Of a DNA stretch of 64,000 nucleotides, positions 1 to 64,000 are shown one piece after another; positions within the stretch are counted from its first letter, which is position 1; each line of letters starts with the position of its first letter. Below the pieces are notes generated by a model. The model was given only the letters and a program-made list of their open reading frames with translations. It was not told where the DNA came from and did no database searches. The translations under genes and the position numbers were made by a program. Origin of the DNA: Prorocentrum cordatum (taxonomy: Eukaryota); contig CAUYUJ010000026.1 in assembly GCA_963575745.1 (NCBI GenBank), positions 558,001 to 622,000 of the forward strand, given 5' to 3'.

Positions 1-100
1 AGGGGGGAGACCAGAGCTGGGCCAGCAGGACAGGTCCACGCCAGGGGCTTCTCCACGCCAGAGGATCTCGCGAAGCGTTGCATCTGGACGAGGGGGGAGG

Positions 101-200
101 GAGAGAGAAAGAGAGAGAGAGAGGGCGGATGTGGCGCACTCTGGAAAGGGCGAGGGAGAGAGAGAGAGAGAGGGCGGATATGGTGCTCTCTGGAAAGGGC

Positions 201-276
<76 letters not shown>

Positions 277-481
277 GGAGAGAGGGAGGGAGAGAGAGAG
301 GGCGAGGGAGAGAGAGAGAGAGAGAGCGAGAGAGCGAGAGAGCGAGAGAGCGAGAGAGCGAGAGCGAGAGAGAGAGAGAGAGGGAGGGAGAGAGGGAGGG
401 AGAGAGAGAGGGCGAGGGAGAGAGAGAGAGAGGGAGAGCGAGAGAGCGAGAGAGAGAGAGAGGGAGGGATGGCGAGAGAGG
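101..481. repeat. (GA)n / purine-rich microsatellite
   Basis: Direct (GA)n runs; explains the ER/RE-repeat ORFs at 78 and 131. Confidence 0.95.
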
Positions 482-650
482 GAGAACGCAAAAACGATTG
501 CGCGCTCCACTGCGAGCCCTGCCTTCGAGGACTCTTTGGAGGCTGCCTTAACTCTTCTCCGGATGGGAGCCGAGGAGGCGGGGGCCGGCAGTGAGCAGCA
601 CGTCGGGCGGCTCCGCCCGTGGAGAGCGTCGGGAGGAGACGCTACGCTTA

Positions 651-811
651 AAGTCGGGCCCGTCCCTCTACAGGAGGAATACTCCAAGAATGGTCAACAA
701 AAATAGTCTGGGGATTATGTTGGGGGTATTTTCCGGCCATGTTGGAGTCTTGTTTTGACTATTTTTCTTTTCCGTCCAAAATCCCCCTGTATAGAGGGAC
801 ACGCCCGACTT
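651..811 (+). mobile_element. MITE-like family A (~160 bp, TIR AAGTCGGGCCTGTCCCTCTACAGG-like, AT-rich core)
   Basis: Ends aagtcgggcccgtccctctacagg ... cctgtatagagggacacgcccgactt are inverted repeats. Related copies at 21521, 52999, 57482, 61891, 63489. Confidence 0.75.
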
Positions 812-900
812 AACGCTGCGCCCTCAAAGTGCTGTTCACAGTGCGGGTTCAGGGGTGCCGACCTCGACCGTGCATGAATCCCCGGAGCCGACCATGTAGG

Positions 901-1094
901 GTCGGGGGCGGCCAAGAGGGGGGGGGTGTTTAGGGGGGCGGGGCACCATGGCGGGGGCCGTGATATCACACCAGATTTCATGGCGCCTCTTGTCATTTCA
1001 ATACGTACCCGGCCGCCCCCCTGTGCCGCGCACGTGCCGCCGGCCATGATTTGCGACCCCCCCTTTTGGACGCCTCTCTCCTGGCCGCCCCCGA
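901..1094 (+). mobile_element. MITE-like family C (TIR TCGGGGGCGGCCA)
   Basis: tcgggggcggcca...tggccgcccccga ends. Internal gatatc..ccagatttcatggcgcctctt and gccatgatttgcg blocks recur at ~5700-5865 and 49241-49807. Confidence 0.65.
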
Positions 1095-3240
1095 GTATAG
1101 ATCCCCAACGTGGTTCAGGACAGATAACTTTTCATCCGGGTCGGTAATGTTAACCCGAGCGTGGTTCAGGACAGGCAACCTTTCGTCCGGGTCGGTGAGG
1201 TGTCCCACCGTCTCTGCGTGGCGTCGGTCTTTTTCCTCGCCCGGGAGTAGTGTCCCTTCTCCGCCAGATGGGCATCACTGGGTCCGGTCGACACTGCTGA
1301 CGGTTCGAGCGACCTGCGATCAAGGGCAGCATTTGGACTGGCCAGGGAGGAGGAAGAGCAGGATGGGGTTGATGATGCATGATAATGGCGATGAGGAGGA
1401 GGAGGAGGCGGAGGAGGAGGAGGAGGAGGAGGAGGAGGAGGAGGAAGAGGGTGGAGGAGGAGGAGATGGAGGAGGAGGAGGAGGAGGAGGGGAGGAGGAG
1501 GAGGAGGAGGAGGAGGAGGAGGAGGAGGAGTGCGCCAGGAGCTGTCATGCGCCCATGCTGCGCCATAAGTTGCCAGCTCGGCGCCGCCAGCCGCCAACCA
1601 GGAACCTGGGCCCCGCCCGACCTCGACTGGCTGGTTCTCGCCTGCCCCTCTGGCAGCATCCTGGAGTCTGGGCGCCGAAGCCCAAACTTGGTGCGAGCCT
1701 GGAGGGTGAGGGTGCGGCCGCCCGCAGCGGAAGCAACAGAAGCGATAGCTGTCCATCGGCTCGTGCGTTTTCTGACCCGCTCCCCCCGCCCTCCGAAACC
1801 AGGGTGCGACGGCCCATTTCTCGTCGCCCTATTCTTCAGGGGGCCGTCTCCCGGCCCCGTGGCCGTCGAACGACGCTGGGCGCTGCTTGATGGGAGGGGG
1901 TGCTCAATCGGGGGTTGAGAACTGTGCCCCCTCTTGGGCCCCAGGAGGCGGCCTCCTGGGGGCCCCTGTAGGGGACGACGGGGGCACCTGTCTTCGCCCC
2001 CCCATATCTGCACATTGATTATTTCCAATTCTTCGAGAGTTCTTTGGTTTTTTGGGGGGCCCAAGCCCTTTCATTTCTAATTCTTCTATCCTGGGCCTCT
2101 TCCTGGCCGGGGCCAGGAACAGTTAGAAGCGAGCACAAGTAGAAATGAGCACGATTAGAAATGAAGGACGTGTATCGCCCTTCCCACCCACTACACGGCG
2201 CCCGAAAACGATGCGGGCTGAAGCGCTGGCCTTGGGGAAGGGGTCGAGAGTCCCAGGAGGCCCGGGCCACTGAGGAGTGCGACGTCGGAGGTTTGGGCCT
2301 CTGGTGGCAGTCACGTTTCGTTCGCGGGAGTCTTCGGTCTTCTGAATCTCTTCCCTTCCTCCGAAGATTCCTCTCATCCGAAGGAGGAACAACTGCATAG
2401 CACACAAAAATGTTGGACGGTCCGCGCGGACCTCCCAGAGTTTGTGCTTGTGCAGTTGTTCGTTCCTCTGCTGATCTTCTCGTTCTCCCTCCCTCCCTCC
2501 CTCCCTCTCTCCCTCCCTCCCTCCCTGCCCCCGTATGTTCCTCCTGTGCTGGAGTGTGCAGGCTGGCACGCTGAGGCCCGCGGCGATTCGGGGCGCGGAG
2601 GAGGCAGCCCTGCCTCCGATGGTCGACCCCCCTCCCCACACGACTGGACCCCCGTCATCTCCTGATCCTCCTTCTCCTCCGCCTCCTCCTCCTCCTCCTT
2701 CTCCTCCTCCTCCTGGCATCCTTTTCCTCCTCCTCCCTCCTCCTTCTCCTCCTACTCTCCCCTTCCTCCTCCTCCTCCTCCTCCTCCTCCTCTCCTCCTC
2801 TTCCTCCTCCTACTTGCCCCCTCCCTGTCATCCTTCTCCTGCTCATCCTCCTGCTCATCTTCCGCCTCCTCCTCCTCCTCCTCCTCCTCCTCCAACGGGC
2901 GCAGATCACCTGGTTCCACTTGCGCATAAAACGATGGTGTCTTCTGGGGCCACGCAAGGATTGAACTCCCGCTGGCCTGTGGAACGACGGGGAGGAACGC
3001 GTGCCCCCGGCCCCCCGTGCACTGCTGTGGGACAGCCTTTCTCGGGGGTTCCAGGTCCGCTATGACACCCGTCGGCGGATAGCGGCGAAAACAACGAAAA
3101 CAGCGCTATGGGAAGGGATGGGCAGGAGAGGTAGGGCGTCAGATATGGCGAAGGCGCACCTAGCTTATTGCCCCTCCCCTTCCCTCCTGCCTCGCCCGCC
3201 GCCCCTCTCCCGCATCGCTGCCCTCCACCGTTAGCGGCAG

Positions 3241-3318
3241 AGCACGTGGAGGGCCAGGATCCTTTCGTGGTCGATGAGCCGCCCGCCGACGGCTGGGCCA
3301 TGATCTACCCAGAGACAG
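3241..3318 (+). CDS. Exon of REJ/PKD-like domain protein (start approximate)
   Basis: Reads ..FVVDEPPADGWAMIYPET, resembling REJ VNxPPxxGxxxVxPxxG. Ends at AG|GC donor and joins in frame to the exon at 4158. Confidence 0.6.
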
Positions 3319-3820
3319 GCCCTGGGGGAGGGGATGAGGGCGAGGGAGAGCCAAGAGGAGGAGAAGGAGGAGGAGGAGGAATCAGGAGGAGGGGGAGGCG
3401 GAGGAGGGGGAGGAGGAGGAGGAGGAGGAGGAGGAGGAGAGGAGGAGGAATCTGGAGGAGGAGGAGGAGGAGGAGGAGGAGGAGGAGGATAACGCTCCAG
3501 GCTGCCGCCCTAACTTTGCGCAACGTCAAGAAGGAAGAGGATAATGAGGAGGAGGAGGAGGAGGAGGAAGAGCAGAGGGGGAGGAGAAGGAGGGGTAGCC
3601 GGCGGAGCAGAGGGCCCGCTGCAGTCGGGCACGAGCCCTGGTGGACATGCGCGAGGGGGAGAGTCCCTAGAGGGGGGAGGTACGTAGGGAAGGGAGCGCA
3701 GCAGGAGGTGGATGAGCCAGAGGAAAAGGAGGAGGGGGAGGAGAAGCAGGAGGAGGAGGAAATAAAGGAACAGGAGGAGGAGGAGGAGGAGGAGGAGGAG
3801 GAGGAGAACCCTGCGATCCG

Positions 3821-3980
3821 ACACTGCGAGAAAAATGCAGCATCGCGAAAAATCGCAACCAGAGCCCTAGACCCCATCCTTCTGAGGCACGCGCTCGAGC
3901 CGGATCGACCTGCGATGGCCCGTGGTCCCGGAGGCGGGCGAACTGCGCCAGGTGCAAAAAGAACGCAGCGCCCAGATCTT
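3821..3980 (+). repeat. Interspersed repeat family G (~160 bp)
   Basis: gcgaaaaa..cgcgaaaaatcgc..ggatcgacctg..gcagcgcccagatct; diverged copies at ~48650-48805 and ~61292-61447. Confidence 0.6.
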
Positions 3981-4157
3981 GGGGGACGACGACGACGACA
4001 CGGAGGCCTCCTCCTCCCTCCTTCCCGCTCTTCCTCCCTCCCCTCCCCCTTCCCCTCCTCCCTCCTCCTCCTCCTCCTCCTCCTTGTCCTCCTCCTCCTC
4101 CTCCTCCTTGTCCTCCTCCTCCTCCTCCTCGTCCTCCTCCTCCTGGGGGCGCCGCAG

Positions 4158-4347
4158 GGACTGCCGCGTCGACCACATTCACGCTGCAGACCGCAGGCTG
4201 GGTGGACGACGACCTGCCGCTCGAGTACCGGCTCTTCGCCGCCGCCCCCGCCGCGGCCTGTTGCTCGCCGCGCCGCTTCTGCCCGCTGCCCTTCGGCACG
4301 CGGAGGGAAGGGGCCCTGCTGGTGTCTGGCGGTCTTCGGGAGCTCAG
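4158..4347 (+). CDS. Exon of REJ/PKD-like domain protein (end approximate)
   Basis: Reads (G)TAASTTFTLQTAGWVDDDLPLEYRLF, matching the REJ motif GxxxxTxFxxxxxGWxDxDxPLxYxF. Acceptor is CAG|G. Confidence 0.65.
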
Positions 4348-5091
4348 GAGAGGGGGAGGAGGAACCCCTCCCCCCTCCAACTTATGGTGGTGGTGGAAAA
4401 CATGCCCATCACCAGGGCCCCCGGGACTGTCAGCAAGAACGGGTCGGGATGTAAAGCAGGTCGCAGGGAATTGCAAAGATCATGACGTCGGGGATTTGGG
4501 CTTGATGCAGGTTCCCCTCCTGGATCGATCCTTGACGGCCCCTGGGGCTCGGGGGCAGCTTCAGGAGACCGATCGTGCAGGAGGAGCGCGGGGACTGCAG
4601 AGCTCAGTCCGCCCGAAGCCTGCGAACCCTGTGTCCTCGATCCTCGAGGGCTGCATTCGCTTACGAGCGGCGAGCGTATCCGTATCCACGCCCTTGCTGT
4701 GTGTATTCCGGTGCGTGATCCCGTGGATGCGCAGTAGCAAGGATGCGCTCCGCGCGGGGCATCCGTGAAGCAGCCGCCCCGCCTCCACGGGGCAGCGGCC
4801 CAGGCGCCCAGCCCGCCAGGCCGTGGATAAATACGGATATGCTCGCCGCCGCGATCCGTAGCCTCTGGCACCCCTCCCTTTCCTGGAGGCCGAAGCGAAG
4901 AGAGAGAGCGCGGGACTCCTCGTCTCCTCGCCCCTCGAGCCCGCATTCCGCAGTCTCTGGCCCGACCCTCGAGCCGGCGCCCGCGATGCTCGAGCCTGCG
5001 CCCGCGAGCCTCGAGCCTCGAGCCTCGCTCCTGCCTCTCAAGCAGTTGCGAAGCGTCCCAGCTCGCCTACAGGCCCTACAGGCCTACCAGA

Positions 5092-5254
5092 GAATGCTCT
5101 GATAATCTTTTTGTGGTCTCCACGAAATGTTCTTAGAACATTTCTGGCTTGGGCCGTCTTGAGAACGTGATTTGTGTTCTTTGAACTTCTCGGGGTGCTA
5201 AGAGCACTTCGTGGTAGGCCTATAGCAAAGCCAGGACGGTCGGTCCCTGCTCAA
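5092..5254 (+). repeat. Interspersed repeat family F (~190 bp)
   Basis: ccacgaaatgttcttagaaca...gtggtaggcct..ggacggtcggtccctgctcaa; copies at 21938-22125 and 43828-44014. Confidence 0.75.
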
Positions 5255-5889
5255 GCCTCCGCAGCCTCACGGCCCGAAGGCCGCGGCTTGCTCCCCGCCC
5301 CCCCCCCCGCCGGCCGCGAGCGGCGCCGCCCGGCCAGTGCCGCCCCCCCGTGCCCCTCCCGCCCCCTGGAGCGGCCGGCGGGGGCCCGCGTGCTGTCGGC
5401 CGCGCGCGGCCGCGGCCGCGAGGGGCCTCCCCGCGGCGCCATGCCGCGGCGGAAGAAAAAGGAGATGCGCCTCTCGCCGGGGGCGGCCAGGGCCAAGAGG
5501 GGGGCTAGGACTAGGATATGGAATTCCCAGGAGGGGGGGCTTTCAGTTTGTGGTTTGCGTTTACATCGGCGGGTGGGCGGGCCCACCCCCCTATGTGAAG
5601 CTGTCTGGAATTCCCTGGAGGGGGGGCTTCCAGTTTGTGTTTACATCGGCCAGTGGGCGGGCCCACCCCCTTACATAGAATTCCCGGGAGGGTTGGGGGG
5701 GGGATATCATGGCGGGGGCCATGATATCTCCCCGCTCCAGATTTCCATGGCGCCTCTTCTTACTTCCATGCGTCCCCGGCCCCCACCCCCCCTGGGCGGC
5801 GCACATGCCGCTGGCCATGACTTGCGCCCCCGCCCTCGTCGACGCCCCCCTCTTTGGACGCCCTCGATCTCGAGGAGCAGGCGGCGACG

Positions 5890-6013
5890 TGAACATACAA
5901 AAGCTCGGAGGTCCGCGCGGCTTTGTCGGATCGGCGCTGGACCCCCTGGCGCGCGGAGTGCGCCGGAGGCGGCGCGGGAGGTGCCACCAGGGGGCCCCAG
6001 CGCCGATCGGAGG
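5890..6013 (-). repeat. Palindromic repeat family B copy
   Basis: Same ggatcggcgctgg..ccagcgccgatc hairpin core as the 52028-52190 copy, in reverse orientation. Confidence 0.65.
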
Positions 6014-8483
6014 CTCTGAGTTGTCATGTCTACGTGATTGTTTGTACTTCTAGTTTCACCAAGAGGGCTCAACTTCGTGCAAAGTGCCCACTCGCAAATG
6101 TTGATGTCAGCAAAATCAACACGTGCATGCCTCATGGATCGTAAATCCCCCACGGTTGATCCGGGCCATTTGCGGGTACTGTTACTTTGCGATGAGTGGA
6201 GCGCGTTTTTCTAGCGTCTGCTACTCCGGCGTTTCTGAGGGCCCCAGAGTCTCGGGGGAAGGAGAAGCGACACCGGCACCACCTGGTGGGCCACCTCCAG
6301 CGAGGAGGTCCACGATGCCTCCCCGAGCTGGGGATAGTTAGGTATCTCGAGCGAGAGGGGTGCTTCGGCGGAAGAAGAAGAAGAAGAAGTCGAAGAAGAA
6401 AGCGGATACGACTGCTATTCCACAGTTTGGGGATGCGGCTTTCTGAAGATTGTGCCCGGAGCCCCATCGGGCGATTTTGCTTTGTTTCGGTCCCCAAGAA
6501 CCCTCACGGATCGATCTGGCTCGAAACATGTTGCAGAAAGATGGGGTCCAGAGCACCAGCGTTTCTGGATATGGTGTGCTGAAGTTTTCGCAATGAGATC
6601 TTTGCCCTAGCTTCGGTTCCGCCGTACTCAGGCGGGCCTTCCGGGTTACAAGTGTCTCGGAGATGCGCCCCAGGCGACGCGAACAAGTAGGACGTAAATG
6701 GCCGTCTCACCAAATTAAGCCGGATATTTCCGCAAACGTGTGGCGGAAACAGTGACGGCAAATTGGGGCGGACATTGGCATCATAGGAGCTTGAAAACTA
6801 TGGTGAACATTTCAGCGGTTTGCGAAATCGCCCACGTTACTGCAGACCCCAAGTCAGGGTGATATCCAGGCACTGTACTTTGGAACATCTGTCGTTTTCG
6901 CAAGTTTTCGCGCCCTGGGACCATCACATATAGGTCCTGCATGAACAATGCCGCAGAAGGATGCGGTCTAGGCCTCTGGTCGTGGTTTGTGGCGATGTTT
7001 CAATTTTTGCGCGACGCCCTTGATTCTTGTAGGCTTCTTTTCGCCCTGGGGTGCTTTCTTGCAGCTGCGCGCCGTCGAGAACGTTCGAGGCCCCCCCCAG
7101 ATTTTGAATCTGACACCGCGTGTTTTGGCCCGACCCTTCCGCCCCGGCCCGCTCATGGTGGAATTATTCCGCCTCTGAGCGCCTCCTCCTCCCCTTCCGC
7201 CCGCGGCCCTTTTTTCCTTCTTTCGCTCTTGCACGCCAGATTATTAGCTTAATAGTGCTCCTGCTTCGCTCTTTCGCTGGTGCGGAATTGCCCCGCCTCG
7301 CCGCCGACGAAAAAAGTCCTGGCCCGACGCCCAGCGTCCCGAGACGAGCACCACGAATCCTTCAAGCTTGTCCCGGACGGGTAAGGGCATTCCCCCAGTA
7401 CGGCAGACGGGCCGTGGAGCCGCCAAGTCCGCGCGAAACGGGTTGGGGCCGTCGTGGTCGTTGGCGGCGGGGGCACTGACCGCCTACCGAAATCGGCGTG
7501 GCAACTCTCGACGCTTCGCGTATCTCCACCAGTTCATTTTGTTCTGTGCATGTGCAACTGCGAGCGTGCCTTGCAGGTGCGAACTGGCTGCCGAGTGTGG
7601 CGGCCGTTTGCAAATTCGCTCCGTGCCGCATCCCGGACGTTGCGTCCGCTCCCTGACAATTGCCTTGGAGACACGAACCCCAAAAAGTATCTCCACCAGT
7701 GTGTCTCGACTCCCTGGTGTTCCCGACGCTTTGCATACTTGCACGCTGGCAGTACGACTCAGTTTCAGCTGCCCCCCCACTTGCCGGTCCGCCGCTGAGC
7801 TGCTGCGTGAGGGCCCGGTTAGCCGCTGTAGGTGCGGCCACCCTCGGTCGTTTTCGGTTAATTCGTCGCTGCGTGCCCCGCTTTGACTGGACTCGCCGCC
7901 GGCGCGCTCGCCCGCGGCCGTTGACTAAAAAAGTATCTCCACCAGCCCATTGATTCCCAAACGATTTGCTTTGATCAGGGGGCCGCAGAGGCATGTCGTG
8001 GGGCGACCCCCCAGGTTGAAAAGTCCCCCCCCGCGCCCCCCCCCCCGAAGGCCGTTGAAGCCCCCCGTGAGGTTGCGGTGGCCATCCCAGGTTCGAGCCG
8101 ATTGCCGCGTTGGGCCTTAGGTGTGCCCATGGCCCAGGGCCGCCGTGGGCGCAAGGCGCGCGGAAGCGGAAAATGCGCGCGGAATTCGACGGCGCCCGTC
8201 CCAACTCTCCCACTTCGCCCCGACGTTCCCCAGGGCCAGCGAACGTCCCCCAGACCCCCCAACTTTCCCTATGCTATCATCGCCCTGCTCAACGACCTGG
8301 TCCTCGCCTGAACTTTCCCATGCCCATCAAAACTGCCTCAGTAACCGCCCAAATTCGGCATGCCCCCGCGCCAACGCGCAAACCCCTCGCATGGCCATCC
8401 GCCCTACTCCACATCGAAACGTGCCAGTCCTTTCGAGTGAAGGCCTGTGTCCTGAATGGTTTGTGGACCTCATCAAACGCTTC

Positions 8484-9058
8484 GGCCACGAAACATGTGA
8501 GGCGTGTGCTGGAATGGGCGGGGCGGCCGCATGTGGACGTGCCGACTGGAGCATTTGGAGAAGCTTTCTCTGGGGCCACGAAGCGTGTGAGGGATGTGCC
8601 GATCTGGATGGGTGGCCGCGTGTGGACACCGCCACTGGGGCATCCGTTAGAGCTCACAATGGTGTCACGATGCGTGTGAGAAGTGCCCCGACATGGTTGG
8701 GGCGGCCGCGTGCGGACACCGCCACTGGGGCCTTCGGTGGAGCTCCCTGCGCGTGAGGGGTGTGCCGAGATGGGTGGGACGACAGCATGTTGACATGGCC
8801 ACTGTGGCCTCAGTTGGGGCCCCCTTATGGTGCCACGAAGAGTGTGAAGGATGTGCCGAAATGGGCGGGGCGGCCGCATGTGGACATGTCCAGGGGGTAT
8901 TCCAGTGGAGCTCCCTATGTGCCTATGTGGCCACGAAGCGTGTGAAAGGTGTGCCGAAATTGGTGGGTAGAGCGGCCGCAACTGGACGTGGCCATTGGGG
9001 CCTGCGGAAGAGCTCCCTGTTGGGACAAGAAACGTGTTGTAAGGGGTGTGCCGAAACA
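8484..9058. repeat. Degenerate tandem repeat, ~90-bp unit, ~6.5 copies
   Basis: Unit ggccacgaagcgtgtgagg..gtgccga..gggcggccgc..tggac..ccactgggg..gagctc restarts near 8484, 8574, 8664, 8832, 8929, 9023. Confidence 0.85.
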
Positions 9059-9413
9059 GGAGCATGGGGAGGGCAGAGGGAGGGATGGAAGGAGGGAGGA
9101 AGGCAGCGAGAGTGAATGGGCGGGAGGTGAGGAACGCGGGGCGCTGACTTTTCAAAACGAGGGCCAAACATCACATGCTCTTTGGGAAATGAGATACGAC
9201 GACGGCGCGGGCTCCAACATGCGGGGCACCCTCCTTTTCGTCCGAGGGCAATCCCCCTGGAGGCAGCACGGGCGGGGCTCGATGACCGAACCCAGAGGCA
9301 TATAACGAGGAAACAAACGCCACGCGAGTAAAACTGATCGTCGGAAATTTGTTTTTTTTTGTCGCGACGAGGGGAGACCTGGGGGGTCAGCGCCTGCTCG
9401 CGGCGCAACGCCC

Positions 9414-9536
9414 ATGTAGGACGCCTGCTCGTCCCGCACCGTGGCCCTCGCCGTCATTGCCGGGCTCGCGACGCTGATCGCGCTGCAGCAGTTTCTCGTG
9501 CTGCACGCCGCGCGGCGCGCCGCGGAGCTCGCCGAG
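9414..9536 (+). CDS. Candidate N-terminal exon with type II membrane anchor (possibly of the GalNAc-transferase-like gene); ATG followed directly by TAG
   Basis: gcccATG-TAG-DACSSRTVALAVIAGLATLIALQQFLVLHAARRAAELAE, then GAG|GATCGG (same GA-donor context as in DXS). Linkage to the GALNT exons is inferred. Confidence 0.45.
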
Positions 9537-10299
9537 GATCGGCATCACCCTCTTGCTCCTTCTCCTCCTCCTCCTCCTCCTCCTCCTCCTCCTCATCATC
9601 ATCCTCCTCCTCCTCCCTCTCCGCCTTCTCCCCCTCCTCCTCTTCTCTCTCCCCCTTTTCCCTCTTCTCCTCCGCCTCCTCCTCACCCCTCACCCTCCTC
9701 CTCCTCCTCCACCTCCTCCTCCTCCTCCGCCCCTCCCGTGAGGCCTGGCACCTGTTTTCATGGTGTCAGTGCCGAGCACCCTCGGGGCACTTTGTACACG
9801 GCACTTATTTCGTAGGTTGGGCGGGGTGCAACCGGCCGAATTGTCTGGAACCGCGGGTTCCGGGGTTTGGGGTGGCTGTTGCGAAACCTGTATCGACGGG
9901 TCTCCCGTCGTTGGGTGTAGCACGGCCCCGACCTCAGCCTGGCCCTGCTGGTGAAGGCGGGTAGCGGCGCCTGTGCGGTCCTTGCATTGCGATCAGACCT
10001 TCAGGGATCGGCATTTCCTCGGGGGGCGGTGGCTTGTGCCACGTGAGTCCCACGGGCCTTGTGCCCACCCAGGGCTGGGGAGTTTGTGCTCCTCAGTATG
10101 CCGTGCCGGCTGTTTCGACTGGGGTGCCTTTGGCTCCCAGCGCACCATGTCGGAACCGTTGGGCCGCGAGCCTTCCCGGGCGACGTGGTCACCCCCTATG
10201 CCCTTCCTGCGCAGTTGTTGCTGCTTTCCGGGCGGTAGTTCGTTGGCTGGGCGTGTGCAATGCGCGGCCGGCCTTCGGGAGACCGACCCTGGGCGCCGG

Positions 10300-10880
10300 A
10301 CTCCTCCTCCTCCTCCCTTTCTCCTTCTCTTCCCCCCTTCCTCGTCGTCGTCCTCCTCCTCCTCCTCCTCCTCCTCCTCCTCTCCTCCTCCTCCTCCTCC
10401 TCCTCCTCCTCCCTCCTCGTCCTCATCCTCCTCCTCCCTTTCCCCTCCTCCTCCTCCTCCTCCTGCTCCTCCTCTCCTCCTCTCCTCCTCCTCCTCCTCG
10501 TCCTCCTCCTCCTCCTCCTCCTCCTGCTCCTCCTCCCCCCCCCCTCCCTCCTCCTCCTCCTCCTCCTCTCCTCCTCCTCCTCCTCCTCTTCCTTCCCCCC
10601 CCCTCTCCCTCCCCCTCCTTCTCCTCCCCCCCCCCTCCCACTCCTCCTCCTCCTCCTCCTCCTCCTCCTTCTCCTCCTCCTCCTTCTTCTCCTCCTCCTC
10701 CTCATCCTCCTCCTCTTTTTCCTTCTCCTCTTCCTCTTCCTCTCCCCCCTCCTCCTCCTCCTCCTCCTTCTCCCCCTCCTCTTCCTCCTGCTCCTCCTCT
10801 TCCTCCTCCTGCTCCTCCTCCTCCACCTCCTCCTCCTCATCCTCCTTCTCCTTTTACTTATCCTTCTCTTCTCCTCTCCA
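10300..10880. repeat. (CCT)n low-complexity tract
   Basis: Direct. Similar (CCT)/(GGA) tracts at ~1395-1530, 2660-2895, 3350-3810, 9555-9735, 46880-47640, 48040-48295, 51440-51565, 62590-62730. Confidence 0.95.
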
Positions 10881-11161
10881 ACACGTCGTGGTGCCGCGCG
10901 GTCGCTGCCCGCCCTGGCCGCCGCCCCCCCCCCGCCCCAGGGGCCAGGGGGGCTGCGGCCGACCGCGGGCGACCAGGGCGGGCAGGATCGTGCCGCGTCG
11001 GCGCGGCAACGGCTCCAGTGCGGGCGCGCCAGGCTGAACGCCGCCTGCGCAGGGCAAAGTCCACCCGCTTCTAGAAGGCCAACATCTGGGGCTTATGCCA
11101 CATCGGTTCCTAACTCTCTAGCTACGCGCGTCCATAGACACATGGGGCGCCGCTGCGTGTG

Positions 11162-11263
11162 CATTGTCAGTGTTCAGCACGTAGTTGGTAGCCGATGTCT
11201 CGGGGGCGGGCCGTCTTGGAGGTCGCAGCGTCTCTCGCCCCCGCGGCCTTGATTGCTCAAGCG
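11162..11263 (+). repeat. Terminal repeat A1 of YR retrotransposon
   Basis: cattgtcagtgttcag...gattgctcaagcg, closely similar to 16307-16408. Confidence 0.92.
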
Positions 11264-11277
11264 GGAACGCGGGGCCC

Positions 11278-11850
11278 ATGAGGCTCCGCGCGGCCGACTG
11301 GTTTGCAGCGAGCTTCTTCTCCTATCTCAGTCGTGACCCTGCAGCTTCAGCGTTCCCTGAGTGCCTGCCGCACTCGTGCCTGTGGACGCGCCTTTCGGTG
11401 AGTAGCCGCCCCGCCTGTTTGGGGGCGCCAGGGCCGGGGCCACTGGCTTGGGCAGACCTGCTGACTCAACCAGCTGCGGAGGCTCGGGGCCTGAGCGACG
11501 ACCTTGCGGTCGCGAGCAGCGGCATGGGGCTCGAGCTGTCCACGAAGAGGGAACAGTTGGTTGAGTACTGGTACCACATGGACTTATCCTTCTTGCGGGC
11601 CGCTGGCAAAGACAAGGGGAAGGGCCTTCCGGCCTCCTTTCAGCACGCGGTGTTCGACGTGGCGGCCATTTCTCTGGGCATGACGAAGGACTCGGGGGCT
11701 GCGACGATCTGCCCAGACCTCATCACCCCCACGGCAGACAAGGTCGACCGCGTCGCGGCCATCCTCCTGTTAGTTGGCAAGGCGCGTGAGGAGTGGTCGG
11801 AGCATGCGCAGCAGAACCCCAAGGGGTACACAGACAAGGGGCAGGGGTGA
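11278..11850 (+). pseudogene. Putative gag-like ORF1 remnant of YR retrotransposon
   Basis: Positional only: ORF between repeat A1 and RT. No recognisable motif. Confidence 0.4.
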
Positions 11851-12479
11851 TGCTTGCCCCATCCAGGGCCGGGCGCGCCTCCCAACCAGCCCTGGTTTCA
11901 GCATGTACCCCGGGGAGGGCCTGTCGAGATGGCGTCCGACCGGCAGCCTGCTACAAGCGATCCTTTTTTTGGGTGGAGGAGCGTCGGCGCAACCGGTCCC
12001 CTCTTCCCCGCTCACAAACGGTTTTGACCAAAGACCAGAGTGGAGCTGCAGCACAGCTTTGCAGGTCTACGCGTCTTCGACTCCTTCGCACCAACCACGT
12101 TGACGTAATGTGTGACGAGATGGTTGGCACGCTCAGTGACATGTGTCTTCGCTCCTGCTGCCCGAGGACGCCCCGTGGACCTACTGCCAGCTAACGGGCG
12201 AGTCTCAACCTGATTCGGCGTTCGGTGTGTGCCATGGGGTCTCCTGCTGGTGACGTGAGCGGCCCGGGGGCCCTTCTTGCGTTCCGGGCGAAGAGTGCTT
12301 ATGGCGAAGGCGCCGTGACCGCTCCCCTGAGCAAGGACACTGTCCACTTGTTGGACCTGCCGGCTGCTGGATCTACGCCGCGATCGCGAGAGCATCTTGC
12401 AGTCGACCGAGGCGCAGAAATTGTCGAGCGTAGAATTCAATTGCGCTTGCCAGAATCCACGGGCAGGGAGAATGCTCTT

Positions 12480-13200
12480 CTGCAAGGACCTGCTCGGCCC
12501 CACTCGGATTTCGCTCACAGGAGGTCGCCGTGCTTGTGCGCGGAGTTGTTGCGCCGCGTGATGGACTGCGATCTGACTGAGTGGAGATTGTCTGGAGAGG
12601 TGTCGCGTGGGCTATTCTTTTTATTCAAGAAGTCAGGGAAGTGCCGGTTGATCGTGGGCGGCCGATTACCTTCGTGTCATTTTCGAGATAGCGGCCCAGT
12701 TTCCCTGGCGTCTGGGGCCGCCTTTTCGGCTATCGAAGTAGACGGCAGCTCTCCCATCCAGGTCGGCTCGGTCGAAATCGCCAATGCGTTCTGCAACGTG
12801 CAGTTACCCGAACCTCCCAGATATATGTTTTGTCTTCTTCGAGTCCGCGCCGATCTGGTTGGCGTCGCGTCGGTCCACGGTCGGGCCGTTCGGCGCGGGC
12901 AATTTATATTTCCTGCGCTGTAGATGACCCCCGCGGGATGGAAACTGTCTTTGCGGGCCTGCCAGCAAGCACTCGAGCATCGAGCCCGTTCAGTGCGAGG
13001 GGTGACCGAAAACAACGCGGTGCTTGATCATGCTCCTCCCCCTGGCCTGTCCTCCTTTGCTCACGCGGAATATGTCGACAAATTCTTTGCCTTCGCTAGG
13101 GATCGAGTGGTGGTCGCATCGGTGGCCTCTGTCGAGCGAGAGCTTCATCGCGTTGATCTCCCGGCTCATCCTGCCGCAGCTGGGGCAGGGGTGACCGCTT
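12480..13200 (+). pseudogene. DIRS-type reverse transcriptase, disrupted
   Basis: GLFFLFKKSGKCRLIVGGR, EIANAFCN, (stop)MTPAGW, HAEYVDKF correspond to FxVxKKxGxxRLIxD, DxxxAFY, PMGW, YVDN. In-frame TAG at 12921. Confidence 0.85.
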
Positions 13201-13499
13201 TGGGGCGGATTTTTCTCGGAGGAGAATGCAGCGGCGGGGGTGGGCCCTCGGGCGGCCTGGTGGATTCGCTCGGTTATCCAACAGGTTCTGCAGGGGGGAT
13301 TCGTGAGTGGGGGGGCTCTCGCGGTCATCGTGTCAAACTACACTACTCGTGCCCTGTTGCGACGTGCGCTGTTGTGCGCGTTCTCCGCCTGCTATTCTTT
13401 TGCAGCTGACGCCGTTCCCCATCGCCGACGTTTCCGGGCTGCCGTTCGCCGAGCTTCGCCGGGCGTCCTCGCTGATCTTCTCAACGTCTCGAGACCTAG

Positions 13500-14090
13500 G
13501 CGCGGTCTGGGCGGGGGAGGTCTCGGCGGTAGATGCGTCGTTTTGGGGCGGGTGCATCGTGCAACAGAGTCTCCGGGCTTGGTGGAACAGATGGGTCAGT
13601 ACAATGAGAGGTGGAGGTTTTCCCGTCAAGACGAATTAGCCACTCGTCCTCGGGAGCATGCGCTAGCTCTGGCTACTCTTGGAGGCTGTCCTTCCGATGG
13701 CGTTGCTCCTGAGGCCCCTGCTGATCCCCCACGGCCTCCCGGCCCCATCCTGCCCCCAAACATCGGCTCTGGCGCGCGGGGCGGGATCTGGAGCCGGGTC
13801 CTCGCCAAGAGATGGTCCCAATCGGGGGCTCAGGTGATCCTCGACGGCCGCGTCGTGGTCCTGGCCCACCTCCACCATGCGCGCTCCCTGGCTAACTTCG
13901 GGGAGCGCCACCTCTTCCTTGGTGGCGCGATGGCTAGCATCCCGGCCATCTCTGAGGGTCGATCGTCTTCGAAGCTGATGTGGATATGCTAGATCGCCGG
14001 CCTGAACTTGGCCTTCGGCGCGTCATCCCGTCGGCGTTGGCCCCCTTCAGAGCACAATCCCGCAGGCCGCGGCTCAAGGCGGTGGGCTGG
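13500..14090 (+). pseudogene. DIRS-type RNase H, disrupted
   Basis: AVDASFWGG, RHLFLGGAM, GRSSS, RWPPSEHNPAGRGSR match DAS..G, L..D, GRS.S and RWxPSExNPADxxSR, with frameshifts and stops. Confidence 0.8.
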
Positions 14091-14399
14091 TGACGGGGCC
14101 GAGGCCTCCACTGTGCAGCGAGAGCCCGACGGACTTGATCCGCCGCCGCCGGCGCCGCGGCTTGCCCCCTGGGGCGACGACGGCTGCGGCCAGCGCGACC
14201 GACGAGCCCGCGCTTTTGATGCCCGGCTTGGCCTTCGGCGCTGAGGTCGGCCCCGCCCTGGGCTACTGCGCCCCGCGCGGCGCCGCCAGCGACGCCTCGG
14301 GCGGCGCGCGGGAGGCGGCTCTCGGGGGGCCGTGCTGCCCCAGCCCGCGGGGTCGAGCCCGATCTCCGAACCGCGAGGGCGACGCGCCGCCGAAGGGAT

Positions 14400-15300
14400 C
14401 GCGATCAAGTTCTTATCGTCGACGAGAACAGCGCGTTCCAGCTCGAGGGGCCCGCAATCCGGCGCCGGCAGAGGGCGCGACGCCTGCGCCTTGCACCGCC
14501 GCGCGCGCGGAGGCGTCAGATCGCCGCCCGCTCGACGCGCAGGGCCCGCCACCTCGTGCAGTCGAAGGAGGTCCACCTGATCGACCAGTCCCTCGCAGGG
14601 CCCGCGAGCTCCGCTGGCTTGCTCCTCCCGCTGACCGCGCGGACCTACTGCCGACGCGGCCTGCCTGCCAAGGCGCCCGCGCTGCCTCGGGCCTGGCTCG
14701 CGCCGGCGGGGTTCTTGGAGGCTGCCCCCCCCGCCCCCGGCGGCTCCTGCCCCGGCTGCTTGCGGCGCCGAAAGCGGAGAAGCGGGGCGACCTTGCACGG
14801 CGGCGCGCCGCCTGCGCGGCCTTGCAGGATCTCGCGTTTCGTTTGCGCCCTTCGGGGCCTACCCGCCCGCGGGCGAGGGGCACGGAACCACCTCCCGTCA
14901 GGGGGCAGGGGATAGGAGCGACGCGGCCCCCCCCTGCTGTTTGCCGTGGAGGACGCCCTGCCGCCGAGGACGAGCGAGTCGGCCAAGCTGCTCAGCTGCG
15001 ACCGCCTGGAGCCCCGGCGGGCCGAGAGCCCGCCGGCGCTGCCCCGAGTCGGCAGAGACGTTGCGCCGCCGCTGCCCGACCAGAGGTTCACGATCTGGGC
15101 CGCCCAGTTCTCCCGGGTCGTGGTCGATGTGGGCCCCGTGGTGCCCGAGCCACTCCAAGCGCGCCTGCGGCGGCGCGGGGTGGCATGCCGCGGGCTGGCC
15201 GCGCGGGGCCGCCCCGCAACGGAGATCGTGAAGCACGGGTTCGGGGCGGACGACAGCAGCGCGCGCCGCTACCACAGCGCGCTCGCGCTAACCCTGCTGC
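14400..15300 (+). pseudogene. Tyrosine recombinase, disrupted
   Basis: LPRAWLAPAGFLEAAPP, AFRLRPSG (box I, LRPxE) and EIVKHGFGADDSSARRY (box II, RGxWxSxxSVRRY) lie in shifting frames. Confidence 0.72.
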
Positions 15301-15405
15301 AGCTGGCCTCGGCCGACGCGCGGCAGCAGGCCCTCGCCGTGGCCGCCGGAATCAGCTCGAGGGTCTTGAGGAGGCCGCGCGGTCTGCGCGGGTGACTGGT
15401 AATCA

Positions 15406-16120
15406 GATTGCACTCGAGATATTTTCAGGCTCAGGTCGTTTAGCAAACGCCTGGCGGCTCTGTGCAGCTCTTCCGCATAACATGATAGTCGAGATTGATG
15501 TCAGGCATGGACCACACTTCGATCTTCTGAATGAAAGGCACGTTCGGAAAATTCGAGGGCGGGTGCGAGCTGGCCTCATTTTCTTCATCTGGCTCGCCCC
15601 TCCTTGCTCTTCATTATCTGCCCTGCGTTGTCTGTTCTCTCCTGTCCGTTCGCGTGCCTTTCCTCTCGGCCTTCCTTTCCTGCCCGCTTCTGATCAACGG
15701 ACGGTCAACTCAGCCAACCGTTTGTGCAAAGTCGCTGCCGGCCTTTTTATACCCGTGCCGGAAGCTATGCATCCTTTGTGTAGTTGAGAATCAGCATTCG
15801 AGCTTGTTGTGGAACGTTCGTGCCTTTGACCTCTTCTTCGGTCGGCTGACATGCAGTGTTGCGTCACAGACTACTGCGCCTGGGGAGCTCCCTGGCGCAA
15901 ACACGCACGTTTCATGTGCGGTCATATCGCTTGCCGGTCGCTTTCGAAGACATGTTTTGGCCGCGGCGTCTGTTCTTTCTCACACAGAAGACACGTACAG
16001 ATCTTGGGCAACCATCCCTGCGGCATCAAATGCAGTAAGCTGGCAGAGCCCTATCCCGCTGCGCTGTGCTCTGCCTTCGTTCGCTGTGTGGCTAACCAGT
16101 ACTATAGCTCGCTTGTCTAA
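15406..16120 (+). pseudogene. Retrotransposon-borne C5-cytosine DNA methyltransferase, frameshifted
   Basis: LEIFSGSG (motif I), EIDV, WLAPPCSS (motif IV PC), VVENQ (VI), DYCAWGAPWRK (VIII-like), EPYPAALC (X-like) split across three frames. Confidence 0.82.
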
Positions 16121-16191
16121 TTAATCGGATAACCAAGTGCCTACGGCCAGTCGGTGCTTTGGAGCATTTCCGGAGATGTCGAGTCGCCTAA

Positions 16192-16564
16192 CTTGAGAAT
16201 ATTCAAGCGCGGCCTCTGGTATGTTTCTCGTGGCCCGGCTGCCGGGCCAACTGCTACTGGGAGGGCGTCTCTGCGCCCCCTCCGGCCTCGAGAAAAAGGG
16301 AGCTCACATTGTCAGTGTTCAGAACGTGGTTGTTAGCCGATGTCTCGGGGGTGGGCCGTCTTGAAGGTCGCAGCGTCTCTCGCTCCCGCGGCATTGATTG
16401 CACAAGCGCCCTCCCTAGTATTCCCACCTTGCGGATCTGCACAGATGTCCTTGAGAATCTTCAAGCGCGGCCTCTGGTATGTTTCTCGTGGCCCGGCTGC
16501 CAGGCCAATTGCTACCGGGAGGGCGTCTCTGCGCTCCCTCCGGCCTCGACAAAAAGGGAGGTCA
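16192..16564 (+). repeat. B1-A2-B2 terminal repeat block of YR retrotransposon
   Basis: cttgagaat.ttcaagcgcggcctctggtatg...aaaaagggag.tca occurs at 16192 and 16450, flanking the A2 copy. Confidence 0.92.
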
Positions 16565-16626
16565 TACATATATATACATATATACATATGTATCTACATC
16601 TGTATAAATGTCTATATATATACACA
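16565..16626. repeat. (TA)/(CATA)-rich microsatellite
   Basis: Direct; abuts the right end of the YR element. Confidence 0.9.
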
Positions 16627-17079
16627 TTCGGGGTGGGTGCGTCTGTAGACAACGCGGCCGATGCGTTCGGCGCAGTTCAAGGTCTGAAAACTGGTAGATC
16701 CGTCTACGGTATGTTCCTGTTTTAGAGAAAGTCCCACATGGCAGTCCAATGCCGACAGTGGCCGCGAATCGGCCGGTAATGAACAATGTGCGGTATCGGA
16801 ACGCGTTGAACTCAAGCGCGGGCGTGAAAGATGAAACGGCGCCAGTGGCTGCGATTCGGCCGATCATTGAACGATGTGCGGTAGCGGAGAGCGTCGATCG
16901 TCCAAGGTTGAACCATCCACGCGGTGGCTGAGACCAGTGCCGGAGCCAACACGGCACGGAATCCGCAGCACCTGTGTACGACGTGTGCGTCGGCCCCCCA
17001 CGCAGGGGCGTCGCGCATGGGTGGGACATCTTTTGCTGTCGGCTCGGCGGCGGGCGTTCTCTGGCCGTACGATCTGTGC

Positions 17080-17264
17080 TGGACCTGTTTTCCACCACCA
17101 CGACCACGAGTTGGAGGGGGGAAGGAAGAAGGAGGAGGACGAGGAGGAGGAATAAGAGGAGGAGGATGAGGAGGAGGAGGAGGAGGTGGAGGTGGAGGAG
17201 GAGGAGATGGAGGACCACCTCCCTCTCCAACTTGTGGTGGTGGTGGTGGTGGAAGACAGGCCCA
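17080..17264. mobile_element. Family D: ~42-bp inverted repeats enclosing a (GGA)n tract
   Basis: ggacctgttttccaccaccacgaccacgagttggagggggg ... ccctctccaacttgtggtggtggtggtggtggaagacaggccca. Right arm also at ~4365-4409 and ~48935-48978, each after a GGA-rich run. Confidence 0.65.
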
Positions 17265-17738
17265 TCGATCTGGGCAAAAGGATGTTTTCCTCGGGCAGTG
17301 CTTCCACGTAAGAGGTTATCCCTGTTCCGGCCATCCCAGGTTTTCGCCGCATGGCCGCCTCGTGGGCGCCCCGCGGGGGATGCGCCGAGGCTGCACCGCG
17401 TTGGCCGCCCCTGCCGCTTTGCGGGCGCCCCGTGCGCCGGGTGGGCTGTTCCCGAGGTTGCCGCCTCGTGGGCGCCTCGCGGGCGCCCCGTGCCCTGAGC
17501 TCAGACACGACGCAGGTTTCACCACACAGTTTTTTTCCGCATGCGGCTTGCGCACCGTGCGTTCCGAAGCGAAGGTCCTGCACAGCACGGCAGCACGGCT
17601 CGCACCGCGCAGCACACTACCTATGCGACACAGATTGCACCACATGCCTCACACAGCACAGCTGCCATCTCCGCAGGGCAAGAGCTCGCCGAGCGCGTTC
17701 CACTACTCGCAAAGTGCCTACTCGCCAACGTCTGAAAA

Positions 17739-17828
17739 ACACACACACACACACATACACACACATACACATACACACACACATACACACACATTCACAC
17801 ACACACACATTCACACACACACACACAC
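17739..17828. repeat. (CA)n microsatellite
   Basis: Direct. Confidence 0.95.
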
Positions 17829-18028
17829 GTCTGCTCTGATGTAACTGATCGTAGGCCCCCCGCGGGGGATCCAGGCCATTTGCGCGTAGTCTGCGAGCAG
17901 TGGAACGCGCCGGTCTGAGAACGCATCATTTGGGTCCCACGTTGGCCAGGGCACGTTGTAACATGTGCCGCGCGGTCTGCTCCGGCTCGGAGGTGCGCCT
18001 CCTGGGGAGACACGTCGCACGAGGCTGT

Positions 18029-18192
18029 CTTTCAGAAGGGAAAAAACCACACAGACAGAATGAATCGTCGTTTCCCAGAAAAGATGGGAAAACATGGGAA
18101 GTGGGGGGGAAGACAAAAACACAGAAAATATTGGGGAATATGGGAAATCATGTTATTTGAGTGTATTCATTTGTGTGTCCCAGGGCCCCTTC
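18029..18192 (+). repeat. Interspersed repeat family H (~165 bp)
   Basis: ctttcag..gaaaa..cacagaca...catttgtgtgtcccagggccccttc; second copy at 19381-19544. Confidence 0.75.
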
Positions 18193-18242
18193 AGTCTCCC
18201 TGCGCCCCGGAGGAGCCCCCACCCCACGCGCGCTGGCAGGCG

Positions 18243-18326
18243 CCACTGGCTGGCGCCGCGCAGGCGGCGGGCGCGCCCAGCGGCGCGCCCGGCGACGGGC
18301 CAGCTAGCGCTGGGCAGGTCGTGAGA
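18243..18326 (+). repeat. Family E: GC-rich ~84-bp element followed by (GGA)n tail
   Basis: Three mismatches to the reverse complement of 47049-47134; both end ..gggcaggtcgtgag(agg)n. Confidence 0.8.
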
Positions 18327-19047
18327 GGAGGAGGAGGAGGAGGAGGAGGGAGGAGGAGGCGGAGGAGGCGGAGGCGGAGGAGGAGGAGGAGGCGGAGGAG
18401 GAGGAGGAGGAGGAGGAGGAGGAGGAAGAGGATATGATGAGCCGCAAAAGGCCCGGGGTCGTCACGATCGGAGCCTGGGCGACGACTACCCCCAGTGGAA
18501 GGGGTCCAGACCCCTGCAGACGCGGAAGGGAGAAATCACAACGTCGGATGCCAGGGAGTCGGAGGAGAAGAAACGACATGGCGCAGGGATGGGACGTTGA
18601 GGACAGAACGACTCCGAGTGCAAAATTTTTGGCTCCCTCGCCCAAGGCGAGGAATCGGCTGCACGTTCACGCGTGGTCCTTTCCAAAAAGGCCTTCTGGT
18701 GCGGGTCCCTTTGTGGCCCTCCGATCGGCTGATGCGATTTGACAGCCGCGCCTGCTCAGCTTTGGGGCCCCTGCGGTCACCTTCAGCCGCGTGCAAGAGG
18801 TCACCCTGACGTGTAGCACGGAGGAAAATGGAACGACGTTGTTGCAGCCAGGGCGCCGAAAGAAGGAGCAGATTTGGTTCGGAGTGGGCCCGCTGATCCT
18901 TGGGTGCTCCCGCTGCAATTTCTTCTTCTGCTCCTCGCGCATCGAGGTCTCCTGGAGGCCGCAGGCTTTGTTCCGTTACTCGGGGCGCCTCGTGGTGGTA
19001 GGACTGCAAGCAAAACATGGTCGAAGGCCCGCATGGGATGCTTCAAC

Positions 19048-19168
19048 CTGCGCTGGACCCCCTCGGGCGGCGCCTCCAGCGCCGCTCCTTGGCGCGCTCC
19101 GCGCCGCCAGGAGGGGCCCAGCGCCGATCCGAGAAATCCGCGCGGACCTCCGAGAGCTCGTGAACGTA
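19048..19168 (+). repeat. Palindromic repeat family B copy
   Basis: gcgctggacccc..gcgcctccagcgccgc..ggcccagcgccgatccgagaaatccgcgcggacctccga. Further copies at ~24620-24766, 25941-26072, 44441-44552. Confidence 0.7.
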
Positions 19169-19605
19169 TCTAGGGGCGTTCCAAAAAGGGCTCTGCATGC
19201 GAGGGTCGGGGGAGTTGCCATCTCTGCCGCGGCGGGAGGTCGGCGGAATCAAAACGAGGCCGACTCCGCCGGCGGAGGCCGGCGGACGGGCGGCGGAAGG
19301 CGGCGGAGGGACAAGATGCGCCCCGCAGACATGAGCATGTTTTTTTCTTTTTTTGGCTCAGGGCTTCCGAGATCGCCCCTCTTTCAGGAGGGGAAAACCC
19401 ACAGACACAATTACTCGTCGATCCCAAGAAACTATGGGAAAATATGGGGAGCGGGGGAAAAGACGAACACCCAGAAAATATATGAAAATAGGGGGACTCT
19501 CCTTATCCATGTGTGTTTGCATTTGTGTGTCCCAGGGCCCCTTCCAAAGACATGGGCACGGTTTTTGTTGGCTCGGGGCTTCCGAATGCGCCCCGTCGGG
19601 GCTTC

Positions 19606-19637
<32 letters not shown>

Positions 19638-21360
19638 GAGGAGGAGGAGGAGGAGGGGAGGAGGAGGGGAGGAGGAGGAGGCAGGGGAGGAGGAGGAGGA
19701 GAGGAGGAGGAGAGGAGGAGGAGGAGGAGGAGGAGGAGGAGGAGGAGGAGAGGAGGAGGGGAGGAGAGGAGAGGAGGAGGGAGGAGGAGAGGAGGAGGAG
19801 GAGGAGAGAGGAGAGGAGAGGAGGAGGAGGAGGGAGGAGGAGGAGGAGGAGGAGGAGGAGGAGGAGGAGAGGAGGAGGAGGAGGAGGAGGAGGAGGAGAG
19901 GAGGAGGAGGAGGAGAGGATGAAAGGAGGGGAGGAGAGGAGGAGAGGAGGAGGAGGAGGAGGAGGAGGAGGAGGAGGAGGAGGAGGGGAGAGGAGGAGGA
20001 GGAGGAGGAGGGGAGGGGAGGAGGACGACGAGGAGGAGGGGAAGAAAAGAAGAAGCAGAGGAGGAGGAGGAGGAGGAGGAGGGGAGGAGGGGGAGGGGAG
20101 GGGGGTAGGAGAGAGGAAGAGAGGAGGAGGAGAGAGGGGAAGAGGAGGGGAGGAGGGGAGGCGGGGAGGAGAGGAGAGGAGAAGAGGAGGAGGAGGAGGG
20201 AGGAGGAGGAGAGGAGGAGGAGGAGGAGGAGAGGGAGAGAGAAGGAGGGGAGGAGAGGAGAGAGAGGAGAGGATGAGGAGGAGAGGGGGGGGAAAAGAGG
20301 AGAGGAGGAGGGAGGAGGGGAGGAGGAGGGGGAGGAGGAGGGAGGCGAAGGAGGAGGAGGAGAGGGGAGAGAGAAAAGAAGCAGCTGGTGAGGGTGAGGG
20401 GGAGAGGAGGAGGAGGAGGAGGAGGAGGGGAAGGATGAGGAGGAGGCGGAGCGGAGATGGAAGGAGGATTATGATGATGATATGAATGATGATGTGATGA
20501 TGATGATGATGATCTGATGATGAGATGATGGATGATGATGATGATGATGATGAGAGGGAGAGGAGGGAGGAGGAGGAGGGAGGAGGAGAGGTGGAGGAGG
20601 AGGAGGGGGAAGGGAGGAGGAGGCGAGGAGGAGGAGGCGGAGGAGGAGGCATCATAATAATAACACGAATACTAATAATCATGATAATAATAACAACAAT
20701 ACGAATACGAATACTAGTATTAACAACAATATTAATAATAATAATAATAATAATAATAACAATAACAATAAGAATAATATTATTTACAATAATGACAACA
20801 ACAATGATATTAATAATAATGATAATAATAAAACTAATAATAATATTACTAATAATAAGAATACTAATAATAATAAACAGGAGGATGATGGTGCTGATGA
20901 TGATGATGAGGAGGAGGAGGAGGAGGATACGGAGGAGGAGGAGGAGGAGGAGGAGGAGAAGAAGGAGGAGAAGAATAATAAGAAGCAGCTGGAGGAGGAT
21001 GAGGGAGGAGGAGGAGGAGCGGAGGAGGGGGAGGAGAGGAAGAAGAAGAAGAACAGGAGGAGGAGGAGGAGGAGGCGGAATAATAAGAAAAAAAAGCGGA
21101 GGAGGAGGAGGAGGCGGAGGAGGAGGAGGAGAGGAGAGGAGGAGGAGGAGGAGGATGAGGAGGAGGAGGAGGAGGAGGAGGAGGAGGAGGAGGAGGAGGA
21201 GGAGGAGGAGGAGGAGAGGGGAGGAGGAGGAGGAGGAGAGGAGGAGGAGGAGGAGGAGGAGGAGGAGGAGGAGGGGGGGAGGAGGAGGAGGAGGAGGAGG
21301 AGGAGGAGGAGGAGGGGGGGAGGAGGAGGAGGAGGCGGAGGAGGAGGACGAGGAGGAGCG
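19606..21360. repeat. Compound microsatellite (GGA)n-(ATG)n-(AAT)n-(GGA)n
   Basis: Direct; source of the poly-R/E/G/I/L/P ORFs. Confidence 0.95.
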
Positions 21361-21520
21361 TGCCCGTCTGAGCGCAGGGGGCCCCGCGCTTGGCACCGGA
21401 GCACCGCGGCGGCCGCGCCGGGGCGGCGGGGGGCTGGGCGCCGCACGTGCGGCCCGTCGACCTGGAGCTGAGGCGCGCCCTGGTCGAGCAGTGGCGAAGC
21501 GTCCTGGCGTGCCTAGAGTT

Positions 21521-21670
21521 AAGTCGGGCCTGTCCCTCTACAGGGGGAAAAGTGAAACAATGAAACAAAAAAGTCTGAGGATTATTTTTGACCATTAGTG
21601 AGCATCTTTTGGGAACTTTTGGAGTATACTTAATTTTTCGTCCAAAATCCCCCTGTAGGGGGACAGGCCC
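21521..21670 (+). mobile_element. MITE-like family A copy
   Basis: aagtcgggcctgtccctctacaggggga...tccccctgtaggggggacaggccc; right TIR truncated. Confidence 0.75.
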
Positions 21671-23383
21671 TGGTCAAGCAGGGGCGAAGCGTCCTGGCGT
21701 GCCTAGATCGGCACGAACGAAATGGGCACGGAAAGAATGAGTAGAATGCCCAACAGCGGTTCCTGTTCATTTTGAACAGGGCTCGCTGTCGGTGTCGCCG
21801 AGGCCTGTGTCCAGTTGAGACAGAAGGCCGCCTTCCCAACAGCGGCCGCTGTTGGTTTGGGGCAAGATCTGTTGTTGGACATTGTGCCCATTCTTTCCGT
21901 ACCCACTTCGGGCGTCCAAACTAGAGGCGTACCAAGCAATGTTCTAAACATTTGTTGTGGCTTCCACGAAATGTTCTTAGAACAGTTCTGGCCGGGGCTG
22001 TCGTGTTTCAACACATCGGGCTTCTGTTCTAAGAGCATTGGTTTTTGTTCTTTGAACAGGTATGGGTTCTAAGAACATTTCGTGGTAGGCCTAAAGGAAT
22101 GCTGGGACGGTCGGTCCCTGCTCAAATATGCGCGTCGCACCCCACAGGGGCGAGGCGCGCACCGAGGAATATTATAGTACATATGCGTTGTGGCGGGCGT
22201 TGCCTGGCCACACCGCTCGGGGAACGATATATACCACAAGATGGATTTTCCATATGTTCGGGTCGGACGCGCGCCTCAAGGAGGACATATCGTACTAGTA
22301 TGTCTCTGTGCGTCCCGCGGGCGCGGAGCGGGCTCTGCCGGATCTCGGTGGGCTTCCGAGCGGCGAAATGCAGCGAAGGGTCTCCGAGGAGCTCGCAGCG
22401 GCGGGAGTCCGCGGCGGGCCTCAGTGGATCTCAGTCTATCCCTGGGGCCACTGTCGGGCCGAGCCAAAGGGGGAGGTAGCGAAAGGGGGGGCACTGAATC
22501 TGCTGCGTGCAGCTGGTTTCGGCCCCGCCGCCGGGCCCATTCCTCCATACACGGGCGCCTCCAGGCGCCAGGAGGCGCTGGGAAAGTCAGCTACGTGAGC
22601 TGCTTCTCTACCCTACCCTCTGCTATCCCCCCCTTTCGTCCCCCCCCCCGACACTGCGAGAGGCAGCAGTGCATCTCAGTGGGTCCAAAGTTGGTCTCGG
22701 TGGATCTCCGGGGCGACTGCGAGATAGCAGCGGATCTCAGTGGGTCGAAAGTGGGCGTCGGTGTATTTCTGGGGTGGCTGCGAAATAGCAGTGGGTTTCA
22801 GTGGATCGAATGTGGGTCTCCGTGGATTCCTGGTCTGCGGGTCATGGCGCAGTGGGAGCGATCGAAAGTTCGCGGCCAAGACGCTGAAACAAGAACCACT
22901 CGGGGATTGGGAGGGGCTCTGATTTTCCAGTCGTTCCTTCGATCTAGGTCTGGGAACCTATTCGCAGCCGAGGCTCGCCGCGACCAGAGCAGCTCCTGGG
23001 TTTCCTAAATTCAGGGTTCCCCATTGTAGCACGATGTCTGCAACTCCTGCTCCAGACCGCGTTTGACCCGTGCAGCACAGGGGAAAGGGACGTGGTGGGG
23101 GGGATGAGGCGAAGGCAGGATGAGGACAAATTCGGACGAGGATAACTGAGGCGGGAGTCTTGGAGGGAGGGCGGATTTGGAGAGCGCATCGGGCGCCGCG
23201 GCCGTTCCAGAGCGCTCCAAACATTGAGAGCGTCCTGCGCATCATGGAGCTATTTATCCTCATCCCTGGCCTGCCCAAGGTGGGGCCCAGCGAGGGCCCC
23301 CAGAGGTTGGAAACAGTAAGAAGCCGTCCGTCCCGTTATGCTCCACGGTGCCAGAGGGTCTGGGCCACCGCTGCCCGCCGGAG

Positions 23384-23475
23384 GCTGCCGGAGTCGGTGC
23401 GGAACCAGCCGGCGCTGCGGAACCACAAGGCGATGTTCCACCAGTACGGCTTCAACCTCAACCTCAGCTCGGCGG
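23384..23475 (+). CDS. Probable stem-region exon of polypeptide GalNAc-transferase-like gene (limits approximate)
   Basis: ..NHKAMFHQYGFNLNLS resembles the GT27 FNxxxS motif preceding the catalytic domain; coding-like codon usage. Confidence 0.55.
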
Positions 23476-26400
23476 TTCAAAGATGGGGCCCTGAGGGATT
23501 GGGGCCCTCAGGGCGAGGGGCCTCAAACGATGTAGGCTCAACTTGGGGTGCTTTCCTATTCTTAGGGCCCCACGGGAAGGCTGCGCCAGCGGCAGCCCAA
23601 CAGCGACGCTCAACGCAGAGGGCACAGACGGCTACCCGTTCGACCATGCGAGTTTTCTCGCCTGCGCCAAGCGCTTTGCGCACGTGATCACATGGATGCA
23701 CATTGCCACGGCCGCATCGGCATGCGCGCTTCAGCAATACCACGGTTGCGCGCACCACTCGAAAGCTCCCCCCCCCCGTGAAGACCCCCCCCCATTGATA
23801 GGGGGCTTGGGGGTGAGAAGCCCGAAGCCCTTCAAAGCTTTGCTGTGGGCGGTCTGGGGCCATCTTTGGGCCGCCGGTCAGCAACCACATCCCCCTGGTG
23901 CAGAGCTGGCCCGACGTGCGCAGCCCGGAGTGCAAGGCCCGCGGGCGGGTCTGTCCTTGCCGAGGGCAGCGGTGGGCGGCGTACTCTGCATGTTCGGGGG
24001 GGCCCCTCCTGTCCTGCAGATGACTGTCTTGTCTCGTACTCCGACTTGGCTTCGACGCGGATTCGACGTAAGCGCGGAGTCGACGTGGATTCGACAACGA
24101 TTCGACACGGATTCGATGCGTTGGACGTGGATTCGAAACGGACGGGACACGGATTGTGGGCGCGATGGGGCAGACGAGGCCCCCCAAAGATGTAACACAA
24201 GGCAGTAGCAACCAGAGATGAGGTTTTGATAACGGTACGTTCCAAGCTTTCCCATATTTTTCTAACATGCCCGAAATTCCCGAACGCCCCGCGCGGGCTT
24301 CAGACACGAGGGCCGCTAGATCATCTGAAGTTCCTGGAACGCTTCTCGATTCCGTCGCATCATGACATCCTCCTCGTCCAGGCGGCGAGCCTGCCCTTCC
24401 GAGGGGATCGGTGAGTAAGGGGGGCCAGGGGTGGACCTAAACGGTGTTTTGAAGATGTCGTGGGCCGTTTTCGTTTCGATTTCGTTTTGCGTGAAAGGCG
24501 GATTGAAGACAAAACGAGGGAAAACGAACATAAGACGAAAACGAAAAACACCGTTTAGGTTCAGCCCTGAGGGGGGCAGCAGCAGCCAGAGCGGCGCCAC
24601 CCCAACAAGCAGCAACAAGCATAACCGCATACTTTCGGACGCCCATGCGGACTTCGTGGATCGGCGCTGGACCCCTCCTCTGCGGCACCGGGAGGCGGCG
24701 CCCGGGCGGGCCCCAGCGCAGATCAGAGAACTCCGCGCGGACGTCTGCAAGTCGATGTTTGTGCATCTTCTCGGTATAGAAATTGAGTTCTGCAGTGTTT
24801 GCAAGATTTCGGGCGACTCGACTGGTCGTTTTGCGATCGAAAAATTGTTTACGGTGAGTATTGGATCATGTTGCGCTCGCTGGTGAAAGTCTCAGGGCTG
24901 TAGCTGCAATATTTTTATGGATTCACTTTCAGAGATCCTCTAGGGTCTGCCCTTCCGAGGGCAGCGGTGGGCGGGACTGGACATGGTAGCGGCCACCAGA
25001 TGGGCCTCACCCAGGCAAGCATGTGCGCGCCTGCCGATTACGGCGGGGTCGGCGTTCGTTCAGGAATGTGCCGGGGAGACTTCAGACCCTGGAGGGTTCC
25101 TCGTTCAATGAAGGCGGCAGTGCTATACATGGCCAGTCCACGATGGGAGCTCCACCAGCTCCGTGATCCCGGATTCCTTCTCCAATGGTTATTTTTCCAA
25201 TGTTCTCACCGCAGCAGCAACAGAGGGGGAGCACCCTGGCAAGCAGGTCAGCGCCTGCCAATGGCGTGTTGCCCATCGGACTGACGTATAGGAGAGCGGG
25301 GCCGATTGCGCAGGCATTTGCGCACAGGCTCTCCGCGCAGCGTCACGCGCGTTCGCCCCTGTTTTTCCGCGGCGGCGTGCCGCGTCAGCGGCCAAGCCAC
25401 CGCGTGAACCATCGCGTGTGCGTCAGAGCCCTGCACGACCCGCCTCCTTTACGTGAATGTGCCCACCGCTGGGACGCCCCGAAAGGCACAAGGACACGAA
25501 CCTGCTCCGGCACAATCCAAAGTGCTTCGCGCCCTGAGGGCGCTCCAGCCGTCCGCGGCCCCACCCCCTTTCTTCTTCCGCCGCTCCTTCACCTCAGTGC
25601 TTAACTCGCTCGACAGCAGCCCTGTTGTGGCTTGTCCGCAGCTGGGACCCAGGGCGCCTCAGACCAACAAGGGCGCCACAGACCCGCCTCTCTTCCCCGC
25701 CAGCTTGGCTTCATCGAGGATGACGGAGCTCCGAACCCTAATAGAACGATGGAGATATGGCCTTTACTGAGGCCCCCGCCTTCGCATGAAGGATAATCGA
25801 TCCGGGCAGTCTGGTGCGTGACACCTGCAGAACAGACCCCCCTCATCCCTAACGTCCCAGGCCCTCCCAACTTGGGTCCCCCCCGAAGCGTTAGGGGTCC
25901 TTCTATGCCTGATCATGGCTCGTTTCGACGACGAGGAAGCAGCACAGACATACACTTCCGGAGGTCCGCGCGGATTTCTCGGGCTGGCACTGGGCACCAC
26001 CCGGGCCGCGCCTCCAGCGCCGCTCCTGGCGCTCTGCTCGCGCCGGGCAGCGGGGGCCACGCGCCGATCCGACCGGCGATGCGTAGGAGTGGCCCCTCGC
26101 CAATGGTGGCCATGGTGGGGACCGCAGCGTTGGCCCCAGCGCTGGCCCGCGCGCTTCTGTTTGGGGCCCTTCGTGCCCTCCTCAAGCCGCTCTTGCCCAG
26201 GGACCCTCTGGCGCGTAGCAGGCCCAAGGGATCCGCGCAGAGTTCCGAAAGTCTGTCTGCGCAGGTGTTTCCGCTTCCGCTGCTCTCCGCCATCCTGTTA
26301 TACTGTAGTGGCCTCCGGCCAGTGCCGCCGATCCGGGGGGCTCGGGATTTGGTAATCTTCGCGGCTCTATAGAGTGGCCTCCTCCCTCCTCGATTATTCT

Positions 26401-27195
26401 GGTCCTCTCTCTTCTCCTCTGGGGGGGTGCCTGGAGCGGTCCCGGGAGGGGTCCGGGGAGGGTTCCGAGGGGAGGTTCCTGGGGGCGGTAGCGGCTAGAT
26501 CTGAGGGCGGTCCCTGGGACCTACCGAAACATCTTGGGGATGCTCAAATCAGTAAGAAAACGCCAGATAAGGGGGACCGCCCCCCCCCCCCTCCCCCTCC
26601 TTCCCTTGGGGGGGCCCGGATGCGCAAAGAAAACGCCAGATGGGGGACGGCCCCCCGCCCTCTCCCCCCTTTCCCCGGCAGAGCCACCCCGGCGACCCCC
26701 CCCAAGCAGAGCTGAAGCTCTTGCTGTAGGCTCAGAACTGAAGATCTTGCTCAGGTCCCTTGTAGTTCATACGCCGGATCAGCGGATTTCCCAGGCCAGG
26801 GTGCTGGCCTCCTCCGTGGTTGCTCCGCGCCCACGAGCTGGGGGCGGTCTAGCCAGGACCCCGGGGCAGACCTAGCCGTGGCGACGAGGTGCCTCCAGGA
26901 GGCCCCGACGAAGCGAGCGCGATGGTCGGCGGCGCGCTCATGAGGGAAGGCAGAGGGGCGTGCCCGCGCAGAAGGCTCGGGAGTCGGCCGGACGTCTGAG
27001 AAGTTGTCCGAGCCCGCTCTGGGGGCCCCAGGGCTCTCTAGACGGCCGCGGGGGTTTCTGGGAAGCCCCGCCGCCTTCTGATGAGGCTTACCCCCTCTCG
27101 CCCCCCGCCCCCTCGGCGCGCCGCCGAGATCGAATTGCCTCCAGCCCCTCCGTGGGCCTCCGGGGCGCCCGCCCGAGCGACCCGCGGACGCCGAG

Positions 27196-27330
27196 GCGCG
27201 CCAGTGGCCCCCAGTGAGCGAGATGCCGAAGGTGTCCGTCGTGATCATTTTCTACAACGAGCCGCTGTCGACCCTACTGCGGAACGTCGTTGGAGTGCTC
27301 AACCGTTCGCCGCCCGAGCTGCTCGGCGAG
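27196..27330 (+). CDS. Exon of polypeptide N-acetylgalactosaminyltransferase-like (GT27/GT2 fold) protein
   Basis: ARQWPPVSEMPKVSVVIIFYNEPLSTLLRNVVGVLNRSPPELLGE matches LPxxSVIIxFxNExxSxLLRTVxSVLxRSPxxLLxE; bounded by AG|G and GAG|GT. Confidence 0.85.
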
Positions 27331-27755
27331 GTCCCCCTCCTCCTCTTCATCCTCCTTGATATCCATCTCATCCCTCCGATTGTCTTCTCTTGCCTCATTC
27401 ATCCTTCCTCCTCCTCCTCCTTTTCCTCCTCCTCCTCCTCCTCCTCCTCTCCCCTCCACCTTTTTTCTCCTCCTACCTCCCACCCACCTCTTCAGCGGAG
27501 GACTCGGGCCGACAACCCGCCGCCTCGCGGCCACGGCCGCCGCCTCGCGGCCACGGCCCCCCTCGGGCGCACAGGGTGCCTTGGTGGGCGACGATGGGGC
27601 GCGCAGGCCTGGTGTTCGATCAGGGGCCCCTTGTTTCACACAGTCCTCCAGGCTTTTGCATTGCGAATGCACGGCATGTGCCGTTTGTTTTTTGTTCGTT
27701 CTCCATCTTGTCCCTCTTCCTCCTCCTGCACCCTCCACCACCTCCTTCTCTTTTT

Positions 27756-27786
<31 letters not shown>

Positions 27787-28424
27787 CTCCTTCTCCTCCT
27801 CATCATGCTCCTCCTCTTCCTCCTCCTCCTCCGCCCATTGCCCTCTTCACTGTTCAGCTTGCGCATCGGCTGTGAACGCTCGAGCCTGGTGACGGCGTAT
27901 GGCTTCGCGCTCGTGCATCCAGCCTTCGTGCGGAAGACCGCCAGAGACCGGCGACAACCATCAAAGACAGCCGATCATATCGCCGCAAAGCCGCCGACTC
28001 ACGCCAAAAAACCGCCGACTGCCGCCGAAGTCGGATGGGCAGCGCTGGGCGCACCGTCGACCGCGCCACGCGCGGCCGGGCCTGTGCCGCCTCGGCCGCC
28101 GCGGCAAGTTTTCACGGCGCGGGCGTTCAGGGCACGACGGCCTCTTGTTGGCTCGGGCCAGCTTCGCGGGCACGACGTTGTCACGCAGGGCACTGTCGAC
28201 CTCGACTAGCCGTGGACCAATATGTCGACGGATGGTTTTTGGTTGTGTTTGGCTTCCCGGGGGCCCCGTAAGGGCCGTCAAGACACGATTCCAGACGACA
28301 GACCGGTCCAAGGGAACGGGTCCAGACCAAAACAAACATGAGAATAATGATTTCGGATATTTGGGATTCTCGCAGCCCAGTGTTTTCCCGGTTCCTCATC
28401 CTCCTCATATTCCTCTCCTTCCGC

Positions 28425-28444
28425 CTCATCATCATCATCATCAT

Positions 28445-28495
<51 letters not shown>

Positions 28496-28539
28496 TATCA
28501 TCATCATCCTCCTCCTCCTCCTCCTCCTCCTCCTCCTCG

Positions 28540-28582
<43 letters not shown>

Positions 28583-28634
28583 TACGTTCATAATCGTCGT
28601 CGTCATCATCGTCATCGTCACCATCATCGTCGTT

Positions 28635-28683
<49 letters not shown>

Positions 28684-28840
28684 GCATCAGCATCAGCATC
28701 AGCATCATCATCAACATCATCATCCGCAGCATTATCATCATCATCATCGTCGTCATCATCATCACCTCCGTCACCATCACCATCAGTATCACCTCCACCA
28801 TCATCATCAGCATCATCATCATGATCATCATCACCATCTC
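28425..28840. repeat. (CAT)n microsatellite
   Basis: Direct; source of the poly-H/I/M/D ORFs. Confidence 0.95.
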
Positions 28841-29199
28841 CCTCTTGTTTCACCCGCCACTCCCTCTCCCTCTTATCTTGCCCTCCTTCCTGGTTCCCCC
28901 CCGTCTCCTCTGTCCTCCCCTCGTCGTCCTCCTTCCCGTTGTCCTCCGCTTCCGCCCATCCTCCCCAGTCCCCCTCCTCCTGCTCATACCTTACAAGAAA
29001 GGTAGAAGGAGGAGAGAGACCTACGTTTCTACGTTTCTCGCTATGCAGCGTCTTGTCGTGCGCCCCGCGGGCGCGGAGCGCTCTGCAGCGGCCCTCTAGG
29101 GCCGTGCGGGCACTCAAACAGCGGCCCCGGGAACCCGACCCCGAGGAAAGTAGGGAGCCAGGGACCAATAAAACAGAGAGGAGGGAGAAAGGGGGCCGG

Positions 29200-31110
29200 G
29201 TTTCAGCAAAAATAAAAAGATGAGGGCCCGTCTGGGCCCTCAGCGGGCGCCGCGCTCGCCCGTGCCAGCTCAGGCAGCACGGCGCGCAGCCAGGCCTTCG
29301 GCCTCTTTGTGGGCGGTCGGCCTCTTGTGTGGCGGCTGGGCTCCCTTCGGCGCCTCGCGCTGAGCCCAGCCGCCGTGTCATCGGATGGATGGCCGCCTTC
29401 TCTGCGGCGGCCTCCACCCTTCGGCGCATGGCGCTGTGGAGGCCCGCCAAGCCTCTCTTGGACTTCGGCGGCCCTGCAGCAATCTCCTCGCCTGTCACGC
29501 GAGGCTGGGGCAGGCCTCGCCGTGGCGCACGATGCGCCGCCTCCTTCACTTTGCTTGGGCTCCTCTGAGATGTCGTACGTGCTGAGCACCGCTTCAGATG
29601 TGGCAGGCTCATCACGCCACGCTGCTGAGGACCCTGCTCCTGTCCTCCTTTCAGCGGGCTGGGCTAGTCAAGGTGGTGGTTGCTGTTGGTGGGGTGGAGG
29701 TTCTGGGGTTGATGTCTTCGTGGTGCCTCGCAGCTGAGGGCCCTGCTCCTGTCCTCCTTTCTGCGGGCATGCCATCTGGAGATTGGTTCTGAGGACCCTA
29801 CTCCTGTCCTCCTTTTCAGTGTCTCCATGGCGTGCTGATCGAGCCTGGCTGTTGAGGACCCTGCTCCTGTCCTCCTTTCAGCAGGCACTGTCATGGTTGA
29901 GCCGTGCCGCACTGCTGAGGACCCTGCTCCTGTCCTCCTTTCAGTGGGCTGGTGGAATCGAGGTGGTGGTGGTTGGATGGGTGGTGGTTGCGGGCTGGGT
30001 GATCAGTCGGTGGCGAGTCCCATAGGCTGTAGATGGTCGTATTGAGTGTCTATGGTCAGGTCGTGGGGATAGCGTAATGTTGCTGGGGTTGTGTTGTGGG
30101 TTATGGGCGCACCTGAGAGGCCTCCATGCACCGACTTCAAGTGGGGTTCGTGGCGGCCCCACCTCGTCCCGCTATGGCTAGGGGTCACGGTGCCCTCGGT
30201 GGGGGCGAACCCCAGGCCTGGTGCTTGCTGTTGTCGTCGGTGGGGAATGTCTCTGCTGCCTTCAGCTTCGCCTCGTCGGCGATCGGGTAAGCTCCTCCTT
30301 CGCCATGGGAATGGTGGGGGTGGCGAGCTAGGGCGGACCGCGGGGGCGCGGGTAGTGGCCGTCCTACCCCCCCCCTGCCCCTCACCATCCCCGCTGGCGG
30401 GCGCGGGAAGTACTCGTCCTTCCCCCCCAGCCCTTCGAGCCCGTCTCGAAGTTTGATCCTCACCAAGACAGCGTTGACTTGGCAGGAGTTGTAGGGGGTC
30501 GTGCTGGGTATGATGTCGATGTCGGTCGGTGGTACGCTGACGGCCAATGGGCCGCCCGCTGCCAGCCAGCTGGCGCCATCCATATTGTAGATCTCCAGGA
30601 GCCGCCGCGGTACGCATCAAAACGTGGCGACATGTGCCTGGGGTGTTCCCTCGCATTCGGGGCTTCCCCAGGTCTTGCGTTCTAACAATAGCCAAGATTG
30701 GCGACGCTGCCTGAGGTCTTCCCACGCATTCGGGGCTTCCTCAGGACTTAATAAGCGCACACCGTAATGCCAGTCCAGGGCCAAATAATCATAGTAAACA
30801 ATGCCAATGTTAGGAAAGTCAATAAATCCAGCAGGTGCTCGAGGGGGGGGCACGCTCCGTCGCCATTGAGGGATCGTGCCCACCCGTATGGGCGCTACGG
30901 GTCCCCCCCCCTCGAGATGGCACGCAATCGTTGTCCAGGTCGCATCCGTACCAGTAACCCGTTGGCAACAGGGTATTGGGCCATGCCGTAGGTGCGCTGA
31001 TGCTGACACTTCTGCTGCCAATCTGAAATACTCTGTATACAATATTGTAATGCCAGCTGCCATCAAATCTGTAGCAAGCCGGTGGTCTGCGCCAAATTGC
31101 AGACCAGTGT
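29200..31110 (-). ncRNA. Putative structured RNA region (LINE 3' UTR)
   Basis: Three duplicated stem-loop motif classes with covarying stems, plus other hairpins at 29221-29242, 30838-30916 and ~31083-31106. Strand assumed from the element. Confidence 0.5.
29626..29944. repeat. Repeat-spacer array: five 29-30 bp hairpin repeats (TGAGGACCCTGCTCCTGTCCTCCTTTCAG) with 80/26/33/34-bp variable spacers, in the LINE 3' region
   Basis: Repeats at 29626-29654, 29735-29763, 29790-29819, 29853-29881, 29916-29944; stem GAGGAC/GTCCTC with 9-nt loop. Confidence 0.9.
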
Positions 31111-31190
31111 TCCCTTACGGGGCAAAAGTAGATAATACTGGACGCTTGACTCGACTAGCTGCACCAAATAAGCCGCTGCAGTGCCAATTG

Positions 31191-34100
31191 CTAGCGCCGA
31201 TGGTTGCCCCATGCCCTGTGACAATCATGGCCGATCTGGTCTGTCTCCATGTAGTGATCCAAGGGGGCGTAGAACCTGTGGTAGCAGTCGTCCGTTTCGG
31301 CCCACATTGCCTCTTCGTCAGCAAGCTGCCCCCAGTGGGCTGCGAAGGCGGTAGCCATTGCCTTGCACAGCCTTGATGGATACTCTTTGAGGGGGGCGGT
31401 CCTCCAGCCGCCTTGGCCGTCTCGTCCGTAAGCTCCGGCATGTCCCGCATGTCGGCATAGCTGTCCCCCAGGTACCGCCCTTAGCTCCTGTGCGAGTTCA
31501 CCGAGGTGTGCCGCCATCAGACATGTTGGTTTTCTCGCGTCCTGCCCGAACTGGCACTGGTCTATGTAGTGAAGTTCGACGCCCGTCTGCTCCAGGAGCC
31601 AGAGCGTCTCTGCTCGCTGCCAGCTGCTAGGCGCTTGGGGGCACCATGTGGCTGGGGCGGGATGCTCGAGTACGGCTGAGACGTTGTACTGCAGGCCCGT
31701 GGTGATGAGTAGTAAAGCTGTCCTGTATAGCTCGTTGGCTAGTGCGATCTGTTGATGCTCCGCTTGGCTAGCTGCTTGTATGCCCCAGGGGGCTTCATGT
31801 GTACGTAGTGGTCGAGGTGCCTTCCCCTCGGCAGCATGCCAGCGCGATGAGCACCACGTCTCGCAGGGCGGGCCCGCCACAATACCAAATATTTTGCCCT
31901 GTCGTATCGCTGCGCACCAAAAGTCGACGACGTCTGGCTTCGTCAGGTCTCCTTTGACGGGGTCTATCTGCACGTCGATCGATAGTACTACCAAGTTGCA
32001 TTCCCGAATGTTCATCTCGAAGTGGTACTGGAAATCCTCGATTCGACGTCTGCCCGAGAAAAGGTGCAGCAAGAACATAGCCGTGGTAACCATGGGCCTG
32101 CACGGTGAGAATACGATTGCAGGTGGTGTCGCTGTTTGGACGTCCGCTGCCGCTGGCGGGGCCGGCGAGAGTTGGAGCTGGTGCTGCTCTATGTAGTCGG
32201 CCAGCTTGAGCTGTATGACCTGTTGGGCGGGCACCAGCGCCTTTGTAGCTCCATGCCCCATTGCCTTCCTCGCCGCCACAGCTTCTCGTTCTTCTTCTCG
32301 GCGTTCGGCTGCCTCCTGCAAATCCATTGGGACCTCGATTGCTTGGAGGACCGCCAGGCATTTGGGGCACCTTCTCAGGTGCTTGAGTATGCGGGATCTC
32401 GTTATGAAGTTCTTCCCGCACCCAGGGCAGGTAGTCGAACGGGCAAGCAATTCGGGAAGGTCGTAGCCGATGTGTTCCATGGTGCGATGGCGCTTCCATG
32501 CTCCCCGAGTTTTTAATATCTTGCCACACTCATAGCATATGTAGCCACAGTGCTGTGCGGGCGGCAGCCCCTCGAAGTTGGGCGTGGTCATTCCAAACTC
32601 TTGCGCAAGACGGTGTAGCTGCCTTTGCCAAACTCGATGTCGATATATGTCGTGCTGCCATGCTTTGTACCTGAGCCACGCACGGGTGATCGTGGCTTGT
32701 GCGGCTCGCACGTGCTGTGTGCGTAGCCATCGTAACAATCCCCTGATGTCGCTGCCGATGTCCTCGTCGTCTAGTAGGAAACTTCTTATCCAGTCCAGAT
32801 CTTCGACGATAAGAGCATTCCAGGCCTTCTCATCCTCCCAGAGTTCGTCGATGAGGCGGTGGAGGAAGGGCGTGTCTGCATGCGCCATCCTGGCCAGGTA
32901 CATCAGGCGCCGTCGGCGCAGGTACATGTGGATCGGTACTTCGTCGCACAGCAAGTATATTTCGTCATCCAAGGTATGTGCCTGTCCCGCGCTGTGTCGC
33001 TGTTGTCTTGCGGCGGCCCGCAGACTCGCCATGTGTCTGCTCTGCAGCATCTGCTTCTGCTGTACTGTAAGTGGTCCCCACACTTCGCAGTCGTAGGTCA
33101 GCTTGCTTTGCGCCAGTGCCGTGAGGTACAACAGCTTGGCCTTGAGGTCGATGTGCGGCAGGCGGAAGATGGACTTCTTCAAGGGGCCCTCTGCGGATCT
33201 GTGGTCTATGATGCGTCTCATAAGGTTCGGCCCCTCCCCACCATCACTCGTCACGATATTGCCCAGTGTGAGTCCCTGGGTCGTGACCTCCGCCGTTGAC
33301 ACTTCAGTGCTCGTTGGCGGCTGACCATCCTCGCGCCGCAGCGTGATGGGATTTGTCTTGAAAATCTTCGCCTTGATATGCTGCTTGGCGTGCCCATCGA
33401 TATGCAGCAACGCTTTAGTCTTCTTGGGGTGTAGGTCATGCCCGAAGATCTTGAGTCTCCTTGCAATGATGGACAATATGTCGAAGATGCTGCTCTCGAT
33501 TTTCGTGTTGTCGTTAAGTACGCACAGGAATGTCGCGTCGTCCATGAAGGATACTTCTGGCAGGGTCCCTTCCAGCCCTTGGAGCTGGCCTGACGTGACA
33601 ATGGCTTGTTCGCCCGCTGGTGGTAGTTGTAGTAGGTACCCTCCTGCATGTAGCTCCTGCTCCAGTGGGCCCAGAGCGTGCGCGAAGCTGATGTTGAAGA
33701 TGAGGTCGGCCAGGCCGTTGCCTGGGCGTGTGCCCTTGCGGCTCTCCGCGCAAAGCTCTTCTCCCCGCACTTGGAAGAATGTCGTGTCGTGTGCTTCCTC
33801 TAGCTGGAATCGCAGGTTCTCGTCTACATCGTTGAGTGCTAAGTAGCCTGGAGACGCTATCAGCTGCTGGATGGCCGGCATGAGCCATTCAGGTGGAGCG
33901 CCTCCTGCCATCACCTTTAGGAGCCAAGGCTTCTCCCCTTCCCGTCCCAGCACAAATTCTCGAATAACTGAATAAAAGGCCTGTCGTAGATCCAGCAGGA
34001 TGCCGACTGCGCTGAGACGTCTCCGCCTGCAGATCCTGAAGAACGCTTTGATAGTATGGGTGGAGTACGCGCCTGACTTCTTCGGGATTCCGCCATGCTG

Positions 34101-37100
34101 GGTGACTCTCAGCAGGCTGCTGCAGACCCTCAACGTAGTTGCGCGGAGCCACTTGTGGTAGTGCTTGGCCACGGTGTTGTTGAGGAGGATCGACCTGTAA
34201 TATTCCAGGAGGGCCCTCGTGCCGCTACCCTTGTACAGCTTCACTGCAATACCTGCTTTAAATTGGATCGGTTCTCGGCCTCGCAGTATCGTCTTCAAGA
34301 CGACTGGGTACCAGTGGCGGGCCGTCTCCTCGGGTGCGAGTTTGAGGATGTCGTCCAAATTGCCGTCGGGTCCTCCTGCTCGGCCCTTCTTGCCGTCCGC
34401 AAAGCTCTCCACCAAATCGTTGAGTGTCATGTGCAGGTGCTGGGAGACCTCGTCGGGTGGCGATCTGTGGGTACGGCTGATATTGTAGCGGTCCGCCAGG
34501 TCGTACTTGTCCCTGATGTCGGCTGACTCGATCTTGGCGAAGTGCTGCAGGGTGGCTCTGCTGATCTCGCCCTGGCTGCCCATGACGGTGCCGTCGGGCT
34601 GCTGCATAGTGGGCAGCGCGCTAACATATTTTGGTTTGCGGCCGCCGTGGATCAGAATCTTCTTTGTCAGCTGCCACTCGGTCCTGGCGTCTCTTGCTGT
34701 TCTGCTATCCGCCAATTTGCTGCCAAGTTCGTGAAAGTAATGGTTGCGGTCTGTACTCAGTTGGTGTCTGAACGTGTCCTTGGTGTGGTCGATGAAGAGC
34801 CTGGCCGCGTCATGTGCGATGCCGAGGCAGCCGGTGGCACGACTGAGCTGGCACGCTTCAACAAGGGCTGCCACAGAGCAGTACCAGCTATCTTCCACAC
34901 GGGCATAGACAGGCGCCTCGTGGCAGAGCCTCTTGCGGAAAACTTCAAGAGGTGCTGGGTCCCCGTTGTTCGTGTAGGTCCGCGTGGAGCTCTCAGCGTA
35001 TCTGCGCAGCCTCAATAGGCGCATGCTAGCCTCTGAGATTGTGACGTTGCAAGGGGTAAGCGGGTCCCGTCCGAAATGCTGCTTCGTCTTCTCGACAAGG
35101 AGTCCCGCTGTCTCGTGGTAATGGTCGTTGACGTCTGCCTTCCACGGTGGTAAGCTGATGTTGTTCAGGTCCTGCTTGAATGCGGTGATGCGCTCTGGGT
35201 TCTTGAGTTTGTTAGTATCCAATAACCCGTTCCCCTTCGAACTACGGTGGCGCCCGATGATTTCGCCCACAACTTCAACTAGCACGGGCATGTGGTCTGT
35301 GGTCGTGTCGTAGCCGTTCTGGGCGTAGTTCCTCCTCTGCTTGTTGTGCTCGTTCTTCTTTTTGGCGGTTGGCTTTTGAAAGTCTCTCAAGACAGTGCAA
35401 GCCGCCACGCACTTGAACAGGCAGGGAGCCATGGCGACGTAGTCGATGCGGTTGGAGATCCCGTCCTTGTGGTACGTGTAATCGTCGTTGTTCCCGTAGT
35501 ATGTGTTGACGACGTGCAGGTGGCAGCTGGCGACAGTCTCGTGGAATTCGTGTCCATTCTTGTCTGTCGGCTGATTTGGACCTTTCTGGCCCAACCATTG
35601 AGTGTCCTCTCCGTCCTTGTGGCTTAGCTTGGCGTTCGCGTCGATGAGCAGGATCTCTGGTTTCCACGTGTCACACAGCTCCCTGAAGTGCTCCCACCAG
35701 CCGTTGATGTCCTTGGCCTTCTGGTACGGGGCATGAGCAACGGCGATGACGTGATGGAACAAAGGAGCCTGCACGCGGACAAGGAGAATCCTGGCTGACG
35801 AGTACAGTTTTGTCAGCTGGGACTGCTTGAAGTACAGGTCTTTCCCTTTGAGCCGCCCGTACGGTAACTCGACGTTGAGTAGTAGTGCACATCCCCAGTT
35901 GCCGTCCTGCGCATCGCTCTGGATGTTGATAAAGCCTTGTCCTGTCCATATGGCCTCTCTACAGCGTGTCTCCTGCAGCCCCGCGACGTGTACATGGTGG
36001 TCCAGAAGCTGGGCTCTGACTAGAGCCCCTTTACTGGAGATGTCCAGGTGCAGGTCTGTGGAGGTGAAGTCGCCCACCATGGACTGAGCGTTGTACTGCA
36101 CGATGTTGAGCTTCAGCGTGCCCTTGTTGTAGCTGTCTGCGGTGAGGTCGGGGATGTGGTCTGCGTCAGCCCGCTGGGGCGAGACGTGTTCCTCGAGCCG
36201 TCCATGCCTCCACGGTGGGTACGCATGTAGGTCATTGCCCGCAGGATTAGCCATCCAAGCCCATTCGAGTGTGCTGGTATACTGTACTATATTGACTAGC
36301 TCTTCGGCAGGTGGTGGTGGCGCTGGTTGGAGTGCGGCATATTTTGATAGAATATCTGCTGCTTCATTCCAGGGTGCGTCTCGATGCGCATGAGTGTGCT
36401 CGAAGCTAATGTCCTTTGTGAGCTGTAACTGCTGGAATAATATGCGTGTAAACCTCGCAAGAGGGCGGTTCCTACTCGATCTGATCCGCGATGTTCCAGC
36501 TGCCGCTCCCAAAACCGCGGTGTTGTCTCCGATAATGACGATTTCCTGCTCATCGTCCTCCTGTGTACATGCGATGCCTGCCCAGAGTAGCGCTCCCAAT
36601 TCGGGGCTGGTGCTGGAGGTGATGTTGTTGGCCATCTCCTCGCTGACGGACAGGGCGTGGTTGGAGTACATGTGCCTGTAGTAGGCGATGCCCTGGTCGT
36701 CCTCTCTCAGGTGTACCACTGCCCATGCTGATGTACCCGGTGCTTTGGCATGGTAGGACGCGTCGGTGAAGTAGTAGTGCCGCTTCACAGCCGACAAAGG
36801 TCTCGAGGGAGCAAGGTGCTTCACCGCCAGCCTGGTATGCTCGTGCAGGTCGTGCTCTTCGAGGTCGTAATGCCATGTCAGCTTCTGGATGTGTTGCTGG
36901 AATTGCGTCGGTAGGAACTGTGGGGATCCGATGTTGAGGAAGCGTCGCTGCGTGCTGTTGCTGTCACTGCGCTGGTCGGTTTTGTGCGCTTGCCCGTGTG
37001 TTGCTGGTCTAGTTCTTTGTCGTCGTCTCCTTCTGCGCTCGCAGCGCCGGTAGTCGTCGCTGTACTCGCTGTCAGTGCTGGTGTGTTGGCTAGTGCGTTG

Positions 37101-38861
37101 GTTGTCTCGGGCGTCTTCCGCCGTTGTGCTCCGCCTAGTTGGGATGCGGAAGGGGTACATGGCTGGGGTTGTACGTCGTTGTGGTGCGGAGATGGGTTGT
37201 TGCCGCCCCGTCGGCTGCCCGCTAGCTCCGTGGTAGCTCCTAAACGGCAGCATTGCTCGTCGGGGATGTGAGTCCCTCTGGGGTTGGGGGTGCTGTCTGG
37301 CATTAGTCGTTGCGTCTGGGAGTGGTTGCTCGGTCTCCAAGTGGTCGGTTGGCTTGTAGGGCTTGGTCCCCGTCCGCGTCGTGCTCCTTTCCCGTGGGGA
37401 CGGCGGCTTTTGGCAGCACTTCTCATCGGCGTTCAAGTTGTCCGATCCAGCCCGCACGGCCTGACTGAACAGGAGCTCGTGTGATTGGGCTTGGAGCATG
37501 CTGTCACGTAGTCGATGAGATATGCCGCCATGAGGGTCGGTTGGGTTCGGTGGTGGAAAGATAGGTAGTGCTGGCTCTGCGCGTTGCTCTTGAGGGTCTA
37601 GGTTTGGTTTGGCTGGTGTCGGTGGCGGGAGTGTAGATGAATGCTCGTCGTTGGACCTGGTTGAGCGCCCCAGCACGACATCGCTGTCACGAGAGCAAGG
37701 CATCGGCCACCCTCCCGTCGGAGGCATGCTCTCGCGTCTTCGCACCTGCAAGGGGGAGTCAACCCGCAGCTGCTCGGGGAGAGCAGGTCCGTCCGTCGAC
37801 GGCCTTGCAGAGTGAGGCGACCCCGCGCTGACACGCCAACGCGGGTAGGTCCTGGTCGGTACGTTATGTTGTTTGGACTCGTCAGAGCGAGGAGTCTGCT
37901 CTGCTGATGTGTACCGAGGCGCTGCCCTCCAAGTAGTACGCGACCTCGGACAGGTGCTGCGCTCTCGACTCGGGCACTCGCTGGCGGAGCCCAAGTCCTG
38001 CTCCTCAGGATGTTCCGCTCCAGGAGGCTGAGTGCTATCTGGCAGTGCTTCGTCCTCGCAGATGCTGCTGTCCGCAAGCGCCTCGAAGGGGTTATTGATC
38101 AGCGGCACTCCAAAGTCTGGTCGCATCTCCACCCTGTGCGCCTGTCTTAGTAATCTTTTGCGCCTCGCCACTCTTCTTTCCCTTGCAACAGCTGTGGCGT
38201 CGTTGGGGTGCGGTTCTGCTGCTGTAGGGCTGTAGCTTTTGCTGTCAAGGTATGTGTCCTGTATTTGCTCTAGCTGGTAGGCTTGTATGGGTCCATGCTG
38301 TATCTGTCGATTGTAGTCAGTGCTTGGTTGTGTCGTGGTGCCTGCATTTAATTTGGCTGACGCTGGTGGACTAGCCAGCCCTCTAGGGGTCTTTGTGCTT
38401 GCCGTGTGGTCTGCTTGCGAGCCCAGGTGGCTGGGGTCGGGAGGTTGGCGGGCAAGCCAGGCTCCGTCGTCTGCAAGCGTGGGGTGCTCCTCGAGTACCC
38501 GGCGCTGGGAGACCTCCAGATGTGATGGATCTGGTAGTCTCGACCTGCTGCCTGGGTCCTCCTTCGCATGGCTGTGCTGCCTGGGCTGCGACGCCGCATG
38601 GGCCGCCGCGGCTCCCGCGAAGTGGGATGTCGAACCAGGCGTGGCCAAGGGGTGTCGCCTTGGTCCACGCTGTTGGCACTGCGTCGGACTGCTCGAGTAG
38701 CTCTCCCACTCTTGTTGCAGCCTCACCCTGTCGCGGTGCTGGTTGCTTGTCTGAACCCCGCTGGCAGTGGGGCTCGCGGCCTGAGGGAGTCGCTCAGGTC
38801 CGCGCTTGGAGCGCTCAGACTTGATGTCGCCGTTCTGTGGGTGGTCCCCACCCTTGCCCAC
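31191..38861 (-). CDS. LINE ORF2: low-complexity N-terminus, RNase H, APE endonuclease, reverse transcriptase, 2 C2H2-like zinc fingers, C5-cytosine methyltransferase
   Basis: RNase H YFTDAS..PELGA..IGDN..HTHAH..WNEAAD (~36785-36340); APE QYNAQS..GLQETR..IDANA..RIDY..TDHMP (~36110-35270); RT AGGPDG..YRSI..DLRQAF..GTRPG..FMDD (~34390-33250); CYECGK..H..H and CPGCGK..KH (~32550-32380); DNMT LHLFSG..SID..GPPCETW..EHP..QCQFG..KPT..EYP (~32080-31330). 2556 codons uninterrupted; true start uncertain. Confidence 0.95.
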   Translation of the reverse strand: MGKGGDHPQNGDIKSERSKRGPERLPQAASPTASGVQTSNQHRDRVRLQQEWESYSSSPTQCQQRGPRRHPLATPGSTSHFAGAAAAHAASQPRQHSHAKEDPGSRSRLPDPSHLEVSQRRVLEEHPTLADDGAWLARQPPDPSHLGSQADHTASTKTPRGLASPPASAKLNAGTTTQPSTDYNRQIQHGPIQAYQLEQIQDTYLDSKSYSPTAAEPHPNDATAVARERRVARRKRLLRQAHRVEMRPDFGVPLINNPFEALADSSICEDEALPDSTQPPGAEHPEEQDLGSASECPSRERSTCPRSRTTWRAAPRYTSAEQTPRSDESKQHNVPTRTYPRWRVSAGSPHSARPSTDGPALPEQLRVDSPLQVRRRESMPPTGGWPMPCSRDSDVVLGRSTRSNDEHSSTLPPPTPAKPNLDPQEQRAEPALPIFPPPNPTDPHGGISHRLRDSMLQAQSHELLFSQAVRAGSDNLNADEKCCQKPPSPRERSTTRTGTKPYKPTDHLETEQPLPDATTNARQHPQPQRDSHPRRAMLPFRSYHGASGQPTGRQQPISAPQRRTTPAMYPFRIPTRRSTTAEDARDNQRTSQHTSTDSEYSDDYRRCERRRRRRQRTRPATHGQAHKTDQRSDSNSTQRRFLNIGSPQFLPTQFQQHIQKLTWHYDLEEHDLHEHTRLAVKHLAPSRPLSAVKRHYYFTDASYHAKAPGTSAWAVVHLREDDQGIAYYRHMYSNHALSVSEEMANNITSSTSPELGALLWAGIACTQEDDEQEIVIIGDNTAVLGAAAGTSRIRSSRNRPLARFTRILFQQLQLTKDISFEHTHAHRDAPWNEAADILSKYAALQPAPPPPAEELVNIVQYTSTLEWAWMANPAGNDLHAYPPWRHGRLEEHVSPQRADADHIPDLTADSYNKGTLKLNIVQYNAQSMVGDFTSTDLHLDISSKGALVRAQLLDHHVHVAGLQETRCREAIWTGQGFINIQSDAQDGNWGCALLLNVELPYGRLKGKDLYFKQSQLTKLYSSARILLVRVQAPLFHHVIAVAHAPYQKAKDINGWWEHFRELCDTWKPEILLIDANAKLSHKDGEDTQWLGQKGPNQPTDKNGHEFHETVASCHLHVVNTYYGNNDDYTYHKDGISNRIDYVAMAPCLFKCVAACTVLRDFQKPTAKKKNEHNKQRRNYAQNGYDTTTDHMPVLVEVVGEIIGRHRSSKGNGLLDTNKLKNPERITAFKQDLNNISLPPWKADVNDHYHETAGLLVEKTKQHFGRDPLTPCNVTISEASMRLLRLRRYAESSTRTYTNNGDPAPLEVFRKRLCHEAPVYARVEDSWYCSVAALVEACQLSRATGCLGIAHDAARLFIDHTKDTFRHQLSTDRNHYFHELGSKLADSRTARDARTEWQLTKKILIHGGRKPKYVSALPTMQQPDGTVMGSQGEISRATLQHFAKIESADIRDKYDLADRYNISRTHRSPPDEVSQHLHMTLNDLVESFADGKKGRAGGPDGNLDDILKLAPEETARHWYPVVLKTILRGREPIQFKAGIAVKLYKGSGTRALLEYYRSILLNNTVAKHYHKWLRATTLRVCSSLLRVTQHGGIPKKSGAYSTHTIKAFFRICRRRRLSAVGILLDLRQAFYSVIREFVLGREGEKPWLLKVMAGGAPPEWLMPAIQQLIASPGYLALNDVDENLRFQLEEAHDTTFFQVRGEELCAESRKGTRPGNGLADLIFNISFAHALGPLEQELHAGGYLLQLPPAGEQAIVTSGQLQGLEGTLPEVSFMDDATFLCVLNDNTKIESSIFDILSIIARRLKIFGHDLHPKKTKALLHIDGHAKQHIKAKIFKTNPITLRREDGQPPTSTEVSTAEVTTQGLTLGNIVTSDGGEGPNLMRRIIDHRSAEGPLKKSIFRLPHIDLKAKLLYLTALAQSKLTYDCEVWGPLTVQQKQMLQSRHMASLRAAARQQRHSAGQAHTLDDEIYLLCDEVPIHMYLRRRRLMYLARMAHADTPFLHRLIDELWEDEKAWNALIVEDLDWIRSFLLDDEDIGSDIRGLLRWLRTQHVRAAQATITRAWLRYKAWQHDIYRHRVWQRQLHRLAQEFGMTTPNFEGLPPAQHCGYICYECGKILKTRGAWKRHRTMEHIGYDLPELLARSTTCPGCGKNFITRSRILKHLRRCPKCLAVLQAIEVPMDLQEAAERREEEREAVAARKAMGHGATKALVPAQQVIQLKLADYIEQHQLQLSPAPPAAADVQTATPPAIVFSPCRPMVTTAMFLLHLFSGRRRIEDFQYHFEMNIRECNLVVLSIDVQIDPVKGDLTKPDVVDFWCAAIRQGKIFGIVAGPPCETWCSSRWHAAEGKAPRPLRTHEAPWGIQAASQAEHQQIALANELYRTALLLITTGLQYNVSAVLEHPAPATWCPQAPSSWQRAETLWLLEQTGVELHYIDQCQFGQDARKPTCLMAAHLGELAQELRAVPGGQLCRHAGHAGAYGRDGQGGWRTAPLKEYPSRLCKAMATAFAAHWGQLADEEAMWAETDDCYHRFYAPLDHYMETDQIGHDCHRAWGNHRR

Positions 38862-39181
38862 AGACGCGGCGTCTAGGGAGCTGGTAGTGCAGGTAGTTCG
38901 TCTGCTGCGCCTCTTGAGTCGGGGCTCCCTAGTAGAGCGTTGGTGGTTTGAAGCGGATGCGGCATCCCCCAGGCTCGCATCGGCTTGGACATAGCTATGT
39001 AGTGTGATGGAGGCTAGGTGCGATCGTGTGCGTATGGCCGAAAGCCATGGATGTGGGTCGTTGGGCGTAGGCTCGTCACCGCACGGGTCTCTGAGTCTGG
39101 GCCCGATGTCCCCGATATCTTCTGGTGTAGTTGTCTGGACGCAGGTCTGGGCCAGTTGCCCCCCAGCCTGCGTACTCCGTA

Positions 39182-42100
39182 TCAGTTTTTTGACAGTCGA
39201 CCCCCGTCGAGGTCGCTCTCGCCGCTCTCGATGAATGATGCCACTCTGTCACCTGGGTCCGCGAAGCCATCGTCCGCGTCGCAGATCCTGACCTTTTTCG
39301 GCTGGCTCCTCGCCCTCCTGGGTTCCCTTGGTTGCTTCAAGTTACCTCTGCATGGAGGTGCCGAGCTCGTCCTCTCTGGTGTGCCCAAGTGGAAACGCGG
39401 TGGTGGCAGTCGTGGCTCGTGTGGCTCGGTGGGCGTGATATCCTCAATCGGCATCCGTGGAGGTGTGCTGGGGCAATCCTCCTCGTCGCGGCTGAGGTCG
39501 ATGAACAGCGTCGTCATGGGAGTCTTGGCTGTCTGTGAACGCTGTTGTGGGGTCTTGTGTGGCGTGAGAGGCGTGACGGGCGGAAACAGAATGTGTCTTG
39601 GCGTGGGCTGTTCCGTCGGGATGGGTGAGTCGGCTGGTATCGTTGGTGAGAGTGAGGCGAGGTCTGTCGGGGCTTCGCCCTCCTTCTCCTTGCGCAGGCC
39701 TTGGCGGTTCTTCAAATCTTCGTCCAGCAAGTCAGCGTCGTCGGATTCGCCAATTGGGATGCAATCGCTGCTCGCCCGTACCTCGCGCATCCCTGAGTGC
39801 GAAAAGGAGCCGACCCTGTTGTACTCCTCGATGTGCTGGCGCTGCTGAGGTAGTGGTGGGGGGAGCGGCCACTCTTCGGCGGATGTCCTCGGCACAAAGC
39901 TTTGGTTCTGGAAGCTGAGGTCGTCGCTCGACGAGGGGGTAGGCTCCTCTGGCGTTGGCATAGACGATGTATGGGACCTCTCTCCAAATCCCACCTCGGC
40001 CAGCTCCTCGAGGTACGGCGGCAGTTCTGGATGTGGAAGTTCGTACTGGCTAGGTAGCAGCCGAAGTAAGTCTGCCTCAAGTTGCTCCCTCTGGTACGCG
40101 CCCTCCTGGTCCGCCATGCCTTGGTCGCGCTCGCTCGTGGCCGTGTCTCCCATGAGGTCATCCGTCATGTCGATTAGCAGGTCTTCGTCCACTTGTCCTC
40201 CTGCTCCCCAGGCATCCCGTAGTGCAGTCTGGAGTCCTGCCGTTTGCAAATCATGTGCCCGTTGGAGTTCTTGTAATTGTTGCTGCCTCTGCGCTTCGTT
40301 CATATGATGGTTGTGGGCGTAGTGCTGCGCGATGGCCTGCATCTCCTGCTGGCACTGGTGCTGCAGTGTGCTGTGGTACTGATGAGCCGCTTGGTTCTCC
40401 ATCTCCTGCTGCTGCTGTAGTGCATGGAGTTCGCTTGTGGCTGCTGCTTGTCGCTGCAGTGCCACCTCCTCCATCCTTTGGGCCTTGTCCACCTCCTCCT
40501 GGTGCTCGCCGACGCGCTCCAGATACCTTTCCTGCTCGTGCTGCATCTCGTATGCCTTCGCCTGGATGGCTGCGTGCTCCAGGTTCAGGACGACCCGCAT
40601 CGCTTCGCGCTTGTTGGCTTCTTCCTGATGCTCGTGGGCCATCTGCTGGTAGTTCACTGCGATCCGCAGCTCCTCCTCCTTATAAGCGCTGTGGCGGGCG
40701 CATCTCTCCTGGTACTCCGCCTCCGCCATCTCCTGCACCGCCTTCTCGTTGTGCTCCTGCGCCATCTTGTACCACTGGGCCTCTTGGGTTGCCATCTCTC
40801 TCACAACTTGCTCTTCCTGCCTGGCCTTCTGGACCTGCTGCGTGTAGATGGCTGCTCTTCTCTGGTCTTCCTTGTGCATCTCCTCGCGCAAGGTCTTCTT
40901 TTCCATCTCGATATGCATTTGCAGGTCTGCGAGCATCCCTTTGGCCCTTTCCTCCTGTGTCCTCTGGGTGCCTCTTTGTGCTTCGTATGCTTTTGCTTCC
41001 TCCTCCTCTAGCTTGGCGTTGTGGTGCCGCTTGAGAGCGTTGACCTCCCAAGTGTGCCACTTCTCCTGCTTGGCCAACTGCGCTTCGGTCGTGTGGTACA
41101 TCTTTTGCTCGATGGTCTGCTCGTAGGCCTTCAGTTCGCTTTTGTGCTTGAACTCTGCTTGTGCTAGTAGGTCGCTTTGCTGCTGTTCTTTTTTCTGCTG
41201 CGAATCAAGCCTCTCGGTCAATCTCCTGATGGCGTCTTTGATCTCGTCTGATGCTGCTGGGACTGGTCGGGGCTGCTGGGCTGGGGCTGGCTGAGCTGTG
41301 GCTGGTTGAGCCGTGGCCGGTGCCGCTGGAGCTGCCGCATGGTCGCGCCTTCTCCTTGCGGCCGGGTGTGGCGTGCGTCCTCTGGTGGGATCATGGCTCC
41401 CGTCTTCATCGGACGATTCGTCCTTTACTCCTGCCGCCTTGGCCATTTGATCTCTGGTTTCCCTCATCAGGGTTTTGTAGACCCTGATGGTTCTGGCGGC
41501 CGTCGCCTCCTGGTCCAGCATCTTGCTGAGCCGCTTCTCCATCTCGGCATGCTCCTCCTCCAGCTTTTCCAGCGTGGCCCTGAGCTGCTTCATGCGCTCT
41601 TTGTGGGGCAGGACGAAGGAGATGTTCGCGGCGGTGATCGCCGCTTCCTGCTCGAGGCTGGTTGTGCACAAGCCGGCCAGCCTAGCGCCTGCGATGTTCT
41701 CGGTGAGCCGACCCAGCCTGTGGCACTTGGTCTTGTACCACACGAACCTCATCTCTTCGTCATCTGGAGGTGCGGACCAGCTCTCGTGCTCCATCGCGAC
41801 GGCGAAGGAGACTGGCGTGATGCTGTCCAGGACTGCCTTCTGCTGGGGGCTGTACTGGTAGCTGCCGATGTGGGCTGCGGCAGGCGTGTCGAGCTGGTCC
41901 CTCCTTCTGCGCCTGCCGCTTCTCCTTCTGGCTGAGGCGCTCCTCCAGGGCGCTCTGTGCTTCCAGTGCTGGTCGCTGTCGCTTTGCTGCTGGTGCTTGT
42001 GGGTCTGTGGCTGCTGCTGCTGCTGCTGGTGGCGCTTGTGGGTCTGTGGCTGCTGCTGCTGCTGCTGACTATGCTGCTGCCACTCCCAAGGCCGCCCACC

Positions 42101-42283
42101 AATGGCTCCGTAGTCGCCAGTCCAGTCTGCGCTGCGCTGGCGCTGCGCCTGGGCTGTGGACCCTGCTCCTGTCCACCTTTTCCCAGGGCCGCGCTGAGGC
42201 GCCTCGAGGTGTGTGGTCCCTGCTCCTGACCACCTTTCCCTCGAGGCGCCTCGCTGCTGCTGCTGCTTCCAACTCTTCGCCAT
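39182..42283 (-). CDS. LINE ORF1, long Q/E/A-rich coiled-coil protein
   Basis: Open frame of >1000 codons directly upstream of ORF2 and inside the TSDs; first ATG at 42283 (MAKSWKQ); charged heptad-like composition. Confidence 0.85.
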   Translation of the reverse strand: MAKSWKQQQQRGASRERWSGAGTTHLEAPQRGPGKRWTGAGSTAQAQRQRSADWTGDYGAIGGRPWEWQQHSQQQQQQPQTHKRHQQQQQQPQTHKHQQQSDSDQHWKHRAPWRSASARRRSGRRRRRDQLDTPAAAHIGSYQYSPQQKAVLDSITPVSFAVAMEHESWSAPPDDEEMRFVWYKTKCHRLGRLTENIAGARLAGLCTTSLEQEAAITAANISFVLPHKERMKQLRATLEKLEEEHAEMEKRLSKMLDQEATAARTIRVYKTLMRETRDQMAKAAGVKDESSDEDGSHDPTRGRTPHPAARRRRDHAAAPAAPATAQPATAQPAPAQQPRPVPAASDEIKDAIRRLTERLDSQQKKEQQQSDLLAQAEFKHKSELKAYEQTIEQKMYHTTEAQLAKQEKWHTWEVNALKRHHNAKLEEEEAKAYEAQRGTQRTQEERAKGMLADLQMHIEMEKKTLREEMHKEDQRRAAIYTQQVQKARQEEQVVREMATQEAQWYKMAQEHNEKAVQEMAEAEYQERCARHSAYKEEELRIAVNYQQMAHEHQEEANKREAMRVVLNLEHAAIQAKAYEMQHEQERYLERVGEHQEEVDKAQRMEEVALQRQAAATSELHALQQQQEMENQAAHQYHSTLQHQCQQEMQAIAQHYAHNHHMNEAQRQQQLQELQRAHDLQTAGLQTALRDAWGAGGQVDEDLLIDMTDDLMGDTATSERDQGMADQEGAYQREQLEADLLRLLPSQYELPHPELPPYLEELAEVGFGERSHTSSMPTPEEPTPSSSDDLSFQNQSFVPRTSAEEWPLPPPLPQQRQHIEEYNRVGSFSHSGMREVRASSDCIPIGESDDADLLDEDLKNRQGLRKEKEGEAPTDLASLSPTIPADSPIPTEQPTPRHILFPPVTPLTPHKTPQQRSQTAKTPMTTLFIDLSRDEEDCPSTPPRMPIEDITPTEPHEPRLPPPRFHLGTPERTSSAPPCRGNLKQPREPRRARSQPKKVRICDADDGFADPGDRVASFIESGESDLDGGRLSKN

Positions 42284-42702
42284 GTTGTCGAAGGGCTGTG
42301 CTGAGTGATGATCTGCAAGTAGTCGGGAGGCCTCGACTACCTTCAAGAGTGTCCTGGCGTGGCCTCGCGCTATGCGGGCCCTCCTGTGCCAACTTTCTTC
42401 CTTCTGCCTGGGCGTCTTTCTTTAGCCTAGGCGTCGCGGCCGCGGCGCTTCTCTTCAGCTTTGACTCTTTAATGGCGCCGCGGCGCGCTGGCCCGGGCTG
42501 ACGGGGCTGGCCGAACGAGGGGACGACACGACCCCACGCGGCGGCGGGCCCCTCCTCAGCCCGTGGCTTAGGAGAGAGACCTCCTCCTCCACCTCGTTCC
42601 CCTTATGTTGCGTCCGCATCTATAATCCATTCCTCTCCCTCTCTCCCTCTCTCCCTCTCTCCTCCCCCTCCGGCCTCGCCCTTCCCCTGCCCAGCCTTTT
42701 CC

Positions 42703-42719
42703 AGCCATTTTGGCCCACG
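42703..42719 (+). other. Possible relict dinoflagellate spliced-leader sequence
   Basis: AGCCATTTTGGCcCAcG matches 15 of the last 17 nt of DinoSL (DCCGTAGCCATTTTGGCTCAAG) and follows a pyrimidine tract. Confidence 0.45.
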
Positions 42720-45120
42720 CAGAGCAACCAAAACGGGCGCCGCTCCCACGGCCGCCTCGCGACGCCCCGCCACCGCTCTCCGAGGACCCCAATAGTGCCT
42801 GTCCTGAGCCCATGCGGTGTCTGAGCCCGTTCGGCCGCCGAACAGACCTAGACCTCATCAGATTGACGAAAAGTCAAGGCGGAGGTTCTGGGCCCTCGCC
42901 GGACCCCAGGGCCGTCGGAGAAGGACTCGCGGGATGGATCCCGGGGAAGGCCTTGTCTTCGGACCCGCCGAATTTGGGGCGAATTCGCAAAGTGGGGCGG
43001 AAATCTCTGCCATACTTGTCAAGTCCCTTTGATGCCTTTTGCAGTCCTACTTTGCCCGTCGCTGTTTCGGCCATGCTGTTGAGGAACTATCCTTCCTAGT
43101 TCTCTGAGGTGGACATGTTCGCCCTATGTCATCGGATTGTTTGCGTGCGTGTCCGACGCAGTTCGAAATCCGGAAGTCACCCCAAGCTCGGTGGATCCGA
43201 AGTCAGGACCCAGGGGCCTTCTTCGCTGGGCCCTAGGACCGTCAAAAAGCGACTCGCGGGATCGAAAGCCGGTCGTAGGGAAGGAATCTTAGACCTCTGT
43301 GGTTATGATGTTCCAACCTGCTTTAGGCTGGACCACCAGCAACAATTTGCGCCAAGAAATACCGAACATTGAAGGTTCTCGCGTGTCGGACCCTGAGAGG
43401 CGATGCTCGTCAGACACTGTGGCGATGTGGATCTGGGTGCTCGAAATTATTTCTGGGATGTCCTTGAGAACGATGAGAGCAACTGTTGCTCCCATCGTAG
43501 AGTCTGGGTTAGCGTTTAGGGTTGTCGCAGCCGCATTAGCATAACAAACGGTTGCAGCGAAAACGCCATGTCCCGCTAGACTCTAGACCCAGCCGCTAAT
43601 TCTAGACCCAGCCGCATTCCGCTAAACCCCAGAGTTGTGTTACACAACTCTGGGGGTCCATGCTGCGGGAGAGCTCACGGGGTCAGAGCTCTGGCAGCTA
43701 TGGCCGTCGAGCGGCCCAGGACCCAGACCCTGCGGCGGCAGAGCGGGCTCGGATCCCGCGACCTCCTCGGAGGCCCGAGCCTCAAGCAGTAGCGAAGTGT
43801 CTTGGCGTGCCTATAAGCCCATCAAACAATGTTCTAAGAACCTGTTGTGGTTTCTACGACATGTTCTTTAGAACATCTCTGGCTGGGACTGTTTTGTTGT
43901 AGTACATCGGGGTTATATTCTAAGAACATCGTTTCCGTTCTTCGAACGCTTTGGGGTTCTAAGACCATGTCGTGGTAGCCCTATAGGAATGCCGGGACGG
44001 TCGGTCCCTGCTCAAGGGCCCGCTCGGCTTTTTTGCTCGGCGGCCGGGCGGGCCTAGACGCCGAACGGGCTCAGAATCATTCACACCAGGCGTTTTTCGA
44101 TTCAAAGTTTGAGCATAGTTCTTGTTCTCATTATGAGCAGGGTTCGCTGTCGGCGTCGCCGCGGTCGTTGCCCAATTGAGACAGAAGGCCGCCTGCCCAA
44201 CAGCGGCCGCTATCTGTTTTGGACAACATGTATTATTACGCATCGTGCCCATCTTTTCCGTACTCCCCTCGGGCGTCCAAACAGGACCCTCACGGATCGA
44301 TCCGGCCCGAAAAATGCCGCAGTAAGATTTGGTCCCGGGCTTTGGTCGTGATTGGCCATCATGTTGAATGTTTTTTCTACGCCGGATCTCACGGAGGCTT
44401 ACAAAATCATCGCAACCATCATTTTGCGAGTTCGGAGCGGATCTCTCGGGTTGACGCTGGGCCTGCTGCCTCCCCGGCTGGGGCCGGCGCCGAAGGCGCC
44501 GCCAGAGGGGGCCCAGCGCCGACCCACGAAAGCTGCACGGACCTCCGAAGGTTTCTGCTGGTGCCGCTCTCGTTCTTCTGGAGGCCCAGGCTTGCGCGGA
44601 TCTTCCGTGTTCTTTTCGGGAACATGGACCCCGGGGGGATCCAGACCTCTTCTTTGGGACTGGCTCTTCATCCCGCTTCGTTTTTTCGCGCTCCCGGGGC
44701 CCAGCGAGAGCGCCCAGAGGCCGAACATTTGAAAAACGGTACCGTCCGCCTTGGTTTTGTCACGACGCGAGGAGGTTTGGGAGATGAAGGGAAAGACGAA
44801 CTTATTGAATGCGAAATTCGTGGATCATCCCCGGGAATCAGCGACGGTCCGCATGGACCATGACCAAGATCGGTGCCGACACGATCCCGCGACATCTTCG
44901 TCAGGGCAATCGTGCTTCTTCCCCAGACCCCCGATGCCATGCTTATTGAAAAGTGGACACCCACAGGTCTCGACCCATTCATCCTGGGTCGTTGTCGACG
45001 GCCCCAGGGCTCGGCGAGGGCCCCCCGAGGACGAGAATCGCCAAAAGCCTCCCGTCGTGCTCGCCTTGCGACGCGAGGGGGCCACCTGTGGTCGTGCTTC
45101 GGCCCTCGAGGAGGGCAGCC

Positions 45121-45270
45121 ATGCCCGCGGACCGCAGCAGGCAGCCGACGGTGCCCCGCGCGCCCGTCGCCGCAGCGGCCGGTCTGGTGGCCGGCGGTGG
45201 CGCCCTGCGGGCGGCGGCCTCGGCCTTTGCGCCCCCGCCCGCGGCCACGGGCGGCGCCGCGCGCTCCAAG
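45121..45270 (+). CDS. dxs: Probable DXS exon 1 (signal peptide with ASAFAP motif)
   Basis: gccATG PADRSRQPTVPRAPVAAAAGLVAGGGALRAAASAFAPPP..SK, AAG|GC donor; ccaaggcgc is repeated at the acceptor 48998. Assignment to DXS is inferred. Confidence 0.6.
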
Positions 45271-45698
45271 GCGCAGAGTGCGCCCGAGCGGCAGGGCGCG
45301 GCCGCGGCGGCGACGCGGCGACGCGGCGGCCGCGGCGGCGGCGGCCGTGGGGACGCCGGCGAGACGACAGCAGCGACTGCGGGCGGCGGCGGCGGCCTCG
45401 GCGGCGGCGGACGGAGCCGCGCACGGGGACGGTAAGCACAGGGCCGCCGTCGCCACCGCTGCCGCAGCCGCTGCCGCAACCGCTGCCGCCGATGCCGCTG
45501 CCATCGCCGGCGGGTGCCGCCGTGCCGCCGCCATCGTCTCTGGAGAGCCGAGACGTGGTTCTGCCAGCGCGCGGCCCCAAGGGGCTCCCGACGGAGGGTT
45601 TCTCCGAACGGCTTAGGCGACCCGTCCTCCTATCCTCCTCTTCCTCCACCTCCTCCTCCTCCTCCTCCTCCTGCTCCTCCTCCTGATCCTCTCTTCTC

Positions 45699-46877
45699 AA
45701 TACCAATACAGCGCTGCAGCGAGAGATCCCATAAGCGGGCACGCCGAGACCAAAACTTAAGGATTGGGTTCAGGCCACGCCTTTAGCCCAGGGGGGAGTT
45801 TCCCTTCATTCAGGTACTTCAACATGCGCTTCCCCCATTCGCCCACGCGATCGGGTCGGCACTCTCCCCCTAACTTGATGAATTTCCCCCGCGACCCAGT
45901 CGCCCCGCAAGCCTGGCACCAGAAGACCCCTTGGCAAAAGCTCAACTTATGCGATGGGTCGATGCCGTGCGGGACCCTGGCGCAGGGGGTTGACAGCCAC
46001 TCCAGCTTCCTCCTTTCAGCCGTCGGGCGGGTGTTGCACAAAGCGCACCTGACACCTTTGGCGTCGGAGACGACCCTGTGGGTCGACACCGACGCCGCCC
46101 GTTCAACCTCGAGCACCCGCTCGCGTCCCCTGGCCTTGGCCTCGGACGCCCTCGCGGCCTTGGAGCTAGGACCATACAACTCGGGCGCTCGCGCCGCTAT
46201 GTTACACGCCACCGCCACAAGATGCTCCTGCACCTGCTGGGTTAGCACGTCAATCCTGCAGACCTCCGCGACAGTGAGACCTGGAAGCTGGGCCCTCCTG
46301 GCTCCTTACTCCGCGGCTGCGTCCGCAGCCCCATTGGCAAACCAAAGCAAAACAGGTGGGCCGTCAGGCCTCTCTGGGGCGGGTCGGGTGTGGCTCTTAA
46401 CTTTGATCATGTCGACCTGCCGATCGCCGACCTCCGCCCAGAACCTACGCCACGGCCCAACATTGGCAGGGGGCACGTAGCTCCTTCCCCTCTGGAAAAT
46501 ACGGATGGTGATGGCAGAGTCAACCGCGAGAGTAATAGAACCCCGCGTGTGGCGCAGAGCCTGGATGGCTCCCTCCAACTCGGCAAGCGGAACAGTCTGC
46601 TTATATCCTGGGAGCGGCCCGTGGCCCCATCCCAGCTGACTTTGTCCCCTGATGATGGAAAAACCCCATCCACAGCGTCTCAGCCTGGGCTCCGACGAGT
46701 AGGCACCCCCCGACCCGTCAGTCCCGACGACGACGTCCCCCTCCCCCAAATCGATCGGCCCAGACTCGAGACTGGGGGATAAAACTGGATCGCTTTGTAC
46801 ATCGACCAGCGTGGGGCCACTAGTCCACCTTAGTGGTGGTAGCCCTCTCAACCAAAAACACGGAAACTCTTCCCACC
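45699..46877 (-). mobile_element. 5'-truncated LINE with C-terminal RNase H and Cys/His-rich tail
   Basis: 17-bp TSD cctgatcctctcttctc at 45682-45698 and 46878-46894; tail aataccaatac on +; protein VGTDGSGG..QTVPLAEL..AVDS..KVKSH..NGAADAAAE*..CALC..SH..WCQACG with one stop at 46306. Confidence 0.88.
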
Positions 46878-47048
46878 CCTGATCCTCTCTTCTCCTCCTC
46901 CTCATCCTCCTCTCCTCTCCTCCTCCTCCTCCTCTTCCTCCTCCTCCTCCTCCTCCTCCTTCTCCTCCTCCTCCTCCTCCTCGTCCTCCTCCTCCTCCTG
47001 CTCCTCCTCCTCCTCCTCCTCCTCCTCCTCCTCCTCCTCCTCCTCCTC

Positions 47049-47134
47049 CTCTCACGACCTGCCCAGCGCTGGCTGGCCCGTCGCCGGGCGCGCCGCCGGG
47101 CGCGCCCGCCGCCTGCGCGGCGCCAGCCAGCGGC
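47049..47134 (-). repeat. Family E copy with (GGA)n tail
   Basis: Reverse complement of 18243-18326. Confidence 0.8.
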
Positions 47135-47323
47135 CCGTCTGCCGCACATCGTGTCATCGCACGATGATTCAGGCAGTCACATTATTCACGCTTGCGCTCT
47201 GCGCTCGGTGCCTCCCGCCCCGCCCGCGAGCCGAGACGGTGTGCTCCCAGTACAGTGGGGAGCACACTAGCCGAAGCGAACCTCTCGCCCTCAGGCTTCG
47301 TTCACACCACCTCCTCCTCCTCC

Positions 47324-47354
<31 letters not shown>

Positions 47355-48998
47355 CTCCTCCTCCTCCTCTCCACCTCCTCCTTCTTCTCCTCCTCCTCCT
47401 CCTCCTCCTGCTCCTCCTCCTCCTCCTCCTTCTCGTCCTCGTCCTCCTCCTCATCCTCCTCCTCCTCCTCCTCCTCCTCTCCACCTCCTCCTTCTTCTCC
47501 TCCTCCTCCTCCTCCTGCTCCTCCTCCTCCTCCTCCTCCTCCTTCTCGTCCTCGTCCTCCTCCTCATCCTCCTCCTCCGCCTCCTCCTCCCCCCTCCTCC
47601 TCCTCCTCTTCCTCCTCCTCCTTCTCCTCCTCCTCCTCTCCGCAGACTATAGCAGACTATATTCATGCACCGCAACATGGCAGCATCCCTGGGGCATTTT
47701 TTGTAAATGCCGATTCGCGCAAGATCATTGGATTTGGGAATGACTTGCGCCTGCATTCGCATCATTGGAAATCCTTGTGGGCCCTGGTGGTCTTGCGGCG
47801 GGAATGTCAGAAGGATTGTTCTGAGAGGCCGCGAAAACTATGCACCGCACCGCGCCTGGTTTTCATCGACGGCCTCAGAGTCTGTTGTCGAGTTCTCTCG
47901 TCGACCCATTTGGGTCGGAAAGTTTGCGCGCGCATCTTCGCTGGGCTCGCAAGGGGGCGCGCCAGCGCAATCGGGACTCGACGACGCCAGGGGGCCCTTT
48001 GAAATTTCGAGGCTCGGTACGGTGATCAATTATCGTCCGCGGATCCTCCTCTTTCTCCTCCTCTTTCTCCTCCTCCTCCTCCTCCTCCTCCTCCTCCTCC
48101 TCCATTCCTCCTCCTCTATCCTCCTCCTCCCCTCCTCCTCCTCCGCCGCATCCTCCTCCCTCCTCCTCTTCCTCCTCCTCCATCTCTTCCTCCCCCTCCC
48201 CCTCTTCCACCTCCCCCTCCTCCTCCGTCTCCTCCTCCTCCTCCTCCTCCTCCTCATCATCATCATCATCCTCCTCCTCCTCCTGCTCCTCCTCGGGTCG
48301 CCTACGTCCCCAGGGGAAACTGTGCAAGAGGGTCCCGATCCCATCGCTGGACGTGGGGCTTCTTTTTGTGCCAGATCCAGCCAGGGGCCCGATGACGGAC
48401 CCTGGGGGCCGAAGTCGAGGAAAAAACGCCAGTTGCAAAACCTCATGAGCGACGTAAGAAACAAACCGTCGCGCGTAGGCTGCCCGCGTTAGGTCGCACG
48501 TAAGCGCGCTCGTTTCCAACGTGGCATGCCGCGCTGGCGGCCTGCGCAAGCCACCGCACAAAGTCGCAAGATGTCATCGTGTGGAAGACCCATCTCTTTT
48601 CGTCGGTGACGTCGTCGTCGCGGTCGCCGCCGCCGTCCCCTGAGATGCGACGCTGCGAAAAAAGTGCAATCTCGCGACAAATCACGACTGGAGGCCTCGA
48701 GCCCATCTTCCTGCGCCATCTACTCCGAGCCCGCTCTCTGTGCTGGTCCTGAGGCCCGAGACTGGGCGAAACCACCGGCGCGAAAAAGATGCAGCGCCCA
48801 GATCTCTGGGTTGTGGCGCCGACCATCAGTTGGAGTGGGGGAGGAGGTGAAGGATGAGGAGGAAGACTAAGCGGATGATGAGGAGGAGGAGGAGGAGGAG
48901 TAGGAGGAGGAGGAGGAGGATGAGGAGGAGGACCCCTCCCCTCCTACTTCTGGTGGTGGTGGTGGAAAACAGGCCCACCATCCACGATTGCCCCCAAG

Positions 48999-49162
48999 GC
49001 GCTCCGGACGCCGAGTGCCAGCGCCGCAGCGGCCGTGGTGCCGGCGCAGGCGGAGCAGCCGTCGCCGCCGGCACGCAGCGGCCGCGGCGCCTCGGCGCTC
49101 GCGTGTGTCTCCGCGGCGGGCCTGGCCGTGGTCGCTCCGGCGCTCAAGGAGCGCAGGCGGAG
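48999..49162 (+). CDS. dxs: Probable DXS exon 2 (transit peptide with stop-transfer hydrophobic segment; end approximate)
   Basis: ALRTPSASAAAAVVPAQAEQPSPPARSGRGASALACVSAAGLAVVAPALKERRR: hydrophobic stretch followed by a basic cluster. Confidence 0.55.
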
Positions 49163-49240
49163 GCGCTCATGAGGTCGAATGTGAGCGTTTGTTGTTTTCC
49201 TCCCCGGCGTAAAGCTCGTTACCCTCGGGCGGGCTGTAGT

Positions 49241-49807
49241 GTCGGGGGCGGCAAAGATGGGAGTGATTACTAGGAGGGTGGATATCATGGCGTGGGCCAT
49301 GATATTTCCCCAGATTTCATGGCGCCTCTTCTTATTATAATCGCTTCGCTCATGCCGCCGGCCCTGGAGCCCTCTTTAGGGCCTCTTGGGGGCCTCTTGG
49401 GGACCTCTTAGGAGTCTCTTGGGTCTCCTTGGCGGCGTTTTGGAGGCCCCCAGGGCCTCTTGGGGGGCTCTTGGGGGTAGTCGATTGCGGCTCCCCCCTG
49501 GGAGGCCACGATCCTCGTGAGGGGTGTCGAAAAATACCCTCCCCTGGAGTGGTCTGGTGGCTTCTCCCGGGCTTCTCTCGGGACCTTGCCGGGGTACTTT
49601 TCGTCCGGGGGCCCCAAGGGGCCGCTCCGCGCGCGCGAACTAGAAATATTGTTAACAAGTTACCGGAGACCTTAGCACGCCTCTGGCCCGTTGGGCCGGC
49701 GAATTTCATTACGTCCGCGGCCCCCCCGCTGGGCCGCGCACATGCCGCCGGTCATGATTTGCGCCCCCCCCCCCTCTTGGACACCCCCATCTTGGCCGCT
49801 CCCGATA
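49241..49807 (+). mobile_element. Family C copy split by a ~350-bp insertion
   Basis: The two halves of the 901-1094 element lie at 49241-49332 and ~49703-49807. Confidence 0.6.
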
Positions 49808-50959
49808 CTGGGGGGTGACCTACATTGGGGGGTTGAGCAAAGGGACCCTTTGCAGGGCCCCTTTTGGGCCCCTGCTTGCTCAAAAAGGGGCGGTAAAGGG
49901 CCCCTGTCGGACCCTTCTCTTCACCCCCAATTTAGGTCCCCCCCATTACCACCCGCCTGATACCGGGGCACGCACCCCCCCAAGAAACGCTGACGATCGC
50001 ACTGGGCGAGGAGGCCTGGACCTCCACCCCCTTACGTGCTAGGGGGCGCACTGTGCTCACAGGCATGGCGTGGTGCCGAAGGCATGCTTGGTGCTCATAA
50101 ACTTGTTGTGGCGCTCGCAGGCTTCCCACCTGATGCGGCGCCGAGCTCACAGGCATGGCGTGGTGCCGGAATGCACGTCTCGGTGCTCACATGCGTGTTG
50201 TGCGTGTTGTGGCGCTTGCAGGCCATTTGCGGTGCGCATATGTCAGACGGGCTCACTGCCCAGGTGCCCGGCTCGGAGGGCGGCGGGTCGGGGAACCGAT
50301 GACGAGCGGCTTCCGGCTGGGCGGGCGTTCAAGGTGGAACGCGACACAAGGGCCCGTCTCGGGCCCCGGGAACCGCAGAAACGAGCCCACGGCGCGAAAT
50401 CGATATGGAAGATGGGGTCGAGGGTTTCCAGGTCCTCCAGGAGCAGACATCGTTCAAGATTGAACGATCCGCGCGGCGTCAGTATCACCGATGTCATCGC
50501 GAGACGACCTGTCGTACCCAGCACGACGGAGAAGGCGAAGAGTTGCCAGTCCCCCACCCTCCTCCTACCTCCTTCCTGCGTCCTCCCGAGTGTATGTTGT
50601 TTTGAAAATTCCACGGCGTCCTCCCGAACGGCTGAATGCAAGCGTTGTTTCGGGAGTTCCACGGCGCAGGAGCTTTCGACCCCCTCGTGAGGCTCCTGGT
50701 GTTCCTCCTGTTGCTGCTCCCCTTGCTCCTCCTGCAGCTCCTCCCCCCGCTCCGTATCACCCTCCCTCAACGAAGGCCGCCAGGACCGTTGAAAGAGGAG
50801 AGGGAGAGGACAGGGATGAGGAGGTGCAGTAGCAGGCGGAGGAGGCGGAGGAGGAGGAGATGAATGACGAGTCATAAAAAGGCCTCCGTGGTCTGTGGCG
50901 AGCCCCGCAAGGAGGCCTCGCAATTTACTCATGTCATGTGCTCGTTGGCACGTTTGGCG

Positions 50960-51340
50960 CCCTGGTGTGCACAGGCATTGTGGTGCATGAAGGCATTGTG
51001 GCGTTCGTGGGCGCTGCGGTACACATGGCTGCTGTGGTGTACACATGCGCGGTAGTGTACACAAGCGCTCTGGTACACGCAGGCAAACGGGTGTACGCAG
51101 GGGCTGTTGGGCGCAAGGCTGCTGCAATGCACACAGAGACTGCGGTGTACATAGGCGACGTGGTGTTGCGGTGCACGCGGCGATTGTGGTGTACGGATGG
51201 TGTACGGATGCACTGCGGTGTACACAGGCGGCGGTGTGTTGCACGCAGGCGTTGGGCATTGTCGTGTACGCAGGGGCTGTGGTGCAGACGGGCGGTTGAT
51301 GCGCCGTTGGCGCAGACGCACCCTGGCGTGTGCACGCCGC
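50960..51340. repeat. Degenerate short-period tandem repeat (GTGTAC/GTGCAC-rich, ~18 bp)
   Basis: Recurrent tgtggtgtacac/gcggtgtacac units. Confidence 0.7.
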
Positions 51341-52027
51341 GGCCGCCGTTACAGTTACCCTCCCGCCCGACCCCTTCCCCCCTGGGTAACGACCGTTACC
51401 CCGGAGGAACAACAAATGCTCACAATGCCGAGGTCCTCTCCTCCTCATCCTCCTCCTCCTCGTCCTCCTCCTGTCAACCGCCTCTCCTCCTCCTCCTCCT
51501 CCTCCTCCTTCTCCTCCTCCTCCTCCTCCTCCTCCTCCTCCTCCTCCTCTTCCTCCTCCTCCTCTCGCGCGTGCTTCTGACGCTGGGGAGCCGTCGTGGC
51601 GGAAGCTAAGGGGAGAGTGCCCGAGGGTTTGCCGGAGGACAAAGCGCTGCGGAGCGCGCACACCCGACTCTCACGACGGCGAACATATCCGTACGGTAGG
51701 TTCGCGTCGTGTCGGCCGACAGCAACCCCGCCGCCGGCGCTCAACGTTGAAGGCCCCCGCCGACCCAGAATCGGTCGATGCTGGACGATCAGACGTTTCG
51801 GAGGCGGCCGATCGTTCAAGGTTGAAGGACCCCCGCGGTGTATCTCGGCGGCGAGCGAGGGAGGGAAGCGAGAAGAAGAAGGCCTTCGCAGAATGCTCGG
51901 GAGTCCTGCGGCCTTCGGAGAAGTCTTCTGAGCCCTCACCGAAGACACCTGAAACTTCTCAGAAGACGCGAGGGCTTCTGAGAAGCAGAAGGCGCGAGAG
52001 CGAACGTTATGTCCTAGATGAACGGCG

Positions 52028-52190
52028 TGAACAAAAACTTTCGGAGCTCCGCGCGGATTTCTTGGATCTGCGCTGGGCCCCCCCTGGCGGCGCCTCCAGC
52101 GCCGCCCCTGGCGCGCTCTGCGCGCCAGGGAGGCCCAGCGTGTATCCGAGAAATCCGCACGGGCCTTCAAAAGTTTATGTCTATGCAGTT
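52028..52190 (+). repeat. Palindromic repeat family B, best-preserved copy (~165 bp)
   Basis: aaactttcggagctccgcgcggatttcttggatctgcgctgggcc ... ggcccagcgtgtatccgagaaatccgcacgggccttcaaaagttt form long inverted arms. Copies also in DXS introns at ~55195-55337, 55818-55958, 56579-56742. Confidence 0.8.
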
Positions 52191-52372
52191 TATTGCTCTT
52201 CCGATCTCCGTACCCGCGCCTTCGTAGTCTGGTTTCTGGGGCGCGATCCCGCCGATACGCGGTCGCACGGATGCGTTCCGCGCGGGGCATCCGCGAAAGG
52301 ACGCGCCATATCCGCGGGGCCGCGGCCCAGAAGCCCGGCCCGCGAGGCCGCGGAGGATGCGGATCTGTCGAG

Positions 52373-52424
52373 GCCCCGTGGCCGCCGGGGTGCCGTGGCC
52401 GTGGCAGCGGAGGCGGGAGGCCAG
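52373..52424 (+). CDS. dxs: Candidate DXS exon 3 (end of transit peptide)
   Basis: (R)PRGRRGAVAVAAEAGGQ, AG|G acceptor, CAG|GA donor; phase-compatible with neighbours. Confidence 0.4.
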
Positions 52425-52998
52425 GAAACGTCTACGGACGCTGCCGTCTCGTGAGATCCTGGCGTCGCAGCTTGGCCTCATTGGGCGATGTGTTTGCCTA
52501 GTTCCGCGGGCCCTGACCATTACAGATCGATCTGGCTCGACAGAAGCGGCAGAAAGATCGATTTCTCGCGACCTTGCCAGTTTTCGCAGCGTCAGACCTC
52601 GGGAGTCTCAGGATGAAGAGCTTGTTCTGGGGTTTCAGGGCTCGAGACCTCTGACGGCCCACGCCGTGAGCAGAATCACGACGCCAGATGTTGGGGTACA
52701 GGCAACGCTCAACACTGACAGCAAGGATGAGCAACTTTTCGAGGTTACAATCCTTGCATCCTGTCCCTTCGGCCCATCCTTGGCCACTTTCGCTGGCCGT
52801 GCCCCGCTCGAAAAATGCCGCCATGAGCGTCCAAGGGGCTCGCACCCCTATCGCGCATCCTTGCTACCAGTTTCGATTGTAATTGGCTGGAGATCTGCGC
52901 AGATCTCTTGGGTCGGCGCTGGACCCCGCTCCCCGCACCCATGGCGACGCCTGCGGCGCCGCCGCCAGGGCGCCGCTCGCCGCGGAAGGGTCCCCAGG

Positions 52999-53150
52999 GT
53001 CGGGCATGTTCTCCTACTGGCGGATTTTGGAACGAACAACTCAACGTAGCCAACAAGTATTCCAAAGTGGTGAGAGATGGTCGAAAAGCCGTCCCCATCC
53101 TGGCTCTGTACTACTTTTGGACATTCCTCCTGTAGAAGGGCATGCCCGAC
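52999..53150 (-). mobile_element. MITE-like family A copy (reverse)
   Basis: gtcgggcatgttctcctac...tgtagaagggcatgcccgac TIRs. Confidence 0.65.
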
Positions 53151-53747
53151 TGAACCCCAGGGGTGCCTGAACCCGAGCCTTGTGGAAGTGGAGTGATGGA
53201 GAGGAAGCATGTTGCCAAATCATTTCCAGATGTCTAAAACATGTTTTCAAACATGTTTTCAATGTGTACAAGAATGTTTGAAACATTTTTAGAACATGTC
53301 TTACACATGTTTAACACATGCTTAACTCAATGGTCGGATTGTTGGAGTGCCCATTGTCATGGCTTCCACAGCCCGAGCCCGCTCGGCCGCCGGGTGGGCG
53401 GCCGAGCGGGCGCCGGCTCGGGGCGGGGCCGCGGGAGTGGGCTCGAGTCCGGATCTTCCCCGCGGGGTGGCCGGATGGGCCTCGCCGCCGAGAGGGCTAG
53501 GGAGGAGGGCTCGAGGAGGAGGAGGAGGAGGCAAAGGTACCCATACTGCTACCCTTTGCTCGTTTTCCCCTTTTTGGGCCTCCTGGGAGGCCCTCGTTGC
53601 CACCGCTGGATGCGCCTCGAAATCCTGGTCAGAACGCTGCCTGGGAGAGGTCCAGGGAGTAGCGGTATCGGTACTTTTTGGTTTCCCCAAGGAGGAGGAG
53701 GAAGAGGAGGAGGAGGAGGAGGAGGAGGAGGAGCTCTGAGGGCCCAG

Positions 53748-53773
53748 GCTTCTGACGGGGTGATGTTTCCAAG
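53748..53773 (+). CDS. dxs: Candidate DXS micro-exon 4
   Basis: ASDGVMFP(R), CAG|G and AAG|GC; phase fits 52424 and 54058. Confidence 0.35.
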
Positions 53774-54057
53774 GCGCCGCCCCAGAGGTCCCGATCCCGC
53801 TCTTGATGGCCTCGGGGGCCGGGAGCGGTGTCCAGAGAGAGAGGTCGAAATCTAGTGCAACTCGCCGGTTGGAAAAGTCATACCGTCGGAGATGTGGGGG
53901 CGTGGGCAGAGCGGCCCTGTGCACGCCCCAGCGGCCCGCGCAGACCTCTGGAAGCTTTCTTGCTCCCGTGCCGTTTTTCCTGCCTGCTGCAGCAGGCGCC
54001 GCTGAGGCCAGGCGAGCAGGCCTCCCGCATGCCCGACCGGGGCACGTTCCCCCCGAG

Positions 54058-54093
54058 GCCCACGCCCTTGCTCGACTCGCTGGGTGACGAGGG
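54058..54093 (+). CDS. dxs: DXS exon (start of mature domain; limits approximate)
   Basis: PTPLLDSL is the conserved N-terminal PTPLLD of plastid DXS. Confidence 0.7.
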
Positions 54094-54503
54094 GACCTCA
54101 GGGGCAACGCCAGGGGGTGGACACGCTTGGCGTCGGAAGGATAGCGTGCGATGTGGTGCCGCCTGCCCGTTAATTGCACGCTATATCCCACATCTCGGGG
54201 ACAGTGTGCACCGCATGGGCCCTGGCGGGGGATATCACGCGCAGAAGGGGCTCTCGCGGGGAGATCGCCTCACCGGGACAGCGTGCTTTCGGAGATCGAT
54301 GTTCCGCGCTGCCTTTCCAACGCCGACCGTTGGCTCATGGGGATGCAGCGACCTCCAATCGCCCACCCCTCGCACATAGGAGCCTCAGCCGCCCATGACC
54401 CTGCGGATTCGCCATCGCGGTGCCCCATCGCCGATGTACATCCGCTGTGTATGGCCGATTCTAGGTCGATGTTTCCTCCCCTCGAGCTAGAACCTCCCCG
54501 CAG

Positions 54504-54555
54504 GACCTCGCGCATCCGCGGCATGAGCGTGGAGCAGCTCACCGAACTCGCGGAG
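54504..54555 (+). CDS. dxs: DXS exon
   Basis: TSRIRGMSVEQLTELAE (cf. MKNLSxxELxxLAxE); CAG|G acceptor, GAG|GA donor. Confidence 0.8.
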
Positions 54556-54938
54556 GACTGGGGTAGGGAGCGCACATGCCGATGCCGCTGCTCGTCCCAG
54601 AGGGCCCTCGTCGCCACGGCTGGATTATCCTCGAGATTCTGGTCAGAACCCGTCCCGGAAGGGGTCTGGGTAGTGGCGGTATCGCTACTCTCGAAGAACA
54701 AAAACGGCATAAACATGAATTTTCGGTGGTCCGCGCGGATCGTCAAACGTTTATGTGAATGCCCTTGTTTGTTCCTCTATACTCCGGTGTTGCCAGAAGT
54801 GTCCCAGGCCCAAGGTGCCCCCCAGATTTCCAAGGCTCCCAGAGCACCCCGCACGTGGCCCAGAGGGCCCCAGAGTGGCGCGAAGAGCGGGCCACCTCTG
54901 GGAACGCCCGAGCTTTGTGTTTGCCCCCCTCCTCGCAG

Positions 54939-55172
54939 GAGGTGCGCTGGCAGGTGCTCGACGCGGTCTCGGTCACCGGCGGCCACCTCGGTGCCGGCCT
55001 CGGCGTGGTGGACCTGACGGTCGCGCTGCACCACGTCTTCGACACCCCCCGCGACGAGATCTGCTGGGACGTGGCTCACCAGTGCCAGCCGCACAAGGTG
55101 CTCACCGCGCGCCGCAGCAGGATATACACCCTCCGACAGGGCGGCGGGCTGTCCGGGTTCGCGAAGCGCAAG
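54939..55172 (+). CDS. dxs: DXS exon
   Basis: [67 protein letters not shown] donor. Confidence 0.95.
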
Positions 55173-55560
55173 GATCGGAGGAGGAAACATCGCAGAAGCA
55201 TCCATTCTCGGAGCTCCTCGCGGATTTGTTGGATCGGCCCCGGGCCACCCCTTTGATTGCCCTGGCGGCGCTTCCGGCGCCGCCCCTGGCGCGCTCGGCG
55301 CAGCAGGCGGAGCTTCAGAAGTTCATGTTTATGCAGTTGTTTCTTCTTCGAAGGGTCAGGGGCAACGTTAGTGGGGGGATAGGCTCTGGGGGAGAGACGT
55401 ATCGATCCCTAATCGCCCGCTCATCGCCCATAGGGGCCCGATAACCTCACCCCGCCCAGGACCCTGCGGATTCGCTATCGGAGGCCTATCGCCGATCGAG
55501 ATCGGCGACGCATCTCCGATTATACATGGATGTTCCCCCGAGTTCGTTCCCCCTCTGAAG

Positions 55561-55776
55561 GAGTCTGAGTACGACGCGTTCGGCGCCGGCCACTCCTCGA
55601 CTTCGATCAGTGCCGCCGTGGGCTTCCAGACCGCGAGGGACGTCCAGGGCAAGCAGGGGCACAGTGTCGCTGTCATCGGCGACGGCGCTATCACCGGCGG
55701 CATGGCGTGGGAGGCCATGAACCACGCCGGCGGCATGGGCTCCAAAGTCGTCGTCGTTCTCAACGATAACGGCCAG
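55561..55776 (+). CDS. dxs: DXS exon (TPP-binding GDG...NDN motif)
   Basis: [46 protein letters not shown]. Confidence 0.97.
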
Positions 55777-55974
55777 GTTCGGAAGATAAAACGCTGCACA
55801 CATTCTCGTTCGTCGCGATGCGCGGACTTCTTGGATCTGAGCTAACCCCCCCGGCAGCGCCTCCGGCGCCGCCCCTGGCGCGCTCCGTGCGCCAGGGAGG
55901 GGGCCCAGGCGCAGATCCACGACATCCTCGCGGACTTCCGAAAGTGTATGTATATGCCGTTGTTTGCTCTGCAG

Positions 55975-56538
55975 GTGTCATTGCCCACGTTCTACAACAA
56001 GGTCAAGGACCCTGTGGGCGCGCTGTCGCAGACGCTGGGCAACACCCGCGAGCAGGCGAGCCAGAGGGGCCTCAACATCCAGAACGATCTCGCGAAGATC
56101 GAGACCTCGGAGACCTTCCAGAATGCCAGGAACCTCGCCAAGGCGGCGTCGAGGTCGCTCCTGCCAGAGCAGCTGCAGACCGCGGCCGCCAAGGTTGACG
56201 AGTACGCCCGTGACTTCGTCAAGACGGTGCCCTTCAAGGGCAGCGGCGCTGGCAGCAAGGGCGAGCTGTTTGAGCAGCTTGGCTTTTACTACGTCGGCCC
56301 AATTGATGGTCACAACATGGAGACCCTGACCCAGGTGCTGGGGAACATCAAGGAGCAGCACCGGGACGGCACCATCAACAAGCCCGTCCTCTTGCACATC
56401 AAGACGCAGAAGGGCAAGGGCTACGAGCCTGCGCAGCGCGCGACCGACAAGCTCCACGCGGTTAAGCCAAAGTTCAATCTTCCAAAGGTCGCTGCCCCGT
56501 CGGACAAGATTAAGGTGGCCAAGGACCCCCTGACCAAG
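55975..56538 (+). CDS. dxs: DXS exon
   Basis: [51 protein letters not shown]. Confidence 0.97.
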
Positions 56539-56936
56539 GTGTCCAGCTGCACGTAACACAAAGCGAACTACAACATTGCATGCATATGCTTTCTCAAAGG
56601 TCTACGCGGATTTCTTGGATCAGCGCTGGGTCCCCCTTGTCAGCGCCTCCGGCGCCGCCCCTGGCGCGCTCCGCGCGCCAGGGAGGGGGGGTCCAGCGCC
56701 GATGCAAGAAGCCCGAGCGGACCTCCGGGAACCGATGTTTTATGAGATTGCTTGTTCCTCTGGGAGCAATGGCCCGTTGCCGGGGTGAACTTTGGTGCGC
56801 GGCTCTTGGGAAGCGCGGGGGGCATAGCCCAAGCTACGCGCGCCGCGTCTGTCGCCTCGAGGGCAGCGAGCGGCAGCCGCCGCGCACCAGAGGCCAGACT
56901 CTTTGCCCAGGGCCGCTCCTTTGCCGTGCAGCCGAG

Positions 56937-57176
56937 GTGTTCGCGGACGCGCTCGTGCGGGAGGCCGAGGCCGACGACAAGATCGTGGCCATCACGGCCG
57001 CGATGCCCGGCGGCACCGGCATTGGTATCTTCGAGGAGCGCTTCGGGCCCGGGCGCACCTTCGACGTGGGCATCGCGGAGCAGCACGCCGCCACCTTCGC
57101 CGCGGGCCTGGCCGCCGGAGGGCTGAAGCCGTTCTGCTCCATCTACTCCACCTTCATGCAGCGCGCCTACGACCAG
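56937..57176 (+). CDS. dxs: DXS exon
   Basis: [41 protein letters not shown]. Confidence 0.97.
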
Positions 57177-57481
57177 GTGTGCGGGCACAGAGCAGAACCA
57201 CCACCCATAGTTCTGTTGCACGCTTGTTGGCAGGCGCACCCTCGGGGGATAAATCCCCCCCTGACCTCGACATGGACACTTTGGTATACTGGTTCTGGTC
57301 GATCTGGCCGTCCTGGAACCCCCGGATCGGACGCAGGAAGACGGGGTCGATTGCGCGGACATGCGCGCGCAACCTTCCCGCGTAAGGTCGCGCGCAAGCG
57401 CCACGCTCTCCACTGGGTGTGCCCAGCTGGCGGCCTGCGGAGGCCGCGGCAGAAGGTCGCTGTGTCTTCTCGCGCAAGGTC

Positions 57482-57635
57482 AAGTCGGGCCTGTCCCTCT
57501 ACAAGGGGAATATTCAAAAATAGTCAAAAGATAGTCTGGGGACTATTTTCTGAATATTTTGGGGCATCTTTCGAATATTTGTTGAATCTTTTTTATTTTT
57601 CGTCCAAAATCCCCCTGCAGGGGGACAGGCCCGAC
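57482..57635 (+). mobile_element. MITE-like family A copy in DXS intron
   Basis: aagtcgggcctgtccctctaca...ccctgcagggggacaggcccgac. Confidence 0.78.
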
Positions 57636-57669
57636 ATAAGCGTAAGGCCCGTTTCGTTTCGTCCCTCAG

Positions 57670-58191
57670 GTGGCCCACGACATCTGCCTGCAGAAACTGC
57701 CGGTGCGAATGATCCTCGACAGGGCCGGCCTCGTCGGCGCGGACGGCGCGACGCACGCGGGGTCCTTCGACCTGACGTACCTGTCCTGCCTCCCGGACAT
57801 CGCCATCGCAGCCTCGGCGGACGAAGCGGAGCTGGTGAGCATGGTGCACACGTTGGCCCAGATAGACGATATGCCCACCGCGCTGAGGTTCCCTCGCGGA
57901 GAGGCCTACGGGGACGTCGAGATGCCAGCGGCACCGCTCTTCCTGGAGCCAGGCAAGGGCCGCATCGTCCGCGAGGGCCGCGACGGGTCCCTGGCCATCC
58001 TGTCGTGTGGGAGCCGGCTGCGGGAGTGCTTGAAGGCCGCCGAGGAGCTGGAGAAGATCGGCGTGTCGGCCACCGTTGCGGACGCCCGGTGGGCCAAGCC
58101 CGTCGACAAGAAGCTGATCACGCTGCTGGCCGCCGAGCACAAGTGCCTGCTCACCATCGAGGAGAACTCCATCGGGGGCTTCGCCGCCCAG
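57670..58191 (+). CDS. dxs: DXS exon
   Basis: [67 protein letters not shown]. Confidence 0.97.
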
Positions 58192-58367
58192 GTTCGGGGG
58201 TCCCCAAGGGGGTCCCCGGCCCCTGGCGTCCCCAGCTCCTCGCTTCGCACGTGGAGCCCATGGGGCCCTCGGGTCCTCGTGCGGGGTGCCTCTGGAGGCC
58301 ATCGGCACCTGGCCGGGAAAGCTGGGGCCACCGTGGGCCGGGGCCATTCTCCAGCAGCACGCGACAG

Positions 58368-58610
58368 GTCCAGGACGTCCTCCTGAACGGTGGCCACCTC
58401 GACGGCCAGGGCATGCCTCCGGTCGTCTTCCGCAGCATGATGTTCCCAGACCGCTGGATCGATCACGACGTCCCGTACCTGCAGTACGAGGACGCCAAAC
58501 TCAACGCCAGCCACATCGTCGACAAGATCCAAAGCATGCTCTCGCGCGCGGGCGTCAGGACGCAGGCGGCCGAGGCCATGCTGCCCCTCGGGCCGCAGAA
58601 GCGCGGGTAG
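58368..58610 (+). CDS. dxs: DXS terminal exon (1-deoxy-D-xylulose-5-phosphate synthase, MEP pathway)
   Basis: [34 protein letters not shown]..; stop TAG ends at 58610. Confidence 0.93.
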
Positions 58611-61600
58611 CCTGCGGTCGCTCTGGCACCCTCCTCATCCAGCCCCCTGGTCCTCCCTTATTTTGTGGATATTGAGCGTCCCTGGGTCCAAGGGTACCTC
58701 CGATCTGGGGCCTTCTTGGGTCCCAACAAGTCACGCGAGACGGCGCGCTAGAGCCCTGGGGATCCGCGGGAAACCCGGCCTAATTCGCGAATTTGTGGTC
58801 CAGCGGCCTCGCCCCGCCGGAAACCCCGGCGGCCAGCGGCCGCCACAGTCGAGGCCTGCCAAGGTTGTGGCTGCGCCGGGGTGTGGTCTGGGATCGGCGC
58901 CGCCAGAGTCCAGTGGGACGTTCGAGCCCCCCCCCCCCCAAGTGCTGTGCACCGCTGTCACAAGCGCACCCGAGGAGCTTGGTCAAGCCTTCAGTCTGCA
59001 GTTTCGGGAGTCTTGGCTCGTGCCCCCGGAGAGTGTGCCGTGCCTCCTCGTCATCACGGCGCCCCCGCCGCCCACCGTCCCCTTGCTGCCGCCATGGGGA
59101 ACGGGGATGGACAGACCTCCCACGTCGATTGGTGAATTGTCCGTTTTCGGTTCTCGAGAGGGCGCCGCGGCCATCGTTTTCCAGGCGTGCGCCCGCCAGG
59201 TTTGGGCCCGAGGTCGCTTTCACTAAACCGCGTTTTACCAAAGGGGGTTGTGTCCATCCCCGAGTATGGATTCCCAGGAAACGCACGGTCGTGTGCACCT
59301 TGTTGTATACACTTCTTCCAAAGGGGCCGTGCCCGTCTGGACTCGCAATGTAGCGTGCACTGGCGTGAAAGCACGAGCCCCTGAATCAATGGTGAGGAAG
59401 TCTCACGCGAAGCGGCTGCCGCGCCGGGCGTCCTCAGGGCATCCCGTCCCCCTTGTGGGACTCTCCTGTGTTTTTTCTGCCGGCCGCCGTCCGTACCCTC
59501 AGAGCCCCGTTCCTCCACTGGAGGAACGGGGCCCTGAGGGGAACAGGCCCTGGAAATCTGGGGCTGTTCCCGGGCCGCCGGCCTTCCCCGGGCCCCGTGT
59601 CCTTCCGGGGACGCTCCAGGACGAGACGCTGGCCCCCGCGGGTCCAGGACCCTCGGCAGGGCTCTTCTCGATCCCTCCGATCAGATTCGACTTCGACGGA
59701 TTCCGATGCCGATTCGATTCGGTTTCGGATTCCGCTGTGGGTTCGATTTCGCAATGGAGGCCGTGCTTGCCAGCCGATGGCAGCCGATTCAATCTCTCCC
59801 GACTTGGCTGCCGATTTCCGCCGATCCGGAGCATCTCGATCGCCGATCCGACATATCGATTCACTTCTGGGCTCTCTTCATCCCCCGCAGGAGACAGCTG
59901 TTTTACCTTCTGGCGATCTATGGCGTGACCATGGGGGTCCGGAGGGGACAGGGGGCCAGTCCCGTCACGATTCGTGCCGGCGCCGCTTCTGGGAGTGCTT
60001 GGGAGCGGCCCACTTCACACGGCGCCGGCGCGAGTCGTGACGTGACTGGGGGGGGGGGAACGAGGCCAGTCACGCGCGTTATCGCGAGCGGCTAGCGATA
60101 TCGAAAAGGGTGCCTTTTTGGCCAGAATAATAATTCAGCGGCGCCGGCATTCGCGCGCAAGCTGCCCGCGCCAGGTCGTGCGTCAGCGCCACCTTTTCGA
60201 TGTAGTGTGCTATGTCAACGGCTGGCGTGAGCCATTGCGTGCGGCCACCATGTCCTCAGCGTGAGACCCCCTTCTCTCAGTCGCTCACTTGACTTTGTGC
60301 AAATCGCAAATGGAGCGATTGCAGGATCAGGGGGAATCGCCCCGCCTGCCCCGCTTCGAGCCAGCCATGGGGTTGGCATTGCGAATTTCTGGCGACGTGC
60401 GAGACCGGGCGCTGTCGCTGCTGCTTGTTTCTTCTCCTCCACCGACCCCCGTCGTTGTGAAAGACCTCGACGTCGCGAAATCATTATAGTTCGAGCTATC
60501 AACCTCGTCCAAGCTTTCGAGCCAGATCCATCAGTGAGCGGAGCGGTCCCTGGCCCGACATGGGTCCCAAAACAAGGCCCAAAACGCCCGTTCTAGTTTC
60601 TGTCGCGGCCAAGAACCCACCCTCCTCCTCCAACGGCCAAAGGCGTTTCCTTATCTTCCTCCTCCCGCTGGCGCCTAAGTATTATCCCCGAGAACCTTCC
60701 TTGCATAAGCGCTTCAAAACGGCATGAAAACCTTTGCCCCTCCCGAAAAGAGTCGGCAAGTCATCAGACATCGCATTAACTATTCGACCTTTGACGAAAT
60801 ACATCGTTCGAACTCTCCTCAAAACCTCCACGAACATTCGAAGCACACCGAGAAGTTTCCGTCCACTGCCTCCTCCACTCATCTGTTCTTCATTCCGGAG
60901 ACACATGGAGGGCCCCTCACGCCACATGAGTCTTGACCTTCGACCGTCGATTCTCTCTTCCTTCTCCTGGAGCCTCATGATTTAGAAGTGGCTGCATTGG
61001 CAGTGTGGATCCTCCTCAATTAGCTTCTCCATGTGTTGTTCGTCCTTGATCACCATCCTCATCGATCCCTCTGATATCATCGGCCCTACTCCTGGATCCA
61101 CCTCCTCCTCTTCCTCGATCATCTTCCTGCATCCTTCTCAGGAGCGTCCATCGTGATCCGCCTGATCGTGGTGGAAATATGTGTGCCTCACGGGTAGGAC
61201 GGTATCTAGTCCCCCCCCCTGGACGCGGCACATGTTAAACAAATCATCCCCATAGAGGTCCCTCCTCCCAAGTTCGCCCCTGACATCGGCGTCGCGAAAA
61301 ATGTGCCACCGTGTTGAAAATCGCAGGCGGATCCCTCGACGCATCCTTTCCGCGACACCTCTCAAGCTGGATCGACCTGTGATGGTTCCAGGCTCGAAAA
61401 CAGGGCAGAAGCGCCCGGTGCGAACGAAAATGCGATGCCCAGATCTCAGGCTCCTCCTCCTCCTCCTCGAGTCTCCCCTCCCGCTCTTGCTCCTGCTGAC
61501 CCTGGAAGCCTGCCGCCCGCATTGTTCAGCCCTGCCCGACGGAGCGCTTCCGCCGCGGGCGCCCTCGGATCCCCCGGGCAGCCCTGTGGCCCCCGGGGGC

Positions 61601-63488
61601 ATCCTCTCGGGTCGGACGCATGGGGGGGGGGCTTGGGAAGGGGGCGGCTGCAGTCCAGGACGCTGAAAGGAAGACAGGTGTCAGTTCTGAGCGGGCTCTT
61701 TGCTCCCTGGATCATCCCATGGTTTTTCCTTTGGCCCGACCGCCCCGCGTGCTCCCCGCGGCGCCGCCGCGTGAGAGTGCCCCCCGCGGCCCCCCCCCTT
61801 CCTCCGCGGCCGCCCTCTCCTCCCCATCTTCCTTGTTGCATGCTGGCCAATTACACACTCTTCGAAAGTTCTTTGATTTTTTGGGGGGGCCAAGAAAATA
61901 GTCAAAAGATAGTATCGGGACGATTTTTTGATTTTTGTGTCAGCATTCGGGGGTCTTTGGGGATTTCATTTTTCGTCCAAAATCGGCCTGTAGGGGGACA
62001 GGCCCGGCCTAATGGTAGACTGACTGCGCGAGATCTGCTGCACGCGGCCGGCTTCCGCACCGCCGCGCGGGGCAGCTCCCTTACCAGCGGCGCCTCTGGC
62101 GCGGGGAGGCGCCTAGAGAACCAGCGGTCCGGATGCGGGGACGTGTTTTGTTGATCTCGGAGCGCCGGCGGGTAGATAAAAAGTGTCCAAACCCATCGCG
62201 CCAAGGTGATACGACATCGAACTGCGTCGGACAAATTTCCACAGCCCCCGCCCCCCCAACCCAAAGTTGACGGGGTTGGATGCGAGGCAACGCGCGGGGG
62301 ACAAGAGATGGACACTTCAATTTTGGGAGGGGGGCGAGCAACATGTATATTGCAATTGTCGTTGCCATCATGCCTGATTGTCTTCACGCCGTCGACGTGG
62401 ATACTTCTTGTCCGGGCACTGGCGACACGCCCGCAAAATTGCCGCCGTGGGTCGAGGCCTCCTCCGCTCTTCGCTTCCTGCAGCTGGGCCCGGCAAAGCC
62501 CTGGTTCGCGTTTGCAGCGTCCTGGTGTACGGGGCCCTGAGAGAGCCAGCTGCACGAGCTACTGAGTCGCCCCCCCCCCCGACCCCTTGCGGAGGAGGAG
62601 GAGGAAGAGGAAGAAGAGGAGGAGGAGGAGGAGGGGGGGAGGAGGAGGAGGGGGATCGAGGAGGAGGAGGAGGAGGAGAAGGAGGAGGAGGAGGAGGAGG
62701 AAGAGGAGAAGAGGAGGAGGAGGAGGAGCGAAACCGGTATTTTTGGGGCGCAGCAGCGCTTGATTGACCAAAGCCGTTCGACAGCTCGACTTGGGCGGCA
62801 CGTTGTTGTTGTGGTATTGACACTGCGTATCGGCTACGCGCCCAGGCCCCCGACGTCAGGATCGCTTCACAACGCGGACCCCCAGATGCCTCGACGCATT
62901 CACCGGGATCTTGTTGCCACCCAAGTCCTGACTCGTTCTTGGACGGTCCCGGGGCCCAGCGATGGCCCCCAGAGGCAGAAGTAGCAACACAAGACGTCCG
63001 TCTTGGTTTTTCGTTTTTCCGACGCGAGGAGGTCAGGGCCACACACGATGTTGATTTGCCCCCCCCCCACCTTTGCTAGACAGCCCCCACCCTCGTCCGG
63101 CCCCCGATCCTCCAGCGTCTTCGCCCCGCGCGCGCGGTGCCTCTCCGGCGGCACGCGCCGGGCCCCCGACCGGCGTCGATGCACGCCGAGTCGGGCCGAT
63201 GTGTCTCTGCCAGCGCACCGTCCGCCTACAGGCCCCGGGCGGGGACTCGGCTGCTCGTCAGAGGAGGAAAAGGATCGATATATAGACGTAAGAGTGACCT
63301 TTCGCCAGAGTGACCCTTGAAGCGGGCACAGATGGGCCCTCAGATGGCTGAAGACGAAGCGGTAGCAGCGGCTTGCGCGCCCAGGTTTGGTCTCTCCCCG
63401 CGGCGCCCAAAAAGCCGCGCACCAAAGGTCACTCTTACCCAGGGTCATTCTTGCGTGTAGCCGAAAGGACAGCGATACCGCTGCCCTT

Positions 63489-63640
63489 AAGTCGGGCATG
63501 TGCCTCTGCAGGAGGAATGTTCCAGAACAGTAAGAACTAGCGTGTTTCGAGTGCTCGTGCCCTCCCGACTATGTTTGCTACTTGTTGTTGATTTTTTGAT
63601 TGTGTCTTCCAAAGTCCGCCTGTAGGAGGACGGGCCCGAT
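63489..63640 (+). mobile_element. MITE-like family A copy
   Basis: aagtcgggcatgtgcctctgcaggagga...tccgcctgtaggaggacgggcccgat; a partial copy lies at 61891-62007. Confidence 0.65.
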
Positions 63641-64000
63641 CCAACGCTACCCGGTCCTCGTCGCCACGGCTGGATTCGCCTCGAGATGCTGGCCAGAAGC
63701 TGGCTGCAACAGGTGGCGTGGCGCCCATTGCCGCCTGCTCCTCCTTCCGCCTCCGCCTCCGCCTCGCCCCTCTTCCCTTATTCCTTCCTCCTCCCTTATC
63801 CTGACTCCTGACTCCCTCTTCTCCTGCTCCTGTTCCTCCCTCTTCCTTCCACCTCAGCCTTAGCCTCCTCCCCCCCACCTCCTCCTCTCTCCAGTCTGCT
63901 ATTCTTCCTCCTCCTCGTCCCTCCGTTGCCGCCTCGGAGGGGGCGCGAATCACCTCTGCCTCCACTCTCCTCCTTCTCCAGCTCGTCCTCCTCTTCCTCC

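What the first reader, a model, noticed from the sequence alone, without database searches (positions are those of the whole stretch)
29626..29944. CRISPR-like hairpin repeat-spacer array in the 3' region of a DNA-methyltransferase-encoding LINE
Seen: five near-identical 29-30 bp repeats (TGAGGACCCTGCTCCTGTCCTCCTTTCAG), each folding as a GAGGAC/GTCCTC stem with a 9-nt loop, separated by dissimilar spacers of 80, 26, 33 and 34 bp. They lie inside the element's TSDs, ~1.25 kb downstream of the methyltransferase stop. The repeats are far better conserved than the spacers, unlike an ordinary minisatellite. Caveat: spacer 1 resembles the sequence after repeat 5, and spacer 4 resembles the sequence before repeat 1, so the array may have grown by duplication. 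Inference: the repeats are under selection as protein-binding or processing hairpins, either a multivalent ORF1p/ORF2p landing pad or precursors of small RNAs. I know of no description of such an array in a LINE.
Basis: partly seen in the sequence, partly recalled or inferred. Interest (0 to 1): 0.88.

Follow-up and report, generated by a model that had tools for sequence, protein, structure and literature searches.

The report
Tandem covarying hairpins in a LINE
A young, intact LINE retrotransposon carries seven copies of one extended nucleic-acid hairpin, five in its 3' untranslated region and two near its 5' end, which look like structure-selected binding sites rather than a CRISPR-like repeat-spacer array.

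Summary
The five repeats are real and sit at the stated coordinates. They are not repeats separated by unrelated spacers. The sequence on either side of each repeat pairs with itself, so each unit is a 48-70 nt extended hairpin. Its parts are a lower stem of 8-15 bp, an asymmetric internal loop (CT / CTTT), a 6-bp upper stem and an invariant 9-nt loop.

- **Conservation.** Lower stems differ between units by compensatory changes, while the apical 27 nt are 96% identical and the flanks about 40%.
- **Flank specificity.** Each unit's own flanks fold better than swapped flanks. The native arrangement is the best of 5040 permutations.
- **Further copies.** Two more units with compensatory upper-stem changes lie at 42145-42252, just after the first ATG of ORF1.
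- **Second hairpin family.** It lies at 29331-29448.
- **The element.** A 13,547-bp minus-strand LINE (29023-42569) with 13-bp target-site duplications.
- **Other copies.** Contigs from other copies show variable unit numbers.

Best reading (about 0.5): cis-acting, protein-binding hairpins of the LINE RNA. The folded strand is unresolved and no RNA data were available. The methyltransferase label is unconfirmed. The CRISPR analogy fails.

The parts
29023..42569 (-). Full-length LINE (13,547 bp): 5' region, ORF1, ORF2, 2,168-nt 3' UTR
   Evidence: Bounded by 13-bp direct repeats. Contigs in runs X1 and X2 stop matching at exactly 42569 (table 8). Weak Pfam hits in order to RNase H-like RVT_3, Exo_endo_phos_2 and RVT_1.
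29010..29022 (.). Target-site duplication, 3' side (AGGAGAGAGACCT)
   Evidence: only 2 matches in 64 kb.
42570..42582 (.). Target-site duplication, 5' side
39185..42283 (-). ORF1 from the first ATG (1,033 aa, long coiled-coil-like Q/E/K-rich part). Hairpins A and B lie within codons 10-47.
   Evidence: Relatives P0002-P0005.
31191..39248 (-). ORF2 open frame (2,685 codons plus stop): RNase H-like, AP endonuclease, RT, C2H2 zinc fingers, and a C-terminal domain of unconfirmed identity containing GPPC
29616..29663 (.). Type I hairpin U1 (lower stem GCC-a-CGCTG / CAGCG-GGC)
29725..29772 (.). Type I hairpin U2 (lower stem CGCAG/CTGCG, compensatory relative to U1). The upper stem has G.T on + and C.A on -.
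29769..29833 (.). Type I hairpin U3 (its own long lower stem; loop G>A; internal loop one T longer)
29843..29890 (.). Type I hairpin U4
29906..29953 (.). Type I hairpin U5 (lower stem CACTG/CAGTG, compensatory relative to U1)
42145..42192 (.). Type I hairpin A (upper stem GTGGAC/GTCCAC, lower stem CCTGGG/CCCAGG), in the first codons of ORF1
42196..42252 (.). Type I hairpin B (upper stem GTGGTC/GACCAC; 14-bp perfect lower stem). z = -7.6 on + and -6.7 on -.
29331..29374 (.). Type II hairpin 1 (13-bp stem, conserved apical CCTTC + GGCGC-loop-GCGCT)
   Evidence: z = -5.0 on both strands.
29406..29448 (.). Type II hairpin 2 (same apical part, different complementary lower stem)
29664..29724 (.). 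G/T-rich linker after U1, duplicate of the linker after U5
   Evidence: 44 of 64 aligned columns identical.
29954..30014 (.). G/T-rich linker after U5
29023..29038 (-). 8-nt terminal tandem repeat at the 3' end of the LINE, about 2 copies, no poly(A)

Best explanation
The array is a set of tandem, extended stem-loops that belong to the LINE itself. Five lie in the 3' UTR and two just inside the 5' end of ORF1.

I infer that they act in the LINE's RNA as sequence-and-structure-specific binding sites. The invariant 9-nt loop, the CT/CTTT internal loop and the upper stem would be what is read. The lower stem would be needed only to hold the fold. Several copies at both ends of the RNA would give multivalent, cis-preferential loading of a protein. 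That protein could be the element's own coiled-coil ORF1 protein or its ORF2 zinc-finger/C-terminal part, or a host export or stability factor. Unit number changes by tandem duplication.

Shown here: the repeats, the common fold, the covariation, the unit-specific pairing, the restriction to the LINE within this window, and the variation in unit number among copies.

Inferred, not shown: that RNA rather than cDNA is the folded molecule, that a protein binds, and which protein.
For: 1. All 7 units give the same architecture in minimum-free-energy folds.
2. On a model-fitted alignment, 8 of 14 pairs show changes on both sides. Paired cells are 85.7% against 70.6% in shuffles (0 of 500 reach it). 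The covariation score is 0.405 against 0.155 (0 of 500).
3. Native left and right flanks fold at a mean of -24.9 kcal/mol against -17.5 for the 42 chimeras. The native arrangement is the best of 5040 permutations on either strand, and the best of 120 for the five array units alone.
4. The apical 27 nt are 96% identical among array units. The 16-nt flanks are 43% and 40% identical. The 15 unpaired apical bases are 94.6% identical across all 7 units.
5. U1, U2 and U5 differ in the lower stem only by two fully compensated pairs and the bulged base.
6. A covariance model finds only these 7 units in 64 kb (52-70 bits). The next best match scores 13.5 bits, E = 0.3.
7. The element is young and intact, with a perfect 13-bp duplication and a 2,685-codon open ORF2. 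The units therefore diverged in an active lineage.
8. Contigs from 4 runs show joints that add or reorder units at both sites, for example 42240>42145 at depth 22.5, and 29882>29599 in two runs.
9. A related ORF1 N-terminus, P0005, has three motif units. One has a Pro/Ala pair that fits a further compensated stem, if the codons are as guessed.
Against: - No RNA data. No listed run was RNA, so neither expression, strand nor processing is known.
- The strand is unresolved and leans the other way. Minimum-free-energy folds use 16 G.U pairs of 148 on the + strand and 0 of 131 on the LINE sense strand. The apical hairpin of U2 drops from -6.2 to -3.0 kcal/mol on the sense strand. Part of this follows from the A-rich, T-poor sense strand.
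- Stability alone is unremarkable. Only 2 of 7 units have z below -3 on the + strand, and the whole array has z = -1.1 on + and -0.4 on -.
- All covariation is between paralogous units of one element. No full second copy could be fetched.
- The alignment used was fitted to the structure.
- Word depth in run X1 is lower over 29309-29767 (148) than over the rest of the element (about 300-600). Some copies may therefore differ there or lack that part.
- No binding test was possible.
Confidence: 0.5

Rival explanations
1. The same hairpins function on the opposite (+) strand. That strand is either the first-strand cDNA made during target-primed reverse transcription or an antisense transcript.
For: - G.U or G.T pairs occur only on the + strand: 16 against 0 in the folds.
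- Within the core stems, U2 has one, U3 two, and both type II hairpins one each.
- 4 of 5 array units fold better on + than on -.
- All 7 units keep the fold with DNA parameters, at -10 to -25.7 kcal/mol.
Against: - The + strand is T-rich and A-poor across the whole LINE. From composition alone about 2.9 times more G.T pairs are expected there.
- Most of the 16 pairs lie in outer extensions of uncertain reality.
- There is no evidence for antisense transcription.
- I know of no role for internal cDNA hairpins in LINE integration (recalled).
Confidence: 0.2
2. The array is a non-functional by-product. A hairpin-prone unit expanded by tandem duplication or RT slippage. Template switching within the inverted repeats, or short-tract conversion, keeps the arms complementary and the cores alike without selection.
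For: - The units are clearly duplicates: the U1 block matches the U5 block at 84%.
- Unit numbers vary among copies.
- Stability z-scores are modest.
- Intrastrand template switching is known to create perfect inverted repeats in one step (recalled).
Against: - A neutral process does not explain why 15 unpaired apical bases stay 94.6% identical while the flanks fall to about 40%.
- It does not explain why the same apical module is kept at two sites 12 kb apart with different stems.
- Conversion tracts of 27 nt with sharp edges are unlikely (inference).
Confidence: 0.15
3. The hairpins are precursors of small RNAs, a clustered miRNA-like or siRNA locus that regulates the LINE.
For: Five 50-70 nt hairpins in tandem resemble a polycistronic precursor. 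On the + strand the stems reach 20-24 pairs.
Against: - Conservation is highest in the loop and apical stem and lowest in the arms. That is the reverse of the usual miRNA pattern (recalled).
- The duplexes are short and are interrupted by a 2/4-nt internal loop.
- There was no Rfam match at the array.
- No small-RNA data exist here.
Confidence: 0.07
4. The repeats are double-stranded DNA sites, such as promoter or enhancer modules or palindromic transcription-factor sites, repeated in the LINE.
For: Two units sit near the 5' end, where LINE internal promoters lie. Repeated UTR modules are known in other LINEs (recalled).
Against: - Half-site sequences change (GAGGAC, GTGGAC, GTGGTC) while always staying complementary.
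- The lower stems are unrelated in sequence but are always complementary.
- That pattern is the signature of base pairing, not of half-site recognition.
Confidence: 0.05
5. It is a CRISPR-like repeat-spacer memory array.
For: Only the superficial look of conserved hairpin repeats with variable sequence between them.
Against: - The 'spacers' pair with each other and are homologous among units.
- Spacing is irregular, at 109, 55, 63 and 63.
- There was no match of the array to phage records or elsewhere in the window.
- There are no cas-like genes, and the context is a eukaryotic LINE.
Confidence: 0.01

Closest known systems
3' UTR stem-loops recognised by the reverse transcriptase of 'stringent-type' LINEs (recalled), and the conserved 3' stem-loop proposed for human L1/Alu (PMC5135761; search listing and abstract only)
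   Same: A LINE-borne hairpin in the 3' UTR, thought to mark the element's own RNA for its own machinery. This element also ends in a short tandem repeat and has no poly(A).
   Different: Those are single hairpins next to the 3' terminus. Here there are five tandem copies 594-930 nt from the 3' end, two more copies at the 5' end, and a second hairpin family.
R2 retrotransposon protein-binding RNA segments at the 3' UTR and at the start of the ORF (PMC11194090, search listing and abstract only; the 5' segment is recalled)
   Same: Element RNA carries binding structures at both ends, one of them overlapping the start of the coding region.
   Different: The R2 segments are two different, larger folds. 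Here the same small hairpin is used at both ends and in several copies. This element has an AP-type endonuclease (weak Pfam hit), not the R2 type.
Iron-responsive elements: several tandem hairpins in one mRNA's 3' UTR and a single one in another mRNA's 5' UTR (recalled)
   Same: A short upper stem, a sequence-specific loop, an interruption in the stem and a freely varying lower stem. They are multicopy in a 3' UTR and also used near a 5' end.
   Different: There is no sequence relation. This is a host regulatory system, not a transposon. It is an analogy of design only.
Dispersed packaging-signal stem-loops of single-stranded RNA viruses (recalled)
   Same: Many stem-loops share a loop motif on variable stems and act together to recruit a multimeric coat protein.
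   Different: A LINE forms a ribonucleoprotein, not a capsid. Binding is untested here.
SymbioLINE-Dnmt of dinoflagellates (PMC5890265; passages read)
   Same: A LINE with target-site duplications, conserved 5' and 3' UTRs and no poly(A), said to carry a cytosine methyltransferase.
   Different: There the methyltransferase is in ORF1, upstream of the RT ORF. Here the candidate domain is at the C-terminus of ORF2 and is not confirmed by any profile. That paper's text has no occurrence of 'hairpin', 'stem-loop' or 'tandem repeat'.
CRISPR arrays
   Same: Conserved, partly palindromic repeats with less conserved sequence between them.
   Different: See the membership test: spacing, spacer nature, gene context and host all fail.

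Membership tests
CRISPR array | Regularly spaced identical repeats separated by unique spacers of near-constant length | tested here: not met
   Spacing is 109, 55, 63 and 63. The intervening sequences are homologous to each other and pair with each other as lower stems.
CRISPR array | Spacers derived from foreign DNA | tested here: not met
   No match of 29600-30020 to 50,697 phage records. Within the window the spacers match only each other. The host genome and eukaryotic viruses could not be searched.
CRISPR array | Neighbouring cas genes in a prokaryotic or viral genome | tested here: not met
   The array lies in the 3' UTR of a eukaryote-type LINE with AP endonuclease and RT hits.
Neutral minisatellite | Head-to-tail units that diverge evenly along the unit | tested here: not met
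   Tandem Repeats Finder reports no array over 29616-29953. Identity is 96% in the apical 27 nt against 43% and 40% in the flanks.
Structured cis-acting RNA element (generic) | A common fold kept by compensatory base changes | tested here: met
   8 of 14 pairs changed on both sides. Covariation 0.405 against 0.155, 0 of 500 shuffles reach it. The native flank arrangement is the best of 5040. Caveats: the units are paralogues within one element, and the alignment was fitted to the model.
Structured cis-acting RNA element (generic) | Transcribed, and folded in the transcript | not testable with these tools
   No RNA run was listed. Only contigs of DNA, or of unknown kind, were laid.
Stringent-type LINE 3' recognition hairpin | Hairpin directly upstream of the 3' terminal repeat | tested here: not met
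   Type I units lie 594-930 nt from the 3' end at 29023. Other hairpins do fold at 29039-29110, but their conservation is unknown.
Stringent-type LINE 3' recognition hairpin | Bound by the element's RT and required for retrotransposition | not testable with these tools
   Needs biochemistry or a retrotransposition assay.
miRNA-like precursor cluster | Arms better conserved than the loop; duplex of about 21 bp or more; small RNAs mapped | tested here: not met
   The loop and apical stem are the best conserved part and the arms the least. The stems are interrupted. There are no small-RNA data.
C5 DNA methyltransferase (Pfam PF00145), claimed for the ORF2 C-terminus | Significant match to the family profile or to a solved member | tested here: not met
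   No hit at E up to 10 in Pfam or NCBIfam. PDB sequences give only zinc-finger matches. The nearest named ESM Atlas cluster is PF00145 at 0.86, below the tool's 0.9 line. The single-sequence model has pLDDT 38.9 and is unusable.
C5 DNA methyltransferase (Pfam PF00145), claimed for the ORF2 C-terminus | Catalytic Pro-Cys motif and a glycine-rich cofactor motif | tested here: inconclusive
   The translation holds ...LFSGRR... and ...AGPPCE.... That these correspond to the family's motifs is recalled, not aligned.
LINE (non-LTR retrotransposon) | AP endonuclease plus RT in one ORF, target-site duplication, no LTRs | tested here: met
   Exo_endo_phos_2 at E = 0.0019 and RVT_1 at E = 0.0015, both below Pfam's cut-offs but in the expected order. 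13-bp duplication. High copy number in run X1.

The most novel reading that the evidence does not exclude
The hairpin is an 'address label' that this LINE family writes at both ends of its RNA, and even inside the ORF1 coding sequence, in variable copy number.

It would be read by the element's own unusual ORF2 C-terminal zinc-finger plus methyltransferase-like module, or by its coiled-coil ORF1 protein. In the boldest form, the C-rich unpaired loop (CCTGCTCCT on the cDNA strand) would be the substrate that this module modifies during reverse transcription. That would link the captured enzyme-like domain to a dedicated nucleic-acid target.
Probability: 0.1. Interest if true: 0.8.

Novelty: new variant of a known kind. 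Interest (0 to 1): 0.5.

Why it matters
LINEs must favour their own RNA over cellular RNA, and for most families the signal is unknown. Here a single intact element already gives a testable candidate. It is a small hairpin with an invariant loop, kept by compensatory changes, repeated five times in the 3' UTR and twice at the 5' end. Unit number varies among copies.

If it is the binding site of an element or host protein, it would be a compact and mutable model of cis-preference, or of RNA export or stability control, in an algal LINE. It would also give a handle on what the unidentified ORF2 C-terminal domain does.

If it is a neutral by-product, it is a clean example of how tandem duplication and inverted repeats can mimic selected structure.

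Tried and rejected
- **Whole genome.** None is held.
- **Other DNA copies.** (loop plus CTTT pattern in viral contigs) gave 119 matches in 118 loci. Only 1 had even 4 of 5 complementary flank bases, so they are chance hits and serve as a control. (two loop cores 35-65 nt apart in metagenome contigs) was my poor choice of a low-complexity pattern. None had 2 or more hairpin-competent cores and none is related to the LINE. The only metagenome scan was thus spent.
- **Specific hairpin pattern.** 0 matches in viral contigs and 0 in genome contigs.
- **The search for related loci with the ORF2 C-terminus.** No relatives in viral contigs or genome contigs.
- **Other LINE copies in the window.** None by tblastn.
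- **Protein searches.** ORF1 residues 1-140 and 125-330 at near-full length gave nothing. The 70-aa N-terminus returned only P0005.
- **Sequencing runs.** No RNA holder was listed, so expression, strand and processing were not examined.
- **Rfam.** Two sub-threshold chance matches, neither at the hairpins.
- **Density of perfect hairpins.** Arm 9 or more, loop 3-20: 3 in the 3' UTR against 0.48 per kb elsewhere. Too few to use.
- **Whole-array folding energy.** Not distinguishable from shuffles.
- **Structure of the ORF2 C-terminus.** pLDDT 38.9, so no fold search was run.
- **Earlier findings of this scan.** Four look-ups, nothing.
- **Splice-acceptor reading.** On the + strand the repeat looks like a branch point, pyrimidine tract and CAG. 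I dropped this because the CAG is part of the lower stem and changes to CTG in U2 with a compensating change opposite.
- **Protein-coding repeat.** The 55- and 109-nt spacings break the frame, and stops interrupt all frames across the array.
Full report
**Observation.** The five repeats are in the sequence exactly as described. The 28-nt core with up to 3 mismatches occurs 4 times in the window against 0.00 expected, 0 of 100 shuffles. The fifth copy, the third in order, carries a 1-nt insertion and a loop G>A change. The gaps are 80, 26, 33 and 34 nt.

**Context.**
- The array lies in a LINE on the minus strand.
- A 13-nt direct repeat occurs only at 29010-29022 and 42570-42582. It bounds a 13,547-bp element, 29023-42569.
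- Contigs in two sequencing runs stop matching at exactly 42569 (table 8).
- On the sense strand the element has a 5' leader, then ORF1 (first ATG at 42283, stop at 39182; 1,033 aa).
- ORF2 is an open frame of 2,685 codons, 39248-31191. Its Pfam hits are weak but correctly ordered: an RNase H-like domain, an AP endonuclease and a reverse transcriptase. C2H2 zinc fingers follow.
- The 3' UTR is 2,168 nt and ends in about 2 copies of an 8-nt unit, with no poly(A).
- The array is 1,247 nt past the ORF2 stop and 594-930 nt before the 3' end.
- The family is high-copy in run X1 and is present in marine and estuary metagenome runs.
- The nearest protein relatives of ORF1 carry a source name of a Pyramimonas species, a green alga.

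**What the units really are.**
- The bases flanking each repeat are complementary to each other.
- As RNA on the + strand, 7 of 7 units fold into one architecture. This has a lower stem of 8-15 bp, usually with one bulge; an internal loop of CU opposite CUUU (CUUUU or CUUUC in three units); the 6-bp upper stem; and the 9-nt loop.
- The same fold appears on the minus strand, except that the upper stem of unit 2 is weakened. It also appears with DNA parameters, 7 of 7.
- So most of each 'spacer' is stem. What remains is two G/T-rich linkers, which are duplicates of each other.

**More copies.**
- The loop motif with complementary 6-nt flanks also occurs at 42156-42182 and 42213-42240. These are on the same strand, within the first 47 codons after the ORF1 ATG.
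- Their upper stems are GTGGAC/GTCCAC and GTGGTC/GACCAC, against GAGGAC/GTCCTC in the array. That is two different double, compensating changes around an unchanged loop.
- Their lower stems are unrelated in sequence to those of the array but are fully complementary. One is a perfect 14-bp stem with z = -7.6.
- A covariance model built from the seven units finds only those seven in the 64 kb, at 52-70 bits. The next best match is 13.5 bits, E = 0.3.
- A second hairpin family lies at 29331-29374 and 29406-29448. It has a shared apical part and different complementary lower stems.

**Is the structure more than chance?**
- On the model-fitted alignment, 8 of 14 pairs have changes on both sides. 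85.7% of cells pair against 70.6% in shuffles (0 of 500 reach it). The covariation score is 0.405 against 0.155 (0 of 500). Sliding the partners by 1-3 columns gives 42-59% paired. This alignment has no gaps, so the three units with a 5-nt internal loop are out of register in the lower helix. It was also fitted to the model, which leans the other way.
- A test free of alignment joined each unit's left flank and apical part to every unit's right flank. Native combinations fold at a mean of -24.9 kcal/mol and the 42 chimeras at -17.5 (sd 3.3). The native arrangement is the single best of all 5040 permutations on either strand. It is also the best of 120 for the five array units alone.
- Units 1, 2 and 5 differ in their lower stems only by two fully compensated pairs and by the bulged base.
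- Conservation is sharply uneven. The apical 27 nt are 96% identical among array units. The 16-nt flanks are 43% and 40% identical. The 15 unpaired apical bases are 94.6% identical over all seven units.
- Against this, stability itself is ordinary for this G+C-rich DNA. Unit z-scores on the + strand are -1.9, -1.9, -3.3, -1.0, -2.4, -2.2 and -7.6. The whole array scores -1.1 on + and -0.4 on -.

**Other copies.**
- I could not fetch a second full copy (see Tried and rejected).
- Contigs of four runs laid at 80% likeness or better show joints inside both hairpin sites (tables 5 and 5c):
  - 29882 back to 29599, with 6 letters between, in two runs.
  - 29657 back to 29609, with 14 letters between, which gives a 63-nt period.
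  - 42240 back to 42145, with 15 letters between, which is a 111-nt unit, at depth 22.5.
  - 42240 back to 42203.
  - Several low-depth contigs in which a B-type hairpin follows or precedes the type II hairpin region (29369-29375 joined to 42207-42213; 42245 joined to 29336).
- Unit number and order therefore vary among copies while the cores stay recognisable.
- Depth in X1 is lower over 29309-29767 (148) than over most of the element. This may mean assembly breaks at the repeats, or it may mean real differences among copies.
- A related ORF1 N-terminus, P0005 (63% identity), has three motif units instead of two.
- A more distant ORF1 relative, P0002 (47% identity in the conserved domain), has no such units. 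The segment that holds them is about 100 residues shorter there. The hairpin module thus looks like an insertion into a tolerant linker.

**Which strand?**
- This is not resolved.
- Minimum-free-energy folds use 16 G.U pairs of 148 on the + strand and none of 131 on the LINE sense strand. 4 of 5 array units fold better on +.
- However, the sense strand is A-rich and T-poor across the whole element. That alone predicts roughly three times more G.U pairs on +. Many of the 16 pairs also lie in outer extensions.
- I therefore keep sense RNA as the prior favourite and give the cDNA or antisense reading about 0.2.

**Mechanism.**
- The pattern is an invariant loop and internal loop, a short upper stem that may change only in compensated fashion, and a free lower stem. 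That is the pattern of a hairpin read by a protein.
- Several copies at both ends of the RNA suggest multivalent, cis-preferential loading. The protein could be the element's own coiled-coil ORF1 protein or its ORF2 zinc-finger region, or a host export or stability factor.
- All of this is inference.
- Rivals, with evidence for and against, are set out in Rival explanations:
  - function on the cDNA or antisense strand;
  - a neutral product of duplication plus template switching;
  - small-RNA precursors;
  - double-stranded DNA sites;
  - the CRISPR analogy.
- The CRISPR analogy fails every defining feature that was tested.

**The 'methyltransferase'.**
- The ORF2 C-terminus contains ...LFSGRR... 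and ...AGPPCE.... From memory these resemble motifs of cytosine-5 methyltransferases.
- No profile or solved sequence supports this. Pfam and NCBIfam give no hit at E up to 10, and PDB sequences match only the zinc finger.
- The ESM Atlas gives unnamed clusters first and a PF00145 cluster only at 0.86.
- The single-sequence model was unusable, with pLDDT 38.9.
- In the known dinoflagellate DNMT-LINEs the enzyme is in ORF1 (PMC5890265, passages read). If this domain is real, it would be a different arrangement.

**Literature.**
- Two full-text searches returned no description of tandem hairpin arrays in a LINE. One combined non-LTR retrotransposon, stem-loop, tandem and UTR terms. The other combined LINE, tandem hairpins, stem-loops, packaging signal and ORF1p.
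- I read only the listings and abstracts of those results. Subscription papers are not covered.
- Single 3' stem-loops (PMC5135761) and the R2 RNA determinants (PMC11194090) are the nearest items listed.

**Verdict.** It is a new variant of LINE cis-acting hairpins, not a repeat-spacer system. Interest 0.5.

Noticed in passing
window 39185-39195 (minus strand), with 39125-39170: ORF2 is open in the -1 frame relative to ORF1 and overlaps it by 64 nt. It has no ATG for about 385 codons. The last ORF1 codons read ...TCA AAA AAC TGA, which contains the heptamer A AAA AAC directly before the stop. From memory this fits the classic -1 frameshift pattern. A 12-bp bulged hairpin starts about 11 nt downstream (z = -1.8). 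This suggests ORF1-ORF2 fusion by -1 ribosomal frameshifting.
   Followed up: partly
window 29331-29374 and 29406-29448: A second hairpin family in the same 3' UTR. The apical part is conserved (CCTTC, then GGCGC-triloop-GCGCT) on two different complementary 12-13 bp lower stems. z = -5.0 and -2.9 on the + strand. In contigs of other copies it is joined to B-type type I hairpins.
   Followed up: partly
window 42300-42421 (minus strand): The ORF1 frame is open for 46 codons upstream of the first ATG. That stretch is 55% identical over 33 residues (E = 5e-7) to the N-terminal part of the distant ORF1 relative P0002. Translation may start upstream at a non-ATG codon, or the leader may be conserved for another reason.
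   Followed up: partly
window 28426-28838: A 413-bp (TCA)n microsatellite, about 138 units at 83% matches, lies about 185 nt outside the LINE's 3' end. Similar trinucleotide-rich tracts recur across the window, for example around 19600-21400, 46900-48300 and 10300-10870.
   Followed up: no
window 29664-29724 and 29954-30014: G/T-rich linkers with GGTGG runs on the + strand (the cDNA strand) follow units 1 and 5. Tandem Repeats Finder calls an 18-nt period at 29962-30001. A possible G-quadruplex was not examined.
   Followed up: no
window 36972-39248 (minus strand): The first ~760 residues of the ORF2 frame are low-complexity and rich in P, S, T, R and Q. They have no family match.
   Followed up: no
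L076 (viral contigs, a giant-virus bin contig), 1501-1610: Three exact matches to the loop+CTTT pattern at 45-nt spacing. The flanks are not hairpin-competent. It is probably a coding repeat unrelated to this finding.
   Followed up: partly

What the first reader, a model, noticed from the sequence alone, without database searches (positions are those of the whole stretch)
42156..42239. Same hairpin occurs twice at the LINE 5' end with compensatory stem changes
Seen: GTGGAC-cctgctcct-GTCCAC-ctttt (42156-42181) and GTGGTC-cctgctcct-GACCAC-cttt (42213-42237), 57 bp apart at the start of ORF1. Relative to the 3' array (GAGGAC/GTCCTC), two stem positions change on both arms at once, while the 9-nt loop and the trailing CTTT are unchanged, 12 kb away. 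Double compensatory change is the classic signature of a selected RNA or ssDNA structure. Inference: a motif at both ends of the transcript could bridge or circularise the RNP, mark full-length RNA for cis-preference, or recruit the methyltransferase to the element's own ends. The folding strand is ambiguous; some G-U pairs in the array fit the + (antisense) strand.
Basis: partly seen in the sequence, partly recalled or inferred. Interest (0 to 1): 0.8.

Follow-up and report, generated by a model that had tools for sequence, protein, structure and literature searches.

The report
Conserved two-tier hairpin in dinoflagellate LINE
A short DNA/RNA hairpin with a fixed loop and freely co-varying stems is repeated just after the start of the first gene of a jumping gene (LINE) and again in an array beyond its second gene, which looks like a recognition tag for the element's own machinery, though this is untested.

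Summary
The window holds exactly seven copies of a 6-bp stem with a 9-nt loop (CCTGCTCCT on +). Two lie 31-144 nt after the ORF1 ATG of a minus-strand LINE-like element. Five lie in an array about 1.2 kb past the ORF2 stop.

- **Conservation:** The 21-nt hairpin plus a 5' AAAG are 76-100% identical between copies, while the flanks are near random. All seven synonymous sites are identical in all seven copies, so the peptide repeat does not explain the conservation.
- **Outer stem:** Each copy sits on a second, outer stem whose sequence differs between copies but still pairs. Overall 90.5% of cells pair, against 72% in shuffles (0 of 500 shuffles reach it).
- **Relatives:** Two peptide fragments from another assembly carry the 5' repeat (three units) and the 3' array. 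A distant Prorocentrum cordatum ORF1 homologue lacks the repeat.

**Best reading (confidence 0.4):** a modular cis-acting RNA stem-loop bound by an element protein.

**Rivals:** palindromic repeats kept paired by template-switch mutation, a role on the antisense or cDNA strand, or a DNA binding site.

**Not resolved:** the folding strand, the element's 3' end, transcription, and the claimed methyltransferase. No DNA relatives were reachable.

The parts
42196..42252 (.). f2 unit. The inner hairpin 42213-42233 (GTGGTC/GACCAC, loop CCTGCTCCT on +) sits on a 14-bp perfect outer stem (42196-42209 with 42239-52). The unit starts 31 nt after the ORF1 ATG.
   Evidence: (RNA -48.4 kcal/mol, z -6.7, 0 of 200 shuffles as good)
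42139..42195 (.). f1 unit. The inner hairpin 42156-42176 (GTGGAC/GTCCAC) sits on the outer stem CCTGGG/CCCAGG (42148-53 with 42182-87) plus further imperfect pairs.
   Evidence: flank-shuffle p 0.016 on the minus strand
29906..29949 (.). a5 unit of the array. Inner hairpin 29917-29937; outer stem (sense) GCC-CACUG / CAGUG-c-GGC.
29843..29886 (.). a4 unit. Inner hairpin 29854-29874; outer stem GCCU-GCUG / CAGC-c-AGGC.
29771..29831 (.). a3 unit. Inner hairpin 29791-29811 with a loop G>A change (on +); a different outer stem, UGGAGA/UCUCCA.
   Evidence: z -2.7; p 0.006
29725..29768 (.). a2 unit. Inner hairpin 29736-29756 with one G-T (on +) or A-C (on -) pair; outer stem CGCAG/CUGCG, compensated relative to a1.
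29616..29659 (.). a1 unit. Inner hairpin 29627-29647; outer stem GCC-CGCUG / CAGCG-u-GGC.
39182..42283 (-). ORF1 (1033 aa from the ATG at 42283). It matches no Pfam family. Its N-terminus holds the two 19-aa units that encode f2 and f1.
31191..39248 (-). ORF2 (2685 aa open frame). It has weak RNase H-like, endonuclease (EEP) and RT matches, two C2H2 fingers, and an unassigned C-terminal 336 aa.
30344..30428 (.). H3: two tandem hairpins 55 nt apart, GGGUAG/CUACCC and GGGAAG/CUUCCC (sense), differing by one compensated pair.
30635..30749 (.). H2: two tandem hairpins 73 nt apart, CCUGGGG/CCCCAGG and CCUGAGG/CCUCAGG, differing by one compensated pair.

Best explanation
H1 is a modular cis-acting stem-loop of this LINE family, acting most likely in the sense RNA. 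Each unit of about 45-60 nt has four parts:
- a basal stem of free sequence
- a purine internal loop (5' AAAG / 3' AG)
- a 6-bp apical stem
- a fixed 9-nt loop (AGGAGCAGG in the sense RNA)

I propose that an element-encoded protein (ORF1p or ORF2p) recognises the fixed unpaired bases presented by the stems. The five-unit array after ORF2 and the two or three units just after the ORF1 start codon would then mark the element's own RNA, for packaging or template choice and possibly for feedback on ORF1 translation.

Shown here: nucleotide-level conservation of the core, covariation in both stems, the presence of both sets in a diverged relative, and in-frame tolerance of the units inside ORF1.

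Inferred, not shown: that RNA rather than DNA is the active form, that the sense strand is the folding strand, that a protein binds it, and that it has any role in retrotransposition.
For: 1. Core versus flank. The 21-nt hairpin is 16-21 of 21 identical in all 21 pairs of copies. The distal flanks are 2-19 of 25 and 4-17 of 28 identical, near random between the 5' and 3' sets. The 59-nt array units are only 61-85% identical even with the core included.

2. Not the peptide. All 7 degenerate codon positions of R-W-x-G-A-G-x-x are identical in all 7 copies, although codon use in ORF1+ORF2 is not strongly biased (each codon used at about 0.13-0.29). The array spacings of 55 and 109 nt break the reading frame.

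3. Covariation on alignment A1. 90.5% of cells pair against 72.2% in shuffles (0 of 500 reach it). 8 of 12 pairs change on both sides (0 of 500). Slid controls pair at 30-49%. RNAalifold independently gives the same two-tier structure.

4. The outer stem is present in 7 of 7 minimum-free-energy folds. Shuffling the flanks gives minus-strand p = 0.174, 0.008, 0.006, 0.014, 0.036, 0.016 and <0.001.

5. The unpaired bases are fixed. The loop is invariant in 6 of 7 copies and the 5' AAAG in 7 of 7.

6. Relatives.
- P0015 (63% identical N-terminus) has three units: RWSGAGTM, RWPGAGST and RWPGAGAT. The last implies a C-G pair at stem position 5.
- P0024 carries array units a4 to a1 in the same order.

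7. Known analogues exist. Stringent-type LINE ORF2 proteins recognise a 3' stem-loop in two parts, stem generally and loop specifically (PMC4176376, abstract read). R2 protein binds RNA motifs at both the 5' and 3' ends (PMC4838377, passages read).
Against: - Only one genomic copy could be studied at the DNA level. The two relatives are peptides, so their base pairs are inferred from codons.
- Single-hairpin z-scores are unremarkable (-0.5 to -1.7 for the 38-41-nt cores). Only f2 (-6.7) and a3 (-2.7) stand out at 76-78 nt.
- The strand is undecided. Energies and flank-shuffle p values are similar on both strands. Two variants give G-U on the antisense strand (a2 in the window; P0024 unit a3, inferred). 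One variant gives G-U on the sense strand (P0015 unit 1, inferred).
- The structure used was derived from the same seven sequences, which favours it.
- The element's 3' end was not located, so the array may not belong to the LINE transcript.
- A distant ORF1 homologue (Prorocentrum cordatum, P0005) lacks the 5' units, so they are not essential to the wider family.
- The window as a whole has about 1.8 times more short perfect inverted repeats than shuffles (92 against a mean of 50.8 in 10 shuffles). Hairpin-forming repeats are therefore common here for reasons that need not be functional.
- No RNA-binding domain was identified in ORF1.
Confidence: 0.4

Rival explanations
1. A by-product with no function. 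The units are palindromic minisatellite repeats. Their arms are kept complementary by replication template-switch mutation, which copies one arm from the other, and they expand by slippage. The apparent compensatory changes are then single mutational events rather than selection.
For: - Template switching can fix base pairing and produce multi-base compensatory changes in one event (PMC8794818, abstract and introduction read).
- The same pattern of tandem hairpin duplicates differing by one compensated pair occurs in two unrelated hairpin families nearby, H2 and H3.
- The window has an overall excess of short perfect inverted repeats (92 against 50.8).
- Unit number varies: 2 in the window against 3 in P0015.
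Against: Template switching does not preserve unpaired bases. Yet the 9-nt loop and the AAAG are fixed, while flanks of the same units are 30-70% identical within the array and random between the 5' and 3' sets. The core also survives inside a coding region with no synonymous change.
Confidence: 0.25
2. The structure acts on the + strand, antisense to the LINE. It could act as a hairpin in first-strand cDNA, for example helping second-strand priming or template jumps at the 5' end. It could instead act in an antisense transcript, where each unit reads pyrimidine tract + CTTTCAG, which resembles a splice acceptor or the T-rich core promoter motif.
For: - The a2 variant GAGGGC/GTCCTC is a G-T wobble on + but an A-C mismatch on -. 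The Ser>Pro change in unit a3 of P0024 implies the same (inferred).
- The + strand folds as well as the - strand as RNA and as DNA.
- Six of seven units are followed on + by a Y-rich run ending in AG.
- A relict spliced leader on + lies about 450 nt downstream of the 5' units.
Against: - One inferred variant (Thr>Met in P0015) favours the sense strand instead.
- The AG is followed by C or T in the array, and it is missing in a2.
- Five tandem acceptors have no obvious use.
- A bare 6-bp DNA hairpin is marginal (-3.5 to -3.8 kcal/mol).
Confidence: 0.15
3. It is a double-stranded DNA site. The inverted repeat GWGGWC-N9-GWCCWC would be bound by a dimeric factor, for example as a promoter or enhancer monomer like the 5' monomers of mouse L1, or by the ORF2 C2H2 fingers.
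For: - Tandem units of variable number sit at the element's 5' end.
- The spacer sequence is fixed.
- ORF2 carries C2H2 fingers.
Against: - A dimer that tolerates A or T at two positions would not require the two half-sites to match, yet they match in 13 of 14 cells at the two variable pairs.
- The outer stems covary with unrelated sequences in every copy. A DNA site model does not predict this.
Confidence: 0.1
4. Conservation reflects only a peptide repeat, [KE]R[WR][ST]GAG[ST][ST], needed by ORF1p.
For: - The 57-nt units are in frame, and P0015 keeps R-W-x-G-A-G in three units.
- Three array units spaced 63 nt apart share one open frame.
Against: - No synonymous variation occurs at 7 sites in 7 copies.
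- The array changes frame twice and contains stop codons.
- The residue changes that do occur (W/R with T/S; T/S with S/T) are exactly those that keep pairing.
- A distant homologue lacks the repeat.
Confidence: 0.03

Closest known systems
3' tail stem-loop of stringent-type LINEs (eel UnaL2, zebrafish ZfL2) recognised by ORF2p
   Same: A short hairpin in the LINE RNA downstream of ORF2, where the stem can vary while the loop and internal-loop bases matter. Recognition is bipartite, stem generally and loop specifically (PMC4176376 abstract; PMC1636434 seen in the search listing only).
   Different: Those are single hairpins at the very 3' end, next to the tail repeats, and are shared with partner SINEs. 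Here there are five tandem units at an undetermined distance from the 3' end, plus two or three units inside the ORF1 coding region. No partner SINE or binding data exist.
R2 5' and 3' protein-binding-motif (PBM) RNAs
   Same: Structured RNA segments near both ends of a non-LTR element RNA each bind the element's protein and assign it a role in integration (PMC4838377 passages).
   Different: The two R2 PBMs are different, larger structures, and R2 has a restriction-like endonuclease. Here the same small motif is used at both places, and the endonuclease match is of the EEP/APE type.
Multi-copy regulatory or packaging hairpins (iron-responsive elements; retroviral psi stem-loops reaching into gag)
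   Same: A small stem-loop with a fixed loop and covarying stem is used in one or a few copies at a 5' site and several copies at a 3' site (IRE). Alternatively, purine-rich loops overlap the start of the first ORF (psi). Both comparisons are recalled from general knowledge and were not checked in a call.
   Different: There is no sequence or Rfam match. The binding protein is unknown and the host is a LINE.
Quasi-palindromes maintained by template-switch mutation
   Same: Short inverted repeats are kept perfect by one-step changes to both arms (PMC8794818).
   Different: That mechanism does not explain the invariant loop and internal-loop bases.

Membership tests
Non-LTR retrotransposon (LINE), APE type: the host element | ORF2 with an EEP/APE endonuclease followed by a reverse transcriptase | tested here: inconclusive
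   Exo_endo_phos_2 E 0.0018 (18.6 bits, cut-off 27.4) and RVT_1 E 0.00075 (19.7 bits, cut-off 29.6). They are in the right order but below Pfam gathering scores. No PDB sequence match. The FMDD and GLQETR motifs are seen by eye.
Non-LTR retrotransposon (LINE), APE type: the host element | Two same-strand ORFs, multiple diverged copies, a 3' tail and target-site duplication | tested here: inconclusive
   Two ORFs overlap by 67 nt on the minus strand. Diverged ORF1 fragments occur elsewhere (19 representatives with E<=0.001). The tail and target-site duplication were not found, and no other copy lies in the window.
Stringent-type LINE 3' tail stem-loop | Hairpin at the extreme 3' end, next to the tail repeats | tested here: inconclusive
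   The array starts about 1.24 kb after the ORF2 stop. The 3' end of the element could not be defined with one copy.
Stringent-type LINE 3' tail stem-loop | Bound by the cognate ORF2p and required for retrotransposition | not testable with these tools
   Needs binding and retrotransposition assays.
R2-type 5'/3' PBM system | Restriction-like endonuclease and rDNA site specificity | tested here: not met
   The endonuclease match is EEP type and lies N-terminal to the RT. There is no rDNA context.
SymbioLINE-Dnmt (de Mendoza et al. 2018) | C5-DNMT domain encoded in ORF1 upstream of the RT ORF | tested here: not met
   The paper's passages state that the DNMT is in ORF1. Here ORF1 matches no Pfam family. 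The ORF2 C-terminus has no Pfam or PDB match and only a 0.87 Atlas lead to PF00145.
Any Rfam family | Covariance-model match at the hairpins | tested here: not met
   cmscan of 28000-43500 at E<=1 gave 4 weak matches, none at the hairpins.
Selected RNA structure (general criterion) | Base pairs kept through two-sided changes more often than controls | tested here: met
   8 of 12 pairs change on both sides, 0 of 500 shuffles reach the observed values, and slid controls pair at 30-49% against 90.5%. Caveats: only 7 related sequences, and the structure was derived from them.

The most novel reading that the evidence does not exclude
A LINE uses one small, self-similar RNA hairpin module as an address label at two places: several copies in its 3' region and two or three copies written into the first 50 codons of ORF1. 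The same element protein could then load on both ends of its own mRNA. That would couple ORF1 translation control, cis-preference and template choice through a single motif. The module would spread and change copy number within the element like a minisatellite while staying in frame.
Probability: 0.2. Interest if true: 0.7.

Novelty: new variant of a known kind. Interest (0 to 1): 0.5.

Why it matters
How LINE proteins pick their own RNA (cis-preference, the stringent-type versus relaxed-type distinction) is known for only a few animal elements, and nothing comparable is described for dinoflagellate LINEs. My search for dinoflagellate + non-LTR + hairpin + retrotransposon listed nothing on this, and the 2018 DNMT-retrotransposon paper has no occurrence of 'hairpin'.

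A compact motif with fixed loops and swappable stems gives a directly testable handle through binding assays and stem-swap or loop mutants. It also gives a search model for finding autonomous and parasitic partners in these very large genomes. The case is also useful for asking whether compensatory changes in repeats reflect selection or template-switch mutation.

Tried and rejected
**Sources that gave no access**
- The whole genome is not held. Earlier findings were not open.
- Sequencing runs: 14 rows from 10 studies hold part of the stretch, 7 of them with 0.33-0.56 of the sampled words. No RNA holder was listed. There is therefore no read-level evidence on copies, boundaries or expression.

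**DNA relatives**
- A 15-base pattern in viral contigs gave only chance matches, which I used as a control.
- A 19-base pattern gave 0 matches in viral contigs. It gave 8 matches in metagenome contigs and 19 in prokaryote genome contigs. All 27 are unrelated, most being a conserved bacterial coding motif.
- ORF1 against viral contigs found nothing.

**Protein searches**
- The ORF1 word-index search found nothing.
- The exhaustive search found 19 fragments.
- The N-terminal query found only P0015, and the array-frame query found only P0024.

**Model and family scans**
- Covariance model R1 found only its seven training copies in the window, the next best hit having E 0.69. Pattern-selected control loci scored at most 30 bits, against 43-74 bits for the true copies.
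- Rfam gave nothing at the hairpins.

**ORF2 C-terminus as a methyltransferase**
- No Pfam match and no PDB match. The AlphaFold single-sequence model had pLDDT 38 and was unusable, so no fold search was run.

**Ideas rejected**
- K-turn reading of the AAAG/AG internal loop: rejected by eye because the G-A/A-G order does not fit. The K-turn consensus was recalled, not checked.
- Loop-loop kissing or 5'-3' RNA pairing: rejected because all copies have the same sense, and the complement of the loop occurs on the sense strand only at 5873-5881, outside the element.

Full report
**1. What is there**

The region 31191-42421 carries two long minus-strand open frames.
- ORF1 runs from the ATG at 42283 to the stop at 39182 (1033 aa) and matches no Pfam family.
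- ORF2 (2685 aa) has C2H2 fingers above the Pfam cut-off. When scanned in pieces it gives weak, correctly ordered matches to an RNase H-like domain, an EEP endonuclease and RVT_1, all below the gathering scores.
- The RT/endonuclease part has no PDB sequence match.
- I accept 'LINE-like element' on architecture, while noting that the domain evidence is weak.
- The window contains no second copy of either ORF.

**2. The observation**

The 3' set has five units at 29627-29937.

An exhaustive scan of both strands of the window looked for a loop within two mismatches of CCTGCTCCT flanked by six Watson-Crick pairs. It found only these copies. Six have 6/6 pairs, and the copy at 29736 has five pairs plus one G-T.

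The 9-mer itself occurs 19 times against 1.63 expected, but 13 of the 19 are unrelated, mostly in CCT microsatellites.

As chance controls, none of 120 loop+CTTT matches in viral contigs has a complete stem. The same holds for all 27 matches of a 19-base pattern in metagenome and prokaryote contigs.

**3. The conservation is nucleotide-level, not peptide-level**

Across all 21 pairs of copies the 21-nt hairpin is 16-21/21 identical and the five bases before it 4-5/5. The distal flanks are 2-19/25 and 4-17/28 identical, and near random between the 5' and 3' sets.

The seven degenerate codon positions of the R-W-x-G-A-G-x-x reading are identical in all seven copies. Codon use in the two ORFs is only mildly biased, with the codons concerned used at about 0.13-0.29 each.

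The array cannot be one reading frame. Its spacings are 109, 55, 63 and 63 nt, and stop codons interrupt it.

By my own hand calculation, two random substitutions in 21 nt hit one base pair and restore Watson-Crick pairing with probability about 6/210 x 1/3, roughly 0.01. This happened twice independently: array versus f1, and f1 versus f2.

**4. More structure than was reported**

In every copy the 6-bp hairpin caps a second helix. The two helices are separated by a purine internal loop (5' AAAG, 3' AG/AA/ACA).

The outer helix differs in sequence between copies but still pairs:

| Unit | Outer helix (sense) |
|---|---|
| a1 | GCC-CGCUG / CAGCG-u-GGC |
| a2 | CGCAG / CUGCG |
| a5 | CACUG / CAGUG |
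| a4 | GCCU-GCUG / CAGC-c-AGGC |
| a3 | UGGAGA / UCUCCA |
| f1 | CCUGGG / CCCAGG, plus more pairs |
| f2 | perfect 14-bp stem |

f2 folds at -48.4 kcal/mol with z -6.7.

On alignment A1, 90.5% of cells pair against 72.2% in shuffles (0/500). Eight of 12 pairs change on both sides (0/500), and slid controls pair at 30-49%.

I also shuffled only the flanks while forcing the inner hairpin to form. On the minus strand this gives p = 0.174, 0.008, 0.006, 0.014, 0.036, 0.016 and <0.001. On the plus strand it gives 0.034, 0.022, 0.005, 0.154, 0.069, 0.112 and <0.001.

Caveats: there are only seven related sequences, the structure was derived from them, and the small cores alone have ordinary z-scores.

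**5. Strand**

RNA and DNA folds recover the same two-tier shape on both strands. The a2 variant is a G-U pair on + and an A-C mismatch on -. The peptide relatives add one inferred case for each strand. The strand remains undecided.

**6. Relatives**

No DNA relative could be reached. An exhaustive protein search with ORF1 found 19 representatives. The close ones are short fragments labelled by their source as a Pyramimonas sp. data set. The distant ones are Prorocentrum cordatum gene models.

*P0015* matches the ORF1 N-terminus and has three units (RWSGAGTM, RWPGAGST, RWPGAGAT).
- Read in the same frame, the stem-5 pair would be U-A in the first unit, a C-U mismatch in the second and C-G in the third.
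- That would be a third pair type at this position. It is inferred from residues only.

*P0024* reproduces array units a4-a3-a2-a1 in order.
- a4 and a1 are unchanged.
- a3 has one arm change.
- a2 has a restored arm and a changed last loop base.

Both sets therefore exist together in at least one other data set and are diverging slowly.

*P0005*, the P. cordatum homologue, shares the segment before the ATG (E 1e-6) and the core domain (47% identity). It has no RW.GAG unit between them. The 5' units are thus a lineage-specific, in-frame, copy-number-variable insertion.

**7. Surroundings**

The stretch between ORF2 and the array is full of hairpins.
- It holds two further tandem families that each differ by one compensated pair: H2 at 30635-30749 and H3 at 30344-30428.
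- It also holds a large hairpin at 30838-30916.

The whole window has 92 perfect short-loop inverted repeats of 7 bp or more, against a mean of 50.8 in 10 dinucleotide shuffles.

A 12-base exact match to the dinoflagellate spliced leader lies on the + strand at 42703-42714. This fits a dinoflagellate origin, marks a + strand retrogene, and bounds the LINE 5' end between 42421 and about 42700. The 3' end of the LINE could not be defined.

**8. Explanation**

The pattern is fixed unpaired bases, freely covarying stems, several tandem copies, and survival inside a coding region without synonymous change. This is what a protein-recognised nucleic-acid hairpin looks like.

The closest known systems are the 3' stem-loops that stringent-type LINE ORF2 proteins recognise in two parts (PMC4176376 abstract) and the 5' and 3' protein-binding RNAs of R2 (PMC4838377 passages).

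I therefore favour a cis-acting sense-RNA module bound by an element protein (confidence 0.4).

The main rival is neutral maintenance of palindromic repeats by template-switch mutation (PMC8794818).
- For it: H2, H3 and the window-wide excess of inverted repeats.
- Against it: it does not explain the fixed loop.

Roles on the antisense or cDNA strand, or as duplex DNA sites, remain open. The peptide-only reading is nearly excluded.

**9.

- Bridging or circularisation by direct pairing is excluded, because all copies have the same sense. Bridging through a multimeric protein is possible but untested.
- Cis-preference marking is my preferred reading, but it is inferred.
- Recruitment of a methyltransferase has no basis yet, because the ORF2 C-terminal 336 aa could not be assigned. 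The published SymbioLINE-Dnmt architecture puts the DNMT in ORF1, which is not the case here.

**10. Novelty and score**

I found no description of such a motif in dinoflagellate LINEs in the searches I ran.

It is a new variant of a known kind, the LINE cis-acting stem-loop. It is unusual in being multi-copy and in being duplicated into the ORF1 coding start.

The interest score is moderate at 0.5. The structural signal is good, but it rests on one genomic copy and two peptide fragments, and the function is inferred.

Noticed in passing
window 42703-42714 (+): AGCCATTTTGGC is an exact 12-base match to the dinoflagellate spliced leader as printed in PMC5585692. It is the only exact 11-mer match in the window (about 0.03 expected by my own estimate). 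It is probably a relict leader marking a + strand retrogene lying head-to-head with the LINE 5' end.
   Followed up: partly
window 30344-30428, 30635-30749 and 30838-30916: Between ORF2 and the array lie two more tandem hairpin pairs, each differing by one compensated base pair (GGGUAG/CUACCC vs GGGAAG/CUUCCC; CCUGGGG/CCCCAGG vs CCUGAGG/CCUCAGG). There is also a large G/C-run hairpin (-52.9 kcal/mol, z -2.6).
   Followed up: partly
window 42302-42400 (-), upstream of the ORF1 ATG: The in-frame segment EESWHRRARIARGHARTLLKVVEASRLLADHHS has no ATG before it. It is nevertheless 55% identical (E 1e-6) to the N-terminus of a Prorocentrum cordatum ORF1 homologue. It may be a conserved 5' leader or evidence of a non-AUG or upstream start.
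   Followed up: partly
whole window: Perfect inverted repeats with a stem of 7 bp or more and a 3-12-nt loop number 92, against a mean of 50.8 (range 38-66) in 10 dinucleotide shuffles. This is a general excess of short hairpin-forming repeats.
   Followed up: partly
proteins P0003-P0010, P0015, P0024 vs P0005, P0018: The closest relatives of this element (63-93% identity) carry a source label of a green alga (a Pyramimonas sp. data set in EukProt). The only named dinoflagellate hits (Prorocentrum cordatum) are distant at 35-44%. The label and the spliced-leader relict in the window disagree, so that data set may be mixed.
   Followed up: no
window 31194-32201 (-), ORF2 C-terminal 336 aa: This domain has no Pfam or PDB match. 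The motifs FSG and GPPCETW look like C5-methyltransferase motifs I and IV (recalled, not tested). The nearest Atlas cluster with a Pfam family is DNA_methylase at only 0.87.
   Followed up: partly
window about 28.3-28.9 kb (-) and 10.4-10.8, 45.6-48.3 kb (+): There are long trinucleotide microsatellites: GAT/GAC/GAG-rich downstream of the array, and CCT-rich elsewhere. The CCT-rich ones contain the 9-mer CCTGCTCCT by chance, without stems. A 461-aa open frame (28278-29663, -) runs from array unit a1 through the acidic repeat and matches no Pfam family.
   Followed up: partly
L076 (viral contig set), 3001-3110: A giant-virus bin contig carries three 45-nt tandem units containing the same 9-mer but no stem. 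It is unrelated to the finding.
   Followed up: no
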